DNA of 64,000 bases, taken from Trichosphaerium sp. ATCC 40318. Lineage: Eukaryota > Protista > Tubulinea. The stretch is from assembly GCA_038496445.1 (NCBI GenBank), contig JALMLS010000208.1, positions 1-64,000 on the forward strand. Reading direction: 5' to 3'. The notes beneath the pieces are model-generated. The model was not told where the DNA came from. It saw nothing but the letters and a program-made list of their open reading frames with translations, and did not search any database. A program made the position numbers and the translations under genes. Each line of letters starts with the position of its first letter. Within the stretch, counting starts at the first letter, position 1. Of this stretch, positions 1 to 64,000 are shown in pieces.

Positions 1-976
1 TTGCCCATTTTCATCCCAATACTTGTAGTATCTTTCTTTACCATCAACATAAAAAATGTGAATCCGTAGTCGCTCATTGCGGTCCCAACGCTTGCAATCT
101 CCATGATTCACTCCATTTGTGGTATTACACAGGTCCCGTAGGACACCATTTTCATACCAAGACTTGTACTCTCCTTCAAGTTTGCCATTAACATAAACAC
201 AATGGCTTTTGATTTGACCATTGTCGTACCAAGATTTGCGCTCTCCATTAAGTTCATCATCAACATAACAACACTGGGCAATCAGGATACCATTTGTCCC
301 CCATTTCTCATGTTTACCTTCAAGTTTATCATTCTGAAAATGCGTGTGGCATACCAATTTACCACAGTCATCCCAATGCTTGTACTCTCCATCAAGTTTA
401 CCTTTTACAAAGTGGTATTTCTGCATCAAGTATCCATGATCATACCAACGCTTGTATTCTCCATCAAGTTGACCATTAGAAAAGTACCCTTGTTCAGAAA
501 GTTGACCATTCTCATGCCATCTTTTGAACTCTCCATGTAATTTACCATGTTCCCAATACTCTTGTATCATAATGGTGGGTTGAATAGCAATGTTTTCTTC
601 TAGATAATGAGGTTCAAATGTATATTCCAACATGCTCTTCAAGTAACTTGAGATTTGTGAGGGTGTTGTAGAATAAGGAAAGTAAATCGATCTACTTTTC
701 GATGGTGATATCGATCATTAAAAAAGTGAGAATACGTAAACTTCTCCCATTTCCCGTGTTTGTTCAAGTTATCATCAAATCTCGTGCTTACTGCCAAACA
801 TTTACATAAAAGCGGCCATTTGAGATATATTTCGTTGTCTAGATCAATGATATCACGATGTAGCTCAGTTGGGAGCTCTAGTAAGTGATTTTCACATATT
901 AATGGTGCTATCTGTTTAATCTGTTAGTTAGCACTTTATATATATAACCAACGAGTACCTTGCGTTTAGTTGCCAT
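1..976 (-). CDS. F-box-like + MORN-variant (YwqK-like) repeat protein, 3' end outside window
   Basis: Manual minus-strand translation: MATKRK/intron/IKQIAPLICENHLLELPTELHRDIIDLD...; after a second GT-AG intron, repeats such as GKLHGEFKRWHENGQL and GQLDGEYKRWYDHG. Paralog of 1269-1928. Confidence 0.8.
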
Positions 977-1268
977 TTGAGGTAGACAGAAAGAGTGCTC
1001 TCTTAAGTCGTTGAAGTAATTAAGTCCGCTTTTTATTAATACCAACGCTAGTTGATAAGACAGTTTAGAACCAACATTTTAACATCATACATAATAGCAA
1101 AATGGAAAGGATATTTAACTAAACTTCTTAGAAGTCCAAGTTTGTCTGCTGAAAAATCTCGAAGCAAGTGTTAGATAGTGGCTTATTTCTGTTTACTATT
1201 GTAAGAGGTATGGCGGTCTGAGTGATAGGAATAAAGGTTAACTTTATTACACGTCTTAAAGGCGTGAT

Positions 1269-1928
1269 TTACATACAATAGAGCGTCCTTACACCATCAA
1301 CATAAAGAGTTTCAAAGCATGAAGCCCGGCCACGTAACCACTGCTTACATTTTCCTTCCAGCCTTCCATTGACGTAAAAACAATGCTTTCGCATTTTGCC
1401 AGTAGCATACCAACTCTTGTATTCTCCTTCCAATTCGCCATTGACATAATGGCTGTGCTCTTTTAATTGACCATTATGATACCATAGTTTAACCTCTCCT
1501 TCTCTCTTACCATTGACATAAAAACAACGCAATTCACAAAAACTGTACTCCTTCCACTCTCCTTCAAGTTTCCCACCAACATAATTATACTCAAGAGTTA
1601 AATCACCGTTTTTGCACCACACTTTCCATTCTCCTTCTTCTTTATCCATAACATAGTTACCTTGTGTTCTGAGCTTACCATTTTCATGCCATTGCTTGTA
1701 CTCTCCATGAAGGTTACCATGGTACCAATATTCTTGGCAAACAAGTGTCAACACTGGAGATGTCTTCATTTTGAGCCATTTACTATGTCTAGTCAAGTCA
1801 CCATCGAACCTTGATGAAGTTGCAGTGTATTTCGACAACAGTGGCCACTTGTAGTACACTTCAAAGTCTAAATCAATGATATCAAGTTGTAATTCGGTAG
1901 GAAGACGTAAGAGTAAAGCAGTATTCAT
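1269..1928 (-). CDS. F-box-like + MORN-variant repeat protein
   Basis: N-terminal LLRLPTELQLDII followed by GxxxGEYKxWyxNG repeats; single ORF of 219 aa. Confidence 0.85.
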   Translation of the reverse strand: MNTALLLRLPTELQLDIIDLDFEVYYKWPLLSKYTATSSRFDGDLTRHSKWLKMKTSPVLTLVCQEYWYHGNLHGEYKQWHENGKLRTQGNYVMDKEEGEWKVWCKNGDLTLEYNYVGGKLEGEWKEYSFCELRCFYVNGKREGEVKLWYHNGQLKEHSHYVNGELEGEYKSWYATGKMRKHCFYVNGRLEGKCKQWLRGRASCFETLYVDGVRTLYCM

Positions 1929-2603
1929 CTTTTTCAGTTGTTAACGGCGTAATGGACGATTAGTTGTTGTAAAATCTTCAATTAGTTCGTAGAACGTTTT
2001 GTTATGTTGTTGTACCGGACAAGGCACGTGAATGGTACAGGAAGCTAATGTGTTATTACAGCGCAAACGGGTCAAAGCGAAGTCAAAGCTGCTGGTAGCG
2101 TACCTACTCCGCCAAGTATAAAGTACCTTGTAGTCGTGATCACGTTCCGGTAAGCATTTTGCTTGTAGTCAAAGGGTCATTATCACGTGTTTAATCTCAA
2201 GGTCGAATGTGCCAAAACGCAGAACTTTGAAATAATTTGTTTTGTTTGGTATGATTGCTACGCATAAACGAGTATTACCTTGATACATTTCGTGTCCGTG
2301 TTGGCCGCAATGGGTGATATTTCGGCAGTATTGCATGACACATCTTTCTGATTCCTTCTGTGGATGTGTAAACTCTCGTTTTAACTGTTTGAAGACCCTA
2401 ATATATTATCGTTTTAGGCAATAGCAAGTCGAGTATTGTACTCATTAAAGTGCTCCTTATAGTATGAGTGGTATGATTAAACTGTTTTTATTTCTACTCA
2501 GTATAGCATTAAAACCTTTGAGTGATTTGATGCATTCTTGTGTTACATTTTCACATTCAAGAATAGTAAGCTCACGCATCTTGTAATTCTGATACTGTCA
2601 TAT

Positions 2604-3890
2604 TTAACCAAGATGAATGGTATGTACACCTGTAAGTGCTTTGAGGCCCTCATCTGTTATGTACTTGCAGCGCATGAGATTAATTTCATGAACACTTTTG
2701 AGAGCTTTAATGCCTTCATCTGTTACATCAGTGTCCATGAGATAAATACAATGAACGTTTTTGAGCGCTTTAATACCTTCATCTGTAAAGTGTTTACATC
2801 CACTAAGGTCTATTTCATAAGCATCTTTCAGAGCTTTTAAACCTTCATCTGCAACCTTTGTGTTTCTAAGAAATATAGTATGTACACCCTTTAAATATTT
2901 TATACCGACATCTGTCACATTAGGACAAAAACTAAGGTTGATTTCATGAACACCTTTAAGAGCTTTTAGACCTTCATCTGTAACATTAGTGTCCATAATA
3001 TCTATAGTATGTACACCTCCCAATGCCTCAATACCCTCATCTCGTACAAGAATACTACCACTTAGGTATATTTCATGAACACCTTTTAATGCTTTTACAC
3101 CCTCATCAGAAATAAGGGAACAATCAAACATACGTATTGTATGAACACCAGCTAGTGCTTTAAGATCACTATCATTGATTGTACTCTCAACCTCAGCTGT
3201 TGTTATGATCTTACGGCAACCAAATAGCATTGAATACAAAGTATTCTCTGTCATCCCACAAAGTCCAACCAAAGTGTTATTCATTATTCCCTTGTATTGT
3301 CTTATCTTTAAGATATCTTCAACATTGTTTAGGTAAATACAATAATATCCAACAACATCATGGACAATATCTGCCATCAAACGACATGTTTGAGCAACAC
3401 TGAATCTATCTTCTGCGTACTCAATGATACTTGAAATAATCTCAGGAGGAAAATCAAGAATATTTTGTACTTTGGTAGTCACGTGATAATTTCTATGTGC
3501 TATTGGTAAGCGAAAAAACCAAGAAGGCGGGAAAAACGCAAAATGTCGCATTTGGAAGGAGACGCACTTTTTTTTCTTTAATTGCTTTTGTTTTGGTAAT
3601 GTTACGCCAGTAGGACGCTGTGCGTGTTGATTGTGAACGTTTACGTCTGTTTCTGCATGTTCGAAGAGAATTTGATCCAGTTGTTGCGCCAGACGCGTGT
3701 TTGATGCGTTCAATACGGTTTCAAGCTGTTTTGTGAGTGTTTCGTGTTTATTCTCAGTAACTTTAATAAAAGCTTCCGAATGGTGATTACGATAATACTT
3801 CAACACTTGTTCTATCGAAACACCAGAAAAGTTCATTCTGATTTGGGTTATCGTTCTTTTTTGTGAGCTATTTTCGATTTTGTCTAGCAA
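2604..3890 (-). CDS. F-box + leucine-rich repeat protein (start uncertain, 3' end possibly frameshifted)
   Basis: ILDFPPEIISSII F-box motif, then ~21-22 aa repeats GVHxIxLxxxxVTDEGxKAL. Confidence 0.8.
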   Translation of the reverse strand: MLDKIENSSQKRTITQIRMNFSGVSIEQVLKYYRNHHSEAFIKVTENKHETLTKQLETVLNASNTRLAQQLDQILFEHAETDVNVHNQHAQRPTGVTLPKQKQLKKKKCVSFQMRHFAFFPPSWFFRLPIAHRNYHVTTKVQNILDFPPEIISSIIEYAEDRFSVAQTCRLMADIVHDVVGYYCIYLNNVEDILKIRQYKGIMNNTLVGLCGMTENTLYSMLFGCRKIITTAEVESTINDSDLKALAGVHTIRMFDCSLISDEGVKALKGVHEIYLSGSILVRDEGIEALGGVHTIDIMDTNVTDEGLKALKGVHEINLSFCPNVTDVGIKYLKGVHTIFLRNTKVADEGLKALKDAYEIDLSGCKHFTDEGIKALKNVHCIYLMDTDVTDEGIKALKSVHEINLMRCKYITDEGLKALTGVHTIHLG

Positions 3891-4186
3891 ACTCTGCTTA
3901 GCATGCTGACTTAGGATTTGCCCTTAAGGCATGGCGAGCCTGACACTTTGCTATCAATATAACAAAGAATCTCAGCCTAGTGGCTATTATCATACAGCTT
4001 GTACTCTCCGTAGGTCTCCAGTGATGTAAAAAACAGTGCTCACTTGGCTAGTTGACTATGTTAGTTGAGGATTGGAGGATTACGTAATTGAATGGTTTAC
4101 CAGCAGGCAACAACAACTCTTAAGAATTCTTAACGCAAGTACTAATGGCAATATTGCGTATATCTGTTGTACATGTATCTCGTGGC

Positions 4187-4500
4187 TCAAAAAACAAGAA
4201 ACAATGCAGTGTTGATGATTTTTATTAATTCGAAACTATCAACTAATCGAGTTGTTATAATTTGAAGGGCTGCCTCAATATTGATGTCACTAGTTTGGAC
4301 AAGGCTTATACCCAGTGGTTCAATACAATCTTTTGAGATATCAACACCCTCTAAAAGGTTAATGAGTTTGAGAGATGTGAGGTGTTTCAAGCAATCATTT
4401 GTTATTTTGTAACCACAGTTCAGTAAAATCCTATCGAAGCCAATATTGTGACGGATAATGTCGTTATAGGCGACACATTGTAGAAGCTTGTATACGCTGT
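4187..4500 (-). pseudogene. LRR gene fragment
   Basis: LRR-like text (ITNDCLKHLTSLKLINLLEG) without an intact upstream frame. Confidence 0.4.
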
Positions 4501-4754
4501 TTTTATTTAAATAACGAAAGTGAATACTACTCTGGCGGAAGCTGTGAAAGTAGAATGACTTGTTCTGTCATTGTTTCATCGTATAACAAAACACGTATGA
4601 GATAAGTAGTGAAATCGATTTGTCACGTGATAAAATCACTGTTGACTGGATTAAGACCATTCAAAATAATCACGTGAATATCCATGTTTTTCTTCTAGTT
4701 GTTTTACCCTGCGTCGAACCAAACCACTTCATTGACGCAAGCTATAGATTAAAT

Positions 4755-6125
4755 ATGAACGTAAACAGTGCATTCTTTAATGAGATTCCGGTTGAAGTTG
4801 TCGTTCATGTTCTACAATTTGTTTCATTGTTAACTTTAAGATCAGTTGTCCTTGTATCTAGAATATTCGCTAAAATAGCTACAACTCACTTGGGATACGA
4901 TGGAGGAAGACGTATTATCCTCAAGAGAAAGAAGAAGCTAAAAAAGCTATTCAAGGAAGCGCCTCACCTCATCAAAACATGCAGAATCGATGTTAGGTTC
5001 TCAATCAAACAAAAACACTTGAAGCTCTTACAAGGAGCCTATAACCTCAAGCTTTATAGTAGAATTGACCACATTGACTTTGATGGCTTTAAGGTGAACA
5101 GCATTGATCTTACTAATTGTTTATACACATTTACTGACAAACATCTCAAACAACTTGCAGGAACAAAAAGAATTATAGCGAAGGGTTGTAGATTAATTAC
5201 AAGCAATGGTATTAACGCACTGTATGGAGTTCATGCAATTAATTTAAGCTTTTGTGGTAATCTTGGAGATGATTGTTTTACAGCATTGGCTGGAGTTCAT
5301 ACGATAAGTTTGGCTATTACAAATGTAACAGATAATGACATCAAGGCATTGGCTGGAGTTCATACAATTATTCTAAGCTTGTGTAAAGTGACTGATGTAG
5401 GAGTTAAGGCTTTGGCTGGTGTTCATACCATCTGTTTAACTCAGTGCAAGCATGTTACGGATGATGGCATTAAAGCACTGGCAGGGGTTAACACAATTAA
5501 GTTAAACTGGTGTACACAAGTTACTGAAGAGGGTATTGCAGCTTTAGCTGGTGTCCATAAAATTGAGCTCTATAAAACAAATGTTAGAGATGTTAAAGTG
5601 CTTGCTGGGGTACACACAGTGGGTTTAGGACATTGTACCATCACAAATGACATTGTTATAGCATTGGCAGGTGTTCATACTATTGGTCTAAACCATTGTG
5701 ACTCTGTTACAGATGACGGCATTAAAGCCTTGGCTGGTGTTCATACAATTGATATAAGCTTTTGTTTAAATATAACTGATTGTGGTATTGAAGCATTGGC
5801 AGGTGTTCATGCAATTAACATTAGTGGCACTAATGTAACGGATAAGGGTATCAAGGCTTTGGCTGGTGTACATACTATCAGTGTAAGTAGTACAAGAGTT
5901 ACAGATGACGGTGTTAAAGCGCTTGTTGGCGTTCATGCTATTGATTTGGCTTTTTGTAGAGCTGTCACAGATGATGGAGTTAAAGCCCTTGTAGGTGTTT
6001 ACTCAATTAACCTCAAAGGCACTGCAACTTCGAAGAAAATTTATAAATCACTTCCAGAAGTTAAACGACTTGAGCAAAAGCACTATACCTTTTACAGCTT
6101 TCCGTTATTTGATATTAAGATTTAG
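4755..6125 (+). CDS. F-box + LRR protein, intronless
   Basis: ATG 4755 (MNVNSAFFNEIPVEVVVHVLQF, F-box); many GVHTI...VTDDGIKALA repeats; AATAAA near 6162; paralog of 27625-28620. Confidence 0.9.
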   Translation: MNVNSAFFNEIPVEVVVHVLQFVSLLTLRSVVLVSRIFAKIATTHLGYDGGRRIILKRKKKLKKLFKEAPHLIKTCRIDVRFSIKQKHLKLLQGAYNLKLYSRIDHIDFDGFKVNSIDLTNCLYTFTDKHLKQLAGTKRIIAKGCRLITSNGINALYGVHAINLSFCGNLGDDCFTALAGVHTISLAITNVTDNDIKALAGVHTIILSLCKVTDVGVKALAGVHTICLTQCKHVTDDGIKALAGVNTIKLNWCTQVTEEGIAALAGVHKIELYKTNVRDVKVLAGVHTVGLGHCTITNDIVIALAGVHTIGLNHCDSVTDDGIKALAGVHTIDISFCLNITDCGIEALAGVHAINISGTNVTDKGIKALAGVHTISVSSTRVTDDGVKALVGVHAIDLAFCRAVTDDGVKALVGVYSINLKGTATSKKIYKSLPEVKRLEQKHYTFYSFPLFDIKI

Positions 6126-7513
6126 ATTCACCTATACACGTGCACATAATCAAATACCCTAAATAAAGTACAACAGAGTTGTATGTTGTCACAGCCATAG
6201 CTTGTTTCAAAAAAGCAATTGTTGCCTTAGTGTCGAAAATGCCATTTGTACCTACCAATTATTGAACCAAGAGGCAGCCCCACTTTATTCATAATAATTA
6301 CAAGGTAATTACATCGAAAAAAATCCTTCCCAGCTTGCTTGATCAGGCTCCGAAAAGTTCCCACAAATTTTGGAGCCACGTGCCAGCGTCGTACCATGAT
6401 TAACCTAAAAAACCATAAAAAGTAAAATATAAGGAAAGAAAATAAAAAAGTACTGAACCAATCGTACAATTGACAAGCATTGTTTTTGCAGCCAAGGTTA
6501 AAGTGAACATCATTTGTGTCAATCACTTAACACTACTTAACCAAAGTACGTCAGACACAACATGGCGAAAAAAACTTCGATTTTTACGAAGTGTGCAACT
6601 TCTCTTAAAAATCGTTACAATCTATACCTTTGAACTATATTCAGTGCCTTATTGTTGTGTTTACGCTTCAATCTCTTCATGTCTGTTTGTCTACTCAAAT
6701 TATGTCCTGAATGCTCGAATATGTTTAAAGGTTACAACGGAAACCATCTATGCGTGGTTAGGTTGTACAAGGCCGTTTCCTTATAAAAAACAATGCATGC
6801 TCCCAAAAATAGAGTTATATACCTATCCTGTTACCTTTTACGCCCAAGAGGGCCCTTCCTACCCACTGAGCACTGTCTTACGCTTTTGTCTACATGTCTC
6901 GCGTTGTTTTAGCCTACCAGCGCCCCAAAATACCATCAACGCTATAAAACCATGCCTACACCGCTACTCCAGTCATCGTCTAAATATATTACGCGCAGAA
7001 AACTGCTTTCGCCACTGTGCTATAAAAACACAAATCAACATGCAGCAAACACACCTCAAGAACCACGATACCTCTAAACAACACACTACTCCCAAACTAC
7101 CAAAAAGGCAACACTATAAATGGCAAAAACCAAATCACAAACATTATACACTCCCGAACAAACACAAAGATTTCTCCGCTATGCACGCTGCAGAAGTAGC
7201 AAACCACGGCCTTATCTATGCCTATCATCAAACCTCTCAATATGCGGACAAATATAACTCTATTTATATCTCTGTAAATTCCAATAAAACAAACCCGATA
7301 AAAATTCGACCCGGTAAGTCCGCCCGAAGTCACACAAGATCCTGTAATACATACCACTATCACAACAAGCAAAACGTGAGTACCTATACGAATATCGCTA
7401 AATCTAGCTCGTGTAAAAAAATTTGCCTACGAAAACTGCACCTTATTAAATATATCAACAAGATTTTAACAACCAAACACCCACTACATTATCATCCATA
7501 CCACCAATGCATC

Positions 7514-9000
7514 ATGGCCGCCAATAATACCTCCACTGACTTCGACTTTGACGATCTCAATAACTTCGACTTTGCCATTGACAATGACCCTCCTTCTCCC
7601 AAAAAACCTTGCAATAATAAAGGCTTACCTCGTAGCCCTGTCGAGAAAGGTTACCAAAAATTGTATTGTAAAGAGCCTGTAATGATCAATGGTGACTGGC
7701 CAGTCATGGTAGTCCTCAACAACGGCGAAACCTCCTCAAGCGATGTCGAACTCTTCATTGGTTCCAAAGCCAATCACAACATCACCAAATACTCCGGCAG
7801 CATTCAATATCTCCCGATGTTATACGCCCACTTCCCAACCTCTCCTGATGCCGAAGACTTTGCCAACTGGGTCTGGACCAAGGGTGGCGAAGCATACTAC
7901 ATCGCCGACTTCAACCGTGCCATATGCAAGATCCAACGCGTCAACAATCAAAAGTCACGCCAACAATCCAACAACAACCGAAGCTCCAACAACAACAACA
8001 ACAACAACAACCGCAACAAGACCACACAAGTCGTTGGGCACTTTCTCTTGCACCAACAACGCGAGAATGTTGCCAACCTCTCACCTCATGCGCTAGCCCT
8101 CACCTCCTCTTGGGCCAACGACTCTTATGGAAAACTCCTCTTCTACTCTCCGGCTGGCAGAAACATTGCAGTTAGAGAAACTGGTGCGCTCGGCGTTCGT
8201 GGCGGTCCTGTATCTCTCGCAGCACCTATCCTACCTTACCATCCCTTCACGCTTATAGCGCCTCGCCTTCCAAAGCGCGCTGATCCAAACGAAGTCCACG
8301 CTGATGTCCTCGCCTCTCTTGCACCTCACGTTGACTTTGATCAAATTTTCGTGGCAAGCTCCATCTATGCCAAGTCCACCATAGGTTACGCTCTTATTAC
8401 CTTTGACACCCACACTGAAATGCAAGAAGAGCTCGACCGCATGTCTAACCGTACGCGCTACAAAGGTATTCTCAAAGGTTCTGGCCTCGAAATCATCAAC
8501 GAGGATTGGGACTATCGCAAGGATGAACCCAAAAATGCTGCTAAACTTGGTCTCGTAAAGGAGACAGAATATATTCGCCGCAAGGAGCGCGAATCCAAAG
8601 TCCAATCTCGTGCTACTAAAGCTCACTCTGCTGCCATTAAAAAACTGGGAAAAGGGTACGACTTCTCTCTTTCTCTTTTTTTCCAGTCTCTTGCTCGAAA
8701 CGCTTTTCCTCTCTCTCTTGCACTTTTACTCACACTTTATGTAGCCTCAAGGTTCTTGCTGGCAAACTGGAAAACCTCTCTCTCGCCGCTGCTCACAACG
8801 GTGAGCTCATTCGTTCCTTGGTTGATGCCCAAGACACCTCTCCTCCTGCTGATACGCCAATGGCAGATGTCGCTGCTGACATTGTCTTGGATGAAAATGT
8901 CGATCCAAATGCGGTACTTGGTAAACGTCGTAAGGTCCTTAAGAGCGCCAAGAGCGTTAAAAGGAGACGTAGCGCCAGAATTCTCATCGAAGAAGATTAG
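7514..9000 (+). CDS. LINE-A ORF1p, spliced form join(7514..8655,8745..9000): RRM-like RNA-binding protein with basic C-terminus
   Basis: MAANNTSTDF start; RNP1-like GYALITF; splicing gives ...KKLGKG/LKVLAGKLENL...GKRRKVLKSAKSVKRRRSARILIEED*, in frame with the listed 8818-9000 ORF. Confidence 0.72.
8656..8744 (+). other. Predicted spliceosomal intron (89 nt) in LINE-A ORF1
   Basis: GTACGA donor, pyrimidine-rich body, TACTCAC branch-like motif, ATGTAG acceptor; same style and size as host introns in this window. Confidence 0.75.
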
Positions 9001-9332
9001 ACTACCATCAAGTTGTAACTGTAAAGTTTACTGTAGTCCAAATACATATAATATTGTTGTTTATTGCCTTAGTACATTTTTTCTTTCTTGCTCGTTACTT
9101 TTTAGACACACTGACCAATGTCTCCTCCTTTCTAACTTGCCTATCATCGCCTTGGTTGTCTTCTTATCAGCAGCCGTAGTTGAGACAGAAACTTTACACA
9201 CAATAAAACCACTCGTACTTTTCTCTAATCCTCCTCTCTTTCTCCCTTCTGGTATCAATAGTATACCACCTTGCAACCTTCGTTATCTGCACTGTGGCTG
9301 GTGTTTCTTCTTTCCTTGTTTTCTTATGACTC

Positions 9333-12300
9333 ATGACAAGTCAGATAGAGACAAGTGAGAATATGACCTCTAACGAGGACATATACCCAGTCACAGGTGC
9401 TCAAGAACGTAGTTGCAACGTTTCGAACATCACTAACCCTCGAAGAGGCAAATATAGTTTCCAAACGCTCAATTTAGTAACTACAAATCTAAATGGAGGA
9501 TGGAAAGCTAACTCTGAAAGGCTATACACAGAGGCTACCAAACGTGATGTTCACATCATAGCGGTGCAAGAACCTCTTGTCAAACACAATGTCCTATACC
9601 AAAACACACACTACCATCTCAAGAAAGAATATACCATGTACTTTGCGCTCCTCACCAGAGAAGAGAGAGTCGCTAAAGCCCTCACTAACAAAAACAATAA
9701 ACTTCGTAGCAACAAACTCTCCAAAGAGCAACTCAATACGCTAATACAAAACAAAATTGACAGCGATTATGACACCAAAGCATCTGAAGGAGTAATCACT
9801 CTCATCAGAAAAGACATAAACAGGCTCGTCACGCACGTGGAGTACGATCAACATAAAAAGTACATCATCACAGAAATAGCTTATAAAAAGAAAATCTTCA
9901 TTATTGTCAACATATACGCACCCTGTGCATACAGAAAAAACGCAGAATTCATGTCCAGAGTAAAGCAAGCTGTACTAACAAGAAAAAATTCCAACAAAGG
10001 GAAAAAGCATGAAATCATTATACTAGGAGACTTTAATGCGCTCATAAACCCCAAAGACTTCTGGAAACTTGAAAATGCCACCACAATCTTACCACCCAAA
10101 ACGAGCGAAAGCTTAAACAATCTCATCAACACCCACAAACTAACATCAGCATTTCACTCTGTACATTCCAAAACAGTATTTACAAGATACGGTACAGAAA
10201 AAAGTGACAATGCCATGTACAAAACCAAATCGCACATAGACCTTGTACTCATCAAAGCAGCACGTACAAAACTTATCAACAAAATATACGTGGACCTAGA
10301 CACTACAATCTCCAGTGACCACAGGCCTGTATACCTAGAATACATATGGGACACTGCCCAAAAGTACACCGAACCACCGCTTCAACCCAAACCATGCATA
10401 CGCAAGCACACCACTAGTGAGGCCAACAAGGCTTTTGAAGATTTTGACATCACCACTAAATCTAACAACCTACTCATGACCTTCCTAAACAACGCTAATG
10501 AGGACCCTACTAAACTTGTAGAACAATTACAAGAAGACGTGTATGCCCATGCAGCCAAAAAACTTGGCACTAGAAAGAGAGGCAAGAAACACCTTCTATA
10601 CAGTACCAAACTCAACAATGTACGCACCACGCGCAAACAACTACTTAGACACAGAAATAAGTTAAGCAAATACGACAAACGTACCATACCAAACAAACTC
10701 AAAAAACAGGTAAAAGTCTCACTCAAAAGAGCAAACAAAATCACACCCTCCATAAACAAATACGACGCACACATCACATGCGAAGAAACTAGACAACAAG
10801 TGAAAAAAGCCATCATTTTACTAAGTAAAATACAAGATAACACAGCGTCCGAGCTTGTAGCCAAAAAGATTAAAACCAGAATAAACGATCTCATTGATAA
10901 ATATAGTAATGAGCCCAAAAAATTCTTTGACAACCTGCTACACAGGAAAAAAGTACAAACAGCGTCTCCGCTCACGCACCCTACCACCAAACAGGTTATC
11001 CTCAACCCCAAAGAGAAACTAGAAGTCTTCAAAGAGACATGGAAAGAAATCTTGCAAAAATCTAAACCACCGCCAAACATCACACCATACTGGTTACAAC
11101 AACCAGTCAATATCACTAAAAACATGAAAGACGAACCAATCACCTTTGAAGAATACATGTCAGCAGTAAACAACGCAAAAACTAAAAAACAACCAGGCGA
11201 AGACAGACTCACCACCGAAATAATACAAGCAATGGACGAAAAGTACCACAGCATACTTTGGAAAGTATGCCAAAGATGTTTTACGCTGGGAGTTATCCCA
11301 GAAGCATGGAGAACATCCCACCTATATCTAATACACAAACAAGGATCGCCAAACACCGACCCAACCAACTACAGACCTATAGCACTGCTATCAATACAAC
11401 ATAAAATATATACCAGAATCTTGTACGAACGACTCATGAAGTACTTCGAAGATAATAACATCTTCTCCCCTTTACAAAATGGTTTCAGACGAAACAAATC
11501 CACAATCACACAAATCTCCAATCTAATCAACATCTTCGAAGACAACAAACAACACGGAGGACAACTCCACGCCCTCTTTGTAGACATCAAAAAAGCGTTT
11601 GACTCCGTGGAACACTGGAGCATAGAACAAACACTCAAGTACTATAAAGTACCAAACACCTTTGTCCAAGCCATCAAAGGCACCTACTCTAAAGGACTGG
11701 CTGCAATACTTAATCAGGACGGTCTTTCCACTGACTTCAAAATAAAAAATGGAGTCAGACAAGGCGACATCCTGTCACCGCTACTATTCATTATCATACT
11801 TAACCCAATACTGGAATACATTAAAAGCTTAAATATAGGCTATACCTTCCATAACAATAAAAAAATCAACATACCTATGCTAGCATACTGTGATGACCTC
11901 GCACTACTCACCCGAGCCAAAAACAAGTTGTCTATAATGATGACACATCTCAATACATTCTTCGAATACAACCGCATGAAGGTTAACACCAAAAAAACCA
12001 AGTACATGAACTCGCTCAAAGATGGATTACCCATCAGCTACCTCAACACCATGACAAACACCCAGGTCACACTAGACAACGTAGGAAAAGAAGCATCATA
12101 TAAGTACCTAGGTGTAAAAATAAACATGCAATTGAACTGGGCAACAGACGAAAAGTCAGCACTAGCTGCCGTAAAACGCAGACTTACCCTAATCAAGAAA
12201 CGCTACATCCCCCTTGTGTCTCATACAGACATTATAAACAAAGTCATTGTGCCTGCCTTTCAATACCACACAAACTTCTACCTCGTAACAAACGCCACTC

Positions 12301-14252
12301 TAATTAAGATGAGGAGGCTCATTGCCAGTAACATATTCCATTCCATTCCCATGTCAGCTCACTCCAAACATGCCCAACTATGGGTACCAAAAAACCTAGG
12401 TGGCTTCGGGATAATAGAGCCCAAGATGGCTAACCAGATGAGCTTCATCTCCACCATGCACAACTTCAATCTCAATGCGCCTAGTAAAGACTTGGCCAAA
12501 AAAACTACTGTACAAAGGTTGAAAGACAACATATACCTCAATAAGATGGGTAGACACAACCTTAACAAATACCCACACAGCATCGCACTGATAGCCACAC
12601 ATGACATAAACGATGACAGACTCACCACCTATGTCAAACTTCTTAACGAAATAGAACTTGAGGCAATTAACCCAAACAACTCCAATAAATACATACATGA
12701 CAACCTCACTACAGAGGAAGCACAAACATTAAGAATTCTAGGCATCACCAGAATCCACAAATGGACAGATGTCACAGAAAACCAATTCATGAACTACAAA
12801 AAGCTATGCAAAGCGACAAAGATCAAACACAAACTTAACAATTACAGGAAAATATGCAAAATACTATGTTACCCCCGCACCAGGTGCGTCAAAAAGCACT
12901 TCGGAACACCCACGTACAATGCCAGTAAAATCTCCTACCTCAACACTTTCGAGGATGAACACATCAGCAAAAGCCAAAACAATACTATCATGGTATGGAC
13001 AGATGGATCCAAAACACACTACTCCGAAGGAGCAGGATACGGCGTCTACTACGGCCCAGACGACGAAAACAACCACTACGCCAGAACAATATCAGGCGAT
13101 ACAGTGGACGTTGCAGAACTAGAAGCAGCACTCTACGCTATCAAGAACTCAGCACCCGATACCAACATAACACTTTTCACAGACTCGACATACGTCATAC
13201 ACTCGGCCACAAAATGGGCAGATCTAAAACACTCCATTAAAGCTAAAGCGCCCAATGCAGCCCTCATAACAGAACTTAATGAAGCCATCCAAAACAAAAA
13301 CAATAACGGTGCAATGGTCACCATGCACAAAGTACCTAGTCACGTGCCACAAAAAATTAAAGCTATAAAAACCGACAATACCAAATACCCCAACATGATC
13401 AAAGAAATCAGAAAACTTCAAAAGCAATTTGGACAAGACATCAAGTGGATCTTAGAAGGGAATGAAGGAGCGGACCAACTTGCCAAAGACAGTCTTAACC
13501 TCCCATCTGAAACCACACACATGCGACAGGAAGGAGCAGGCACCTACGCATTGTATAACAAACAAAACGAACTCATTGAAGGCAACATCAGAAAGATAAT
13601 CAAAACAAAAGGAGAAGCCAAACATGTCAAAGAATGGATTAAAAGAGAACCTCACCTACAGGCAGTAGACATGGAAATATCCAACGCATGGGGACTATCA
13701 GATCAAATCAAAAACGACAAGGAAATAAAATTCCAACACAAACTTCGCAACAACAAACTATGCTGCAGTAGCAGACAACACAAACAACTCAATAGCACGA
13801 GCACACCAGAACAAAAAGTCAAGTATGCTACACCCACATGCAAACTATGCGGTCATGCAGTCGAAGACGCAGAGCACGTCATCGGCAAATGCCCAGCAAC
13901 AGCGGCACTCAGGAAGAAGCACCACACAAATATTAGGAAAAAATTCTTCAAGGCTTTCCCACGTGCAAAGTATGGAACAGCAAGCAGAAACAAATTCAAA
14001 ATATACTCAAAAAGAATGCGCCTAGGTGCATATATCGCCAAAAGCACAGTCAACAAATGCGTAGAACTAGGATACGCGGACTGGTATGTCAAGGAAAAAC
14101 TAATCAGAATTCAACGCAAAGCAATCTTAGGATTGCAAGCCATATATGCTGAAAGATGCAGGCTACACCAAATATGGTGGGAAAATCACAAGAAAACACT
14201 TAACAACACAGAGCAAAATGATCAAACAGACGTGGTCGGACACGTCACTTAA
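9333..14252 (+). CDS. LINE-A ORF2: AP endonuclease, reverse transcriptase, RNase H, C-terminal Cys/His finger (1639 aa)
   Basis: APE (TTNLNG, VQE, NIYAP, GDFN, SDH); RT (NYRPIAL, DIKKAFDSV, GVRQGDILSPLLF, YCDD, YKYLG); RNase H (TDGS, AELEA, TDS, VPSH, GNEGAD); CKLC...H...C. Confidence 0.97.
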   Translation: MTSQIETSENMTSNEDIYPVTGAQERSCNVSNITNPRRGKYSFQTLNLVTTNLNGGWKANSERLYTEATKRDVHIIAVQEPLVKHNVLYQNTHYHLKKEYTMYFALLTREERVAKALTNKNNKLRSNKLSKEQLNTLIQNKIDSDYDTKASEGVITLIRKDINRLVTHVEYDQHKKYIITEIAYKKKIFIIVNIYAPCAYRKNAEFMSRVKQAVLTRKNSNKGKKHEIIILGDFNALINPKDFWKLENATTILPPKTSESLNNLINTHKLTSAFHSVHSKTVFTRYGTEKSDNAMYKTKSHIDLVLIKAARTKLINKIYVDLDTTISSDHRPVYLEYIWDTAQKYTEPPLQPKPCIRKHTTSEANKAFEDFDITTKSNNLLMTFLNNANEDPTKLVEQLQEDVYAHAAKKLGTRKRGKKHLLYSTKLNNVRTTRKQLLRHRNKLSKYDKRTIPNKLKKQVKVSLKRANKITPSINKYDAHITCEETRQQVKKAIILLSKIQDNTASELVAKKIKTRINDLIDKYSNEPKKFFDNLLHRKKVQTASPLTHPTTKQVILNPKEKLEVFKETWKEILQKSKPPPNITPYWLQQPVNITKNMKDEPITFEEYMSAVNNAKTKKQPGEDRLTTEIIQAMDEKYHSILWKVCQRCFTLGVIPEAWRTSHLYLIHKQGSPNTDPTNYRPIALLSIQHKIYTRILYERLMKYFEDNNIFSPLQNGFRRNKSTITQISNLINIFEDNKQHGGQLHALFVDIKKAFDSVEHWSIEQTLKYYKVPNTFVQAIKGTYSKGLAAILNQDGLSTDFKIKNGVRQGDILSPLLFIIILNPILEYIKSLNIGYTFHNNKKINIPMLAYCDDLALLTRAKNKLSIMMTHLNTFFEYNRMKVNTKKTKYMNSLKDGLPISYLNTMTNTQVTLDNVGKEASYKYLGVKINMQLNWATDEKSALAAVKRRLTLIKKRYIPLVSHTDIINKVIVPAFQYHTNFYLVTNATLIKMRRLIASNIFHSIPMSAHSKHAQLWVPKNLGGFGIIEPKMANQMSFISTMHNFNLNAPSKDLAKKTTVQRLKDNIYLNKMGRHNLNKYPHSIALIATHDINDDRLTTYVKLLNEIELEAINPNNSNKYIHDNLTTEEAQTLRILGITRIHKWTDVTENQFMNYKKLCKATKIKHKLNNYRKICKILCYPRTRCVKKHFGTPTYNASKISYLNTFEDEHISKSQNNTIMVWTDGSKTHYSEGAGYGVYYGPDDENNHYARTISGDTVDVAELEAALYAIKNSAPDTNITLFTDSTYVIHSATKWADLKHSIKAKAPNAALITELNEAIQNKNNNGAMVTMHKVPSHVPQKIKAIKTDNTKYPNMIKEIRKLQKQFGQDIKWILEGNEGADQLAKDSLNLPSETTHMRQEGAGTYALYNKQNELIEGNIRKIIKTKGEAKHVKEWIKREPHLQAVDMEISNAWGLSDQIKNDKEIKFQHKLRNNKLCCSSRQHKQLNSTSTPEQKVKYATPTCKLCGHAVEDAEHVIGKCPATAALRKKHHTNIRKKFFKAFPRAKYGTASRNKFKIYSKRMRLGAYIAKSTVNKCVELGYADWYVKEKLIRIQRKAILGLQAIYAERCRLHQIWWENHKKTLNNTEQNDQTDVVGHVT

Positions 14253-14260
14253 ATTACAAA

Positions 14261-14381
14261 CACTGGTCAGCTGGATGTATATGTACCAGACTGACAAGTG
14301 GTTAGACAAGGAGCCAGGCCCACGGGCCTGGAGGCAACTCACGTTGCCTGCTTTAAGCCAGACTCCTAATGGAGCTCCTTG
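14261..14381 (+). other. Structured 3' UTR of LINE-A
   Basis: Hairpin at 14261-14300; closing stem CAAGGAGC/GCTCCTTG enclosing CAGGCC-CACG-GGCCTG and AGGCAAC-TCAC-GTTGCCT hairpins. Confidence 0.7.
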
Positions 14382-14428
14382 AACAAGACCTGAAGGACTT
14401 GACCACGATAATAGAATAGAATAGAAAC

Positions 14429-17224
14429 ATGGCAAGCATGTCAAAAAAGACAAAAATAAACTAAGAAACTGATTTAAATCATTCTCAAGTGTTCAACGCA
14501 CTTCCTCAAGAGCTTATTGTACATATTTGTGATAAAGTAGAAGCCATAGAAGATTTTAGTTCATTATCAGCGACGTGCTGCTTGTAAGTGCATAAATTAA
14601 TCAATATCTCTGTGTCTAAGCACTAACTTTGCCCAGGCTCGCTTCAATTTGTTCTTCAGAACAGCTACCGTTTTATCGATGTTTTTATGCTCGAAACTGG
14701 TTCTTAGATCCCTATGAACTGCGCTTACAATTCCCCGACGCGTCACCCAGTGATTGGCTCAGTATGTATAAAAAACGACAAAGCGAAGAAAAATCTATGT
14801 TTGCACGTGTCAAGCGCGGAAACCTTGAAAAATCATGTGATAGTTTTTACAACTCTTCCTTTCAACTTACCACTTTGGTACGTACATAGAGTACCATGAT
14901 ACTTTGTAATAATCATATTCAAAAGCGACCACAGTGTTATATTGACAATGACACTGATGCAATAGTATCAAATATTGTACTGAGTATTCTTTCGTACCGT
15001 GTTAGTACTGGTCAGATTTTATCACCTGATGACTATGATTTCATTTTTTGGTATATCTATATCTTTTCAAGGGGTACTGGGCAGTTTTATGTGTTGGAAA
15101 GAATTATAAAAGAGCCTAAAACGGTGAGTACAGAGAACTATTGTTTACTTTTTCTTCTTTCTGGCTTTTCTTCACAGGCTCATTAAGGGGCCACGTGTTG
15201 TGTCTTCACTGTTTTTTACAATTGGGAATCTGACATAATTTTAGAGGCTGTGTCACTTTATCCCACAGATTGTCTGTTCTAGCAAAGAAGTATTCTACAA
15301 ACAATGTGTTTGTGCACCTAAAGTTCTAGAAGCATTGATAAAAAGACTAAAAAATTCAAAAGCTGAAGGGTTAGACGATGACTATGCTTATTGTTGTGAA
15401 CTACTATCAGAGTTGTATCCAAAATCATGTAAGAACATTTTGTTGTTGGAAACTTTGAAATGACTTTTGTGACTGCTTCGTGCTTGTCACAGACTATCTT
15501 AAACAACTCAATGGCTTTAAAAACGTTTGTACTAATCAACTGTTACAGCTTTAGATTCTGCAGCATACGACAATCTTGGTTTATGTGAACTCTCTGAGGA
15601 ATTGATAGAAGATCCAAATCTGAAACGTGATTTTATAATGCCGTTTAATGCTGTGAAACTTGGTCACCCTTATCACTGTAGTCCTGACTTTGTATCTAAA
15701 ATTATTACCCACATGAATCAACTAGCTGGTATAGTCAGGGATAGCACATTAACTTATTACTATGGCATTGTAACAGATGTCATGACAGCGTTTATTGTAA
15801 CTTCATCATACTTTATTGGTCATTTTTTTAATAGTCTTGATGATGAAAAAGAGGAAGATATGAAAACACATAGACGTCTATCTGTTGAAGTATTGGATGT
15901 ATTGATTTTCTTTATAAATCGTGAACTAGAAGAATGTCACATTGTTGATGCTTTAGCAAAAGCAGCATGTACGATACACGTTTTTCTTTTCTTGAAGCAT
16001 TTTTCTTACAACTATTCCTTGTTTATTTTTAAAGAATTTAAACTACACTCTTGTTTCAATTTTCTTCTTTGATTTTTCGTGTTTAGGGACTGCAAGTGAT
16101 ATGATGAATACAAGGAATACTTGGAAACTTATCATAGATATGATGCCTAGATATAGAGATGCTGATGATTTACATTGCAGTCTTTGTCAAGTCCTAAATG
16201 AACCATCAGAAAGAAGTTGTTTAGTAGAGCCATCTTGGATTCATGACTCAGTACTTCGTGGAAAGGTATTAGATGAGATTATCAATTGTCCCCCAAAAAG
16301 TCAAAAGGTTCTACTTAAGAGTGTATCAAATTATATGTGTACGACACCTGAAATGCGACAAGATGTTCTTCAAGTATGTTGAAACTTTTTTTTTCCACGC
16401 CGTTTCTAGTGCATTCAATTCAATCTCGCTGATGGTTTTTAGCGTACAGATGTTTTCAAAATAATCATAGACAAAGCACTTGGTGGTATTCTAGACTGTG
16501 TTGCAAAATGAATCTCACATTCTGTAGATACTTGTGATGACTACGTTCCTATGACTGCTTTGGCGAATATGGCAATCGAGAAAGAATGTACGCCTTGTTT
16601 TTTTTTCAGCTATCATGTGTTTGTTAGTTTGACTTTGCTTTAGTTGCGTATATGGTTTCTCCATATGTAGATAAACTAACAGAGTTTCTTTCTAATGACA
16701 AGTCTAACAAACCTGCTCTGCAGGCACTATGTATGGCACTCGCAATAATGTCACAGCACAGTACAAACAATGATTTGAAATTGATGATTAACATAGCTTT
16801 TTAGAGCCTTTATCTTCAGAACTGTCATCACAAATTAAACGTATTGCGCTAGACATAAAACACACTGAGAAAAAGCCGGTAGAATAGAGTCATTGAAAGT
16901 TAAAGTTGCATTAACTTTATTTTTAGTGTACTTTGGCAATCTTTTTGCAGGACCATCCGATTTTGAAGCTTTCTTTGATCTTTCAGATAGATCAGCTATT
17001 CTATGTGGGTTAGTATTGATGGCACAGATACCAATGATACTTGATCGAGAATGGGTAGTGATTATGCCACGGGTAGGTGTCAAGCCTTATAACTGATTGA
17101 TGCTAACAAAAAAATTGTAATTAAGATGAAACAGTTTTTATCAAGAGTAAGTGACACACAAGATGATGACATTAGCGATCTTGTACCTAAAATACGCCAA
17201 AGAATATCTATGTATAATGTGTAG
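14429..17224 (+). pseudogene. Multi-exon F-box gene with helical C-terminal region, hit at its start codon by LINE-A
   Basis: MASMSKKTKIN*ETDLNHSQVFNALPQELIVHIC (F-box; in-frame TAA at 14462-14464); GT-AG introns link the ORF fragments to ~17224. Confidence 0.65.
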
Positions 17225-17998
17225 ATGTTGTATGAAAACCAATGTCATTCAATCCGTAATACAAGCAAAAAAAAGTTGGTGCTAAAACAAGCGACCAAAT
17301 TATATCATGAATGATATAAATAACAAAGATGACAGGAACAAGCAGTAAATCAGATTTCTTGAATTAACCTTAGATTATTAGCCAGAATATGTGTAAGTAT
17401 GTCTATTTGATACTACTAAGCTATTGCAAAGTGAAGTTACATTACACTTGAACAGGTAAATCTTTGATGAAGTAAAAAAAAATACATGTTGAGACATACA
17501 ATCTGCGCAACGAATTGGTACTAGACTTTTAGATCTAGATTTTTCTGACTTTCCTACAGATAACCAACAAATTTCACAAGGTGTATAAGGTGATAATTTT
17601 GTATTTATATAATTGTTTGATCTATTAATACACTTAAAGATAATACACTTCAATATAGCAAGCGATGGGCACTGCAATTTGTGTTTCAGTGAAATACTGT
17701 ATTACCAAAAAATGTAAACATTGGCGATTATAGACTTGATGATAATGTGTTGACTATTCCCTTTCTACCACATCTTACCAGAACATACTAGTTTTATACA
17801 GCAGTTTTTCAGACTGCGAAAAGCTTGACCAAGTGCACACATGGTCAAACAAATTTTACTACCTGTAATTTTTTTGGTTACTACCTGTAATGAGGTAAAG
17901 AACATAGTAAAAAAAAGTGACTAACTTAACCTTTCTCTCAGACTTTCTATTAATAACTTTTCTTTCACGTAATAGTTATTTACACATAAATTCTACAA

Positions 17999-20603
17999 AT
18001 GGCAGAACCGCAATCAGCTATCGATCAAGTCGATACAAAGTTAAATCCAGACGCGAAAAACGAAAAACTAGCCAGTGCGTTAACAACTGGTATACTAGGT
18101 TTTACACAAACCGCTGAAACAAATAAATTAACATACGAGTGTTTTTAGAAACCAAAAATGAAACTAAGAGCCAAAAAGAATCGCTCTCTCTCTCACGTGT
18201 ACTAAACGCAATCATTGAGTATTGTACAGTCAAAGAACTAGCCACGTTGACGTTATGCTCCAATCCCATCAGACAGATATCTTTTCGTGCTTTTTTATTG
18301 AGTGTAAAGCAAATACAGTATCCAGAACTCACCTCGAAGCAAATTTTGCACAAATGGTGGATGACAATTGGTCTTCACAAACTAGCGCAAACGGTAGGTA
18401 TAACTTACGCGGGAACAAGTTTTGAAAACTACGGTTTTGTCACGTGTTATCGAATTATTGGAAGGTGAGTGTTTTTTCAAAAGCACGTTGTTAAAACCTT
18501 ATCTCTAGATTGTTATTCGAATCCCAAACTATCCTCAATAGCAACGAGAATTCCGGTGGTGACATAGTCAATTATGAATCGATGAAGCAAGCCGTTGCTA
18601 AGATAAAAGCCGAAAGCTGTTACAAGTGTCCGAGGTGCAGAAATGTACCTTGTACTTTAAATAACTTGATGATAGTGATAATGTTGACACTTTTTGCAAT
18701 GCCTACGATGATTCAGAAGCAGCAACCAAACGCATACCTTCAGATTACGTCTTAGCAGATACCACGAAACCTATAGAGTCAAAGGTATGAATATTTGACA
18801 ACGTAATACTGAAACCTACAGGCAAATGTAGCTCCATGTTTTCGCCCAGTGGCTCTATTGCATGCCTGTAACGAGTTAGGATATCATGTAACTTTGAAGG
18901 CACTCATGAAAGTCGACAAACACTTAAGTGATGTATTGTTATCCGCATTTTCGATGGCTAAGCTAATAGCAGAAACAAATAGTTCAAATGTTGTAACTAA
19001 GGACAACCTTCGGTTTATTTTAGAGTCTATTCATGGATTGAAACCGAATTTCATTAGCATATATAAACGAGAGCTTCCATCACTAGAGGAGGATGTAATA
19101 GAGTATCAATGACAGTTCATTATTGCTTGCTAATTTGGCATTTGTTTTAGGGTAGATTTGGATAGTATTGAGACTAGGACATTACCCTGCATAGAACGAG
19201 ATGGCACTCTAGCTCTTTGTGATGTAACTTTTGTTGTGATTGATAAGGATAAACCGCTCTATCAAGTCAAATCTTCCAAATATGTGGTTTGCGCAAATAA
19301 TAGGCATGACAACTTATGGTTCTCTAGCTTATGTAATGCCAGATACTTTTTAAGTCAGTTCACTGGTGGTTTCAAAGAGCAAGATGTTGTGCAATATGTA
19401 CTTGTGGAAGGCGAGACATCTGAATCTGCATTTCAGCTGTTGAATATAATGACAAGTGTGAACAACAAAGATGAGATACTGCAGCTAAAGGATCCAAAAT
19501 TTTCTTATGATATTCTCAAAGGTATTGTTGTGAAGCTTGGAAAGGTATGTATCATAATTGCCCAATTTCCACGTTAAAATTGCTGTGTAGATATTGGCTG
19601 AAGATCTTCAGTACACTTTTTTTATGTCTGTTCTTCTTCAATCCAATAGTTGCACGGATACATTTGATGTGTTAAAGCTCGCAAGTGGATTATTAAGACA
19701 GCTCAGTCGAGAAGACTGCGTTGTTCTATATTCTAAGTTTAGCAAAGCGTTTCAAAACAGAGGAACTTACTTCGTTGCCAACCTTTGCAAAAAGCAAAAA
19801 ATACACATTCCTCAACACCTTCTTGAGCTATTTGTTGACAACAAGTTTGATAACAACCTCTCCAAAGTAGATTTATGGATGATCGCAAGTACGAAAGGTT
19901 AAACTAGTATCATGTTGAAAGAAATAGGAATGGGGTCTTATGATACAATTGCAACAGAGCTAGAGACGCAGTTGTCACCTACTTTCGCATCATATCTTTA
20001 TGTTTTGAAGGACACTCCTGAAAAGCTGTGGTGGCACAACTTGGTGGGTAGTTTTATCACAGCTAAACAATTGAATGAAGGTGCGCCAAAATATCAACAA
20101 ATATGTACAAGTGGAACACCTTTCAGGTACGGTTTTCTCACACCAAATTTACACATGTACAAGCCTCAAAGTAACATGAAATAGAAGGAATAGCGAGCTG
20201 TTTTGTGTACGTCTCAAAAAGATTTGCACAATAATCTTTATTGTAGGAGGGTTCCCATGGTACGAAATTGCTTTTAGAATAGTTTTTTAACTTTTAGTCA
20301 AGGAGAGTTTTTAGGCAAGAGGATGTAACAAAAGTTTCTCTTATTTCCGTTGCTGCATATATTGTACACATGGATTATTCAATAGCTATCAAATGTGATG
20401 GAAAGCTTGTCACAAAAAAGCTGTGTGTCGAACAGGTTAACGGCACTTGCGTTGTACAGACAAGTGTACCTACTAGAAAAGGCAAAACTGTTATGTTGAG
20501 GATAATTGACAGTGCTTGTAAACCCCTTTCTGATTAAAGTAGCTATTGTCTCTAGCGTAGATCTACCTTTATCAATGGCTTAACTTCATTACAACGAAAG
20601 TAA
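17999..20603 (+). CDS. Multi-exon hypothetical protein
   Basis: ATG 17999 (MAEPQSAIDQ); successive + strand ORF fragments bounded by GT..AG; no family recognised. Confidence 0.55.
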
Positions 20604-20755
20604 ATAAGGTCACTTGTTTTCTGCTACTATTGTATTTCGAAACTCAATATGCTTTTGTAGTGACAACTAATACGTACTTAACTTTGGTGGTTAAGTTGTA
20701 ATAGACAGCACTCAGTCTAAATATAGCGAGTTTTACTAAACGTGTACAAAAGCAA

Positions 20756-22551
20756 ATGTCTCTCCAGTCGCAGTTTAGAGCCTTCACATCAAAATGTTAC
20801 GCCGAACAAGCCAAGGTAAGTAACAGAAGTCAGTTTAGTTTTTATTTCGTTTAGTTTAGTGTTAACTCGCTTTATTTTCATTTGAAACCACTAATCACGT
20901 GTTGTTTAGGCGTTTTTGAATGCTTATTGGAAAGAAGTTGAAGGTACGACAACATAAACACCAATTACTGCGAAAACAAAACCACAAGCAGTATTTGCCA
21001 CTCGCTGTTTTCTCTCACGTGTTTCGAAACGATATTTACTAAATTTGTTCACAGATAAAGCTGAAGACGTTTGGGACTGGACAAACAAGGTATAGTCGTT
21101 AACAGATTTCATCGTTGATTTCATTGCCACAAATCCTGTTTTACATGCTAATTTTTTGTTGTAGTTCGCTGAGCTTGATGTTGAGAAGGAAAAAGAAGGG
21201 TACAATACATTTCGCTTTCGTTTTTTGGATACACAACCATTTTAATGCTTTTCTAGGTGTGACGTTGATGAATTTACTGCTCATCGTTTTTTGGAGAGCT
21301 TGAGTGCGTATAAACGGAATCAATGAGTTGTATGTCTCACAGTTTTGTAAAAGGCGAAACAATGACAGTGAAGCAAATGAGAGTCGCTCTTACTGAAGCT
21401 GATTTGGACTTTAACAAACGCATTGCTCTCTTGGGTAAGTCAACTGGAGGCGCCAGGTTGAAATATTGCGCTCTAATACGTTGGTGTAGAGTACTGTCTA
21501 TGGAAGTTTGGTAAATCGGTTACAGACTTTGTTGCTCGTCCAAAGGTACCGGTTAATATTTAATCACAATTACCTAACGCTCAATTTTCAAGGGTGATCC
21601 TGAACAAATCCGTCAAGCTGAAGAAATGTTGGCAGCTGTTCAAAAACTTGTTGAAGAAGCTCAAGCAAAGGCTCAAGAGGCAAAAGCAAGAGCTGAAGAA
21701 GCTAAAGAGAGAGCGAATGAAGCCAAAGCCAGAGCTGATGAAGCCAAAGTACACAAAAACGAAATGTAAATATCTAATAATTTTGTTAGCAAAAAGAAAA
21801 CGAGGCTGATGAAGCCGCTGCGCCATTCAGAGCTGCTGAAGCTGAGCTTGCAACCGCATTGGCTGAATTACAGGTACTGTTCCATTGAAAGAGTATTACT
21901 CACACATATGGATAGGCCCAAGAAGATGCTTACAATAACAAGAAAGAAGCGCTCAAGAAAAAATCTGAAGAAGGAGGTGTTGTTTCAAGAGGCAGAGCAA
22001 AAGCTGATTTGGCTCAACTTCTCGCCGGTACGCACTGCCCTTAACATGAATTATTAATCTCATATGTTCAATTGCCATCTTATTCATTCAATAGAGGATC
22101 CATTGCCTCTTCGTACAGCTAAGATCACAACTGAAGCTGCAAGAAAACGTGCCGAGAAAGCCAAAGAACCATTTGAAGTTGCTCATGCCAAAGCTATTGC
22201 TGCCCGCGAAGCTGCCGATGCTGCTGCTCAAGCTGCAGATGAAGCCCGCCAAGCTGCCGATGACGCTGCAGATGCAGCTGATGCTGCTGTAGACGAAGCT
22301 AGAGAAAAATTCAAAGAAGCTGAGGTAATACTCACTCCCTGTATTTACCCACTTTAACATTTGGCTTAGGTCAAGTTCCAAGAACTCAAAGATGCTGGAG
22401 CTGGCGCTGGCAACATCTGGGTATGTATTCTTTTATACATCTGTTATCGTATGTTTTAATACCTTTTAACTTTGTTCAGTGGATGGAACGTGAAGTAACA
22501 GAGATGAAGAAGTACATGCCTTTGAAAAAAGGTGGTATTGCAAAAAAGTAG
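20756..22551 (+). CDS. abpB: Calcium-regulated actin-bundling protein, ABP34 family, copy 1 (extended Ala-rich coiled coil)
   Basis: Spliced motifs FLNAYW, DLDFNKRIALLEY (EF-hand-like), LAQLLAEDPL, GAGNIWWMERE match my recollection of Dictyostelium ABP34 (FLNAYW, DVNFDGRVSFLEY, AGAIWWMNRD). Confidence 0.8.
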
Positions 22552-22790
22552 AAGATGGTAATCAGCGATTATTATTATGCACCAGCCATTTAGACAGTTA
22601 TAAATATGTTTAACTTGTTGTGATATGCAAAATTTGTGAGCTAATAAAGTAATCGCAGTGCACTGCACTAACACTTATCATTCGCCTCGCATAGTCCATG
22701 TGAATGTACGCACAAAGTGATGTTGTTTGTTTAAGTCACCAACTTGTTCTTGACAAGTCAGTTTGTAAAAGTCTTGAATAAGAGAAGCAG

Positions 22791-24508
22791 ATGTCCCTCC
22801 AATCGCAGTTTAGAGCCTTCACATCAAAATGTTACGCCGAACAAGCCAAGGTAAGTAACAGAAGTCAGTTTAGTTTTTATTTCGTTTAGTTTAGTGTTAA
22901 CTCGCTTTATTTTCATTTCAAACCACTAATCACGTGTTGTTTAGGCGTTTTTGAATGCTTATTGGAAAGAAGTTGAAGGTACGACAAAATAAACACCAAA
23001 AACCGTTTATTTTCGCAGTAATTGTTCACGTGTTTCTAAACGGTGTTTACTCTGTTCGTAGATAAAGCCGAAGACGTTTGGAACTGGACAAACAAGGTAT
23101 AGTCGTCAATATTATTGTACTTCGCGTTTAACGCTTACCTCTGTTTCGTAGTTCGTTGAGCTTGACATTGAGAAAGAAAAAGAAGGGTACCATAAAACTG
23201 ATTTTTTTTTCCAACGCTTTCAGCAATTTTAACATGTTTTCTAGGTGTGATGTTGATGAATTTACTGCTCATCGTTTTTTGGAGAGCTTGAGTATGTATC
23301 AGCTGTCAAAATAGTATTTTGCTCACAGCTTTTTTAAAGGCGAAACAATGACGGTGAAAGAAATGAGAGTAGCCCTTACTGAAGCTGATTTGGACTTTAA
23401 CAAACGCATTGCTCTCTTGGGTAAGTCTGTTGACGACAAGGTTAACATTGTTGCGCTCTAATACGTTGGTGTAGAATACTGTCTATGGAAGTTTGGTAAA
23501 TCGGTTACAGACTTTGTTGCTCGTCCAAAGGTACCCTTTTTACGCGTTATCTATGTATCAGTTGTGCTTACTGTTGATTTTCAAGGGTGATCCTGAACAA
23601 ATCCGTCAAGCTGAAGAAATGTTGGCAGCTGTTCAAAAACTTGTCGAAGAAGCTCAAGCAAAGGCTCAAGAGGCAAAAGATAGGGCAGACGAAGCAAAAG
23701 CAAGAGCTAATGAAGCCAAGGTACAACAAATTTTTAACATAAAATAAGCTGAAGGTTTGTTAGCAAAAAGAAAATGAAGCTGATGAAGCCGCTGCTCCAT
23801 TCAGAGCTGCTGAAGCTGAGCTTGCAACCGCATTGGCCGAGCTACAGGTACAGATTCATTCTAACGGCATATTGCTCACGTATGGATAGGCCCAAGAAGA
23901 TGCTTACAATAACAAGAAAGAAGCGCTCAAGAAAAAATCTGAAGAAGGAGGTGTTGTTTCAAGAGGCAGAGCAAAAGCTGATTTGGCTCAACTTCTCGCC
24001 GGTACGCACTGCCCTTAACATGAATTATTAATATCATATTCCATCTTATTCATTCAATAGAGGATCCATTGCCTCTTCGTACAGCTAAGATCACAACTGA
24101 AGCTGCAAGAAAACGTGCAGAGAAAGCCAAAGAACCATTTGAAGTTGCTCATGCCAAAGCTATTGCTGCCCGTGAAGCTGCCGATGCTGCTGCTGACGCA
24201 GCTGATAAAGCTCGTGAGGCTGCTGATGCAGCTGTAGACGAAGCTCAAGAAAAATTCAAGGAAGCCGAGGTGAGAATATTATCAAAACTTGAAGTGGTTA
24301 TATTGACCATCATTTAGGTCAAGTTCCAAGAACTCAAAGATGCTGGAGCTGGCGCTGGTAACATCTGGGTATGTATTCTTTTAATCTTATTATACATCCG
24401 TTATCGCATGTTTTAATACCTTTTAACTTTGTTTAGTGGATGGAACGTGAAGTGACCGAGATGAAGAAGTACATGCCTTTGAAAAAAGGTGGTATTGCAA
24501 AGAAGTAG
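22791..24508 (+). CDS. abpB: ABP34-family protein, tandem copy 2
   Basis: Same exon structure and near-identical exons to 20756-22551. Confidence 0.8.
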
Positions 24509-25098
24509 AGGATGGTAATCAACGATTATTAGCTATGTGTCAGCGATATATAGTTATATATTAATCACAAGATGGAAAAAAACGAACAATCCTGGCGAAA
24601 ATAAATAAAAAAGTGCAAGTCCTTCAAACATCACAATTATCCTATTTGAAGCTATTTATTATTGCTTAAAAACTTCCTCTAATCTATCATTGTAAATGAT
24701 AGGATTTGACCTGAAATAATGCCATTCTATTCTAGCGTTAAGCCTACAAGGTCACTCCCAATATGTAGCATGCACTTAAAGTGCAAAGTTAGTCTACAAC
24801 CAAAAATTTTGTTTACATTTTTAGAACTACGGTTACATGGCGCATACAGTATCGCCTAGAGATACCTTGGCGCTTTTCAATCAGTTAGTGTTGAGCGCTC
24901 CTGACGTGTGAAATTACTGCGTGTCGTCTTAGTATGTTACCCAACAAATAACAAGCAATTCATTTTCAAAAAATACAAAGCTCCAAACACGTGATTTCTT
25001 GTTAAAATAACAGTCTAGCCCAGTTTCATTTCAACAAAAAGTGGTTGATTTTTTGAGTTTGAGTCAACAGCTATTCCGTAATAAGTACACGTGTCACC

Positions 25099-26332
25099 AT
25101 GGATCGCACAAGGAAATAAAAAACCGTTTGATTTGGCATCTGATACATTAAATCAAAGGTAAACGTTTTTTGTTGATGTATTGTTCTAAAATAATTTGTA
25201 GCGCTCAAAAAACGTTACTGGACATGCCCACTGAGATTATAACTATTATTCTAAGTCATACAACCAAATCGCGATTTGCGGCTTGTCAAACATGTCGTAT
25301 CCTTTCTTCTATCATTCACGACATTGTTGGGTACCATAGTATACGTATAACAACAGAAAAACAAGTTAAACAAGTTGTAAAGCATTGTGGAATCATGAAA
25401 CACACAATGATCAATTTAGTAAATAGTAGAGCTTTAAGGTTTCCGTCTGACAAGATTGTGGAACAATTTGCAGGAGTTCATACAATTGCCTTGATAGGTT
25501 GTCGACAAATTACAGACAAATCAATGATATATTTGGCAGGAGTTCATACAATTGACCTTTCTAATACATCAGTGACAGATGAAGGAGTCAAAGCACTTGT
25601 TGGCATACATACTATTAAACTTTCTCACACCTCTATAACTGATATCGGAGTGAAAGCACTTGTTGGAGTTCATACACTTGACTTAAGCTTTTGTGAGCAA
25701 ATTACAGATGAAGGTGTTATACCTCTTACAGGTGTTCATACTATTGACCTTTATCGTACATCAGTGACAGATGAAGGAGTGAAAGCACTCATTGGTGTTC
25801 ATACTATTCAACTTTGTGGCACATCTGTAACAGATGAAGGAGTGAAAGCACTCAAAGGTGTTCATAGTATTGACCTTCGTTGGACTGCAATGACAGATGA
25901 AGCACTCCAAAGTCTTGTTGGTGTACACACAATTGACCTGCGTTATTGTGATAATATTACAGTTGAAGGAATCAAAGCACTCAAAGGTGTTTGTGAGATA
26001 AGTCTTTCTTTAGCAAGAGACTCATGGCTCAAACAACTTGGTGATGTACACACTGTCCATATCAGCCAAGGAAGGTATGTAACAGATGATGGAACAAATC
26101 ATTGACCAATGTCAAATACCTTGATTTGAGTGGTTTCCTAAAGATAACAGACTTGGGTTTTAAGACATTGGTCAACCTTGAGCGCTTAGCCCTGTATTTC
26201 TGTCCACAGATTACAAATGGTTGCTTGAACCACTTACCGTCTTTAAAACAGGTTGCAGGATTGAAAAATACCAAACTTACACAAGCAGCTGTTGAGGCAA
26301 TGGGTATCCAATATTGTGGACTGTACTTGTAA
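25099..26332 (+). pseudogene. F-box + LRR gene with frameshift near 26095
   Basis: LLDMPTEIITIIL F-box; GVHTI repeats; LRR continues in another frame (26102-26332); one 5' intron. A sequencing error is not excluded. Confidence 0.75.
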
Positions 26333-27119
26333 CTAGTTCAATTTATTTGTAATTAGTTAATAAATAGGCAATATTTATAAGCCATTGTAATGTTGTTTTG
26401 TCTATTGTACAATTTTCTAACTTTTGGATTATCATATTCTTTTTAAGTGTGTGCTATAAATAGCTTCTCAACTTATCCTGACTTTGGTAACAGACCTGCA
26501 TTTGGAATTGGTACTGGTATTTTTGGGAGATCCACTCGAAGAGGTCCACAAGGCACTAAATAAAATCAAAACCAATCATATCACAATAGCTTCTATTAAC
26601 AAATGCTGGTGACACTGAATTGTCTGCCTTTTCTGGCGTCCTTTCATTACTAAGATCGTTTGCCTCTGTTTAATCTTATAAAGTACTCGCCCTGTATCAA
26701 AAACGTAGAGGTGGCCGCTAAACGGCTTAGCCGATACCAGACCACGACCACCTCTACAATTATGTCAATATCAATTTGCTCTGTATTTGTAGCTTAACGA
26801 ACCTCTTTAAAATTATCAAAAACACAACACTGACAACCAATGATCCGCATGGGAATCCAGACTTCTGCTTTTAATCAAACAGACAATATTTCATCAAAGT
26901 TTTAAGTAGAAGATGATAAAACAGAATTTATGGCTGTACACGTGTTTTCTCCGGTTACAGAAGTTGGGTAAGCTTAGATTACTCTCATAAATCAACTACA
27001 AACAGCCTACAGCCCTTATACAGAACCTGCTCGAGCAGAATCACCCACATCCCACAAGACGTTTCGTTCAAGTTTTCAGCCTGACAGGTCAAATATGGAA
27101 ATAAAAATTTTTGTGGGAT

Positions 27120-27455
27120 TGTTAAATCACGTGGGTTTAAACTTGACTATGTGAGGGCATCACATTTTAAAAGGTGAGATTCGCCAGTTCTGTCAGAAGT
27201 GTCAAATCCATCAGTAGAGCTGACAGATCAGGCAGAAACTGGATTTTTTTGTTTGTTTTTATCAAGCTAAAAGCCCTGGTAGCGCCCACAGCAACGTCGG
27301 TAGTGTTGTGAGGTTTTTATGTCAATATAACTGCTTTGTTGTTTCAATGCTGTGAGAGCGCTTCTGTTAGCGTGGAGTAGGCGCTAGCGCAGCGTTTGTA
27401 AGCTATGTACACATATGTTGATTTTTAAAGCAAACACAAACGGCAAATAGTGTTG
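27120..27455. repeat. Dispersed two-module repeat shared with 57850-58225
   Basis: CTGTCAGAAGTGTCAAATCC...GGCAGAAACTGG recurs at ~58167-58225 in the same orientation; 27285-27455 recurs as reverse complement at ~57850-58025. Confidence 0.75.
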
Positions 27456-27624
27456 GTGGAAAGCTCAAGCTTTGTAGATCAATAACCTTTTAATTCGCTT
27501 TTAGCTCAATAAAGGATGTTGACAATTCGATTGACTTAACACAAAAATACAATCTCATGCTTAAGTTTACCTAAAACCGTTTAGCGCTAGCTTTGAAACT
27601 ACTTCTTGCTAGTACACAGAAAAA

Positions 27625-28620
27625 ATGAACCAAAACAGCGCATTCTTTGATGAGATACCTGTTGAAGTCATTGTTCATATTCTACAATACGTTTCGCTCT
27701 TAACTATGCACTCAGTTGTTCGTACATCCAAACTTTTATCAAATATCGCAATAAATCACGTGGGATACGTAAACACAAGGAAAATCGTTCTTAAAACACC
27801 AAAAAAGCTGAAAGAGCTCTTCAAAACACTGCCACACCTCATACACACCAATAGTATTACTCTTCGATTCTCTATCAAACAAAAGCATCTAAAGTATCTA
27901 CAAGGAGTATACAATCTAAAATTAAAGATAAAAGACTTGCTGAAGGTTGATTTTACAAACCTCAAGATTGTTAACTGTATTAACCTCTTTCATTGTAAGA
28001 ATCTTACTGATGATCACCTTGTACAACTTGCTGGAGTACACAAGATTATATTGTGGAACACAAATGTGACAGATAAGGGTGTTAGAGCGTTGTCTGGTGT
28101 TCACACGATTGACTTACGCAATTGTATAAATGTTACAAGCGATGGTATTAAAGCACTAGCTGGTGTTCATTCTATTAAACTTCGTGGCTGTAGTGTTACA
28201 GACAATGGTGTTAAGGCATTGGCTGGTGTTCATAAAATTCTCCTGGATAAATGTGATGTAACAGATGATGGCATCAAAGCGTTGGTTGGCGTTCATACGA
28301 TCAGAATATATAGTTGTGACTCTGTTACAGATGATGGTATCAAAGCACTAGCAGGTGTTCATAAAATTGACTTAAGCATGGATCATATTACAGATGATGG
28401 CATCAAAGCGTTGTCTGGTGTTCATACTATTAGACTACAGGATTGCCATAGTGTTACAAATGATGGTATCAAAGCATTAACTGGAGTTAATACCATTGTT
28501 GTGGAATATTGTATACAAGTTACAGAAGCTGGCATAAAAGCATTGGAGGGTGTTCCTTCTGTAACGTTTTTTGATGAACCTGTAGGTGGTTTGCTTCAAC
28601 GTTTACTTCGTAAAAAGTAG
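27625..28620 (+). CDS. F-box + LRR protein, intronless
   Basis: MNQNSAFFDEIPVEVIVHILQY plus GVH repeats; close paralog of 4755-6125. Confidence 0.9.
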   Translation: MNQNSAFFDEIPVEVIVHILQYVSLLTMHSVVRTSKLLSNIAINHVGYVNTRKIVLKTPKKLKELFKTLPHLIHTNSITLRFSIKQKHLKYLQGVYNLKLKIKDLLKVDFTNLKIVNCINLFHCKNLTDDHLVQLAGVHKIILWNTNVTDKGVRALSGVHTIDLRNCINVTSDGIKALAGVHSIKLRGCSVTDNGVKALAGVHKILLDKCDVTDDGIKALVGVHTIRIYSCDSVTDDGIKALAGVHKIDLSMDHITDDGIKALSGVHTIRLQDCHSVTNDGIKALTGVNTIVVEYCIQVTEAGIKALEGVPSVTFFDEPVGGLLQRLLRKK

Positions 28621-29644
28621 CAGTTTATGTTGACTTACAAATAAAACCTGAACCTTGCACATGTCGTGCAACAGAACATTCCAATAATTTAAGTGTTGTT
28701 TAGTACTACTACAATCACTTGCAAAAAGGCTTTAGAAATTTATCATACAATATTGAAATACATGTTGTACAGATCATCTATTAGACATATTTCAAACCCC
28801 TGACCACTTTCTTCAATAATAATATAACAAACGAATTATTATTTTGTGAGAGTGGAACATGCAAGAAAGGAGAAAACGAGAGCTGTGGCAGTCATTTTGT
28901 GTTTTTCTATTTTGCCTGTTAACTAGGTAATGATATTCAGTCAACGGGCTCTGTGACACTCCGGATATAACGCTATATAGCGATCCATAACTTGTGTATA
29001 CAAACCTTACTTATTAGTACCTATACAACACCACTTGTTATCTTGTCAGTTACAAACTATTTTGATTTTTAACACTGTTCTATCATTAACGTCCAAAATG
29101 ATATACGTGCTAGTAACGTCCTTTCTCAAGTTCTTTTTGAAATCATTCAATGTAAGTTCTTTGAAGATGGTAAGGTTTATAATCAAGTAAAATTGTTCAC
29201 GTTTTACAGAAAAAGGACTCAAAGCTTAGAGATGACGTTTGTCTCAACCGTGTGTTGATCCATGTTTAGAACTACCTTCTAGAAGTTTTACCTACAAGCT
29301 ATGGATTGGTTGTAATGTATTACTTGGTAGATACAAGGTATGTAGCAAATTAGAGAACCCACTGTAGGCTTTCTTAGGATGCCAAACTTGCCAAAATTCA
29401 AATAGTGCGCCACAAGTAGCCCAAGGGACTTTCCGGGATAAATTGGCCAAATTTCTAAAGCAAAAAGAGCTTGTACACTACACAAGTAGTGCCAGCAAAA
29501 ATACCTTTAGAACACATAAGCACATTTCTGGCTTTTACTTTTATTGCGTCTTTATACGTTGAATAAACATACATGGTAAGGATTCAAGCTCAAGAGCATG
29601 CACATAATAAAATTGTATGAGTTTAATTCTTCTTCTATCAATGC

Positions 29645-30955
29645 TCAATGTGTCATCAATTGTGCGCCCAAAGCTAAGACAGCAGCTGTTGTACACTTTG
29701 TACCTTTTACAACTATTCCAAAAGCACCTTGAAGAGCTGATATCCCTTCATCTGTTACAAGACGACAATTCTTTAGACTTATTGTGTGAACACCTGCAAG
29801 AGCCTTAACACCTCTATCTGTTATCTTGACACAGTCATTCAACCATATCTTGTGTACACCAGCAAGGTGAATGACACCTTCATCTGTGATATCACTGCAA
29901 CCATTCAAGCGGATAGTATGCACTCCTGCAAGTGATTTCAATCCATTATCAGTTACACCTTTACAGTTGTTCAAATTTATCCTATATACCCCTTTTAAAC
30001 TTTCAAGGCATGAGTCTTGTACGATTGTCCTTTGTAACTGGATGGTGTGAATACCGGAAAAAGCTGATATTGAAGCTGCAGTTAGCTGAATACACCGATT
30101 CAAGCCAAGCACGCTGACACCAACAAGAGGTATGATATCTTCATCTTTAACCTTTAAGTGAGATAAGATGGCAGTATGTACACCTGATAGTTGTTTCACA
30201 TGATCAAGAATAACATTTTGACAATCAGAAATATCAATAGCACGAAGACACATATCACCTTTTGTGTTAATAGCTATAGCCAAATGTGAAAAACAAGATC
30301 CATCAATATTGTCACAACTAGACATTAATATTGTGTGGACTCCAGCAAGTGATTTTAAACCATTGTCAGTGACTTTGCAAGATCTGATATTTATCCAATG
30401 AACTCCAGCAAGTGATTTTATCCCTTCATCAGTTATCTTGTTACATTTTGCAATATTTACTTCGTAAGCACCTGAAATAGCTTCCAATGACTTATTTGTC
30501 AACTGGCTCATGTAGCTCACATCTATCGTATGTACACCTGACAAGAATTGAATACCTTCATCTGTGATATTGGGACAACTGAATATATCTATTTCTTTAA
30601 CACCAGCAAGCGCCTCGAGGCACTTATCACTCACTTTCATATTCCATAGTTGTAATCTTGTAACACCAGCTAACGAACATATTTCTTCGTCTGAGGCCTT
30701 GAACTTCCGGAATGATACAAAAGTATTGTTTAAAAGCAATTTTCGGCCGATTAAACTCTTTATGGACTCTGAAGACTTGATAAGGATTTTACCGTAACCA
30801 ACGTGTCTGTGGATAATGTCATAGAACAGCCAGCACGTCTGAGCAACCGAATATCGCGTTTTATTCGCAGTATACTCAAAAACGGCAGTAATGAGCTCTG
30901 CCGGCATTGTTTCAACAAAATGAGAGCCTGTGTCTTCACACCGTATACTAGTCAT
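29645..30955 (-). CDS. F-box + LRR protein, intronless
   Basis: Likely ATG 30955 (MTSIRCED); ETMPAELITAVF F-box; ITDEGI/GVHTI repeats. Confidence 0.88.
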   Translation of the reverse strand: MTSIRCEDTGSHFVETMPAELITAVFEYTANKTRYSVAQTCWLFYDIIHRHVGYGKILIKSSESIKSLIGRKLLLNNTFVSFRKFKASDEEICSLAGVTRLQLWNMKVSDKCLEALAGVKEIDIFSCPNITDEGIQFLSGVHTIDVSYMSQLTNKSLEAISGAYEVNIAKCNKITDEGIKSLAGVHWINIRSCKVTDNGLKSLAGVHTILMSSCDNIDGSCFSHLAIAINTKGDMCLRAIDISDCQNVILDHVKQLSGVHTAILSHLKVKDEDIIPLVGVSVLGLNRCIQLTAASISAFSGIHTIQLQRTIVQDSCLESLKGVYRINLNNCKGVTDNGLKSLAGVHTIRLNGCSDITDEGVIHLAGVHKIWLNDCVKITDRGVKALAGVHTISLKNCRLVTDEGISALQGAFGIVVKGTKCTTAAVLALGAQLMTH

Positions 30956-31508
30956 TGCAATAGATAACAGTTGGAGTTGTTTGAGTTTATAGTGTTGCCT
31001 TAGCAAGCGAGTTAAGCACAAATTTTGTGAAGGGTTACCACTACTCAATCACGTGTGGGAAGTTGAAAACTAAATCCTCCTGCGTGTGTTTGTTGTCCTC
31101 CATGTCAATACAAGTACTGTCTTTGGTACTTTTGCTAATAAGTTCTTGCAATGTAAGGTTCTGTAAAGAGTATTCCATTTCGCATCAAATACACGTTTAT
31201 TGTTAAGTTCTGTTTTCGCTTGGTTCTACTCCTCGCAGTGATCTATCTCTTACAGCAGGGTTCAAGTACCCAACAGTAGAAAAAACAAAGAGATAAAAAA
31301 TTTTGGTTCACCTCTGCTGGATTCTGTACAAACTTTTCTGCATTCACTGCCTGTACAACAGACACTTCTTGCCATAAATTTTAGTTGTACAAAGTCTGTT
31401 TCTTAGAAATCTGATTTTACGGCTGTAGACTGTTGACTTTGTATTTTACATAGCCAAGCTCCTTATTCTAAAACGTATAAAGCTCGGGTTGCACAAATAT
31501 TTTTATAA

Positions 31509-32374
31509 TTACATGTAGTTTTGAATTAGTTTTATGCCTCGTGCTTCAACATATTCTTTTGTTATCAACGTTCCTCCATGAACAACAAGACATTGGAGAG
31601 ATTTCAAACTCTTTAAACTATCGTTTGTAATAGCTCTACAAAAAAACAAAACCTCCAATTGCTTGATGTTCTTTAGCAGTTTGATTCCTTCACTATTTAA
31701 TTCTGATATCCGAAAATCATCAATACAAACTGTATGTACATTAGCAAGATGTTGAAGCCATGAGTTATGAGCTTCTTTTTTAACCTCAAGTGTTATCTTA
31801 TGTACGTTCTTCAGGGCCTCCACTCCATCATTTGTAATGTACTTACAACTTCTAATGTCAATTGTATGAACATTTTGAGAGCCTTCAATGAGACGTCTGT
31901 TATTCTTGTACCGGCCAACGAAATGGCGTGAATACTATATGTTCCTTGTTTTAATAATCCAAGGATACCTTCATCTGTAATATTAGAACAAGACAAGTTG
32001 ATAGTATGAACGCCACATAGTGATTGTAATCCTTTGTCTGTAAATAGCACTCTTCCTAGATGTATTCTGCGAACACCAGAAATACAAGCCAAGTCGCTAT
32101 CTGACAATTTCAACAATACTGGGACAATAATAACTGAGTTTACAAGTAATGGGCTACCTCTAAGAACGCGGCAATCAGATGGCCTATCAATACAAATGGT
32201 TTTAAAGCCAACATTATGCCGAATAATGTCATTGAACATGTGAGAAACTGTAGTAACCTGAATACGTTTTTGTCTGTTTAAATAACGTAGAGTGTGGGTT
32301 AATGTCTCTGGTGGTAACATTTGAAGGTTATTTACTTGTTTTGTACTGGTTTGTTGGAGTTCTGTGTCAGACAT
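31509..32374 (-). pseudogene. F-box + LRR gene with frameshift near 31870
   Basis: LQMLPPETLTHTL F-box; LRRs split over two overlapping ORFs. Confidence 0.7.
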
Positions 32375-32657
32375 GTCAAAAGCAAAACGATTTTGTTGTC
32401 CTAATGGAGAATAACTTTTGTTTTGTGATTCTTTACTAATGCTTAAAAAAGTTAAGCGCTAGTGGGATTTCATAAAACCAGTATTACTAAGGCGTCTCCA
32501 CATACGAAATCTCATTTCAGCGCTCAATACGCACGTGATTTCGAGCAAAAGGGATTATTGAAAAAAAAGTACAATACCGCACAGAATACTCCTTAATTAG
32601 GGTATACCATAAGTAATAACGTGATTGACGTATATACCGGCGATTAAAATTACAACG

Positions 32658-35600
32658 ATGGAAAGTATACTACATAACGTTGTAGAAACAACCGCGGAGA
32701 AAAAACCAGCGTCACCTAATGGTATACATGTCCCTACGCTATCTATAGAAGCTGTACGTATTTTTCAATTACGGGGGTAATGCTTTATGCTCTAAAGAGT
32801 GCTGTTCTTGTACACCAAGTGCTCTCCTCAAGGCCTATCGCATTTTTACCGGGTATTGAGGATGGAAGTTTTGATGCCCCATTCTCAGGAGAGATAGCCA
32901 TAGCTCCAGATGGTCATAAAAAGGAGATATTTTCAAAACCAAGCATAGTGCAAAACAATCAACTGAAATTTTGTTGTTGTGTTTTTTTTTTCTTTCACGT
33001 GTTGGAAAAAGACGCGATAACAGTTCGCCTTTTTGGGTTTTGTTCAAAACGTCTCGAGATTTTGAGTGTTGACGTCATTTAGGGTATTACTATGTTCAAT
33101 GCTGAGAAATATAAAGAAGCTTTACATATATTTAAGACAATAGCAACACGTGGAGGAAATAATCGAATCATTGCAAGTACTTTTAAAGAATTTTTATTTC
33201 TTTTGTTTTTTTTTGCATTTTCACGTACTTCACGCACTTTGCACTTCACTAAAATACCCGAACAGTAACCAAGCGATAGTCTTAAAGTATGTTACATTGA
33301 TTTTTACGCATATCACATACTTCAGATAGCAAATAAAGCTCTACTTTAAATTTATTTTGGTATTTTAGGCTCATTTCTATTTGGGCATCATGTACAGGCG
33401 CGGACATGGCGTTACACGTGATTTTTCGGCTGCTTTTAGGTGGCTTTGTCAAGCAGCAGAAGCAGGTGAGAAAAGAGCTCAGAATAACGTACGTGTAGTT
33501 ACTACTGCGGTAGGAGCGTGTCAAACAATAATTCTACTAAATCCCATAAAACGAAGTTAGCTTGTTGTTCTTTTTTTTTCTTGTTTTAGTTATACTGTGT
33601 CTCAAACCTTTTGATTATTATAATACGCATTAAAGAAATGTCAATATAACTTTTTATTGGTAACTTCATCAGCGAGATTTGGAACTTCCTTGCATTCTTT
33701 GATTTTGAGCGTTGACGGAAAAACTTTTTTGTAAATTTTTCTTCTCTTGTCGACAAAAAAAAAACTTTGTATTTCGTCTGTTTGCCTTTATATTTCGCTG
33801 ACAATAATGTTGATAGATAGGATTGATGTACAAGCGTGCTGAAGGAGTTGATCAAGATTTTAATAAAGCCCGAAAGTACGTAGTTTTTAAATTGTAAAGA
33901 ATTTATTCCCTTCTTAAACTGCAATACTTTTCGGCGCACTCTCTTTTTTTAGCGCCGCAATAAAACGGCTTGTAATAAGGTTCAAAACAATGCTAGCGGC
34001 GTTGTTATTAACGGCCTATTTTGTGCTATTTTTGCACGTGAAAGAGAAGCTATATTTATCGCTTATCTAATCGAAGGTGGATTGAGCGTAGTGCTGAAAG
34101 TAGCTACCCTCCAGCATGCTATAACATGGCTTGTTTGCTTTTGAAAGGAGAAGGATGCGCTAAAGACGAAGATAAAGCTTTATACTGGTTCAGGAAAGCA
34201 GCTGGTATGTATAGTTCTTTCTTTATCTGACAAAAAATTTTCCCGTTGATAAAGTCAAAAAAACAAATTTCTCTTTTTTTCGCACAAAACATACCGGAGT
34301 GTCAAAATCACTCACAGTGACAACGGAGAAAGCATGAAGAAAAATAACACTCTTGTACTGCAATGTTGTGGTATTATGTCTTTGTCTTGAGATTTGTGAC
34401 AGTGGGAGTGTGCGTCGAAATAATCTTTTTTCAACCAAAAACTCCTGAGCTATGATTTTGTTGGATTTTATCAAACCAAAATTTATTTCTTTTCTACGCG
34501 AAAATCTTCGCGCGAGATGCATTTATACACTTGTCAAACGCTATGCGACGCCACTCCCAGTCATATGGTGCTCAGCCATATAAAATGCCGAGCGCTTGGC
34601 CTCATAATAACAACAGTACATCAAAATCTATTTTTTTACAGCCTTTTCTTTTACAAAATACTTTTCGTACAAAAAATAGTCGTTTGATGCTTTTTGTCAC
34701 GTGATTAATTAAAAAATTTACAAAATAACACCCAAACTACCTATTTGGCATACATATTATACAAAAATACCTTATTTTTATTAACCGACATCATACGCAA
34801 CAAAACGGGGCGAAAACGCCTATTTTGATTTTTTTTTTTTTCGTATTTTTTGAAACCAATCGGAGAAACTCTTTGACGCGTTACCACGTGGATTTTTTTT
34901 ATGGTTATCAACTTAACCAAATGTATGATTGTATTGTTAACGAGAATTTCATAGTTCTTGGCGAAGGAGTTATTAAAGAAAGAGCCAGCGAACGTGCCCG
35001 TATACTGAGTAAAAGCAGAGGATCTCAACGTTCAAAATCTATGGATGTGAACGCAGCGATGAGGTACAAGGCTCAAAGGTATAATTTTTAGTTCGAGTAC
35101 TATAGAATTACTAGCGACTGCTTGATAGCGCCATCAATTTATGCTGTCACGTGCAGTTTTTTTAGACGTTTTTTGTTGAGAAAAAAGTACTCAAAGCTTA
35201 GTTATTAGTTTTCTTCGATGTAGTGATTGTTAGACAACATTTTTTCAACTTTTTAAACTAAACTCTAACTTAAGAAGGCACAAGAGCGAGCCACCTCAGA
35301 ACAAGCCTAAGAAGTACATAATGAGCAAGTAAGCGACATAAAAGTCTTCACTTTTTTTTGACTCAAAAATCAACGACAAATCTTTTTCACTCATCACGTT
35401 CATCCTCTTTGCCTCCTTTATAGCATACTAACAGTTTTCAAAAGACTGAAAGAAGATATTGACTTACCACCACACGTAATCAATGGAGAAGAACCTCAAC
35501 AAGTCCACGTAAGCAATAAATACGTACAAAACCTTCTACAGTCAAATTTCTATGCAGTTTTTTTTTAAAGTGCCGAAACGCTAACTACTGCACTTTGTAT

Positions 35601-38600
35601 TTAAATCAAACCTTTCCCATTCTAAAAAATTATATAGGAACGCGTTAGATCACCTGTTCAACCTAGAGTCGCACAAGAGCAACTTTTAAAATACCCTAAG
35701 AAAAACAAAGAAGAACTTAGAAGAAAAGTTCAATTAAAGCGTCAACAAAGACATAGATCACCTAGAGGGCAAAAACATAAACCAGCGCAGAATGGTAAAG
35801 AAGGAAAAAAGTCATCAAATGGAAAGAGAAGAGCAAAGAAATCAAAAAAGGAAACAAAAGTTAAGAGATCACATTCATCTGGACCACAATCGCCTCAACT
35901 CTACAGAGAAGACTCTCCTATGCGTGAAAAAAGAGTAAAGTTCGACTCAAACACACCAGCAGTTAGAAGGTTCGCTTATAATCACGAACAACAGCAACAA
36001 AGAGATCCACAGTTAGTAAAAGTGTCTCAGATGAGACGTAACTCATTTAATAGTATTGAGAATATTCAACTACAACCTCAACCTCCAACAAGACAACCTT
36101 CTATGCCTGCAACAAGAGCGTCTAATCGTACTTCACCGCTTCAAAGACCAACAAAACCTACGCCTATACCTAATCTTGGTTCTCCTTCTGAACTACGAAG
36201 GCATACAATCGCAACAAGTGAACCTCCTATCATTCCTGAAAGCAAGATTTTGAACGTACGTTTTTAGTCATAGAGTTTGTTTGTATGTTCCTTTGTCTGA
36301 TGTGCTTTTGTTTAGACTCAAGACTCTCTTGCTACCACAACGCAGAATGAGAGTTCTGAGATTTTAAGGCTAAGGAATCAAATAAACGAGCTAACTCAGA
36401 CTCTTGATGGGAAGTATAAAGAGATTTCTGATCTAAAAAGAGATAACTTAAGACAAACAAAACAAAACAAGAGGATAATGGAAATCTTGACTCTACAGAA
36501 ACAAGTAAGAAGCCAACAGCATAGTTTTTTTTTTTTCAAGAAAACAGCAAAAAAATCTCAATGACTAAATATAAAAAATACAACGTTTTGAGCACGTGCG
36601 AAATGAAAACAAATTTTTTGGATTACGACATTATCACGTGATTTATTTTTTTTCATTTTTTTTCTTTGTTTTTTTTCGCAGTCGTGATCTGTGAAAATTT
36701 TTAATGATTATTTTTTAAGTATCTTTTTCTATCACGTGTTGACTTTATTTGCCTTTTAGACTGTCACTGAATTATCAAGAGAACGGGAGCGCGTTTTAAA
36801 ACATACAAAGAGATTGCATAAGAAAATGACGTTGCTGAAGAATGAAACAAAAGAGTGTATTGTACCATACAGCGAGCTTCAGATTATCCGCGCATTGGGA
36901 AGTGGTAGTTACGGTGTTGTTTCTTTGGCTAAATGGAGAAGCGCTCTAGTAGCTGTAAAACAACTAAGAGCAAGAGACGGCCAAGGCTTACAAGACTTTA
37001 TCGCTGAAGCATCAAAGTTAAGGTTAGTCCACCAATTTCGTTTTTAAGTCTCTTACCCTTTTGAAACTCTTCCAATTTTGCGTTAACGCCATCATAGTCA
37101 ACTACGGCCGCACCCACATGTTGTTCAAGTACGTTTTAATACTTTTTCTATCGGCTTGCGATGATTTTAATTTCAACTTGCGCAAGTACTAAAAAAGGTT
37201 CTAGTACATTGGCGTTACACAAGACCCAGTATGTCTCATAACAGAGTACATGCCAAAGGGTGATTTATGGACGCGTTTGAGAGAAAAAACAGGGTTACTT
37301 GGTAGAGATGCATTATCAGCTATAAAAGGTGTTGCGTCTGGATTGTACGTCTTCAAAAAAACAAACGCTCCAAACAATCTTTCTAAAATCATAAAATATC
37401 CAAAAAAAAACTACATTATTTCTTTTTTCAGATCGTGTTACCCTCAAACATGTCTAAATAATTTTTTATAGGCTACACTTACACTCCGAAGGTGTTGTGC
37501 ATCGAGATATTGCGGTAAGTAAAAACCAGATATCAATACAGGATTAAAAATCTTTTTATTCTCCGCTTTGAAATCATTTTCAGATTTTAATCCTCTATTA
37601 TCTAAACCTGTCATGCTTAAAAATACTGATTTTATAATAGGGAAGGAATGTGTTGGTACGTTGTAAAAAAGGGTACTACCTTTTGCAGATATTGAGATGA
37701 TTCTTTAGATTTACGAAGATTTCCACGTGAAGTTAACGGATTTCGGTAAGATTTTTTTAAAGTTCTGGCAGATTCGCGAAAAAAATCCCATACCTTATCA
37801 CTCAACCCTAATTATTTTAGGATATGCTCGGTTACTACGAGGCGATCAAGATAACTTCACAAATCAAACTGTTGGTCCATTTAGATGGATGGTAAGCGAG
37901 TTTTTGTTAATCCCTCAAACCTCCCAACGCAGCTTCTTGTTCCTAAAAAGACATTGTAGGCACCTGAAACTATGTGGCCAATAACTGATGACGGCAAGAG
38001 ACGTTATTCCAGAAAAAGTGATGTTTGGATGTTCGGTACGAAGTCGCATTTTGGTCAAACAAAAAGTAGAATTCTTTTTTCTTGAATCATTGTTGTTTTT
38101 CTGTTTGAAAAAAAGTCAGACAAAGGCTCTATTTCTTACACAAATACTGTCTAGGTTGTTTCGTTTACGAAGTATTCTTCAGAAGAGTACCTTATGACTG
38201 GATAGAAGATGTATCTAAAATAGCTTCTGGAGTAGCTGATGGCACTTTATGTACGTCAGAACAAAAAGAGTCTCTATGCTCAAAAAAGAAAGTATTTTTT
38301 TTTTTTCGTTCCTTGCGAAAACGCGATGAGATCAGTTTTTTGCAGTGACCTGCACGCCTGTATTCAAGAATGATATTCCGTGCTTGAACTCCGAGATACT
38401 TTAGCACTGTGGAGTTTTTTTACTTACAGGATTTTACTAGCTTTACCTCTACCTGCATCCGTTCCTAAAGTTGCGAATATGATGAGGTTGTGCCTCAAGT
38501 GGGAACCTCAAGAAAGACCTTCATTCAGCGAGATTACAAAAATGATTGATCTAATTGAACCTGGAGGAATACCAATAATACCACCACCAGATACAACAAA

Positions 38601-38810
38601 GTAACTACTAAAACCAAAACAAAAAAAAAAAACCTGAAAAAAACTCTCAAACTTTTTCCTGCGATTTCCAATCAACCCTTCCTTACTTTCGTATTAGACG
38701 TTTTTCTTAATACGAATTTTAATAGGAGAAAAGCGCGTCAGTTCTGGATGCAACCACCAGATTTACAGACACCTATACAACCTATAAGACAGCAATACTA
38801 TGGAGAGTAA
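32658..38810 (+). CDS. Multi-exon SEL1-repeat / coiled-coil / tyrosine-kinase-like protein kinase
   Basis: SEL1 exons (AHFYLGIMYRRGHGVTRDFSAAFRWL; GEGCAKDEDKALYWFRKAA); kinase GSGSYGVV, VAVK, HRDIA/GRNVL, DFG, GPFRWMAPE, SDVWMFG, ERPSF. That these belong to one gene is inferred. Confidence 0.75.
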
Positions 38811-39074
38811 TTATGCGTTTGTGTAAAGAATAATAATAATAAAATAACAAGTGTACATAAAAATGTAATAAAAACCCAAAAACGAGCTAAAGAAATAAAC
38901 ACTCATTTGTATGTTATTGTCACTATTATGTGCTATACCTTGCATCCGTACTTGTCAGCGTTTTAGTCTCTGTGATCAATATTGAATCAAAACTCAAGTA
39001 GTTTTGATTCTAACCTTGAGCAAGGTAATTTCACATTGCAATGTAGACGGTAGTATTGAAGTTGAAGATAGAGC

Positions 39075-40440
39075 ATGTCAACAAACATGTACTTGAAGCA
39101 ACGTCTTTGGCTGTGCTGGTATATTTATGTGAATCGCTATCAGGATCAGGAGGTAATCAATCGCATGCTACATATTACATTGTAGGCTTGTACAAGAAAT
39201 AATTGGTTCAATTTTATCCGGGTTGTATGCACTAAAACAAGATTGTTTGAGGTTAATAACATAGCTAGGTGTTGCTGTATAGGCTCTGGTTGTCCGGCTC
39301 TGGTTTGTCCGGTAGTTACGCCTGGCATTATAAACAGAAACAGAACTGGATATGAGAGAACAAATATGCTAATAACACTGATTGCACTTCAAAGAGCATG
39401 GTTTGCAATCGTGCGTCTTTTTGTATCAAGTGGTTTTTTGTTACAGAATAATGTCATTGACATTTATTTCAGTTCCTGTCGTAGAAAAGATTTATTGTAG
39501 CTGGACGTGAATGTCATGTTCGTTGAAACTGCACCTGTGTGGATTCTTACAGCTCATGTTTTTTTGTCTTTCATTGTATGTATTGTGGTTTATTATTGTT
39601 GCTATTTGATCGCAGGGTGTTTTGAAGCGATTGCTATAAATCCAGTGCTGCATGATCACTCGCATTCAAATTATCAAGCTTTAACAACGGATAAAGAAGC
39701 ACGGAAAGCACGCGCTGGAAATTATAATCGAGAAGTCATGCCTGACGCTGGCACGTGTATTTTATTAATATGAGTTTTTATTGTTTTGTGCTCACGTGTT
39801 TGATTCAGATTACTGGCTAAACGAACCGCGGGATGACATACAAAATACTGGGAACACAAATCACGTCCTTGGTACTTCCTTTTTAGTCTGATTTGGTATT
39901 TTGTTCTACTTGTAGCTTATTGACATTCACGTTAGGTATGCGTTCTTTGGTCCCTTCATCTTAAAATTTAGTAGGGACTTTATCCACATGTTCTCGTTTT
40001 ATCTATTGTACAACATTTTCCAGTTTGGAAGATTTATCTTTGGATTAAGCGTGCACCCGTTTAAGTTAGAAACAATATTTTACTTGACCGTTGCAATCGC
40101 TGTAAGTTCATTGTACAAAACCGTTTTTGGACAAGATGGGGAGTGATTCTTTTGTTACTTCCGCATGTATTTTGCAGTTCACATAAAAACCGCAATACCA
40201 ATGTTATCATGTAGTCTACTTTTGTTGCTATAGAAACTATTGCTATACGTGCTTTTAATTGAATGTTTACAAGAGGTGTAAGGGTCTTATTCACATGTTG
40301 TTGATGCTTCTTCGCAATATATGATGCAGTTTTTACTAGCGGGCATGGTTGATTTTTCACTATTTAGGACTTGCTTGCTGTAATGCCATAATACTCATGT
40401 TCCGCCTAAATGGATCAAAATATAAAGAAGAAACGATAAT
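39075..40440 (+). CDS. Multi-exon polytopic membrane protein, possibly degenerate
   Basis: Several hydrophobic exons (e.g. VWILTAHVFLSFIVCIVVYYCCYLIAG) separated by short introns. Confidence 0.45.
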
Positions 40441-40487
40441 CTATCGTCTTACAACTCAGTTTTTTGTTATTGTTTACTTTGTACTAG

Positions 40488-42557
40488 GTGACATACAGTG
40501 GACCGCTGAGAAGTGAGACTTCTACTACTACATTTACAAACTTCAGGTTGAATTGCGCTTTCAAGCTTGGTAGCCGCACGTGGAATATTGCCGGTTTCTT
40601 TGCTGCCGATGGTAACGCTGCGGAAACTTCATCTACGTCTGGTAATAAGTGGCGTTGTATATTTACTCCACCGTTTGATGGTAAGTGTCTTTATTTTCTG
40701 TTCGGAATATTCTAAGTTTTGACGTTTGATCTACAGGAACATACACGGTTATCGCTTCTTTCAGAACTGGTACTGATGTCGCGATGTCTTTTAGTCCGAC
40801 CGCTGGAACAGCTACTTCTTTCAATGGTAATTATCAAACGTTTACTATAAGTAGTTCTGGTAGTGATAAGCGGCACGTGATCTTCACTTTTTCGAAAAAA
40901 ACTAAATTATCGTTTAGGAACAACGGTATCTTGGAGTATGTTGGCGAACACTACATGAGATACTCAAGAACAGGAAAATATTTTATAAAGGGTGGTACTA
41001 ACTCTCCTGAAAACTTCTTAGGTAACCGTTTACAAGTGTGACATATCTTCTAATGTTGTTTGTTTAACAGGATATTCTGGGTTTGACAATACACCACAAG
41101 CCAAGCACCGGTATCAACCTCATTTAAGCGACTGGGAGGAAGGTGATCCAACATGGAAGAACGGCACGGGTAAAACTATGATAGGTACACAAACAGCGTT
41201 TTAGCTCCTTTTAATACATTGTGTAGGCGTGTTGAATTACCTTGCAAATAAGGGTATGAACTCCATTCAATTCCTTACAATGAACGCTCCACTTGGAGAA
41301 GGTACATACTATTGTTTGGTTTCTTTTCATTAAGCGTTTACAGGCAAGGACGTCTATCCTTGGATATCAACAAGCTCTAATGATATGTTTAAATATGATG
41401 TTAGTAAACTTGCTCAGTGGGATATCGTCATGACTCACATGGACAGAAAAGGTACATCCACTGATATTTATTATAAGATCATTAATGGTTCTAAAAGGTC
41501 TGATGCTTCATATTGTGACTCAAGAGACTGAGAACGATCAACAACTTGACAATGGTAATCTTGGTAGAATTAGAAAACTCTACTATCGTGAAATGGTTGC
41601 TCGCTTTGGATATCACACTGCGATCACGTGGAATATCGGCGAAGGGAATACTAATACCGACAGCCAAAGAAAAGCGTTCATTGATTACATTGATAGATTA
41701 GATGCGTACAACCACCTAATCGTTTGTCGTGCACATTTTACTGAACAAGTGCGTATCCTATACACCATTGTATTTGTCCTATTGTAACTGGCTTGCTTAG
41801 GATACAGTTTATGGACCTCTTCTTGGAAAAGCTAACTTTAACGGAGTTTCACTACAAGAACCAAGGCCTGATCTAGTTGCAATTGATACCAAAACATGGC
41901 GGACAAGATCTGTATGTATTCCAACCCGCAGACTTGATTTTAATTGATTAATAATTGTTAGCATAATCTTGGTGGTTTTAAATGGGTTGTAACAGCAAGG
42001 TGTCCAACCTGATCCTCCAAGCCTTCAACACGACTTTTTCCGAACTCATAGTCTTTGGGGAAATCTCTTGCAAGGTATGTGAACAAACTGAAAGAGCGTG
42101 GAATACTGACTTGTTGTTAAGGTGGTGCTGGTGTTGAATGGTATTTCGGATATCATGATGATCTTAACTTGGAAGACTTCCACTCACGTGATTCTGTTTG
42201 GGGTTGGACAAAACATGCTCTGGACTTTATGGATAGGTAGCAAACTTTATTACTACAAACGACTACTAACAGATCTCTAGAATCCCGTTTGTGAGTATGA
42301 GACCTTGTGATATTACTGGGTTCTACGGATATTGCCTTAGACATGATAATTTCTTTGTATTGTCTTTGCCTACCGGGGGTTCATTGAGCTTGGTTTGGAT
42401 GATAGGTAGTGGCACATGGCAAGTCCAATTCTTCAACCCAAGAAATGGTGTGTATAACACATACGAGAGCATCGTTAACAAGAAAATTACTGCTCCAGAT
42501 ACACAAGATTGGATTGCTATTGTTAAACCACTATCATACACTATCCCTACAAACTAA
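40488..42557 (+). pseudogene. DUF5060-like bacterial-type putative glycoside hydrolase, copy 1 (decayed)
   Basis: Exon-by-exon paralog of 53462-56380; WNIGEEN is WNIGEGN; ~23-nt frameshifting deletion at ~41995 removes SDEIGPAS; no matching N-terminal exons seen. Confidence 0.7.
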
Positions 42558-42841
42558 GTTAAAAATCAATAAAACAATTTTTTATTGCAGTCCCACAAAC
42601 GTTATTTTACAAATTTCTCAGCTACTCTTGCCTGTGTGTCCTAGTTTTTAACACAATACATCATCACAAAAATTAATGTCATACAACTGTTGAGTCTTGG
42701 CTTGAAGTGTTTTACTTTTGTTTTAACACTAATGGAACACTATTTCATCCCAAGCAATGCACCTGTCAAGTAATTATCACGTTTGTAATCCAGATCCAAG
42801 AAATCTCTTTTTTATTATCAATGATATATCCAGTTTTGTAC

Positions 42842-43339
42842 TCACCACAAAAACTTAAACATCTCAACTGGTATCTTTTGAAAGACACAAGAAAAGTTGT
42901 CTTTCTTCATAAAACCTATCCACAGAATTCTTTCAATATCCCAGTCCCTGACATACTTCTTGCACTTTAAATGCTCTGGTCGATAGTGAAATACAGGTTC
43001 TGAATAAAGAGTATACTTACGGCTAAAAAAACGGTGATTGTAGGGTGTAACCGCCTGTTGTTCGAAAGACAATAAAGAACTTCCTTGACTATCTTTTTTT
43101 CCCCAATGTTCTAGTCTTCCTGTAGCTTTAAGGCTATAAACCAATTTACTAGATGCGTTTCCATTCCTTACAGGTCCCAGAAAGTACGTTGTGTATATCA
43201 AATAGCCAGTAGCGCTATCAATATCAAGTTTGTGTGTTCTTTATCACCACGTTCGGCTTTATATGTAGCTACTGTACTACTTTGTTACCATACGTTTTAA
43301 CCTCGCTTCCCAGGAACCAAATACCACTACCCTCGTTTG
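42842..43339 (-). pseudogene. Degenerate host gene fragment at the LINE-B insertion site
   Basis: ORF 42842-43201 ends in ERILWIG...CVFQKIPVEMFKFL (F-box-like tail); upstream frames are broken. Confidence 0.4.
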
Positions 43340-43351
43340 CTCAGTTTAATG

Positions 43352-43383
<32 letters not shown>

Positions 43384-43398
43384 AATAACGATCTTTAT

Positions 43399-43455
43399 AC
43401 AGCCAACCCACCTCTAGCCTCCAAAGGGCTACGCCAAAGCGTTTGGGTTGGCTGT
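43399..43455 (-). other. Three-way-junction hairpin in LINE-B 3' UTR
   Basis: Perfect 12-bp stem ACAGCCAACCCA/TGGGTTGGCTGT enclosing two small hairpins with UUUG loops in the sense RNA. Confidence 0.7.
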
Positions 43456-44167
43456 TGTAATGAATGCTATGGGATTACATTATTATTGTTAGTTGTGTTG
43501 GGAAAGAGGGGTATTGCATTTGCAATAGGGAGAAATTGACGCATGTGTGTAACTTTAGCTTGCCATCTAATATAATGCATCGGGACATGTTGGCCCTTTG
43601 ATTTTTTTAAGGAATGGGTTTCACGGCATCTGTTACGGTACTTAGTGTATAAAAAGGTGATGTACATGTGATTTAATCGTTTAGCTAGGGCGTTGATTGA
43701 GTTTGTTTTGTTAGTACCGGTTTTCTTTTTTAGTTCACTGATAAGTTCTTCTGTAACGTAACCTTGAGAGCCTCTAAAATTGGTAGGGTCGTTGTTGTTA
43801 TTGGTTAGGTACCAGGGTTTAATATTGTAATCTTTTGTTTTGATTGTGAGGGAACTACCAAGTTTAGCTAGTTCTATTTGGTCAGGCGATGGGTAGGTTT
43901 TATTCTTGGTTGGCCACTTAGATTTGCAGAAAAGGTTGTTACCGCCTGCATGTTTGTTGTATAGAGCGATAGGATTGTTTTTATCTTTGTTTTTTCCTAA
44001 AAATTCTTGTATTATTCTATTTGTGTGATATTTTATATCTATCTTAGATTCAACGTTATTGCATGTGCAAAAATGTTTGAAGTTTTCTGTGCATTGAATG
44101 TTTTTTTGTTTACATAAAGTACAATAACTATTAGGATATTTGATCTGGTTATAAAGTTGATAAGCTT

Positions 44168-45277
44168 CAGTAGTAAAATAGAAATGGGAATTTTTAAGTA
44201 ATCCACCCTGTTTTCCTATGGGAAAAGTAGACGGAAAAACTCTTCCTTCATTCCCATTGAATTTATATGAAATTCCGTAAGTATTACCCATAGAATTCTT
44301 AGAATATTACTTTTGGAATTGTGTATGTATTATATATAGAATTCTCTATGTATTCTTTATAGCATTTCTTAATGTATTTTTTGTAGATTTCAATAAAAAA
44401 TACTTTATAAATTACACAAAATATTATTTGATACTTTGGTTCAGATTTAATGCAAAGTCATTTTATTTATTGATCATTACAAATACAAACATCCTAAATA
44501 ACACGTACAAGTTAAATATATCGTGTCTTCATAAACGAAAGAAGTAATTTGATCGCATTTGGTTTTGAGAGCCTGAACAATAATTAATGCGTTTGTAAAT
44601 GCTAAATTAAGAACGCGTAGGGTTTTTTGATAAATTAAGTGGAAATAAACTTTAAAAACAACATACTTGGAGTTAATGCTTTAAATACATCCTTTAATGG
44701 TGTAATAAGGCTGTTGCAATGCTTTAATCATCCTAAAACAGATAAGTAAGAGATATTTATGTTTAAGTGATTTTCCAAACCACCTAAAACGCGTTCTCCG
44801 TTACTTTTTGGATTAACGCACTTTAACCTGTACCATTGGTTTTTTCACCTTTAATAATAACATGTGGATATTGTTCGCTAGAAAAACCTATGTACCTAAG
44901 GTGTCGATGGTTTTTTGCAAATATAAAACTAACCCTAACCCTAACTTAATTTGTACTTTCATAAACCTCAACCCTAGCCCTAACCCTAACCCTAACTAAA
45001 TTAGTACATTATTTGCTGGATTTTGTACAATATGGCTCCTAAAAGTACGCACTAATACTTTACCTCTTAATGAGTTCCAACATAAACGCAGTAAGACTAA
45101 AGGTCACATCCATCAGTGGTAAAATGAAAACGGGATTTTGGATATAAATCCCACTAAATTCCTTTGTTTTAGGGATTTTTAAGGTAATTTGTGAAGAATT
45201 CTTATTTTTATTTTTTTTATGGCAGGATTTTTGATAGAATTACCATAATATTCCCTTAAATACAGAATTTTCAGAAT
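44168..45277 (+). mobile_element. MITE copy A, right end inverted together with 81 bp of LINE-B
   Basis: 44168-45032 is nearly identical to 48887-~49753; 45114-45277 is the reverse complement of the right end of copy B. Confidence 0.9.
44929..44996 (+). repeat. Internal (CCCTAA)n telomere-like repeats in MITE A
   Basis: CTAACCCTAACCCTAAC and AACCCTAGCCCTAACCCTAACCCTAAC; same blocks at 49649-49717. Confidence 0.85.
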
Positions 45278-48200
45278 TATATTAAATTTTTTCTAGATCT
45301 TCCATGGTCTTTAGCATTGTTTTGTAAACTGAGTACATGTTTTTCGTGTTGTATGGATTTCAATTTTCTGAATAGGTTACCTTGTATTACCCCTGTCAGT
45401 TTTGTTATAACCCAATCTTCACTTCCAACCGGTATATTTTTTGAAGGTATGACTGTAGTAGTTGATATGCCTGCCATTCTATCTGCTATGTCATTTAGGT
45501 CTATGAACAATGATTTTATTTTTTTTGAATATTTCTTTTCAATCTGTGTTAACCTATGCGCAATGTTAAGTCTATTACGTTTCTGTTTATCTGTTTTTGT
45601 ATGACTTGGAATCCATTCAAATGCTGTCGAACCAGATCTTATACTTAGTTGGTGGTGAATGCGATTTAGTGTATGAGCGTGATCAACTTTCCTTTGTTCA
45701 TTTATGGGTTTGTCTTTCCAATTTTCAATACCATTGATTGCTGATGTGGAGTCTACTAGTATCATGATGTCTACTTCTAAGGGAGCTAATTTGAGTGCAA
45801 GTTCTATTGCTTCCAGTTCTGCATTCGTAGATGTTTGTTCAAATAGCACAGTGCGGTTGAATTTCATCATTGTGTTGAGTACAACTGAGAAGTATGCACC
45901 TTTAGAAGTTACTGAACCGTCAGTAGCCAAGACATATTTTGATTGAATTTTGTTGCAGTTAGCCTCAAATGTCTGCTTGTCCATTCTGTTAATTACGTGT
46001 TCTGTTCTATGAATTGAACTATCAGATTTATGAATGATTTTTATTCCTAGTTGTTTACAAATTTGTGTTGCTTGGCATATCATATGATTAGGGTGGAATT
46101 TTTGATGAGCTAGGCGTATGCTTGCATTTGTGATCGATTTGGCTAATTTGTTTGTACTGTTCATGCCATTAGAGATTAAATTACTGATATAGCCAGCATT
46201 TTGTAAGTCAACTAATGGTTCAAGGCCAAGACCAGTATGTTTCAGAAAGATTCTTTCTGGTTTTAGTTTCCAAGGTATTTTTGCGTCAGATCTTAAAAGA
46301 TCTGCAGCATTATTATCACATTTTTTTAAGACTATCGGATTGATGAACATTGCGTTGGTTACAAATGATATGCCTGGGTTAATAACACGATTGATTATTG
46401 TTGTTTTTTGAGTTGCGTTGAAGCCCTTGAATCAAATCAGAGATAGACCATTAGCATGTCTTCTTTTAATTTCAGTCGTTTGGTCTGTGTTGTCTAGTCT
46501 CAGGTTAATTAAAATTCCTAAGTCTTTATATGATTCTTCTGGTTTAAGAAATGATATACGTTTATTGTTTGCTTTGGGTGGTGGAAAGAGCGCTGATGGA
46601 TCAGATCTGCACACATAGGAAAATGCCGATTTTTTCTCATTAATCTTCATGCCATAGAAACTGCACCATTCTTGAAGTTTATTGAACATCTTTAACAAGT
46701 CTTCATATGAGTTTGCTATTAGTTTTATATCATCAGCATATGCTATGATAGGTACCTTTATGTTAGTATTGGGTATGTGATAACCACAGTTCATAGACTC
46801 TATCTCTTTTATTAATACATTTGCAAACAGTGTAAAAAGTAACGGGCTGAACCCATCTCCTTGTTTGACTCCTTTTTGGATGTTGATAGGTTTTCTTCCC
46901 ATTGGTAATATTATGTCAGCTTTAATCTCCTTAAAAAGGCTTAAGATTATTTGTTGGATTTCAGTATCAAAGCCTTGATGTTTTAACGCATGATCAAGTG
47001 CCCAGTATTCTACAGAATCGTACGCTTTTAAAAAGTCAATGTAAATAATAAAGATATCTTTGTTATTGGCTTCAGCGTTTTCAATAATATTTCTGTAAGT
47101 TCTTTGTGCCATGTTGATGTTTCGGCCTTGGTAAAAACCATATTGAGATTCGCTCATTATCTTGTTTTTTTCCACAAACATTGCCACCCTGTTGTTAAAA
47201 ATTTGTGAGTAGATTTTATACATGGAATTCAGCAGTGCTATTGGTCGATAGTTTGAGGGATCGTGCTGGTTCCCCTTTTTTTTGAGAAATATTAAGTTAC
47301 TTGACTTCCATATTTCTGGTATTGTTTTGTATATTCTACAGTCATTGTACATCATAAGAAGCATGTCCTCTATCTCTGGTGGTAAGTTTTTGTAAATTTC
47401 CATTCCTAGATTGGTATTTCCTGGTGCTTTGAAGGCTTTGAGCTTGTGAATAGCATTAAGCATTTCTATTTTTGATATTGGTTCGTGGAATATTTCATTA
47501 TTATATTTTGTATTGTTTATTTTGAAGGATTCAGAAATAAGCTGTACTGGTATCTTCTGTTGGTATTTGTTTGGCTTGCAACTAGGGTGAGGATATTTAC
47601 TAGCAAAGATTGTTGCCCACTTCTTAGCAAAAACGTCTAAAATGGAATTTTGATTGAAGAAAAGTGTTTTGATGCCATTGAGGTTGCCTTCAATGTAACG
47701 GACAAACTCAGATGATTTTCCTTTATTTATCTCATATCTTTTTATATCTCTAATTTTTTTAAACAAGGCTCTTGAAGTTAGTTCTGTCATGGCTTTGCAG
47801 TAATAGTTTTTGTGTGACATATCCATCTTGTGTTTGCAACCACGTAACCATTTGTTATAGGTTTTGAGGTTTGTGTCAATAACGTCACACAATTCCATTC
47901 TTATAAAGCTCTTGTTATAAAAGGTGGGTAATAAATGTATTCGTGGATTATCATTGTCACGTGTTATTCTTTTATTGATTTCATTGGTTTCAGTCTTTAT
48001 TTTATTTATCTTAACGTTAGTTTCTAAAGTGAATTTTTGTAGTTTGTTCAATTTTCTGATCATAGATTCTATCCTCATGTATTCACCATTGTTCTTGAAG
48101 TCGTGTTTCTTACTTTTAATGTTTCTTTTTGTGTGATGTTTCACATGAGTATGGATATCTCTTGTTAACATGTATACAAAGCTGTTATATTCATTATGTA

Positions 48201-48886
48201 TTGAGAATTCGTCTGACATAGCTCTTGCTGCCTTAAATTCCTTTTTTAGATCAGTAATATCCATTGTGGCAAGTATGGATTTCAAGTCTATGTTTCTTGT
48301 TCTTAGACGATTAGGATTTGACATAGGTTTGTATTCTATAATGTCTTGATGATCCATTGATTTTGATAACTTACAAAGAATGGGGCTATGGTCTGATAGT
48401 GTCTCATTTACCAGTGTTATTAATTTTTTTATGTTATCTGTATTGGAGGTTAGTAGGTAGTCAATACGTTCTAATCTTAAGAATTTCCTAGCAGGTTTTT
48501 CTGTTACAATAATTTGACTATAGGTAAATTTATGTTTCGTTTTGGGTAGACAATGTACTGGGTCAAACAAACCAAGACCTTCTTTGAAAGTGTTTATTAA
48601 AGCAAGATATTTTAGTTCAGATGTGTGGCATTTTACTAATTCGTTGTTGATTAGTGCTTGTCTGTCATCTGGTGATTGGGCTATATTCCAATCTTTGATG
48701 AACATTGTATTAGTAAATTTGTATTTGGTGCATAGGTTTGTTGTAAGTTTTGTTAGTATTTGTAATTGTTCAAGTTTAGACTTTAGGTGGTAAGCGCTTA
48801 TATATACATTGTTAAGTAAGGAAACATTTTGTTTATAGCGGTCGTTGATGGTAATTGTTTGGACAAAGGGGTATTTGGTTTCAATA

Positions 48887-49918
48887 CAGTAGTAAAATAG
48901 AAATGGGAATTTTTAAGTAATTCACCCTGTTTTCCTATGGGAAAAGTAGACGGAAAAACTCTTCCTTAATTCCCATTGAATTTATATGAAATTCCATAAG
49001 TATTACTCATAGAATTCTTAGAGTATTACTTTTGAAATTGCGTATGTATTTTATATAAAATTCTCTATGTATTCTTTATAGCATTTCTTAATGTATTTTT
49101 TGTAGATTTCAATAAAAAATACTTTATAAATTACACAAAATATTATTCGATACTTTGGTTCAGATTTAATGCAAAGTCATTTTATTTATTGATCATTACA
49201 AAATACAAACATCCTAAATAATACGTACAAGTTAAATACATCGTGTCTTCATAAACGAAAGAAGTAATTTGATCGCATTTGGTTTTGAGAGCCTGAACAA
49301 TAATTAATGCGTTTGTAAATGCTAAATTAAGAACGCGTAGGGTTTTTTGATAAATTAAGTGGAAATAAGCTTTAAAAACAACGTACTTGGAGTTAATGCT
49401 TTAAATACATTCTTTAATGGTGTAATAAGGCTGTTGCAATGCTTTAATCATCCTAAAACAGATAAGTAAGAGATATTTATGTTTAAGTGATTTTCCAAAC
49501 CACCTAAAACGCGTTCTCCGTTACTTTTTTGATTAACGCACTTTAACCTGTACCATTGGTTTTTTCACCTTTAATAATAGCATGCGGATATTGTTCTCTA
49601 GAAAAACCTATGTACCTAAGGTGTTGATGGTTTTTTGCAAATATAAAACTAAACCCTAACCCTAACTTAATTTGTACTTTCATAAACCTCAACCCTAGCC
49701 CTAACCCTAACCCTAACTAAATTAGTACATTATTTGGTGGATTTTGTACAATAATTCTGAAAATTCCGTATTTAAGGGAATATTATGGTAATTCTATCAA
49801 AAATCCTGCCATAAAAAAAATATAAAATAAGGATTCTTCACAAATTACCTTAAAAATCCCTAAAACAAAGGAATTTAGTGGGATTTATATCCAAAATCCC
49901 GTTTTCATTTTACCACTG
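48887..49918 (+). mobile_element. Non-autonomous Tc1/mariner-type DNA transposon (MITE copy B, 1032 bp)
   Basis: Imperfect TIRs CAGTAGTAAAATAGAAATGGGAATTTT / CAGTGGTAAAATGAAAACGGGATTTT, TA on both sides, no ORF, clean excision restores the LINE frame. Confidence 0.92.
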
Positions 49919-51036
49919 TATGTTTAATTCGATGAGATATTGATTTTTTTGTTAGCATTAATAGTCCACCAAGAGGTTTAGCAAGATTGGGGTTTATTTT
50001 TAAGGTCCTGCGTTGTATAACAGAGATGTTAGTATCTTCTTTTCTTATCTTCTTTGCTTTGTAAGCAACATATCTAGATTTGGTTTCATGTAATGTTGGT
50101 AGGTTAAAAGAATAATCATAATTTTTGAAATGTGTTTTCATTATCATTTTGAAAGTATGACTCTTGGTTTCTTCAATGTCTAAGTGGATCTCTTGTAGGC
50201 AAGCTATGTCCACCTTTTGTCTATTTATTGTTCTAGAAATTTCTTCAGCTTTTCTTTTAAAGGCACCACGGATATTCCATGAGATGATTGTGATGTCGTC
50301 AGTGGATCTTCCTCCACCAATTATTGGTTCAATCACTGAAAGTGTATTAAGGTTTCTTAGGTTATAACTGGTTAGTTTTATACCTTTACATAATGGTTTG
50401 GTATTGAGGACAAGAGTTGCATTTTGGCTAATTAGTTTTAGTTTAATTGCTTTTTTGTATAGGTCATTTGTAAAGGACGTTGGATCCATTTCAATCTGAC
50501 GTTTATTAATACTGAATGTAGTTTTAGTGTTTACAATTGTCTTTGGCATTTCCTCTGGTAACGGTTGCCTTCTGATATGATTTGATATGCTTATACTTTT
50601 TGCTTGTAGATAGATAAAAGGTTGACAGATAAGGAGAAAGAAATTGATTAAATCGATTTGTTTTTGAATCTTATTTGTTTTAGAATTACGGCTATTGACT
50701 TTTATTTTAATTACAGCAATGTTATATGAACACGAAACCAGGAGAAATAGAAAACAGAGAGAACACCAGGATACTTTATTAACTGAATAGTGGATTTTTT
50801 TACGTTTTTGTTTATGAGAGAGATTTTTTTGAAGACGAGCACGTGAGAATAGCAATGTAAAATAAATTATGTTGATAGTTTTTCTTATGTTAACAAAAAA
50901 GAAAAAGAGAACTTGTGTGAGAAGGAGGAATAATATAAGACACGACACAATAACAAGAAAGTTTATTAGTGAGACAAGGGATTTTGATAAAGGCAAACGT
51001 TTTTTGGTAAGTGTCTCAGGCTGTGATTGGTCACAT

Positions 51037-52168
51037 TTATCTAGTGATTCTTTCATCAGAGAAGAAAACGCCAGTGGATCTATTTCCAACTTCGAGTACA
51101 AAGTGCTTGTAGAGGTAGGTGTTGATGAGGTCACCTTTTTGGTTGGAATTGCGAGTTTCAATGATGTAATTGTCGGTTCTCGAACCTCCATTGGCTGAGC
51201 AATCGTGTGCAACAGAGTGGACGAAGATCTGAAATGTATTAGTTTTTTTGTAGAAGAGATAAAGTGAATAAAAGGATAACGTACACCAGTGTATGTGAGC
51301 ATTCTTGCTACATCGTGAGCTGCATGTTTGGAACTTAATTTATCCATGTAGATTTTACGAGCAAAGGGAACGTTACATCTAATTGGGAAGAGAGTCGCTT
51401 TGCCATTGATCATCAATTTGAGTTTGTTAATACCACTCGAGTTTGCCATGATTACATGATTTTTCTGTTCCAGTACATGAAGCGTGATTTCAAAGACTTT
51501 GACATTGCCGTTCCTGTTTTCGAAGTCTCTTGTATGTTCGACAAAAGGGATGTATTTGGTAGGCCAGGCGTTGGTAATAGTGGTAGTTAAGAATTTTTCA
51601 GGTAATTGAATTATCCAATTGCGATTAACAACACAGTTGTAGATGAATTTAAAAAAATTCCTTTGACAGGTGGTATCAGCCATGTCTTCGCAGGTTGGAA
51701 GGAAAACTTGGTGAATACGGCAAGGGTTTTTCGCGATCTTGAGGTGCGTTTGAATTTCTTTTGCTAAATCGATGGTTTGTGTTGCTGTGAGTTGGGTGTA
51801 GTCGGTTCCGTAAATGAGAAAGGTGCAGTTGTTCCATTCGAAGAAACAACCTTTAACTAAACTTCCAATTTGTGCCAGTCTTTCTTTTTCCATTGACGCT
51901 AATGCGAGCTCACAAGTAGCAGTTTTCCATCTGCATTACGTTCAAGTATGATGGATTGAGCTATAGTGGTTGCTGAGTTGAGTCTTTTCAGTACATCTTC
52001 TTGTTCTTTGGTCTTGAGGATGGCTGTTAAAGAGTTTCGGTAGGATTCTTTGAGGACAGGGTTTGTGATGAGTGCAAGTTCTGCTTCGGCTTGTTCTTTT
52101 GTTAAGTTTTCAAAGTATTGACGGTTGAGTTTCTTGTCTTGAAAGTAGGTGTTCTTTGGAGTGGCCAT
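51037..52168 (-). CDS. LINE-B ORF1p, spliced form (exons 52168..51285 and 51228..51037; 1-nt frameshift near 51925)
   Basis: MATPKNTYF start; splicing gives RKIYMDKL..HDVARMLTYTG/IFVHSVAHDC..TDNYIIETRNSNQKGDLINTYL..FFSDERITR*, an RRM-like pattern completed only by splicing. Confidence 0.7.
51229..51284 (-). other. Predicted spliceosomal intron (56 nt) in LINE-B ORF1
   Basis: GTACGT donor, ACTAAT branch motif, TTTCAG acceptor, phase 0. Confidence 0.8.
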
Positions 52169-53461
52169 GCTTGTTGCTTTGTGATGTTTTGCGAGGTATG
52201 AGCTTTTGTGGTGCAAATCCTTGATCTGTGAATGGGATTCTAAACGTTTACAGGAAAAACAGACGGGTTTTTGTGTTGTAAATTTCGTAATAATCACTGA
52301 ACAAGAATTAAATTTTACCTGGAATTCTGTGCTCCGTGTTATTGCGTTTTGATGTCCTTTATAACTGTTAGGTGTAAGGGGGTGTTGATCTGCAATGTTT
52401 TGCGAGAAATTTACTACCACCGGTTCGAGGAACGTGATTTCAACTTTATGCGCGCGCAAAAAACAGATACAAATTATTAGGAGAAAAATAACTTTGTTTT
52501 TATTTATTATTGAGATTGTCGTTGATACAATAAGGTTTAAAAACCATAACAGCCAGAGTAAAATATGTGAGTTTGAATTAAACTGCTCGTATTTTGTATC
52601 ACGACACGTAGCCTGAGCCGTGTGGCACCAGCTGGGCGACCATTTTGGTCTCTCTGCCCAACCACCGGTTTTGCCTTGAGGTGTATTCTGAGACCTCTCC
52701 TCAGCCATATTAGTTAGCTTGGCAGCCTTTTCAACTCTTTGCGAGCGAATTTTTTGCTTACGCGAGGACATCACTGTACTTGGCCCCGCGGACAACTTCT
52801 CGGCCAACGATTGCGTCTCCGTATAACCTGGTTTGTCAGTAGCCGCGAAACCAAGTCCCAATGTGATCCATTGCAACGTATTTTTGTTATACGAGCTCGT
52901 AGCGTTGTTATTAGGGGATACCACGGTAGGTGGGTAACTCCTCAACCCCCTCAAAATAACCCACAAACACAGAGTCTTACAAGGTCATAATAGTTGACCA
53001 TGTGACGTTACTATGGAACTCGCATAGTAGGCTAAACACGACTATTTGTAACTAGCGCTTTTGGTTTTTAGTTTGCGCCACATTTTTAGTTTAAAGTCAA
53101 TTTATGTAAGCGCAGGTAGCGTTAATGTGTTTTTATTTCGTTATTTATGTCACGTGAGTTTTAATATTTTAAATAGCGTGGCATCCTCTTCTGTACACTA
53201 ATTAACCTGAACTAATATTCATTCGTTAAGTTATACGGAAAGGTGAGTTGTCATCATCCCCCCTCAGTTTAATGAGTACTGTGTTTAATAACTCTGACTA
53301 TGGCTACAAAAATAAAAAATTATTGGCTGGCATAGATATAGATATCACACGTGATTTAAAATGGTTCAGTTTTCGCGATTACTGAGTTTCTCACGAAATG
53401 TCTAACTTTGTTATAACGCAGCGTACAAGTTCTAATAAACTAACTATCACGTGATTGTAAC

Positions 53462-56380
53462 ATGCTACTATGCGCATCTTTGTACTTTGTTTTACTAGCG
53501 CAAGAAGCGCTAGCACTCATGCTTTGCAGTTTCCTAACAAAACTGCAATCTGTTCGCAAGCTTGATTTTATCATGTGGCAATACAATAAGGAGTGCTCAC
53601 CAAGACAGTATTTACATAACCCTGTTGTAAGTTTTCTGGAAATGTCAGGAAACGCTAGTAAAACAAAGTTCGGGCTATGTTTACCCGGTGTGACCGCCTC
53701 GTAGGTAACTTATACTGTACATGTACATTATAATTGAACACGGTTCAGTAAAGCTATAGTAGAGAGTTGTAGGATGTTTGAAAAAGTACACAAGAGTTTT
53801 GACATTGGTTAAAAACTTTTCTACGGCGATTTCTTTTTGCAGTATTTTTCCGTTTTAGCAGTGTACCGGCACTATCCACGTTTTAGAAGACCACAAACTG
53901 CGATACCAAGATAAAGCTACCTTACAAGTGCGTGTGAATGCGCTTAAGCGAGGTTGTGTACTAGCGTTCCAAACATAAACTCTGTACACACGCAAGGAAC
54001 AACACAGATACAACTATGAAGCTGTTACTGGTGCTAGTCCTGCTTACAGCGCAAGTACGTTATTTTTACCCAGTAATCTTGGTACTAACTTGCTATGTAA
54101 GGTATTGTCACAAAATCCTCGAATAACAGGAAGTCGCAAGCGATTTGAACCTGTAGTGGTATGTTTTACCTCAGTTTTTAATCTTTGTTTCCACCTTTTT
54201 CTGATACCTGAAGTCACGTGCCTTTTCACTCCCTTTACTTCAGCATCAATAACGCTTCAATAGATAACATACACTGGACCATCACGAAGTGAGAGTTCTG
54301 CTGCTACATTTACAAACTATAGACTGAACTGCGCTTTCAAGAGAGGTCGCCTTACGTGGAACATTGCTGGTTTCTTTGCTGCCGATGGTAATGCTGCTCA
54401 AACTTCAGCCACATCTGGTAATAAATGGCGTTGTATCTTCACTCCACCTTTTACTGGTACGTTCACAGCCTTTGTTATCTCTCCAGTTAACTTTGACAAC
54501 AGGAACATACACTGTTATCGCTTCTTTCCGCACAGGTAATGATGTCGCAATGTCTACCAGCTCGACCGCTGGTACAGCTACTTCTTTCAATGGTAACCAA
54601 CGAACGTTTTCTATCACTGGCGTTGGTAGTGACAAGAGGCATGTGATTTCTATTTTTTCTTCATATTTTCTTTGATTCACAACAAAAACTGAACTATCAT
54701 TTAGGAACAATGGTATCTTGGAGTATGTTGGCGAACATTACATGCAATATTCAAGGACAAAGAAATACTTCATAAAGGGTGGTGCTGACTCACCGGAAAA
54801 CTTCTTGGGTACAGTTTTTTTGTGCTAAATAATCTCAATCCTATGCTAATTATCGAATAGGATATTACGAGTTTGATAACACACCACAAGCTAAACATAG
54901 ATACCAACCTCATCGCAATGACTGGAAGAATGGTGATCCAACATGGAAGAACGGCAAGGGTAAAAACATAATAGGTATGCGCACGCTACAACAGTTCTTA
55001 TTATTAACGTCCTCTGAAGGTGCTTTGAACTACCTTGCAAACAAAGGCATGAACTCCATATACTTCCTGACAATGAACGCTCCACTTGGAGATGGTATGT
55101 ATAATTTTTGGTTTGTAGATCTGTTCACTAAAGAGTTACAGGCAAGGACGTCTATCCTTGGACTTCGCCAAACGCTAGAACTAAGTATGATGTTAGTAAA
55201 CTTGCTCAGTGGGATATCGTCATGACTCACATGGACAGAAAAGGTACATCCACTGATATTTATTATAAGATCGTTAATGGTTCTAAAAGGTCTGATGCTT
55301 CATATTGTGACTCAAGAGACTGAGAACGATCAACAACTCGACAATGGTAATCTTGGTAGAATTAGAAAACTCTACTATCGTGAAATGGTTGCTCGGTTTG
55401 GATATCACACTGCGATCACTTGGAATATCGGAGAGGAGAATACTAATACTGACAGTCAAAGAAAAGCGTTCATCGATTACATTGATAGATTAGACGCTTA
55501 TAAGCACCTGATTGTTTGTCACACATATCCAAACGACCAGGTATGCTTCTTACAACAGTGTTAGCTCTTTCTAACTGGTTCGTTTAGGAGAAAGTTTATG
55601 GACCTCTTGTTGGAAAAAGGAATTTCTTGGGAGTTTCTATTCAGAAACAACCAAATCAAGTCGCATCAGAAACAAAAAAATGGTGGACAAGATCTGTACG
55701 ATTTAGTCAACACAAGCAGCCATGCACCGAGATATAACTCTTTATTTTAGGAGAACAATGGTCATAAATGGGTTGTTACATCTGATGAAATAGGTCCTGC
55801 TAGTGAAGGCGTTCGTCCTGATCCTCCAAATGGTAACCACGTGACTGTCCGCACTCGTGTTCTTTGGGGAAATCTCTTGCAAGGTATACGAACAAACTGA
55901 AAGTGTGGGAAATACTGACTTGTTGTTAAGGTGGTGCTGGCGTTGAATATTATTTCGGATACCAACAACCTCATAACGATCTTAACTTGGAAGACTTCCG
56001 CTCACGTAACTCTGTGTGGGGTTGGACAAAGCATGCTTTGGATTTTATGGCAAGGTATACGCTCTGTTATAACCATACTTAAACTAACAATCTATCTTTC
56101 TGTAAGGCTTCCATTCGTAAGTATGCGACCAGGTAACAATGTTGGAAACGGGTATTGCTTCGAGCATAACAGATTCTTTGTTGTGTCATTGCCTACCGGT
56201 GGAACATTGAACTTGAGCAGTAAGATAGGTAGTGGCACATGGCAAGTCCAATTCTTCAACCCAAGAAACGGAGTATACAACAGCTACCAGAGAATTAACA
56301 ACAAGAGAATTACTGCTCCAAATAACCAAGATTGGATCGCTATTGTTAAACCAACGTCATACACTATTCCTAGAAACTAA
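53462..56380 (+). CDS. Secreted DUF5060-like bacterial-type putative glycoside hydrolase, copy 2 (apparently intact, many introns)
   Basis: Signal-like MLLCASLYFVLLAQEALA; GFFAADGNAA, KWRCIFTP, KGGADSPENFLGY, YLANKGMNSIYFLTMN, YDVSKLAQWDIV, QETEND, WNIGEEN, SDEIG, WGNLLQGGAGVEYY, FNPRNG, DWIAIV, which I recall from bacterial DUF5060 proteins. Confidence 0.72.
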
Positions 56381-57408
56381 CTCAAAACAAGTCAACTCAA
56401 TCAATAAACTTCTTTTTGCACTATTGTTATGTTCACAAATGTTGTTCTTGTCTCGTATACCCACAAGTTTCAGTTTATTTCATTGTGCTTATTGACTCGT
56501 ATTGGTTAGATGTGCTCGACCTTTCTGTATTGAGGTTTAACTAAAACCTTTCCTTTAGGAGCAATATTCACATGTCCCACTTGGCGTATTCATTAATATT
56601 CATTAGTGTGTGTTCAGAGAACTACTACTAATGCTCGGATTTTTAATAACAATATCGACATTTAACAGTGGTGTCGACCCATCAAGGTCTTGGAATATAA
56701 AGGTAATCGGTAAAAGTCTAACCTGTACCCGCGGTTTGAAGTGCGGTATCATCTTTTTCACACGCCAGCATGCGGTACAACATCGACGAACTTTGTACCA
56801 AAAAAAACTCAACTACGGCCTTTGAGACTGCTCAGGAACGATAGATACAGTGTTTTTATTGTGTTTGATACATGTTTTCCTTTTTTACAGATACAAAGTT
56901 TCGTTGACACTTGACGCGTAATGTGCTAGCCTTATTTTGTTCTGCGATTGCGTAAAACTGAGTTTAAAATTGGGTTGTATTCCGGAGCCTGTATAAAAAT
57001 GATCCTATACCACCTGTCCTATCTAAACCTAAATCTTCAAATACAAATTTAAAAAAAAGACTATTCAACAGGTACTGCGTTAAATCACGTGGATTATGCT
57101 TTTGTGTAGTCTACTTTCGGCAAACCTTGAAACCCGCTCAAGGTTTACCTAGACAACTCAAGGGCACTGCGCTCGCATGGGCTTCGTAGATTGGTAACTA
57201 CAAATAAAAAATCACGGAAACTAGCTCGCTTGCGCTTCGCTAGACTTTTTCAAGCGCTCTGGTACGCTATCACGCATACACCCCCTATCTACTCATAAAA
57301 GTTGTAAATAACAATAAACAAGAGATAACTAATCACGTGGCTAACCTAAAAAGTGTACAGTACCGTATCCTAAAAAGAGTACAGTACTAGACTATAAAAA
57401 CTCTTGTA

Positions 57409-58443
57409 AAGAGATGTTGTGATTATCCAGATATCTAGATATCTACACTTTTTTTTTTTTTTTCTCAAAGTAACTAAAAAAATAGCTAGATAACTAGATA
57501 TTGTATGTTTCATTCAAGTTTTACTTATATTTTCTAGAAAGCGAGTTTTTAGCACTTTTAGCAGATCTAGCAAGATCTGACACTTCTGTCAAATGGTGTA
57601 GATCTATCACAATGTGAACTATTTGTGTTACAATGTTGTCCTTCATTGTATGACTTAGGTACCTTACGGTAAGTGATAGCAAAATTTTCAATGTAAGTTT
57701 CAACAGACCATGGAAGATGATCGCAGTATTTTACCTACGCCAACTGTACACGGTACGATCAAACCACAGTTCAATGCGCTAAAAGCGAATTAAAAAGGTA
57801 TGATGTCCTACAAAGCTATCGCATTACCGCCAAACACGGTATGAATGCCTCAAACACTGTTTGCTGTATGTTTTGCTTCAAAAAATCAACGTACGTGTAT
57901 AACTTACTAGCGCTACGCTAGCGCCTACCCCACGCTAACAGAAGCGCTATGATAGCATCCAAGCAGCAATGAAGGTGTAACAACGTCAAAACCGCCCCAA
58001 AACACCACTAGCGTTGCTGTAGGCTTTGTAAACGCCTCTAGGCGTCAAATATGTAAATAAAAAAGTTTGCTCTGGGGTTTGTTAAATCACGTGGGTTTGA
58101 AACGGTTGGATTCACTGGACAGGCGTGAGGGTAGATCACATTTAAAAAAATGACAATTTGCAAGATCTGTCAGAAGTGTCAAATCCGTCAGATCTGACAG
58201 ATCGGGCAGAAACTGGAATTTTTTTGCTAAAAGTCAGTCTGTCTCAAAACTTGAATGATACAGACAATAATCAACATCTCTTAACTTTCTCTGTAACTTT
58301 CTCGTAAATCCCAAATTAATGCGAAAACGCAAGTTAAGTAGGGGTCAATAAAAACTAGATATATTTCAGGGTATCGTAGAGCATACCATTTTAAGACATA
58401 CTAAAAACCAGATCTAGATATCTAGATAATCACAACATCTCTT
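57409..58443. repeat. Repeat-mosaic segment bounded by 32-bp inverted repeats (possible MITE)
   Basis: 57409-57440 versus 58412-58443 (1 mismatch); holds modules shared with 27120-27455 and 59570-59680; local duplication 58267-58339 / 58427-58488. Confidence 0.55.
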
Positions 58444-58521
58444 AACTTTCTCGTAAATCCCAAGTTAATGCGAAAACGCAAGTTAAGTCAATCACAAACA
58501 CATTCAAACAACACCAACTTC

Positions 58522-59325
58522 ATGACAACAACAGGACTTTGTATTATCGCAACCGTACTAGTATGCCTCTTGGCCGTGTGCCAAGGGCAATGTGGGAACA
58601 TTAAGGCTCCAGATGGCTCAGAATATGATTTATCAAAACTCCAAAGTACCGTATTAACAGGATTGGGCAGGCTACGCTGTAACTTTTGCAAAGTACGACG
58701 ACTTTTTCATGTTTCTTTCAGCTCTTTTTTCCTAAATAGTGTACGTAGGAAGGTTTCTATCAATATAAAGTATCCATATGCTCTAATACTGCAAGCGTTT
58801 GTGGTTTAGTACGTACAATGTTTGATACGCCATCAGCACGTGATACGCTTTTTTTCTTACAATATTTTTGTAAGGATACCGGAAAGGATTCGTGGGGAGT
58901 TTGTCAAGCATGGGATGATTACACCAATCCAAGAGGGCAGGTACACTATCATTCCTTTATATTTCCTAGTACAAGAAAATGTTACATTCTAACCCGCTTC
59001 AAGGCTTGTTTAGGCAAATTTACTGGAGTGCAAGGACTCATTGGTGGTTCAGGTGTTTTTATTTACTACAGCAAAGGAGATACTGGGAAGTACACAGCAG
59101 TTACCGTAGCATGTAACAAGGGTGCTAGTAAGTTTAGTTACTACTTTTTTCTGTTTGCGCTAATTGTCTTCATCTAGCAACTCCTTCGATGGCTATAGAT
59201 GATACTAATGGCTTTCATGGTACTTTTGTTAGTATTCAATCTGAACATGCATGTCCAATAGCTTCCTCAGGTAAGTCGTAATTCATTGACACAGTTTAAC
59301 CTTTTCCGTAGTAAACTCGCTTTAG
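58522..59325 (+). CDS. Small secreted mannose-6-phosphate receptor homology (MRH)-like protein
   Basis: Signal peptide; DGSEYDLSKL, YKVSIC, GVCQ, CLG, IYYSKGD, VTVAC, SEHACP pattern; several introns. Confidence 0.7.
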
Positions 59326-59569
59326 ACATGGCTGTACTTGTCTCAATTAAAGTCACTAATAAACTTCCAATCATCTCTTCAGTTTCTTTGTTTGTAATTT
59401 GAGATTAGTTCACTTGCTTGTAAAATACCCTTAGTTTGTTCTCACGTAAAACAACAGCTGTACAGTGTTTGAGTATTATGCGTTGCTTTTTGCCAGCGAA
59501 ACTTCTCCATTCTCCTTTGGCTACTGGGTGCCTTCTGTGGCTTGAATGTACAGTGTACAGTGCCTAGGT

Positions 59570-59680
59570 CACTTTTAGCAGATCTAGCAAGAATGACACT
59601 TCTGTCAAATGGTGTATATCTGTCACAATGAACTATTTGCGTGTCAACGCTGTCCTTCATAGTATGACTAAAGTACCTTT
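59570..59680 (+). repeat. Direct repeat of ~57552-57663
   Basis: CACTTTTAGCAGATCTAGCAAGA..TGACACTTCTGTCAAATGGTGTA... present at both sites. Confidence 0.8.
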
Positions 59681-60245
59681 AGTGAAAAAATGTTTTGATT
59701 GTTGTTTTAAACTAAGAAACGTTAAGGAATGAGTATACCTGCTCTCTTGGATGAGTGTAATCGCTCCATGCTTCTTGATCTGGTTCTGTTCTGAACGTTC
59801 TCCGTGGTATTTTGGTTACGTGTTTACGACTAGGTAAATATGAGCTTTATCAGTATTACTTTGGTCCTAAACAAATCAACAAAGACCTCATCATGCATAA
59901 TTATAAATACGTATTCCTTTGATAATAGATTGTACCTAATTTTTAGAAGTCAGCATAGAAGGCAGGTTCGTCTTCCTGTATTTATCTCTCTCGTCCTGCC
60001 AATTGCTTAAGCCGGAACAGTTTACTCGATCAATTTAGGTTATAGCACAGTTTCAAAACTTAGATTTGTGGCGAGCCCAAAATAACACTTTTATCGATTT
60101 CTGGAATTTTTTTTATGCGCTTGACTTTATTTGACAACGAAACGAGCGCACGCGGTTATTTTTATCAGATACACAGTATGTCTTCCAGATGAACAAGGGT
60201 AGATAGACATCAATATTACGTGATCTAGTACAAGTAGGAAATAAC

Positions 60246-63200
60246 ATGGCGAACGACTTACCGCACCTTGAAAACTATACTTTGACGCGACTTTTGGGTT
60301 CAGGCGAGTTTGGTAGAGTGTATGAAGGCAAAAATAAATCAGATGGTTCTCCTGTGGCTGTAAAACGTATTACAGGAACCGACGTTGAAGGTAACGCTTC
60401 ACCAGTTCCTATTTGTTTGAGGAACCAAAGTTTTTTGAAAATTACATTGAAATAAGCCCTTTTGGAGCTACACGTGCTTTGTCTACTATTGCTAACTTAC
60501 CTCTTTAAAAGATTTGACAGCGAAGATGGCTGAAGCTAATTTACAGAGTAAATTCACACATACGAATATTGTCAAGTTTCATGATGCGTTTATCTATCCT
60601 CCAACTGATCCTCACTTGTACGATTTTTATGGAAAAAAAAAAACAAACAAAAACAAAAAACTAAAGCTCCACTCGTCCTGAATCAAACGCTCTGCGCTCT
60701 GTAGCACGTAAAGAACACCCCATTGCTTAAATTCACCTTTTACACGCGCATGTTTTGTTGGTGTCTAAATGTTTCTTACTCATTTTCTTTAAGATGGATA
60801 ATAATGGAGCTTTGTGGCAAAAACTTGAGGGATTATATACACCAAATGGATTCACACTTAGGTATACAAGTATTCCTGCAAATACTTGACGCCCTTTGTA
60901 CAATCCATGCGGCTGGTGTCATTCATCGAGACCTAAAACCAGAAAATATATTTGTAGTAGAAAAAGGGAAAACGCTTCAGATAAAGATAGGTGATTTTGG
61001 CACGTGGATATCACGTGATTAGTTTCTTCTTACCTTTGTATTTTACTAGGGCTATCTAAGCAAGTAAATAAATCAATGGCAAAGACACAAGTGGGTACAC
61101 CGCTCTATATGGCTCCAGAAGTACGTAGTGCGAAACTTTTTTTAGACGCTTAACCCTTTGGTTGTAGCAAAATCTCCCATCCAAGACATATGATGATCGA
61201 GTAGATATATGGAGTCTTGGTGTTATACTAATTCAACTCCTTATTCAGATAAAAATAGGAGAGTTAGCTCCAGCATTAATTGCAGGTCGCAGGAATCCAC
61301 AAGTTCTGGTAAGAACAAAAGGTTGTTCGTACTTTTACTTACTTTATTTCTTTATATAGGTTTCGATGGTATCTCGTGTCATAACGGATAAAGGTCTTCT
61401 AGATGTAATGGGTATAATGATATGTGATGTAAGTCAACGTCAAACGTCTCAACAACTGTGGGACCATTATATTGTCAAAATGTGGCGAGAGGCTTTAGAA
61501 GGAAGCGACTTTAAACATGTAAGCGGCATCTTTTTTTTTCTACCCAGTGGTGGCTGATGTTCTCGCTTTATAGATAACAAAGCCTTCTAAAGAAAAGCTT
61601 GTTGCTGCAAATTCTGTTATTGCATTACTTGATTTAGAACCCCGTAAATCTGTAATTAGACGTCTTAGGGCATTTCTCAACTCAACAACTGATGTGCGTG
61701 GGCTAAAAAAACACTCCATTCCTGTTGGAAACGTTCCAGAAATTCAACTTTGTTCTCTAACACCGCTTAGGCAATAAAAGAAGCTTCAGCAAGAGAGTGT
61801 ATTGATACTGACACCTTCAATCCGCTATTAACCGCATTACGAGCAGAACTTAAACGTAAAGATGAAGAGGGTGTTTCACTTGTTATGTCTTGTATTAGAC
61901 TAATAACGAATTTTGCTGTTAAGACTCCAGAAGATTGTGTTAAAGTCTATAAATGCGGTCCGCTATCAGAAACCCTATGCGATAGAATAGTATTAACGTA
62001 CGCCAAGAATCCTTTCTGAATCTTAAAGAGCAAGGACAAGACGGCAACAAATAATCTTTGTTATGATTCTATTTTTCTTAGTTTTTTCTTACATTAATCC
62101 TCTTTAGTTTTTCAACACCAGAGCTTCATAAACTGCTTTATCAGACTTTAACTGACTTGTGCACATATAATTTTGATTTAAGAGAGAGCTTGACTCTATC
62201 ATCTTCTTTCATCCGATTCATCATTACAAAACTTGACAATGTTGATGTTAGTGTTTTGTTTTATACTATTTTAAGTCATTTCAAACCAAGTGGTATTCGT
62301 CAGTTTGTGGGCCAAGTACGCTACTAACGCTATTTTAATTATGGTCTTTCATTTATTAGTTGTTTGTAGTCGTCTGCAATGGTTGGTATTCAGGTTTTTG
62401 CTGATTTAGAACCAAGGTACACAACTGTAGTGTTAGGCTACTTTAAGAATTTTTCTTCGTCATCCAAATATGGCCTCTCACTTTGTTTCATAACCAAACA
62501 GAGTAGTTTATGTTTTTTGCTCTACAATTACAGTTCTAATAAAATTAATAACATGCCTTTATTTATTAACAGTTTCGGTTAGGGCTAGAGAAGGAATGCT
62601 TGAATGTGTCATCAAATGGATAAATATACGACTGGAGACAAACTTAAGAAAGAATAATGTTAAAAAACTGGCTACACCTAAGCTTGAGATGTTTACAAAC
62701 GTAATTTACAACTACCTAATTGATCACTATGCAATGGAACAAGTGAGTGCTAAAATTCTTTTTGGAATTCAACTTTTATTCAAACAGTTTTCAATCAAGT
62801 TTGTCATCTATCTCCAAAGTTTATGGTTTAACGAAAGCAGATAGCGCTATGTTTGAATCTTTAACTAAGAAACTAAAACGTTTAAATTTCTTACCTAGTG
62901 ATCACATGTCACTGACTGATCCTTAACTAGGTTTCGTCATATCTTGGTTTGTGTACCAGACTTTGTACTGGAAAAGTATCACATGCAAGAGAGACAACGT
63001 TTAAGGTTAAGGATAATGATAAGGATGATAAGTATACCATCTTATGTCTTCCTTGTATGAGGCAATACATTGATAAAACAAAGAAGAAAAGTAACTGCAT
63101 ATCATACAATTACGCAAGTTCATCTCATTGTGGTTGTCCTGAGGCAGAAGATATCTTTACCCCACAAGTAAACACGATTGATAAGCCTATTTCTTTGGAA

Positions 63201-64000
63201 CGAATAAGTAACGGAAAGATAGTCATCAAACAAGGCACGAAACAAGCAATCTTGTTTTTTCAGAGAGCATGTTTTTTTTTAAATATCTTGCATCTACATG
63301 CGCAAATCACGTGCAATTATATTCTCATTAATTTATTATCTCAGATATACTACCAAAGCATGTTGTAGTAAAAGACCGCCCAGATTGTCAAATAATAATA
63401 ACATCAACTCCTAAAAAAGGTACTTGCCTTGAACCAAAACCAGAGTGCTCGCCAATAGCTTGAATATACTAATTTGTTGTTGCAAGTTATGATCTTCTCT
63501 GAGCAAGTATTTGGAGATCCTCAAAGAAAACCAGATAATGGGTTCACGTACTTTGAAGTGGCACCTGTAGATCCTGGATATCAAATTTCAATGTCCATTG
63601 GCGTATCACCTATATCATTCTATGCAGAAAAACCACCCGAGAAACCTAGTTACAATCAGGATGTTACTGGGGGTTTAGGTCCACCTCCACTAACTCCTGA
63701 ACCAGAAAAAGTGGAACCAAGTGTACCAAAACGTGTTATAAATGATAGAATGCTTGGTGACGTAATTGGTATGGAGTGAACTTCTTAAACTCTATTTTTT
63801 TTGAATTGTTTTTACTTCCTTGACTTATTGTCTATTAGAGTCAATGGGTTATTGTTCTACTGATGGTAAATTGAGATATCGTGATGCTACAGGCAAAAGA
63901 GATGAGGTTTTAATTGGACCACCATACTCAGCTGGTACGTCATGACTTGTTTCTGTTTTTTCAAAATAGCTAGAAAAAGTTCTATAGAAATTTGAGTCTG
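60246..64000 (+). CDS. Ser/Thr kinase + helical region + Cys-rich (UBR-box-like) + SPRY-like domain; 3' end outside window
   Basis: GSGEFG, VAVK, HRDLKPEN, DFG, GTPLYMAPE, DIWSLG; CTRLCTGK..LCLPC..HCGC; FTYFEV..SIGV..SMGYCSTDGK..GPPYSAG. Confidence 0.75.

What the first reader, a model, noticed from the sequence alone, without database searches (positions are those of the whole stretch)
8600..9360. Intron-retention / internal-polyA switch in a LINE: spliceosomal intron inside LINE-A ORF1
Seen: an 89-nt GT-AG intron-like segment (8656-8744, 3n+2). Removing it changes frame into a protein-like 85-codon exon (helical, acidic, then NLS-like KRRK..KRRR) ending at TAG 9000, followed by AATACA (9041), AATAAA (9202) and U-rich tracts. 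Retaining it leaves the original frame open to 9358, overlapping the pol start (9333). Established: LINEs normally lack introns because they are copied from RNA; Drosophila copia and Arabidopsis EVADE make excess Gag from a spliced subgenomic RNA. Inference: spliced, internally polyadenylated RNA makes ORF1p but lacks the 3' UTR needed for reverse transcription. Only unspliced RNA makes pol and is copied, so the intron is kept. I know of no description of this for APE LINEs but could not search.
Basis: partly seen in the sequence, partly recalled or inferred. Interest (0 to 1): 0.92.

Follow-up and report, generated by a model that had tools for sequence, protein, structure and literature searches.

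The report
LINE with a frame-switching intron
A jumping gene (LINE) in this microbial eukaryote keeps an ordinary-looking small intron in its first gene: cut out, the message would finish the first protein, and left in, the reading frame is held open up to the start of the copying enzyme, a trick known from plant and fly LTR elements but which I found no report of for LINEs. No RNA data could be had to prove the splicing.

Summary
Window 8656-8744 is an 89-nt GT-AG segment (GTACGA...ACTCAC...TGTAG, 3n+2, phase 2) in ORF1 of a full-length APE/RT/RNase H LINE (6567-14425, 8-bp target duplication).

It is not chance. The same phase-2, 3n+2 intron sits at the same aligned ORF1 position in five diverged lineages of this genome and one metagenome relative.

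- In the one pair close enough to test, substitutions follow the ORF1 frame before the intron, no frame inside it, and the -1 frame after it.
- The intron-retained frame has no stops through exon 2, where 2-10 are expected from codon resampling. It also has none through unconserved spacer.
- That frame ends on or next to the ORF2 ATG (ATGA in three lineages; 26-nt overlap here).

Best reading: splicing yields complete ORF1p. The unspliced RNA carries ribosomes to the ORF2 start, so only intron-bearing RNA makes pol and is copied. This is a LINE counterpart of the Ty1/copia shGAG strategy.

Not shown: splicing itself (no RNA run was listed) and the internal poly(A) site (weak support only). One lineage has a 3n+1 intron I cannot explain.

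The scan has noted the same design on other DNA of this genome.

The parts
6559..6566 (+). 5' copy of the target-site duplication AACATGGC
   Evidence: The only 8-mer shared by the two junction regions that abuts both the 3' tail end and the conserved 5' motif. About 0.9 chance 8-mer matches are expected anywhere in the two regions, but roughly 5e-4 at both junctions.
6567..14425 (+). Full-length LINE-A (7859 bp): leader, ORF1 with intron, spacer, ORF2 (APE, RT, RNase H, Cys-rich tail), 3' UTR and (AATAG)3A tail
   Evidence: Pfam hits on ORF2: RVT_1 1e-37, RNase_H 6.5e-12, Exo_endo_phos 5.5e-6. Target duplication and tail. Single copy at the DNA level.
6567..6600 (+). 5'-terminal A-run plus hairpin (CTTCG-ATTTTTA-CGAAG), a motif shared by the 5' ends of sister lineages
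   Evidence: Alignment of five 5' ends. The stem is CTTC/GAAG in four and CCTC/GAGG in C510. Function not tested. No Rfam hit.
6567..7513 (+). Leader with no stop in the ORF1 frame, although not protein-like
   Evidence: 0 stops in the ORF1 frame against 17 and 16 in the other frames over the 356 codons tested (6446-7513), P<1/2000. The same holds in C376, C1, C510 and C75. The leader holds 12 out-of-frame ATGs.
7514..8655 (+). ORF1 exon 1 (380 codons plus 2 nt). It starts at a Met that is invariant in the family and includes an RNP1-like GYALITF motif.
   Evidence: Alignment A1 shows M1 invariant and the donor 2-3 residues after an invariant Leu. The profile hits an RRM-repeat protein at the GYAxITF region (E 2.7e-6). 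No Pfam family matched.
8647..8653 (+). G_GGA_AAA, a canonical -1 slippery heptamer in the ORF1 frame just before the donor
   Evidence: Read from the sequence. It is seen only in this element and is the basis of the frameshift rival.
8656..8744 (+). Candidate spliceosomal intron: 89 nt, phase 2, GTACGA...pyrimidine-rich...ACTCAC(N11)AG
   Evidence: Homologous introns: C376 53 nt, C1 86 nt, C510/C269 53 nt, C506/C431 59 nt, L062 62 nt. All are GT-AG, 3n+2, phase 2, with a CTNAC-type branch site. Two host introns are 53 and 72 nt with the same signals.
8745..9000 (+). Exon 2: C-terminal module of ORF1p (helical, acidic, basic tail) in the -1 frame, ending at TAG 8998-9000
   Evidence: An equivalent module lies in the -1 frame in all sister lineages. 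In C75 versus C334, substitutions fall on the third positions of this frame (66 against 18 and 11). In the outside relative L056 the module is in frame with ORF1 and there is no intron.
8656..9358 (+). Intron-retained continuation of the ORF1 frame (234 codons, not protein-like, no stops), ending at TGA 9356-9358
   Evidence: 0 stops where 7.4 are expected across exon 2, and P=0.0055 for the spacer.
9001..9332 (+). Spacer between the exon 2 stop and the ORF2 ATG. It holds AATACA (9041) and AATAAA (9202) and is T-rich.
   Evidence: AATAAA is present in this interval in all 7 elements examined.
9333..14252 (+). ORF2 (1639 aa). The ATG at 9333 overlaps the end of the unspliced ORF1 frame by 26 nt. 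A second ATG at 9363 lies 5 nt after that stop.
14410..14425 (+). 3' tail AATAGAATAGAATAGA
14426..14433 (+). 3' copy of the target-site duplication AACATGGC

Best explanation
LINE-A carries a genuine U2-type spliceosomal intron near the end of ORF1, and this intron works as a reading-frame switch between two uses of the element's RNA.

(1) Spliced RNA. Removing 89 nt (3n+2) joins ORF1 exon 1 to exon 2, which encodes the conserved helical, acidic and basic C-terminus of ORF1p. Translation ends at TAG 9000, 333 nt before ORF2, so this RNA serves mainly to make ORF1p. It may also end at a poly(A) site in the spacer.

(2) Unspliced RNA. The ORF1 frame continues through the intron, through exon 2 read in the +1 register, and through unconserved spacer. 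None of this is protein-like, but it contains no stop codons. It terminates on or next to the ORF2 ATG. Ribosomes are thereby delivered to the ORF2 start for termination-reinitiation. In some relatives they read straight into ORF2 as a fusion.

LINE ORF2 proteins act preferentially on the RNA that encoded them. So only intron-containing RNA would be reverse transcribed, which would explain how a retroelement keeps an intron.

Shown here: the anatomy, its conservation, the switch in the frame under selection, and the selection against stops. Inferred: that splicing occurs, reinitiation, cis-preference and polyadenylation.
For: Anatomy at the stated coordinates.

Homologous introns:
- GT-AG, 3n+2, phase-2 introns of 53-89 nt occur in five lineages of this genome that share only 28-40% protein identity: WIN, C376, C1, C510/C269, C506/C431. 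The metagenome contig L062 has one too.
- Each has a CTNAC-type branch site 8-20 nt before the AG.
- In alignment A1 the donor lies 2-3 residues after an invariant Leu in all six aligned sequences, including C75/C334.

C75 versus C334 substitutions by codon position:
- ORF1 core: 105/22/8, following the ORF1 frame.
- Intron: 5/8/8, with no frame. Its ends are conserved and its middle has diverged.
- Exon 2: 66 against 18 and 11, following the -1 frame.
- Spacer: 83/66/61, saturated, yet free of stops in both copies.

Stops in the retained frame:
- None across exon 2, against 7.4, 3.9, 2.0, 9.3, 9.8, 3.1 and 3.4 expected. P<2e-4 for WIN, C75 and C334; 0.004 for C376; 0.018 for C506; 0.017 for L062; 0.09 for C510.
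- Spacer: P=0.0055 (WIN) and <1/2000 (C75, C334).

The stop of the retained frame against the ORF2 ATG:
- ATGA in C376, C510/C269 and C1.
- ATGTCTGA in C506.
- 11-nt and 14-nt overlaps in C75 and C334.
- A 26-nt overlap in WIN, with a second ATG 5 nt after the stop.

The -1 frame is closed by a stop inside the intron in C376, C506 and C75/C334. The shift therefore cannot happen upstream of the intron.

Intron-bearing RNA has been copied:
- WIN has a target duplication and a repeat tail.
- C269 is a 99.7% identical copy of C510 that lacks the 5' part of the leader and keeps the intron.
- No intronless copy was found.

Outside relatives found through ORF2:
- L056 has the simple state: ORF1 with the tail in frame and a TAATG stop-start overlap.
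- L055 and L057 have a frame-switch intron plus one frame open into ORF2.

Precedents:
- SART1 UAAUG coupling (PMC3894237, citing Kojima 2005).
- The Ty1/copia shGAG strategy (PMC5580714).
Against: - There is no RNA evidence of any kind. The look-up of sequencing runs listed no run for the element, so neither the splice junction nor the isoform 3' ends were seen.
- C75/C334 carry a 58-nt (3n+1, phase 0) intron at the homologous position. Canonical splicing there runs into TGA after two codons, although the -1 frame exon is clearly under purifying selection. The simple model fails in that lineage unless a further +1 event occurs.
- In L062 the retained frame stops 201 nt before the ORF2 ATG. 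The stop-start rule is therefore not universal, or that 2x-coverage contig is imperfect.
- In WIN the overlap is 26 nt rather than ATGA.
- The leader is also free of stops and holds 12 out-of-frame ATGs, which this model does not explain.
- Each family has only 1-2 copies, so 'no intronless copies' rests on about ten loci.
Confidence: 0.6

Rival explanations
1. The intron is real and spliced, but the open retained frame does not serve ORF2 translation. It only protects the unspliced genomic RNA from nonsense-mediated or other translation-dependent decay. ORF2 would start by another route, such as an IRES or leaky scanning.
For: Selection against stops is shown, but its purpose is not. The leader is stop-free too, so a general 'no stop anywhere' rule could apply. 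In L062 the frame ends 201 nt before the ORF2 ATG. PMC5580714 argues that avoiding NMD shapes the copia isoforms.
Against: The stop of the retained frame falls on or within 26 nt of the ORF2 ATG in all seven elements of this genome. In three independent lineages it is the tetranucleotide ATGA. Mere avoidance of stops would not place the first stop there. Relatives fuse the frame to ORF2 outright.
Confidence: 0.15
2. There is no splicing. Exon 2 is reached on unspliced RNA by a -1 programmed ribosomal frameshift or by transcriptional slippage, and the 'intron' is a spacer or stimulator.
For: The frame change is -1 in every lineage. WIN has a perfect G_GGA_AAA heptamer at 8647-8653 and an A6 run at 8639-8644. 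The -1 frame is open from 8641.
Against: In C376, C506 and C75/C334 the -1 frame has a stop inside the segment, 5-17 nt before the AG, and no slippery heptamer follows it. No slippery motif is shared among lineages. All lineages instead share GT, a branch-site motif and AG. In C75 versus C334 the segment has conserved ends and a diverged middle with no codon periodicity.
Confidence: 0.07
3. Exon 2 is an independent overlapping gene, translated from its own start, and the long ORF1 frame including the extension is the true ORF1 protein.
For: In C376 and C510 the -1 frame module begins with ATG right at the acceptor.
Against: WIN, C1, C506, C75 and L062 have no ATG near the start of the module. 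The extension shows no conservation or periodicity in the ORF1 frame. In L056 the module is simply the in-frame C-terminus of ORF1.
Confidence: 0.04
4. These are not mobile LINEs but vertically inherited, domesticated LINE-derived genes. They keep introns as any host gene does.
For: Each family has only 1-2 copies.
Against: WIN has a target duplication and a repeat tail. C269 is a 99.7% identical copy lacking the 5' part at another locus. Many diverged lineages with intact APE-RT-RNase H ORF2 coexist. Several copies are decayed or carry nested insertions, as transposon copies do.
Confidence: 0.03
5. It is a chance GT-AG pair and chance open frames in a compositionally skewed sequence.
For: The sense strand is A/C-rich, which lowers stop frequency somewhat.
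Against: The other two frames carry 9-24 stops over the same stretches. Shuffle and codon-resampling tests reject chance. The layout recurs in lineages whose DNA no longer aligns.
Confidence: 0.01

Closest known systems
Ty1/copia shGAG strategy (Arabidopsis EVADE, Drosophila copia; PMC5580714) and BARE (PMC3735527)
   Same: An intron inside the retroelement's coding region is spliced in a subset of transcripts. Splicing shifts the frame so that translation stops and only the structural protein is made. The unspliced RNA stays open into pol and is the RNA that is copied. In EVADE, splicing is coupled to premature polyadenylation.
   Different: Those are LTR elements with a single GAG-POL frame and virus-like particles. 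This is an APE-type non-LTR element. Here the exon after the intron encodes a conserved 85-170 aa domain overprinted on the open frame. Pol is reached through a stop-start overlap rather than a continuous polyprotein in this lineage. Splicing is not yet shown here.
SART1 (Bombyx telomeric LINE) UAAUG stop-start coupling (Kojima et al. 2005, cited in PMC3894237)
   Same: The ORF1 stop overlaps the ORF2 ATG, and ORF2 is made by termination-reinitiation on a bicistronic LINE RNA. The outside relative L056 has exactly TAATG.
   Different: In SART1 the natural end of ORF1 is the coupled stop and there is no intron. Here the coupled stop belongs to a non-coding continuation that is read only when the intron is retained.
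Human L1 splicing and SpIREs (PMC5860796); functional splice sites in zebrafish ZfL2-1 (from my own knowledge, not checked here)
   Same: LINE RNA can be spliced by the host spliceosome.
   Different: There, splicing is incidental and disabling. Spliced copies are dead-on-arrival insertions, and the sites are not a conserved part of the coding design.
Penelope-like elements with retained introns (Arkhipova 2003, discussed in PMC8557442)
   Same: They are retroelements whose genomic copies keep spliceosomal introns.
   Different: They belong to a different class (GIY-YIG endonuclease, telomerase-like RT). Their introns are mostly in the 5' UTR or promoter region. No frame-switch role has been described, and the cited paper calls the significance of retention unknown.
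Ogre LTR retrotransposons of legumes (from my own knowledge, not checked here)
   Same: A conserved intron lies inside the coding region of a retroelement, and splicing changes what is translated.
   Different: In Ogre, splicing is needed to join gag-pro to RT-INT, which is the opposite polarity. It is an LTR element.

Membership tests
U2-type spliceosomal intron | GT at the 5' end and AG at the 3' end | tested here: met
   GT at 8656-8657 and AG at 8743-8744. GT-AG also holds in all homologous segments: C376, C1, C510/C269, C506/C431, C75/C334, L062 and L055.
U2-type spliceosomal intron | Branch-site motif and pyrimidine tract shortly upstream of the AG; length within the host range | tested here: met
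   ACTCAC lies 11 nt before the AG, and the tract is CT-rich. Relatives have CTTAC, CTCAC, ACTAAC and ACTCAC. Lengths are 53-89 nt. Two host introns supported by protein continuity are 53 nt (GTAAGT..CACTAAC..CAG) and 72 nt (GTGCGT..CTGAC..TAG).
U2-type spliceosomal intron | Removal restores a continuous conserved reading frame | tested here: met
   Met in WIN, C376, C1, C510/C269, C506 and L062. Not met in C75/C334: 58 nt, with a stop after 2 codons.
U2-type spliceosomal intron | The spliced junction is observed in RNA | not testable with these tools
   No run was listed for the element.
APE-type non-LTR retrotransposon (LINE) | ORF2 with an APE endonuclease followed by a reverse transcriptase | tested here: met
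   Exo_endo_phos 5.5e-6, Exo_endo_phos_2 6.5e-7, RVT_1 1e-37, and additionally RNase_H 6.5e-12. RT relatives are LINE-like proteins.
APE-type non-LTR retrotransposon (LINE) | Hallmarks of target-primed insertion: target-site duplication, 3' tail, copies lacking the 5' end | tested here: met
   8-bp duplication AACATGGC and (AATAG)3A tail. C269 lacks the 5' part of the leader relative to C510.
Ty1/copia-type shGAG expression strategy | Splicing shifts the frame to a stop, while the unspliced RNA stays open to pol | tested here: met
   This is met at the sequence level.
Ty1/copia-type shGAG expression strategy | The spliced RNA is prematurely polyadenylated just downstream | tested here: inconclusive
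   AATAAA lies between the exon 2 stop and the ORF2 ATG in 7 of 7 elements. In C376, C1 and C510 it overlaps the exon 2 TAA. The region is A-rich and no 3' ends were observed.
Ty1/copia-type shGAG expression strategy | LTR retrotransposon of the Ty1/copia lineage | tested here: not met
   There are no LTRs and there is an APE endonuclease. It works like the strategy but is not a member.
Stop-start (termination-reinitiation) coupling as in SART1 | The upstream ORF stop overlaps or abuts the downstream ATG | tested here: met
   ATGA in C376, C510/C269 and C1. Overlaps of 8, 11 and 14 nt in C506, C75 and C334. A 26-nt overlap plus an ATG 5 nt after the stop in WIN. TAATG in L056. Exception: L062, with a 201-nt gap.
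Stop-start (termination-reinitiation) coupling as in SART1 | ORF2 translation depends on termination of the upstream ORF | not testable with these tools
   This needs reporters or ribosome profiling.
-1 programmed ribosomal frameshift site | A slippery heptamer X_XXY_YYZ in frame, with the -1 frame open from there on, conserved in relatives | tested here: not met
   It is present only in WIN (G_GGA_AAA 8647-8653). Relatives lack it and have -1 frame stops inside the segment.

The most novel reading that the evidence does not exclude
A whole clade of APE LINEs, in this genome and in uncultured relatives, uses host splicing as its ORF1/ORF2 expression switch. Introns are kept free of stops, and exons are overprinted with an open frame. 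Only intron-retaining RNA then lets ribosomes reach ORF2, by stop-start coupling or by fusion. Because ORF2p acts in cis, intron retention would be self-perpetuating. That would be the first mechanism explaining stable inheritance of spliceosomal introns by a non-LTR retrotransposon. It would also be a convergent reinvention of the copia shGAG strategy.
Probability: 0.5. Interest if true: 0.85.

Novelty: new variant of a known kind. Interest (0 to 1): 0.78.

Why it matters
LINEs are copied from RNA and are expected to lose introns, and splicing of L1 is regarded as a disabling accident. A LINE lineage that has kept an intron at one position while its proteins diverged to 30% identity, and has shaped several hundred non-coding codons around it, would change two things.

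- It would show that non-LTR elements can use host splicing to set the ORF1:ORF2 ratio, as copia elements do.
- It would offer a concrete, testable answer to how ORF2 translation is tied to the RNA that gets copied.

It is also a clean natural case of selection for an open but meaningless reading frame, which is useful for studying reinitiation and RNA surveillance.

Tried and rejected
- **RNA evidence.** The look-up of sequencing runs with the whole element (8 kb, kind rna) listed none.
- **ORF1 homologues by word search.** None were found.
- **Pfam on ORF1, exon 2, the leader and the extension.** Nothing significant.
- **Rfam (E-value mode) on 5900-15000.** Only a chance snoRNA-like match at E=4. 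No ribozyme family matched.
- **The A-run and hairpin at the 5' end.** It does not fit an HDV-like P1/P3 register by eye, and I did not pursue it.
- **AlphaFold of the ORF1 core with a 6-sequence alignment.** Mean pLDDT was 41, too poor for a fold search.
- **De novo intron scan of the window.** Few candidates and little use.
- **Canonical GT-AG solutions for C75/C334 that reach the -1 frame.** None exist within the non-coding segment.
- **BLASTP of the WIN ORF1 core against the L062 ORF1 core.** It gave only a 12-aa match, although the family profile hits L062's ORF1 at 3e-42. I did not resolve this. The ORF2 N-termini are 28% identical.
- **Literature.** Five searches found no LINE with a conserved coding intron. 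The library lacks most subscription journals.

Full report
**Observation**

- ORF1 starts at ATG 7514 and is in frame up to 8655.
- 8656-8744 is GTACGA...(CT-rich)...ACTCAC-N11-AG, 89 nt (3n+2), interrupting a codon after its second base.
- Joining 8655 to 8745 gives Gly, then LKVLAGKLENLSLAAAHNGELIRSLVDAQDTSPPADTPMADVAADIVLDENVDPNAVLGKRRKVLKSAKSVKRRRSARILIEED, then TAG 8998-9000.
- Without removal, the ORF1 frame stays open to TGA 9356-9358.
- The ORF2 ATG is at 9333, and a second in-frame ATG is at 9363.
- AATACA (9041) and AATAAA (9202) are present.

**The element**

ORF2 (9333-14252) has APE, RT and RNase H domains. An 8-bp duplication, AACATGGC, abuts both the (AATAG)3A tail and the conserved 5' motif. 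This sets the element at 6567-14425.

At the DNA level it is single copy in the 70-Mb assembly. The genome also holds sister lineages with 28-40% protein identity:
- C376
- C1
- C510 and C269 (99.7% identical to each other)
- C431 and C506 (99.6-99.9% identical)
- C75 and C334 (about 80% identical)

**Is the intron real?**

No RNA run was listed, so the case is comparative.

(a) Every sister lineage has, after the RRM-like part of ORF1, a module of helix, acidic stretch and basic tail. It is encoded in the -1 frame and preceded by a short GT...AG segment.

| Lineage | Length (nt) | 5' end | Branch motif | 3' end |
|---|---|---|---|---|
| C376 | 53 | GTACCA | CTTAC | CTAG |
| C1 | 86 | GTACCA | ACTCAC | ATAG |
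| C510/C269 | 53 | GTATGC | CTCAC | ACAG |
| C506/C431 | 59 | GTACGA | ACTAAC | AAAG |

All four are 3n+2 and phase 2, like the window's intron.

(b) In a protein alignment of six ORF1 cores, the donor falls 2-3 residues after an invariant Leu in all six. The position is therefore homologous.

(c) A profile search of 1.8 billion proteins found one outside ORF1 relative (P0121, E 3e-42). Its contig, L062 (an ENA metagenome, GC 46%), has a 62-nt GTACGT..ACTCAC..GCAG intron at the same place and phase. Exon 2 there starts LKEICEKIG, against LKVLAGKLE here.

(d) C75 and C334 are close enough for substitution analysis.

| Region | Differences by codon position | Reading |
|---|---|---|
| ORF1 core | 105/22/8 | third positions of the ORF1 frame |
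| 58-nt segment | 5/8/8 | no frame; conserved ends and branch region, scrambled middle |
| Exon 2 | 66 against 18 and 11 | third positions of the -1 frame |
| After the exon 2 stop | 83/66/61 | saturated, no frame |

(e) In C376, C506 and C75/C334 the -1 frame is closed by a stop inside the segment, 5-17 nt before the AG, and no slippery site follows. This argues against a ribosomal frameshift as the general mechanism. The window element alone has G_GGA_AAA at 8647-8653.

(f) Two host introns supported by protein continuity are 53 and 72 nt, with GTAAGT or GTGCGT, CTAAC or CTGAC, and YAG.

**The retained frame**

In every lineage the ORF1 frame, read without splicing, runs on through three stretches:
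- the intron;
- exon 2, read in its +1 register;
- unconserved spacer.

It stops at the ORF2 ATG:
- ATGA in C376, C510/C269 and C1
- ATGTCTGA in C506
- 11-nt and 14-nt overlaps in C75 and C334
- a 26-nt overlap, plus an ATG 5 nt after the stop, in the window

This is selected, not accidental.
- Resampling synonymous codons of exon 2, with each element's ORF2 codon usage, predicts stops in the overlapping frame where none is found.
- The predicted means are 7.4 (WIN), 3.9 (C376), 2.0 (C510), 9.3 (C75), 9.8 (C334), 3.1 (C506) and 3.4 (L062).
- P is below 2e-4 for WIN, C75 and C334. It is 0.004 for C376, 0.018 for C506, 0.017 for L062 and 0.09 for C510.
- The spacers have 0 stops against 3-16 in the other frames. 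P=0.0055 for WIN and <1/2000 for C75 and C334. C75 and C334 no longer align there.

**Wider picture**

RT-based relatives from metagenomes and a Logan assembly show both the plain and the derived states.
- L056 has an intronless ORF1. Its helix, acidic stretch and basic tail are in frame, and its stop overlaps the ORF2 ATG as TAATG, as in SART1 (PMC3894237).
- L055 has a 44-nt GTAAGA..CTTAC..ATAG intron near the ORF1 N-terminus that shifts to the -1 frame. One frame stays open for 2181 codons, straight into ORF2.
- L057 is similar, with 2541 codons open.
- LINE-B of this window (minus strand, about 45.2-53 kb) also runs ORF1 into APE in frame.

**Mechanism proposed**

Spliced RNA makes complete ORF1p and stops 333 nt before ORF2. 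Unspliced RNA carries ribosomes to the ORF2 start, where they reinitiate. With cis-preference of ORF2p, only intron-bearing RNA would be copied.

This matches what is seen:
- No intronless copy was found among about ten loci.
- There is an intron-bearing copy with a target duplication.
- There is an intron-bearing copy that lacks the 5' end.

AATAAA lies between the exon 2 stop and the ORF2 ATG in 7 of 7 elements, and it overlaps the exon 2 TAA in three. The region is A-rich, however, and no 3' ends were seen.

**Problems**

1. Splicing is inferred, not observed.
2. C75/C334 have a 58-nt, phase-0 intron. Canonical splicing there reads ...CAA|TAT CAA TGA. The selected exon 2 frame would then need a +1 shift at CAA-UGA-Y, or something else I have not seen. 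The same lineage has an upstream intron candidate of 240 nt in C75 and 273 nt in C334. Both lengths are multiples of 3 and both are free of stops.
3. In L062 the retained frame stops 201 nt before the ORF2 ATG.
4. The 947-nt leader is also free of stops in the ORF1 frame (P<1/2000 in five lineages). It holds 12 out-of-frame ATGs. ORF1's Met is invariant. How ribosomes reach ORF1 is therefore open.

**Literature and earlier notes**

Five full-text searches found no LINE with a conserved coding intron. They did find L1 SpIREs, Penelope-like element introns, and the copia and BARE strategies.

The scan's own notes show that the same design was reported before on other pieces of this genome and on LINE-B of this window. 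Those notes are unchecked, and none had RNA evidence for the LINEs. I reached the coupling reading before consulting them.

**Verdict**

It is a new variant of a known kind: a copia-like splicing switch in a non-LTR element, combined with stop-start coupling.

Noticed in passing
window 6567-7513: The 947-nt leader has no stop in the ORF1 frame (17 and 16 in the other frames over 6446-7513), yet it is not protein-like and holds 12 out-of-frame ATGs. The same holds in C376, C1, C510 and C75. ORF1's Met is invariant, so it is unclear why the leader must stay open.
   Followed up: partly
window 6567-6600; L044 about 1045-1090; L046 about 1367-1410: The element's 5' ends share an A-run followed by a hairpin (CTTC-U-rich loop-GAAG) and CACCTCTTCG. 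C510 has CCTC/GAGG, a compensatory change. The A-run could pair with the U-rich loop. There is no Rfam match.
   Followed up: partly
window 9355-9457: A second intron-like segment: GTGAGA...CACTAAC...ATATAG, 103 nt, phase 2. Removing it would fuse the retained ORF1 frame in frame to ORF2 at the start of the APE domain. It is not evident in the relatives and may be chance.
   Followed up: partly
L049 (G000:C75:88479-88536, minus) and L050 (G000:C334:12485-12542): The homologous intron is 58 nt (3n+1, phase 0). Spliced, ORF1 would end YQ* at CAA-TGA-Y, yet the -1 frame exon is under purifying selection. This resembles antizyme-type +1 shift sites but is unexplained.
   Followed up: partly
L049/L050, ORF1 between TRG and KLIDPS (C75 local 1571-1810; C334 local 2060-2332): An upstream intron candidate (GTATCG...AAAATAG) of 240 nt in C75 and 273 nt in C334. 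Both lengths are multiples of three and both are free of stops in the ORF1 frame, with unalignable interiors.
   Followed up: partly
window about 45277-52966, minus strand: LINE-B: the ORF at 51893-49905 runs from ORF1-like sequence through junk into the APE domain in one frame. ORF2 is broken into pieces further on. It is already the subject of another finding.
   Followed up: no
L053 (G000:C431) and L052 (G000:C506): Two 99.6-99.9% identical copies share an insertion of about 945 nt inside the ORF1 RRM region, and each has its own further insertion of about 1 kb. The shared insert ends in GRVFPFTFPIGKQGGLLKNSHFYFTT, a motif also found at window 44291-43467.
   Followed up: no
L056 2480-2540 (Logan SRR30000139 contig): An outside LINE relative with an intronless ORF1 and a TAATG stop-start overlap with ORF2. 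This is the plain state from which the intron design could derive.
   Followed up: partly
L062 6170-6376 (ENA ERZ25072490 contig): In this sister element the retained frame stops 201 nt before the ORF2 ATG, which lies in the same frame. It is either an exception to the stop-start rule or a flaw in a 2x-coverage contig.
   Followed up: no
window 4620-6125, 25170-31048 and others: A cluster of paralogous F-box plus leucine-rich-repeat genes (repeat ...AGVHTIDLS.C..VTD.GIKAL...). LINE-A sits between two of them, in the same orientation as the upstream one, and inserted right after an ATG (AACATGGC).
   Followed up: no
G000:C8 and C56 (L058-L061): Four intronless HSP70 genes with almost equal profile scores, in two inverted pairs, beside several HSP70 paralogues with many introns of about 40-90 nt.
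   Followed up: no

Follow-up and report, generated by a model that had tools for sequence, protein, structure and literature searches.

LINEs have to make much ORF1 protein but little polymerase from a single RNA, a long-standing problem for which unconventional reinitiation, overlap and 2A peptides are the known answers; 2A peptides free the polymerase in L1Tc and other APE-type LINEs. LINE RNA can also be spliced by the host machinery, as in human L1, where this gives rise to spliced integrated retrotransposed elements (SpIREs). Human L1 is spliced at cryptic sites, which yields by-products that are either defective or regulatory, and the spliced copies are dead ends, whereas in the element analyzed here, LINE-B, a candidate intron appears to be conserved across a clade and would be required to read the end of ORF1. 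Penelope-like elements keep their introns after transposition and thereby resemble LINE-B, in that new copies retain a spliceosomal intron, but they differ in having a GIY-YIG endonuclease and a telomerase-like reverse transcriptase (RT), and we know of no description of a frame switch between two products in them. Among LTR elements, Drosophila copia makes a 2-kb spliced gag RNA.

In Ty1/Copia elements (Arabidopsis EVD and its relatives), alternative splicing together with premature termination produces a short RNA that encodes GAG and nothing else (Oberlin et al. 2017, PMC5580714). BARE1 of barley has one ORF, makes a spliced subgenomic RNA for Gag, and keeps the RNA that is translated in a different pool from the RNA that is copied (Chang et al. 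2013, PMC3735527). LINE-B resembles Ty1/Copia elements in having one long frame from which intron removal would give a short structural-protein RNA, with a candidate termination/poly(A) site just after it, while the unspliced RNA would encode the enzymes and be the template that is copied. The intron lies inside ORF1 in LINE-B and around the protease in Ty1/Copia, and Ty1/Copia elements have LTRs, GAG, protease, integrase, virus-like particles and experimentally proven splicing, whereas LINE-B is a non-LTR, target-primed element whose strategy we propose from its DNA alone. LINE-B has no LTRs and no GAG, protease or integrase domains, so that it would work like the Ty1/Copia strategy without being a member of that group. 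With BARE1 and copia, which are LTR elements, it would share the use of splicing to balance structural protein against polymerase when both come from one ORF. A splice switch known from plant and fly LTR elements would here operate in a non-LTR element, and a full-text literature search returned no report of such a switch for LINEs.

The window that we analyzed is a 64,000-nt stretch of contig JALMLS010000208.1 of Trichosphaerium sp. ATCC 40318, and it holds two divergent LINEs, LINE-A and LINE-B. LINE-B is an APE-type non-LTR retrotransposon by its RT, its endonuclease, its target-site duplication, its lack of LTRs and its 3' tail. The 13-bp duplication, TCATTAAACTGAG, is found at 53275-53263 and 43352-43340; the 3' end carries 29 consecutive T (T29) in place of poly(A), and the element itself has no terminal repeats. 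Its RT is of the non-LTR type, with LINE proteins as its best relatives. The RNase H domain that follows the RT is a trait of the RNase H-bearing LINE groups, whether I/Tad1-like or the L1-group/Proto1 elements that the sequence-only reading had suggested for comparison. No HDV-like ribozyme was matched at the 5' end by Rfam at gathering or permissive thresholds. The parts of LINE-B, from its 5' to its 3' end, are as follows.

43353..53262, minus strand: LINE-B, full length, with the 13-bp target-site duplication on both sides
52169..52990, minus strand: leader, one frame of which is stop-free except for 1 stop at the extreme start
51902..52168, minus strand: N-terminal piece of ORF1, 89 aa, ATG at 52168-52166
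51285..51893, minus strand: ORF1 exon 1, 203 aa from the ATG at 51893, in a frame open from 51935
51229..51284, minus strand: candidate spliceosomal intron, 56 nt (3n+2), phase 0, GTACGT..ACTAAT..TTTCAG
51040..51228, minus strand: exon 2, dual-read, 63 codons, coding-like in the spliced (-1) frame
51037..51039, minus strand: TAA stop of spliced ORF1
50862..50967, minus strand: candidate internal poly(A) site, AATAAA at 50967-50962 followed by a T-rich tract
50550..51036, minus strand: linker, stop-free in the unspliced frame, with a hydrophobic translation
50310..50549, minus strand: putative diverged ubiquitin-like domain, from Met at 50549-50547 to GGG at 50318-50310
49921..50294, minus strand: APE-type endonuclease, N-terminal half (Exo_endo_phos, 20.8 bits)
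48887..49918, minus strand: MITE-type insertion of 1032 bp with terminal inverted repeats CAGTGGTAAAAT.. / ..ATTTTACTACTG and a TA duplication
46435..48886, minus strand: endonuclease C-terminal half and reverse transcriptase (RVT_1, 122 bits, E=2.8e-35)
46432..46434, minus strand: lone in-frame stop codon in ORF2 of this copy
45281..46431, minus strand: RNase H part of ORF2 (RNase_H, 39.1 bits, cut-off 25.8)
44168..45280, minus strand: second, rearranged MITE copy, with one arm inverted and 78 extra nt
43470..44165, minus strand: C-terminal part of ORF2, starting with a CX2C..C motif and coding-like in codon usage, with its stop at 43469-43467

Two insertions of MITE type, a nonsense codon and a probable frameshift have damaged this copy, so nothing in it directly proves function. 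The 1032-bp MITE splits the endonuclease domain, which is why its Exo_endo_phos score falls below the 24.5 cut-off, and both the endonuclease frame and endonuclease-like sequence resume beyond the insertion; the second MITE copy separates the RNase H part from the C-terminal part of ORF2. The 89-aa N-terminal piece of ORF1 sits one frame off the remainder of ORF1. We considered a second intron at this break (51935-51902) and rejected it, since no acceptor restores the frame, and we therefore take the break to be a probable frameshift mutation of this copy. In the leader, the other two frames have 18 and 15 stops, and the open frame has no coding-like codon usage.

The sequence-only reading had placed a 56-nt intron of 3n+2 length with the motifs GTACGT..ACTAAT..TTTCAG at 51284-51229, and both coordinates and motifs proved accurate. 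Its two derived readings also hold at the level of the reading frames: with the segment removed, a 63-aa exon (51228-51040) runs to the TAA at 51039-51037, and with the segment retained, the frame stays open from the intron onward through exon 2 and the linker until it enters the endonuclease (SWNIRG). Over 330 codons this unspliced frame contains no stop, while shuffled sequences averaged 19.4 stops and none of 2000 had fewer than 8, and the other two frames have 23 and 26. The segment is a composition island lying exactly between GT and AG (G 5%, T 41%), and it is the sole host-type, frame-shifting GT..YAG candidate on the LINE-B sense strand, opening a 63-codon frame. Across the window, chance predicts 2.9 occurrences of the strict motif GTAYGT..ACTAAY..YAG and there are 3, so that the motif by itself is no rarer than chance. 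This frequency, along with the other probable frameshift, the nonsense codon and the two insertions in the copy, fits the alternative that LINE-B is an ordinary two-ORF LINE, decayed by a frameshift inside ORF1 and bearing splice-like signals by chance. However, an unspliced frame so far beyond chance in its freedom from stops, and an island with such sharp edges exactly between GT and AG, argue against decay.

We then consider codon usage, scored with stops excluded and with cross-validation. Exon 2 of LINE-B scored +0.199 when read in the spliced frame, which 1% of out-of-frame windows reach; its unspliced frame scored -0.277, lower than all in-frame windows, and is thus stop-free yet non-coding-like. 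In both LINE-B and LINE-A, the coding signal ends at the donor and, once the segment is taken out, picks up again in frame at the acceptor. The host genome offers a comparison in a pair of paralogues whose exons are ~90% identical and flank unalignable introns, one of 56 nt (GTAAGT..ACAG) and the other of 46 nt (GTACGT..ACAG); further likely host introns are 44-70 nt long with GTACGT or GTACGC donors. The LINE-B segment (GTACGT..CAG) matches these host introns in length, donor and ends. It is thus partly supported that the 56-nt segment is a real spliceosomal intron, whose excision or retention would choose between ORF1 alone and read-through into the polymerase.

The earlier suggestion that exon 2 completes an RRM was not confirmed. 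Pfam gave no match there, a permutation alignment of ORF1 with the RRM-like modules of the relative L004 and of LINE-A yielded no significant similarity, and the single-sequence AlphaFold models of exon 1 (pLDDT 34) and exon 2 (pLDDT 62, all-beta) were too poor in quality for a fold search. Homologues of LINE-B ORF1 were likewise absent from a word-based search, a metagenome scan and a local phmmer comparison with the N-termini of relatives; the ESM Atlas gave no lead, and the proteins encoded in the window were absent from the protein collection searched. An exhaustive HMMER search returned only P0121, a spurious match to a repetitive protein. LINE-B ORF1 has no detectable homologue against which its own junction could be compared.

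LINE-A, whose RT is 30% identical to that of LINE-B, has a counterpart of the segment on the opposite strand.

8656..8744, plus strand: candidate intron of LINE-A, 89 nt (3n+2), GTACGA..ACTCAC..TGTAG
8745-8997, plus strand: exon 2 of LINE-A, coding-like in the spliced frame only

Exon 2 of LINE-A scored +0.435 in the spliced and -0.296 in the unspliced frame, against 0.30 (sd 0.11) in frame and -0.35 (sd 0.13) out of frame. Of six intron candidates in LINE-A, the 89-nt one alone leads into a long frame, of 84 codons, the other five giving 6-20. The ORF1s of the two elements are indeed not alignable, as had been judged by eye, and the claim that they nevertheless share one layout stands for the intron and the dual-read exon but not for an in-frame fusion, as the unspliced frame of LINE-A is stop-free up to 9355 and overlaps the ORF2 ATG at 9333 in another frame. 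ORF2 of LINE-A is uninterrupted (1639 aa).

The frame change could also be produced by a -1 programmed frameshift or by polymerase slippage rather than by splicing. The LINE-B segment contains an A7 run that reads A AAA AAA in the X XXY YYZ register, within a -1 frame that has no stop between 51339 and 51040, and LINE-A has T TTT TTC in register with the -1 frame open across the segment. However, the structure downstream is not unusually stable (z-scores of 0.12 and 1.27 against shuffles), and the 19 codons of LINE-A from the T run to the acceptor scored -0.27 in the -1 frame, below every in-frame 20-codon window. At typical efficiency, moreover, frameshifting would yield more fusion than ORF1 protein, the opposite of what is needed.

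Relatives from public assemblies bear on both of these alternatives. The closest database relatives of LINE-B, nearer to it than LINE-A at 34-37% RT identity, are giant single-frame LINE proteins that are annotated as single proteins of 2200-2600 aa across the same region. At each of four such loci (L004, L005, L006 and L010), the end of ORF1 holds a candidate mini-intron bounded by GT and AG, and the unspliced frame is stop-free up to the endonuclease, so splice signals are present in the relatives. The candidate introns are 3n+2 in all six elements (these four, LINE-A and LINE-B), although the choice in L004 is weak: a 109-nt 3n+1 intron was the first choice there and was dropped for an 83-nt 3n+2 candidate beginning GTACTA, and either candidate is weak. 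Donors start with GTAC in 5 of the 6 elements, and GT..AG ends and host-like length are found in 6 of 6. When the spliced ORF1s of L006 and L010 were compared, the alignment crossed the junction (E=9e-31), while the alignment of their unspliced translations ended at the donor. By analogy of layout, across 34-37% RT identity, this junction homology lends support to the LINE-B intron. Two further loci, L002 and L003, were set aside as distant animal-like LINEs, and an RT search of metagenome contigs for LINE-B relatives gave matches of 22-28% identity only.

Although every segment shifts to the -1 frame, as frameshifting would require, that frame contains 1-5 stops inside the segment in L004, L005, L006 and L010, and by eye no canonical slippery heptamer lies past those stops (L006 has a partial one, T AAA AAC). 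Together with the GT..AG ends and host-like lengths throughout, these data leave frameshifting or slippage a remote prospect. Decay is very unlikely as well, given that the arrangement recurs in LINE-A, with its intact ORF2, and in four relatives from other sources, and that the L006/L010 homology runs across the junction. For splicing, the sequence-only reading had argued that the shared layout reflects a conserved mechanism rather than chance; codon usage, host-type signals, the layout of the relatives and the L006/L010 homology that crosses the junction only when spliced speak for this, all of them read from sequence. For genome annotators, the idea of such a switch is a reason against calling such LINEs single giant genes.

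Downstream of the spliced stop, the earlier reading had pointed to an AATAAA at 50967-50962 about 70 nt after the stop and to a U/GU-rich tract behind it, and we found the hexamer 69 nt past the TAA and the following 100 nt to be the most T-rich of the region (47% T against a LINE-B mean of 28%). AATAAA is common in the element, with 26 occurrences, and so is by itself not beyond chance. In 4 of the 6 elements, it lies 69, 79, 72 and 75 nt past the spliced stop, where the frequency of the hexamer is 1 per 230-540 nt. This stretch may be a poly(A) site for the spliced RNA.

Between the spliced stop and the endonuclease, the sequence-only reading had seen a poly(A) region, translated into a hydrophobic stretch, and a linker. 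The translation of the linker is hydrophobic, and its codon usage is ~0 in every frame, but its final 80 codons show weak similarity to ubiquitin and may be a diverged ubiquitin-like domain. All top PDB matches to this stretch were ubiquitin (residues 15-76, ending GG), with single units at E ~0.3, and the pairwise comparison with the Pfam-verified ubiquitin domain of the LINE protein P0132 gave E=0.001; Pfam gave no match over the stretch itself, where codon usage is neutral. The domain ends in GGG just ahead of the endonuclease, 5 codons away, so the fusion may be cleaved there.

That this domain begins with Met, like ubiquitin fusions, also suits an account in which the intron is real and serves the ORF1 mRNA but no fusion is made: the polymerase would start at its own ATG at 50549, by reinitiation or internal entry, and the linker would be stop-free for another reason, such as escape from nonsense-mediated decay. 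The linker's lack of coding-like codon usage agrees with this account, and the end of the LINE-A frame at an ORF2 ATG in another frame would fit termination-reinitiation. Nevertheless, the avoidance of stops over 160-330 codons makes sense only if ribosomes read the frame, and in the relatives this region falls within what is called one protein, 2200-2600 aa long; avoidance of decay and read-through are, moreover, compatible with each other. We therefore regard an independent start of the polymerase as unlikely.

Taken together, we favor with moderate confidence the reading that LINE-B is one long frame whose intron at the end of ORF1 determines what the transcript encodes. Spliced RNA would encode the complete ORF1 protein, ending at the TAA at 51039-51037, and would probably be cut and polyadenylated at the AATAAA/T-rich site ~70-100 nt downstream of the stop. 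Unspliced RNA would encode a fusion of truncated ORF1, a junk linker, the ubiquitin-like domain, endonuclease, RT and RNase H, from which host deubiquitinases would probably release the polymerase by cleaving after the GG. The polymerase would be encoded by unspliced RNA only, and intron-bearing RNA would be the RNA that is copied. LINE polymerases favor the RNA that made them, a cis-preference established for L1, and with a polymerase made only from unspliced RNA, this would account for the retention of the intron in a LINE-B copy flanked by a target duplication. The 13-bp duplication in turn indicates that an intron-bearing RNA was retrotransposed. Since a long open frame tolerates only intron insertions and deletions that are multiples of 3, the reading would also explain the 3n+2 lengths in all six elements.

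If this is true, non-LTR elements would have a solution new to them, in a conserved intron that is retained for copying and yet removed to finish ORF1, and one that converges with the strategy of Ty1/Copia elements and with retroviral subgenomic RNAs. It would likewise explain how the intron persists through many rounds of copying, the polymerase being encoded by unspliced RNA only. The layout is found in two divergent families that share a genome, and also in metagenome assemblies and an NCBI genome assembly. We propose more tentatively, a little short of an even call, that an entire clade of RNase H-bearing LINEs carries an ancient, obligatorily retained intron that controls the ratio of ORF1 to polymerase. 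Splicing and an internal poly(A) site would make the ORF1 mRNA, retention would make a stop-free polyprotein from which a ubiquitin-like or 2A module frees the polymerase, and only intron-bearing RNA would be copied, with the 3n+2 length frozen since the origin of the intron.

These LINEs have in common a single translated frame with a device ahead of the endonuclease, and the device differs among them. A verified ubiquitin domain stands just before it in the LINE proteins P0132 and P0140, and a 2A-like NPGP in the related family L011/L012, whereas LINE-B has the ubiquitin-like stretch ending in GG, which is diverged and weakly similar and at which the fusion may be cleaved. In L011/L012, the NPGP follows a stop-free leader that lacks third-position periodicity, so that stop-free stretches of this kind appear to be read through rather than selected as protein.

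The minus-strand LINE of this window, LINE-B, encodes an APE-type endonuclease, a reverse transcriptase (RVT_1, 122 bits) and an RNase H (39 bits). The element is full length, and the 13-bp duplication at either side sets its bounds at 53262 and 43353. Its tail is a run of 29 T on the sense strand, not poly(A); directly upstream of this tail (43353-43440), the inverted repeat CAGCCAACCCA..TGGGTTGGCTG could form a 3' stem-loop. The one copy sampled is damaged: it carries two insertions and one in-frame stop, listed below, and its ORF1 codons 1-89 (ATG 52168) lie one frame off the remainder of ORF1, an offset that we read as a frameshift mutation.

Features of LINE-B
53275-53263 and 43352-43340, flanking the element: 13-bp target-site duplication, TCATTAAACTGAG
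50967-50962, minus: AATAAA, followed by the region's most T-rich stretch
50549 (Met) to 50318-50310 (GGG), minus: putative diverged ubiquitin-like domain, last 80 codons, with the GGG 5 codons before the endonuclease
48887-49918: 1032-bp element with terminal inverted repeats, within the endonuclease, whose frame resumes beyond it
46434-46432, minus: in-frame stop of this copy
44168-45280: rearranged second copy of the 1032-bp element, between the RNase H part and the C-terminal part of ORF2

The ~1-kb element is a DNA transposon of the non-autonomous kind. Its terminal inverted repeats (CAGTGGTAAAAT..) and its TA duplication make it Tc1/mariner-like. TTAGGG-like repeats occur near 49700-49720 inside the copy at 48887-49918. 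The second copy is 97% identical, but its 172-bp arm is inverted and it carries 78 additional bases.

The sequence-only reading had proposed an intron at the end of ORF1, a 63-residue spliced exon ending in TAA, an unspliced frame open into the endonuclease, and an AATAAA followed by a U/GU-rich tract, and the sequence features behind each (for the tract, T-richness) were found in place. The 56-nt segment at 51284-51229 (GTACGT..ACTAAT..TTTCAG) has a 3n+2 length and lies in phase 0. When it is removed, ..MLTYTG is joined to a 63-codon exon (exon 2, 51228-51040) with its stop at 51039-51037; when it is retained, the frame continues into the endonuclease with no stops in 330 codons, compared with a mean of 19.4 and a minimum of 8 in shuffles, and with 23 and 26 stops in the other two frames of the same stretch. 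This openness is not due to chance. The splice motif was found three times in the window against 2.9 expected, which is not significant alone, and AATAAA, present 26 times in LINE-B, is weak evidence judged by frequency alone. The case for an intron must therefore stand on other evidence. The one feature of the sequence-only reading that was not borne out is the RRM-like fold proposed for the spliced product: single-sequence structure models of ORF1 exons 1 and 2 were poor.

Host introns offered a comparison. In a host paralogue pair (40640-40780 and 54416-54546), the exons are ~90% identical and the intron between them is unalignable, measuring 56 nt (GTAAGT..ACAG) in one and 46 nt (GTACGT..ACAG) in the other; further likely host introns span 44-70 nt, with donors GTACGT, GTACGC, GTATGT or GTGAGT. 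The LINE-B segment resembles these introns. It is also a composition island (5% G, 41% T) bounded exactly by GT and AG. When LINE sense strands were searched for a host-type donor followed 40-100 nt on by a YAG acceptor at a frame-shifting length, 51284-51229 was the sole match in LINE-B. LINE-A, the plus-strand LINE of the same window, gave six candidates, of which a single one, the analogous 89-nt segment at 8656-8744, opened a long frame.

Codon-usage models were trained on the ORFs of the element in question, leaving out stops, and were cross-validated. In the spliced frame, exon 2 of LINE-B scored +0.199, a level that 1% of out-of-frame windows attain; in the unspliced frame it scored -0.277, lower than every in-frame window. 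The result was cleaner in LINE-A, where exon 2 scored +0.435 spliced versus -0.296 unspliced (reference 0.30, sd 0.11, in frame and -0.35, sd 0.13, out of frame). Thus, the end of ORF1 in both LINEs is coded in the frame reached only by removing the segment; the through-frame of both is just kept stop-free.

The 1639-aa ORF2 of LINE-A, used as query, retrieved giant LINE proteins (1800-2850 aa) encoded in a single frame; they contain RT and RNase H, and some also ubiquitin. By RT these are closer to LINE-B (34-37% identity) than LINE-A (30%) or arthropod elements are. The sequence-only reading had also expected the layout to be conserved, and four relatives' loci from public assemblies (L004, L005, L006 and L010) bore this out.

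Candidate introns at the ORF1 end and exact AATAAA after the spliced stop
LINE-B: 56 nt; AATAAA at 50967, 69 nt after the stop
LINE-A: 89 nt; no AATAAA at 69-79 nt spacing
L004: GT..AG mini-intron (weak candidate), 83 nt; AATAAA at ~2193, 79 nt after the stop
L005: GT..AG mini-intron, 59 nt; AATAAA at ~2520, 72 nt after the stop
L006: GT..AG mini-intron, 50 nt; AATAAA at ~2260, 75 nt after the stop
L010: GT..AG mini-intron, 44 nt

All six introns are 3n+2 in length, five of the six donors start with GTAC, and an ACTAAC-like motif lies close to the acceptor in 4/6. The lengths and donors are consistent with introns that arose once, long ago, and could change in length only by multiples of three. 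The unspliced frame has no stops as far as the endonuclease in L004, L005 and L006 and one in the genomic copy L010, compared with 9-68 in the other frames. Codon scores were +9.9 bits spliced versus -16.4 bits unspliced in L005, and +6.7 versus -14.4 bits in L006. Spliced ORF1 of L006 and L010 aligned across the junction (E=9e-31; ..FAQHRTNQDRKRFLAFC-AEGKLKVDGKTIAAT.. with ..FAQVRTKDQRDKLIKLS-ERMRMDGYFIKWT..), whereas the alignment of their unspliced translations ended within 3 residues of the donor. This homology is the strongest single result, and it is the pattern that typically marks a conserved intron. Homologues of LINE-B ORF1 itself were not detected in protein and metagenome searches or against the relatives' N-termini, and the window's own proteins were absent from the protein collection searched.

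We took seriously that a ribosomal -1 frameshift, instead of splicing, changes the frame, because slippery runs (A AAA AAA in register within the LINE-B intron, T TTT TTC in its LINE-A counterpart) coincide with a -1 frame open over both segments. However, downstream structure was no more stable than in shuffles (z-scores of 0.12 and 1.27), the 19 codons from the T run to the acceptor in LINE-A are non-coding-like in the -1 frame, and all four relatives have stops inside the intron in that frame, followed in none of them, read by eye, by a canonical slippery site (L006 has a partial one). The evidence therefore goes against frameshifting, although for LINE-B taken alone it may still account for the change. 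The best-supported explanation, which we consider moderately probable, is an intron switch, argued mainly from frame-specific codon usage and conservation in relatives.

Four of the six elements share the AATAAA spacing, against a background of one hexamer per 230-540 nt; the match was spotted after the fact, and whether the candidate poly(A) site would be in use is, in our judgment, evenly balanced. An intron switch with such a site would follow the same logic as Ty1/Copia, in which alternative splicing and premature termination yield a short GAG-only RNA and the enzymes come from unspliced RNA (PMC5580714), and as BARE1 (PMC3735527). LINE-B lies outside the Ty1/Copia family, having no LTRs, GAG, protease or integrase. 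Full-text literature searching turned up no account of a non-LTR element with this kind of switch.

The LINE-B linker (51036-50550) has a codon score near zero in all frames, and its hydrophobic translation derives from T-rich sequence purged of stops, carrying no coding signal. Two copies of a related LINE family without ORF1 (L011 136-1300, L012 166-1300) have a stop-free 370-codon leader which, compared between them, shows many indels and no third-position excess of substitutions; strong periodicity begins directly after a 2A-like GIEPNPGP that itself precedes the endonuclease. This leader directly supports the view that such stretches are read yet not selected as protein.

The top PDB matches of the ubiquitin-like segment were all ubiquitin; the aligned part spans residues 15-76 of ubiquitin, up to the GG at its C-terminus. 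Matches to single ubiquitin units were weak (E about 0.3 at best), and the Pfam-verified ubiquitin domain of the relative P0132, in the same location, gave E=0.001; the domain is likewise Pfam-verified in P0140. Host deubiquitinases would cut the LINE-B read-through product after the GG. In L004 (~2520-2620) and L005 (~3200-3260), a hydrophobic stretch and then an AXA-like motif (..LLLLLMVLMLCPSQAQA-SK.. and ..LLLVGIYYCTNLPTANA-GV..) sit immediately before the endonuclease, and look like a signal peptide.

Upstream, the leaders at 52169-52990 (LINE-B) and 6446-7513 (LINE-A) are stop-free in the ORF1 frame versus 13-18 stops in the others. Neither has coding-like codon usage, and their openness suggests ribosome entry well upstream of the ORF1 ATG.

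LINE-B sits inside a tandem gene duplication: a host gene with introns is present on either side of it (40485-42564 and 54261-56387), the two copies being 80-96% identical and spaced 13.8 kb apart. Elsewhere, at 1269-6125 and 25170-32374, genes for F-box plus LRR_6 proteins cluster with one carrying MORN_2 repeats; most of these genes are intronless.
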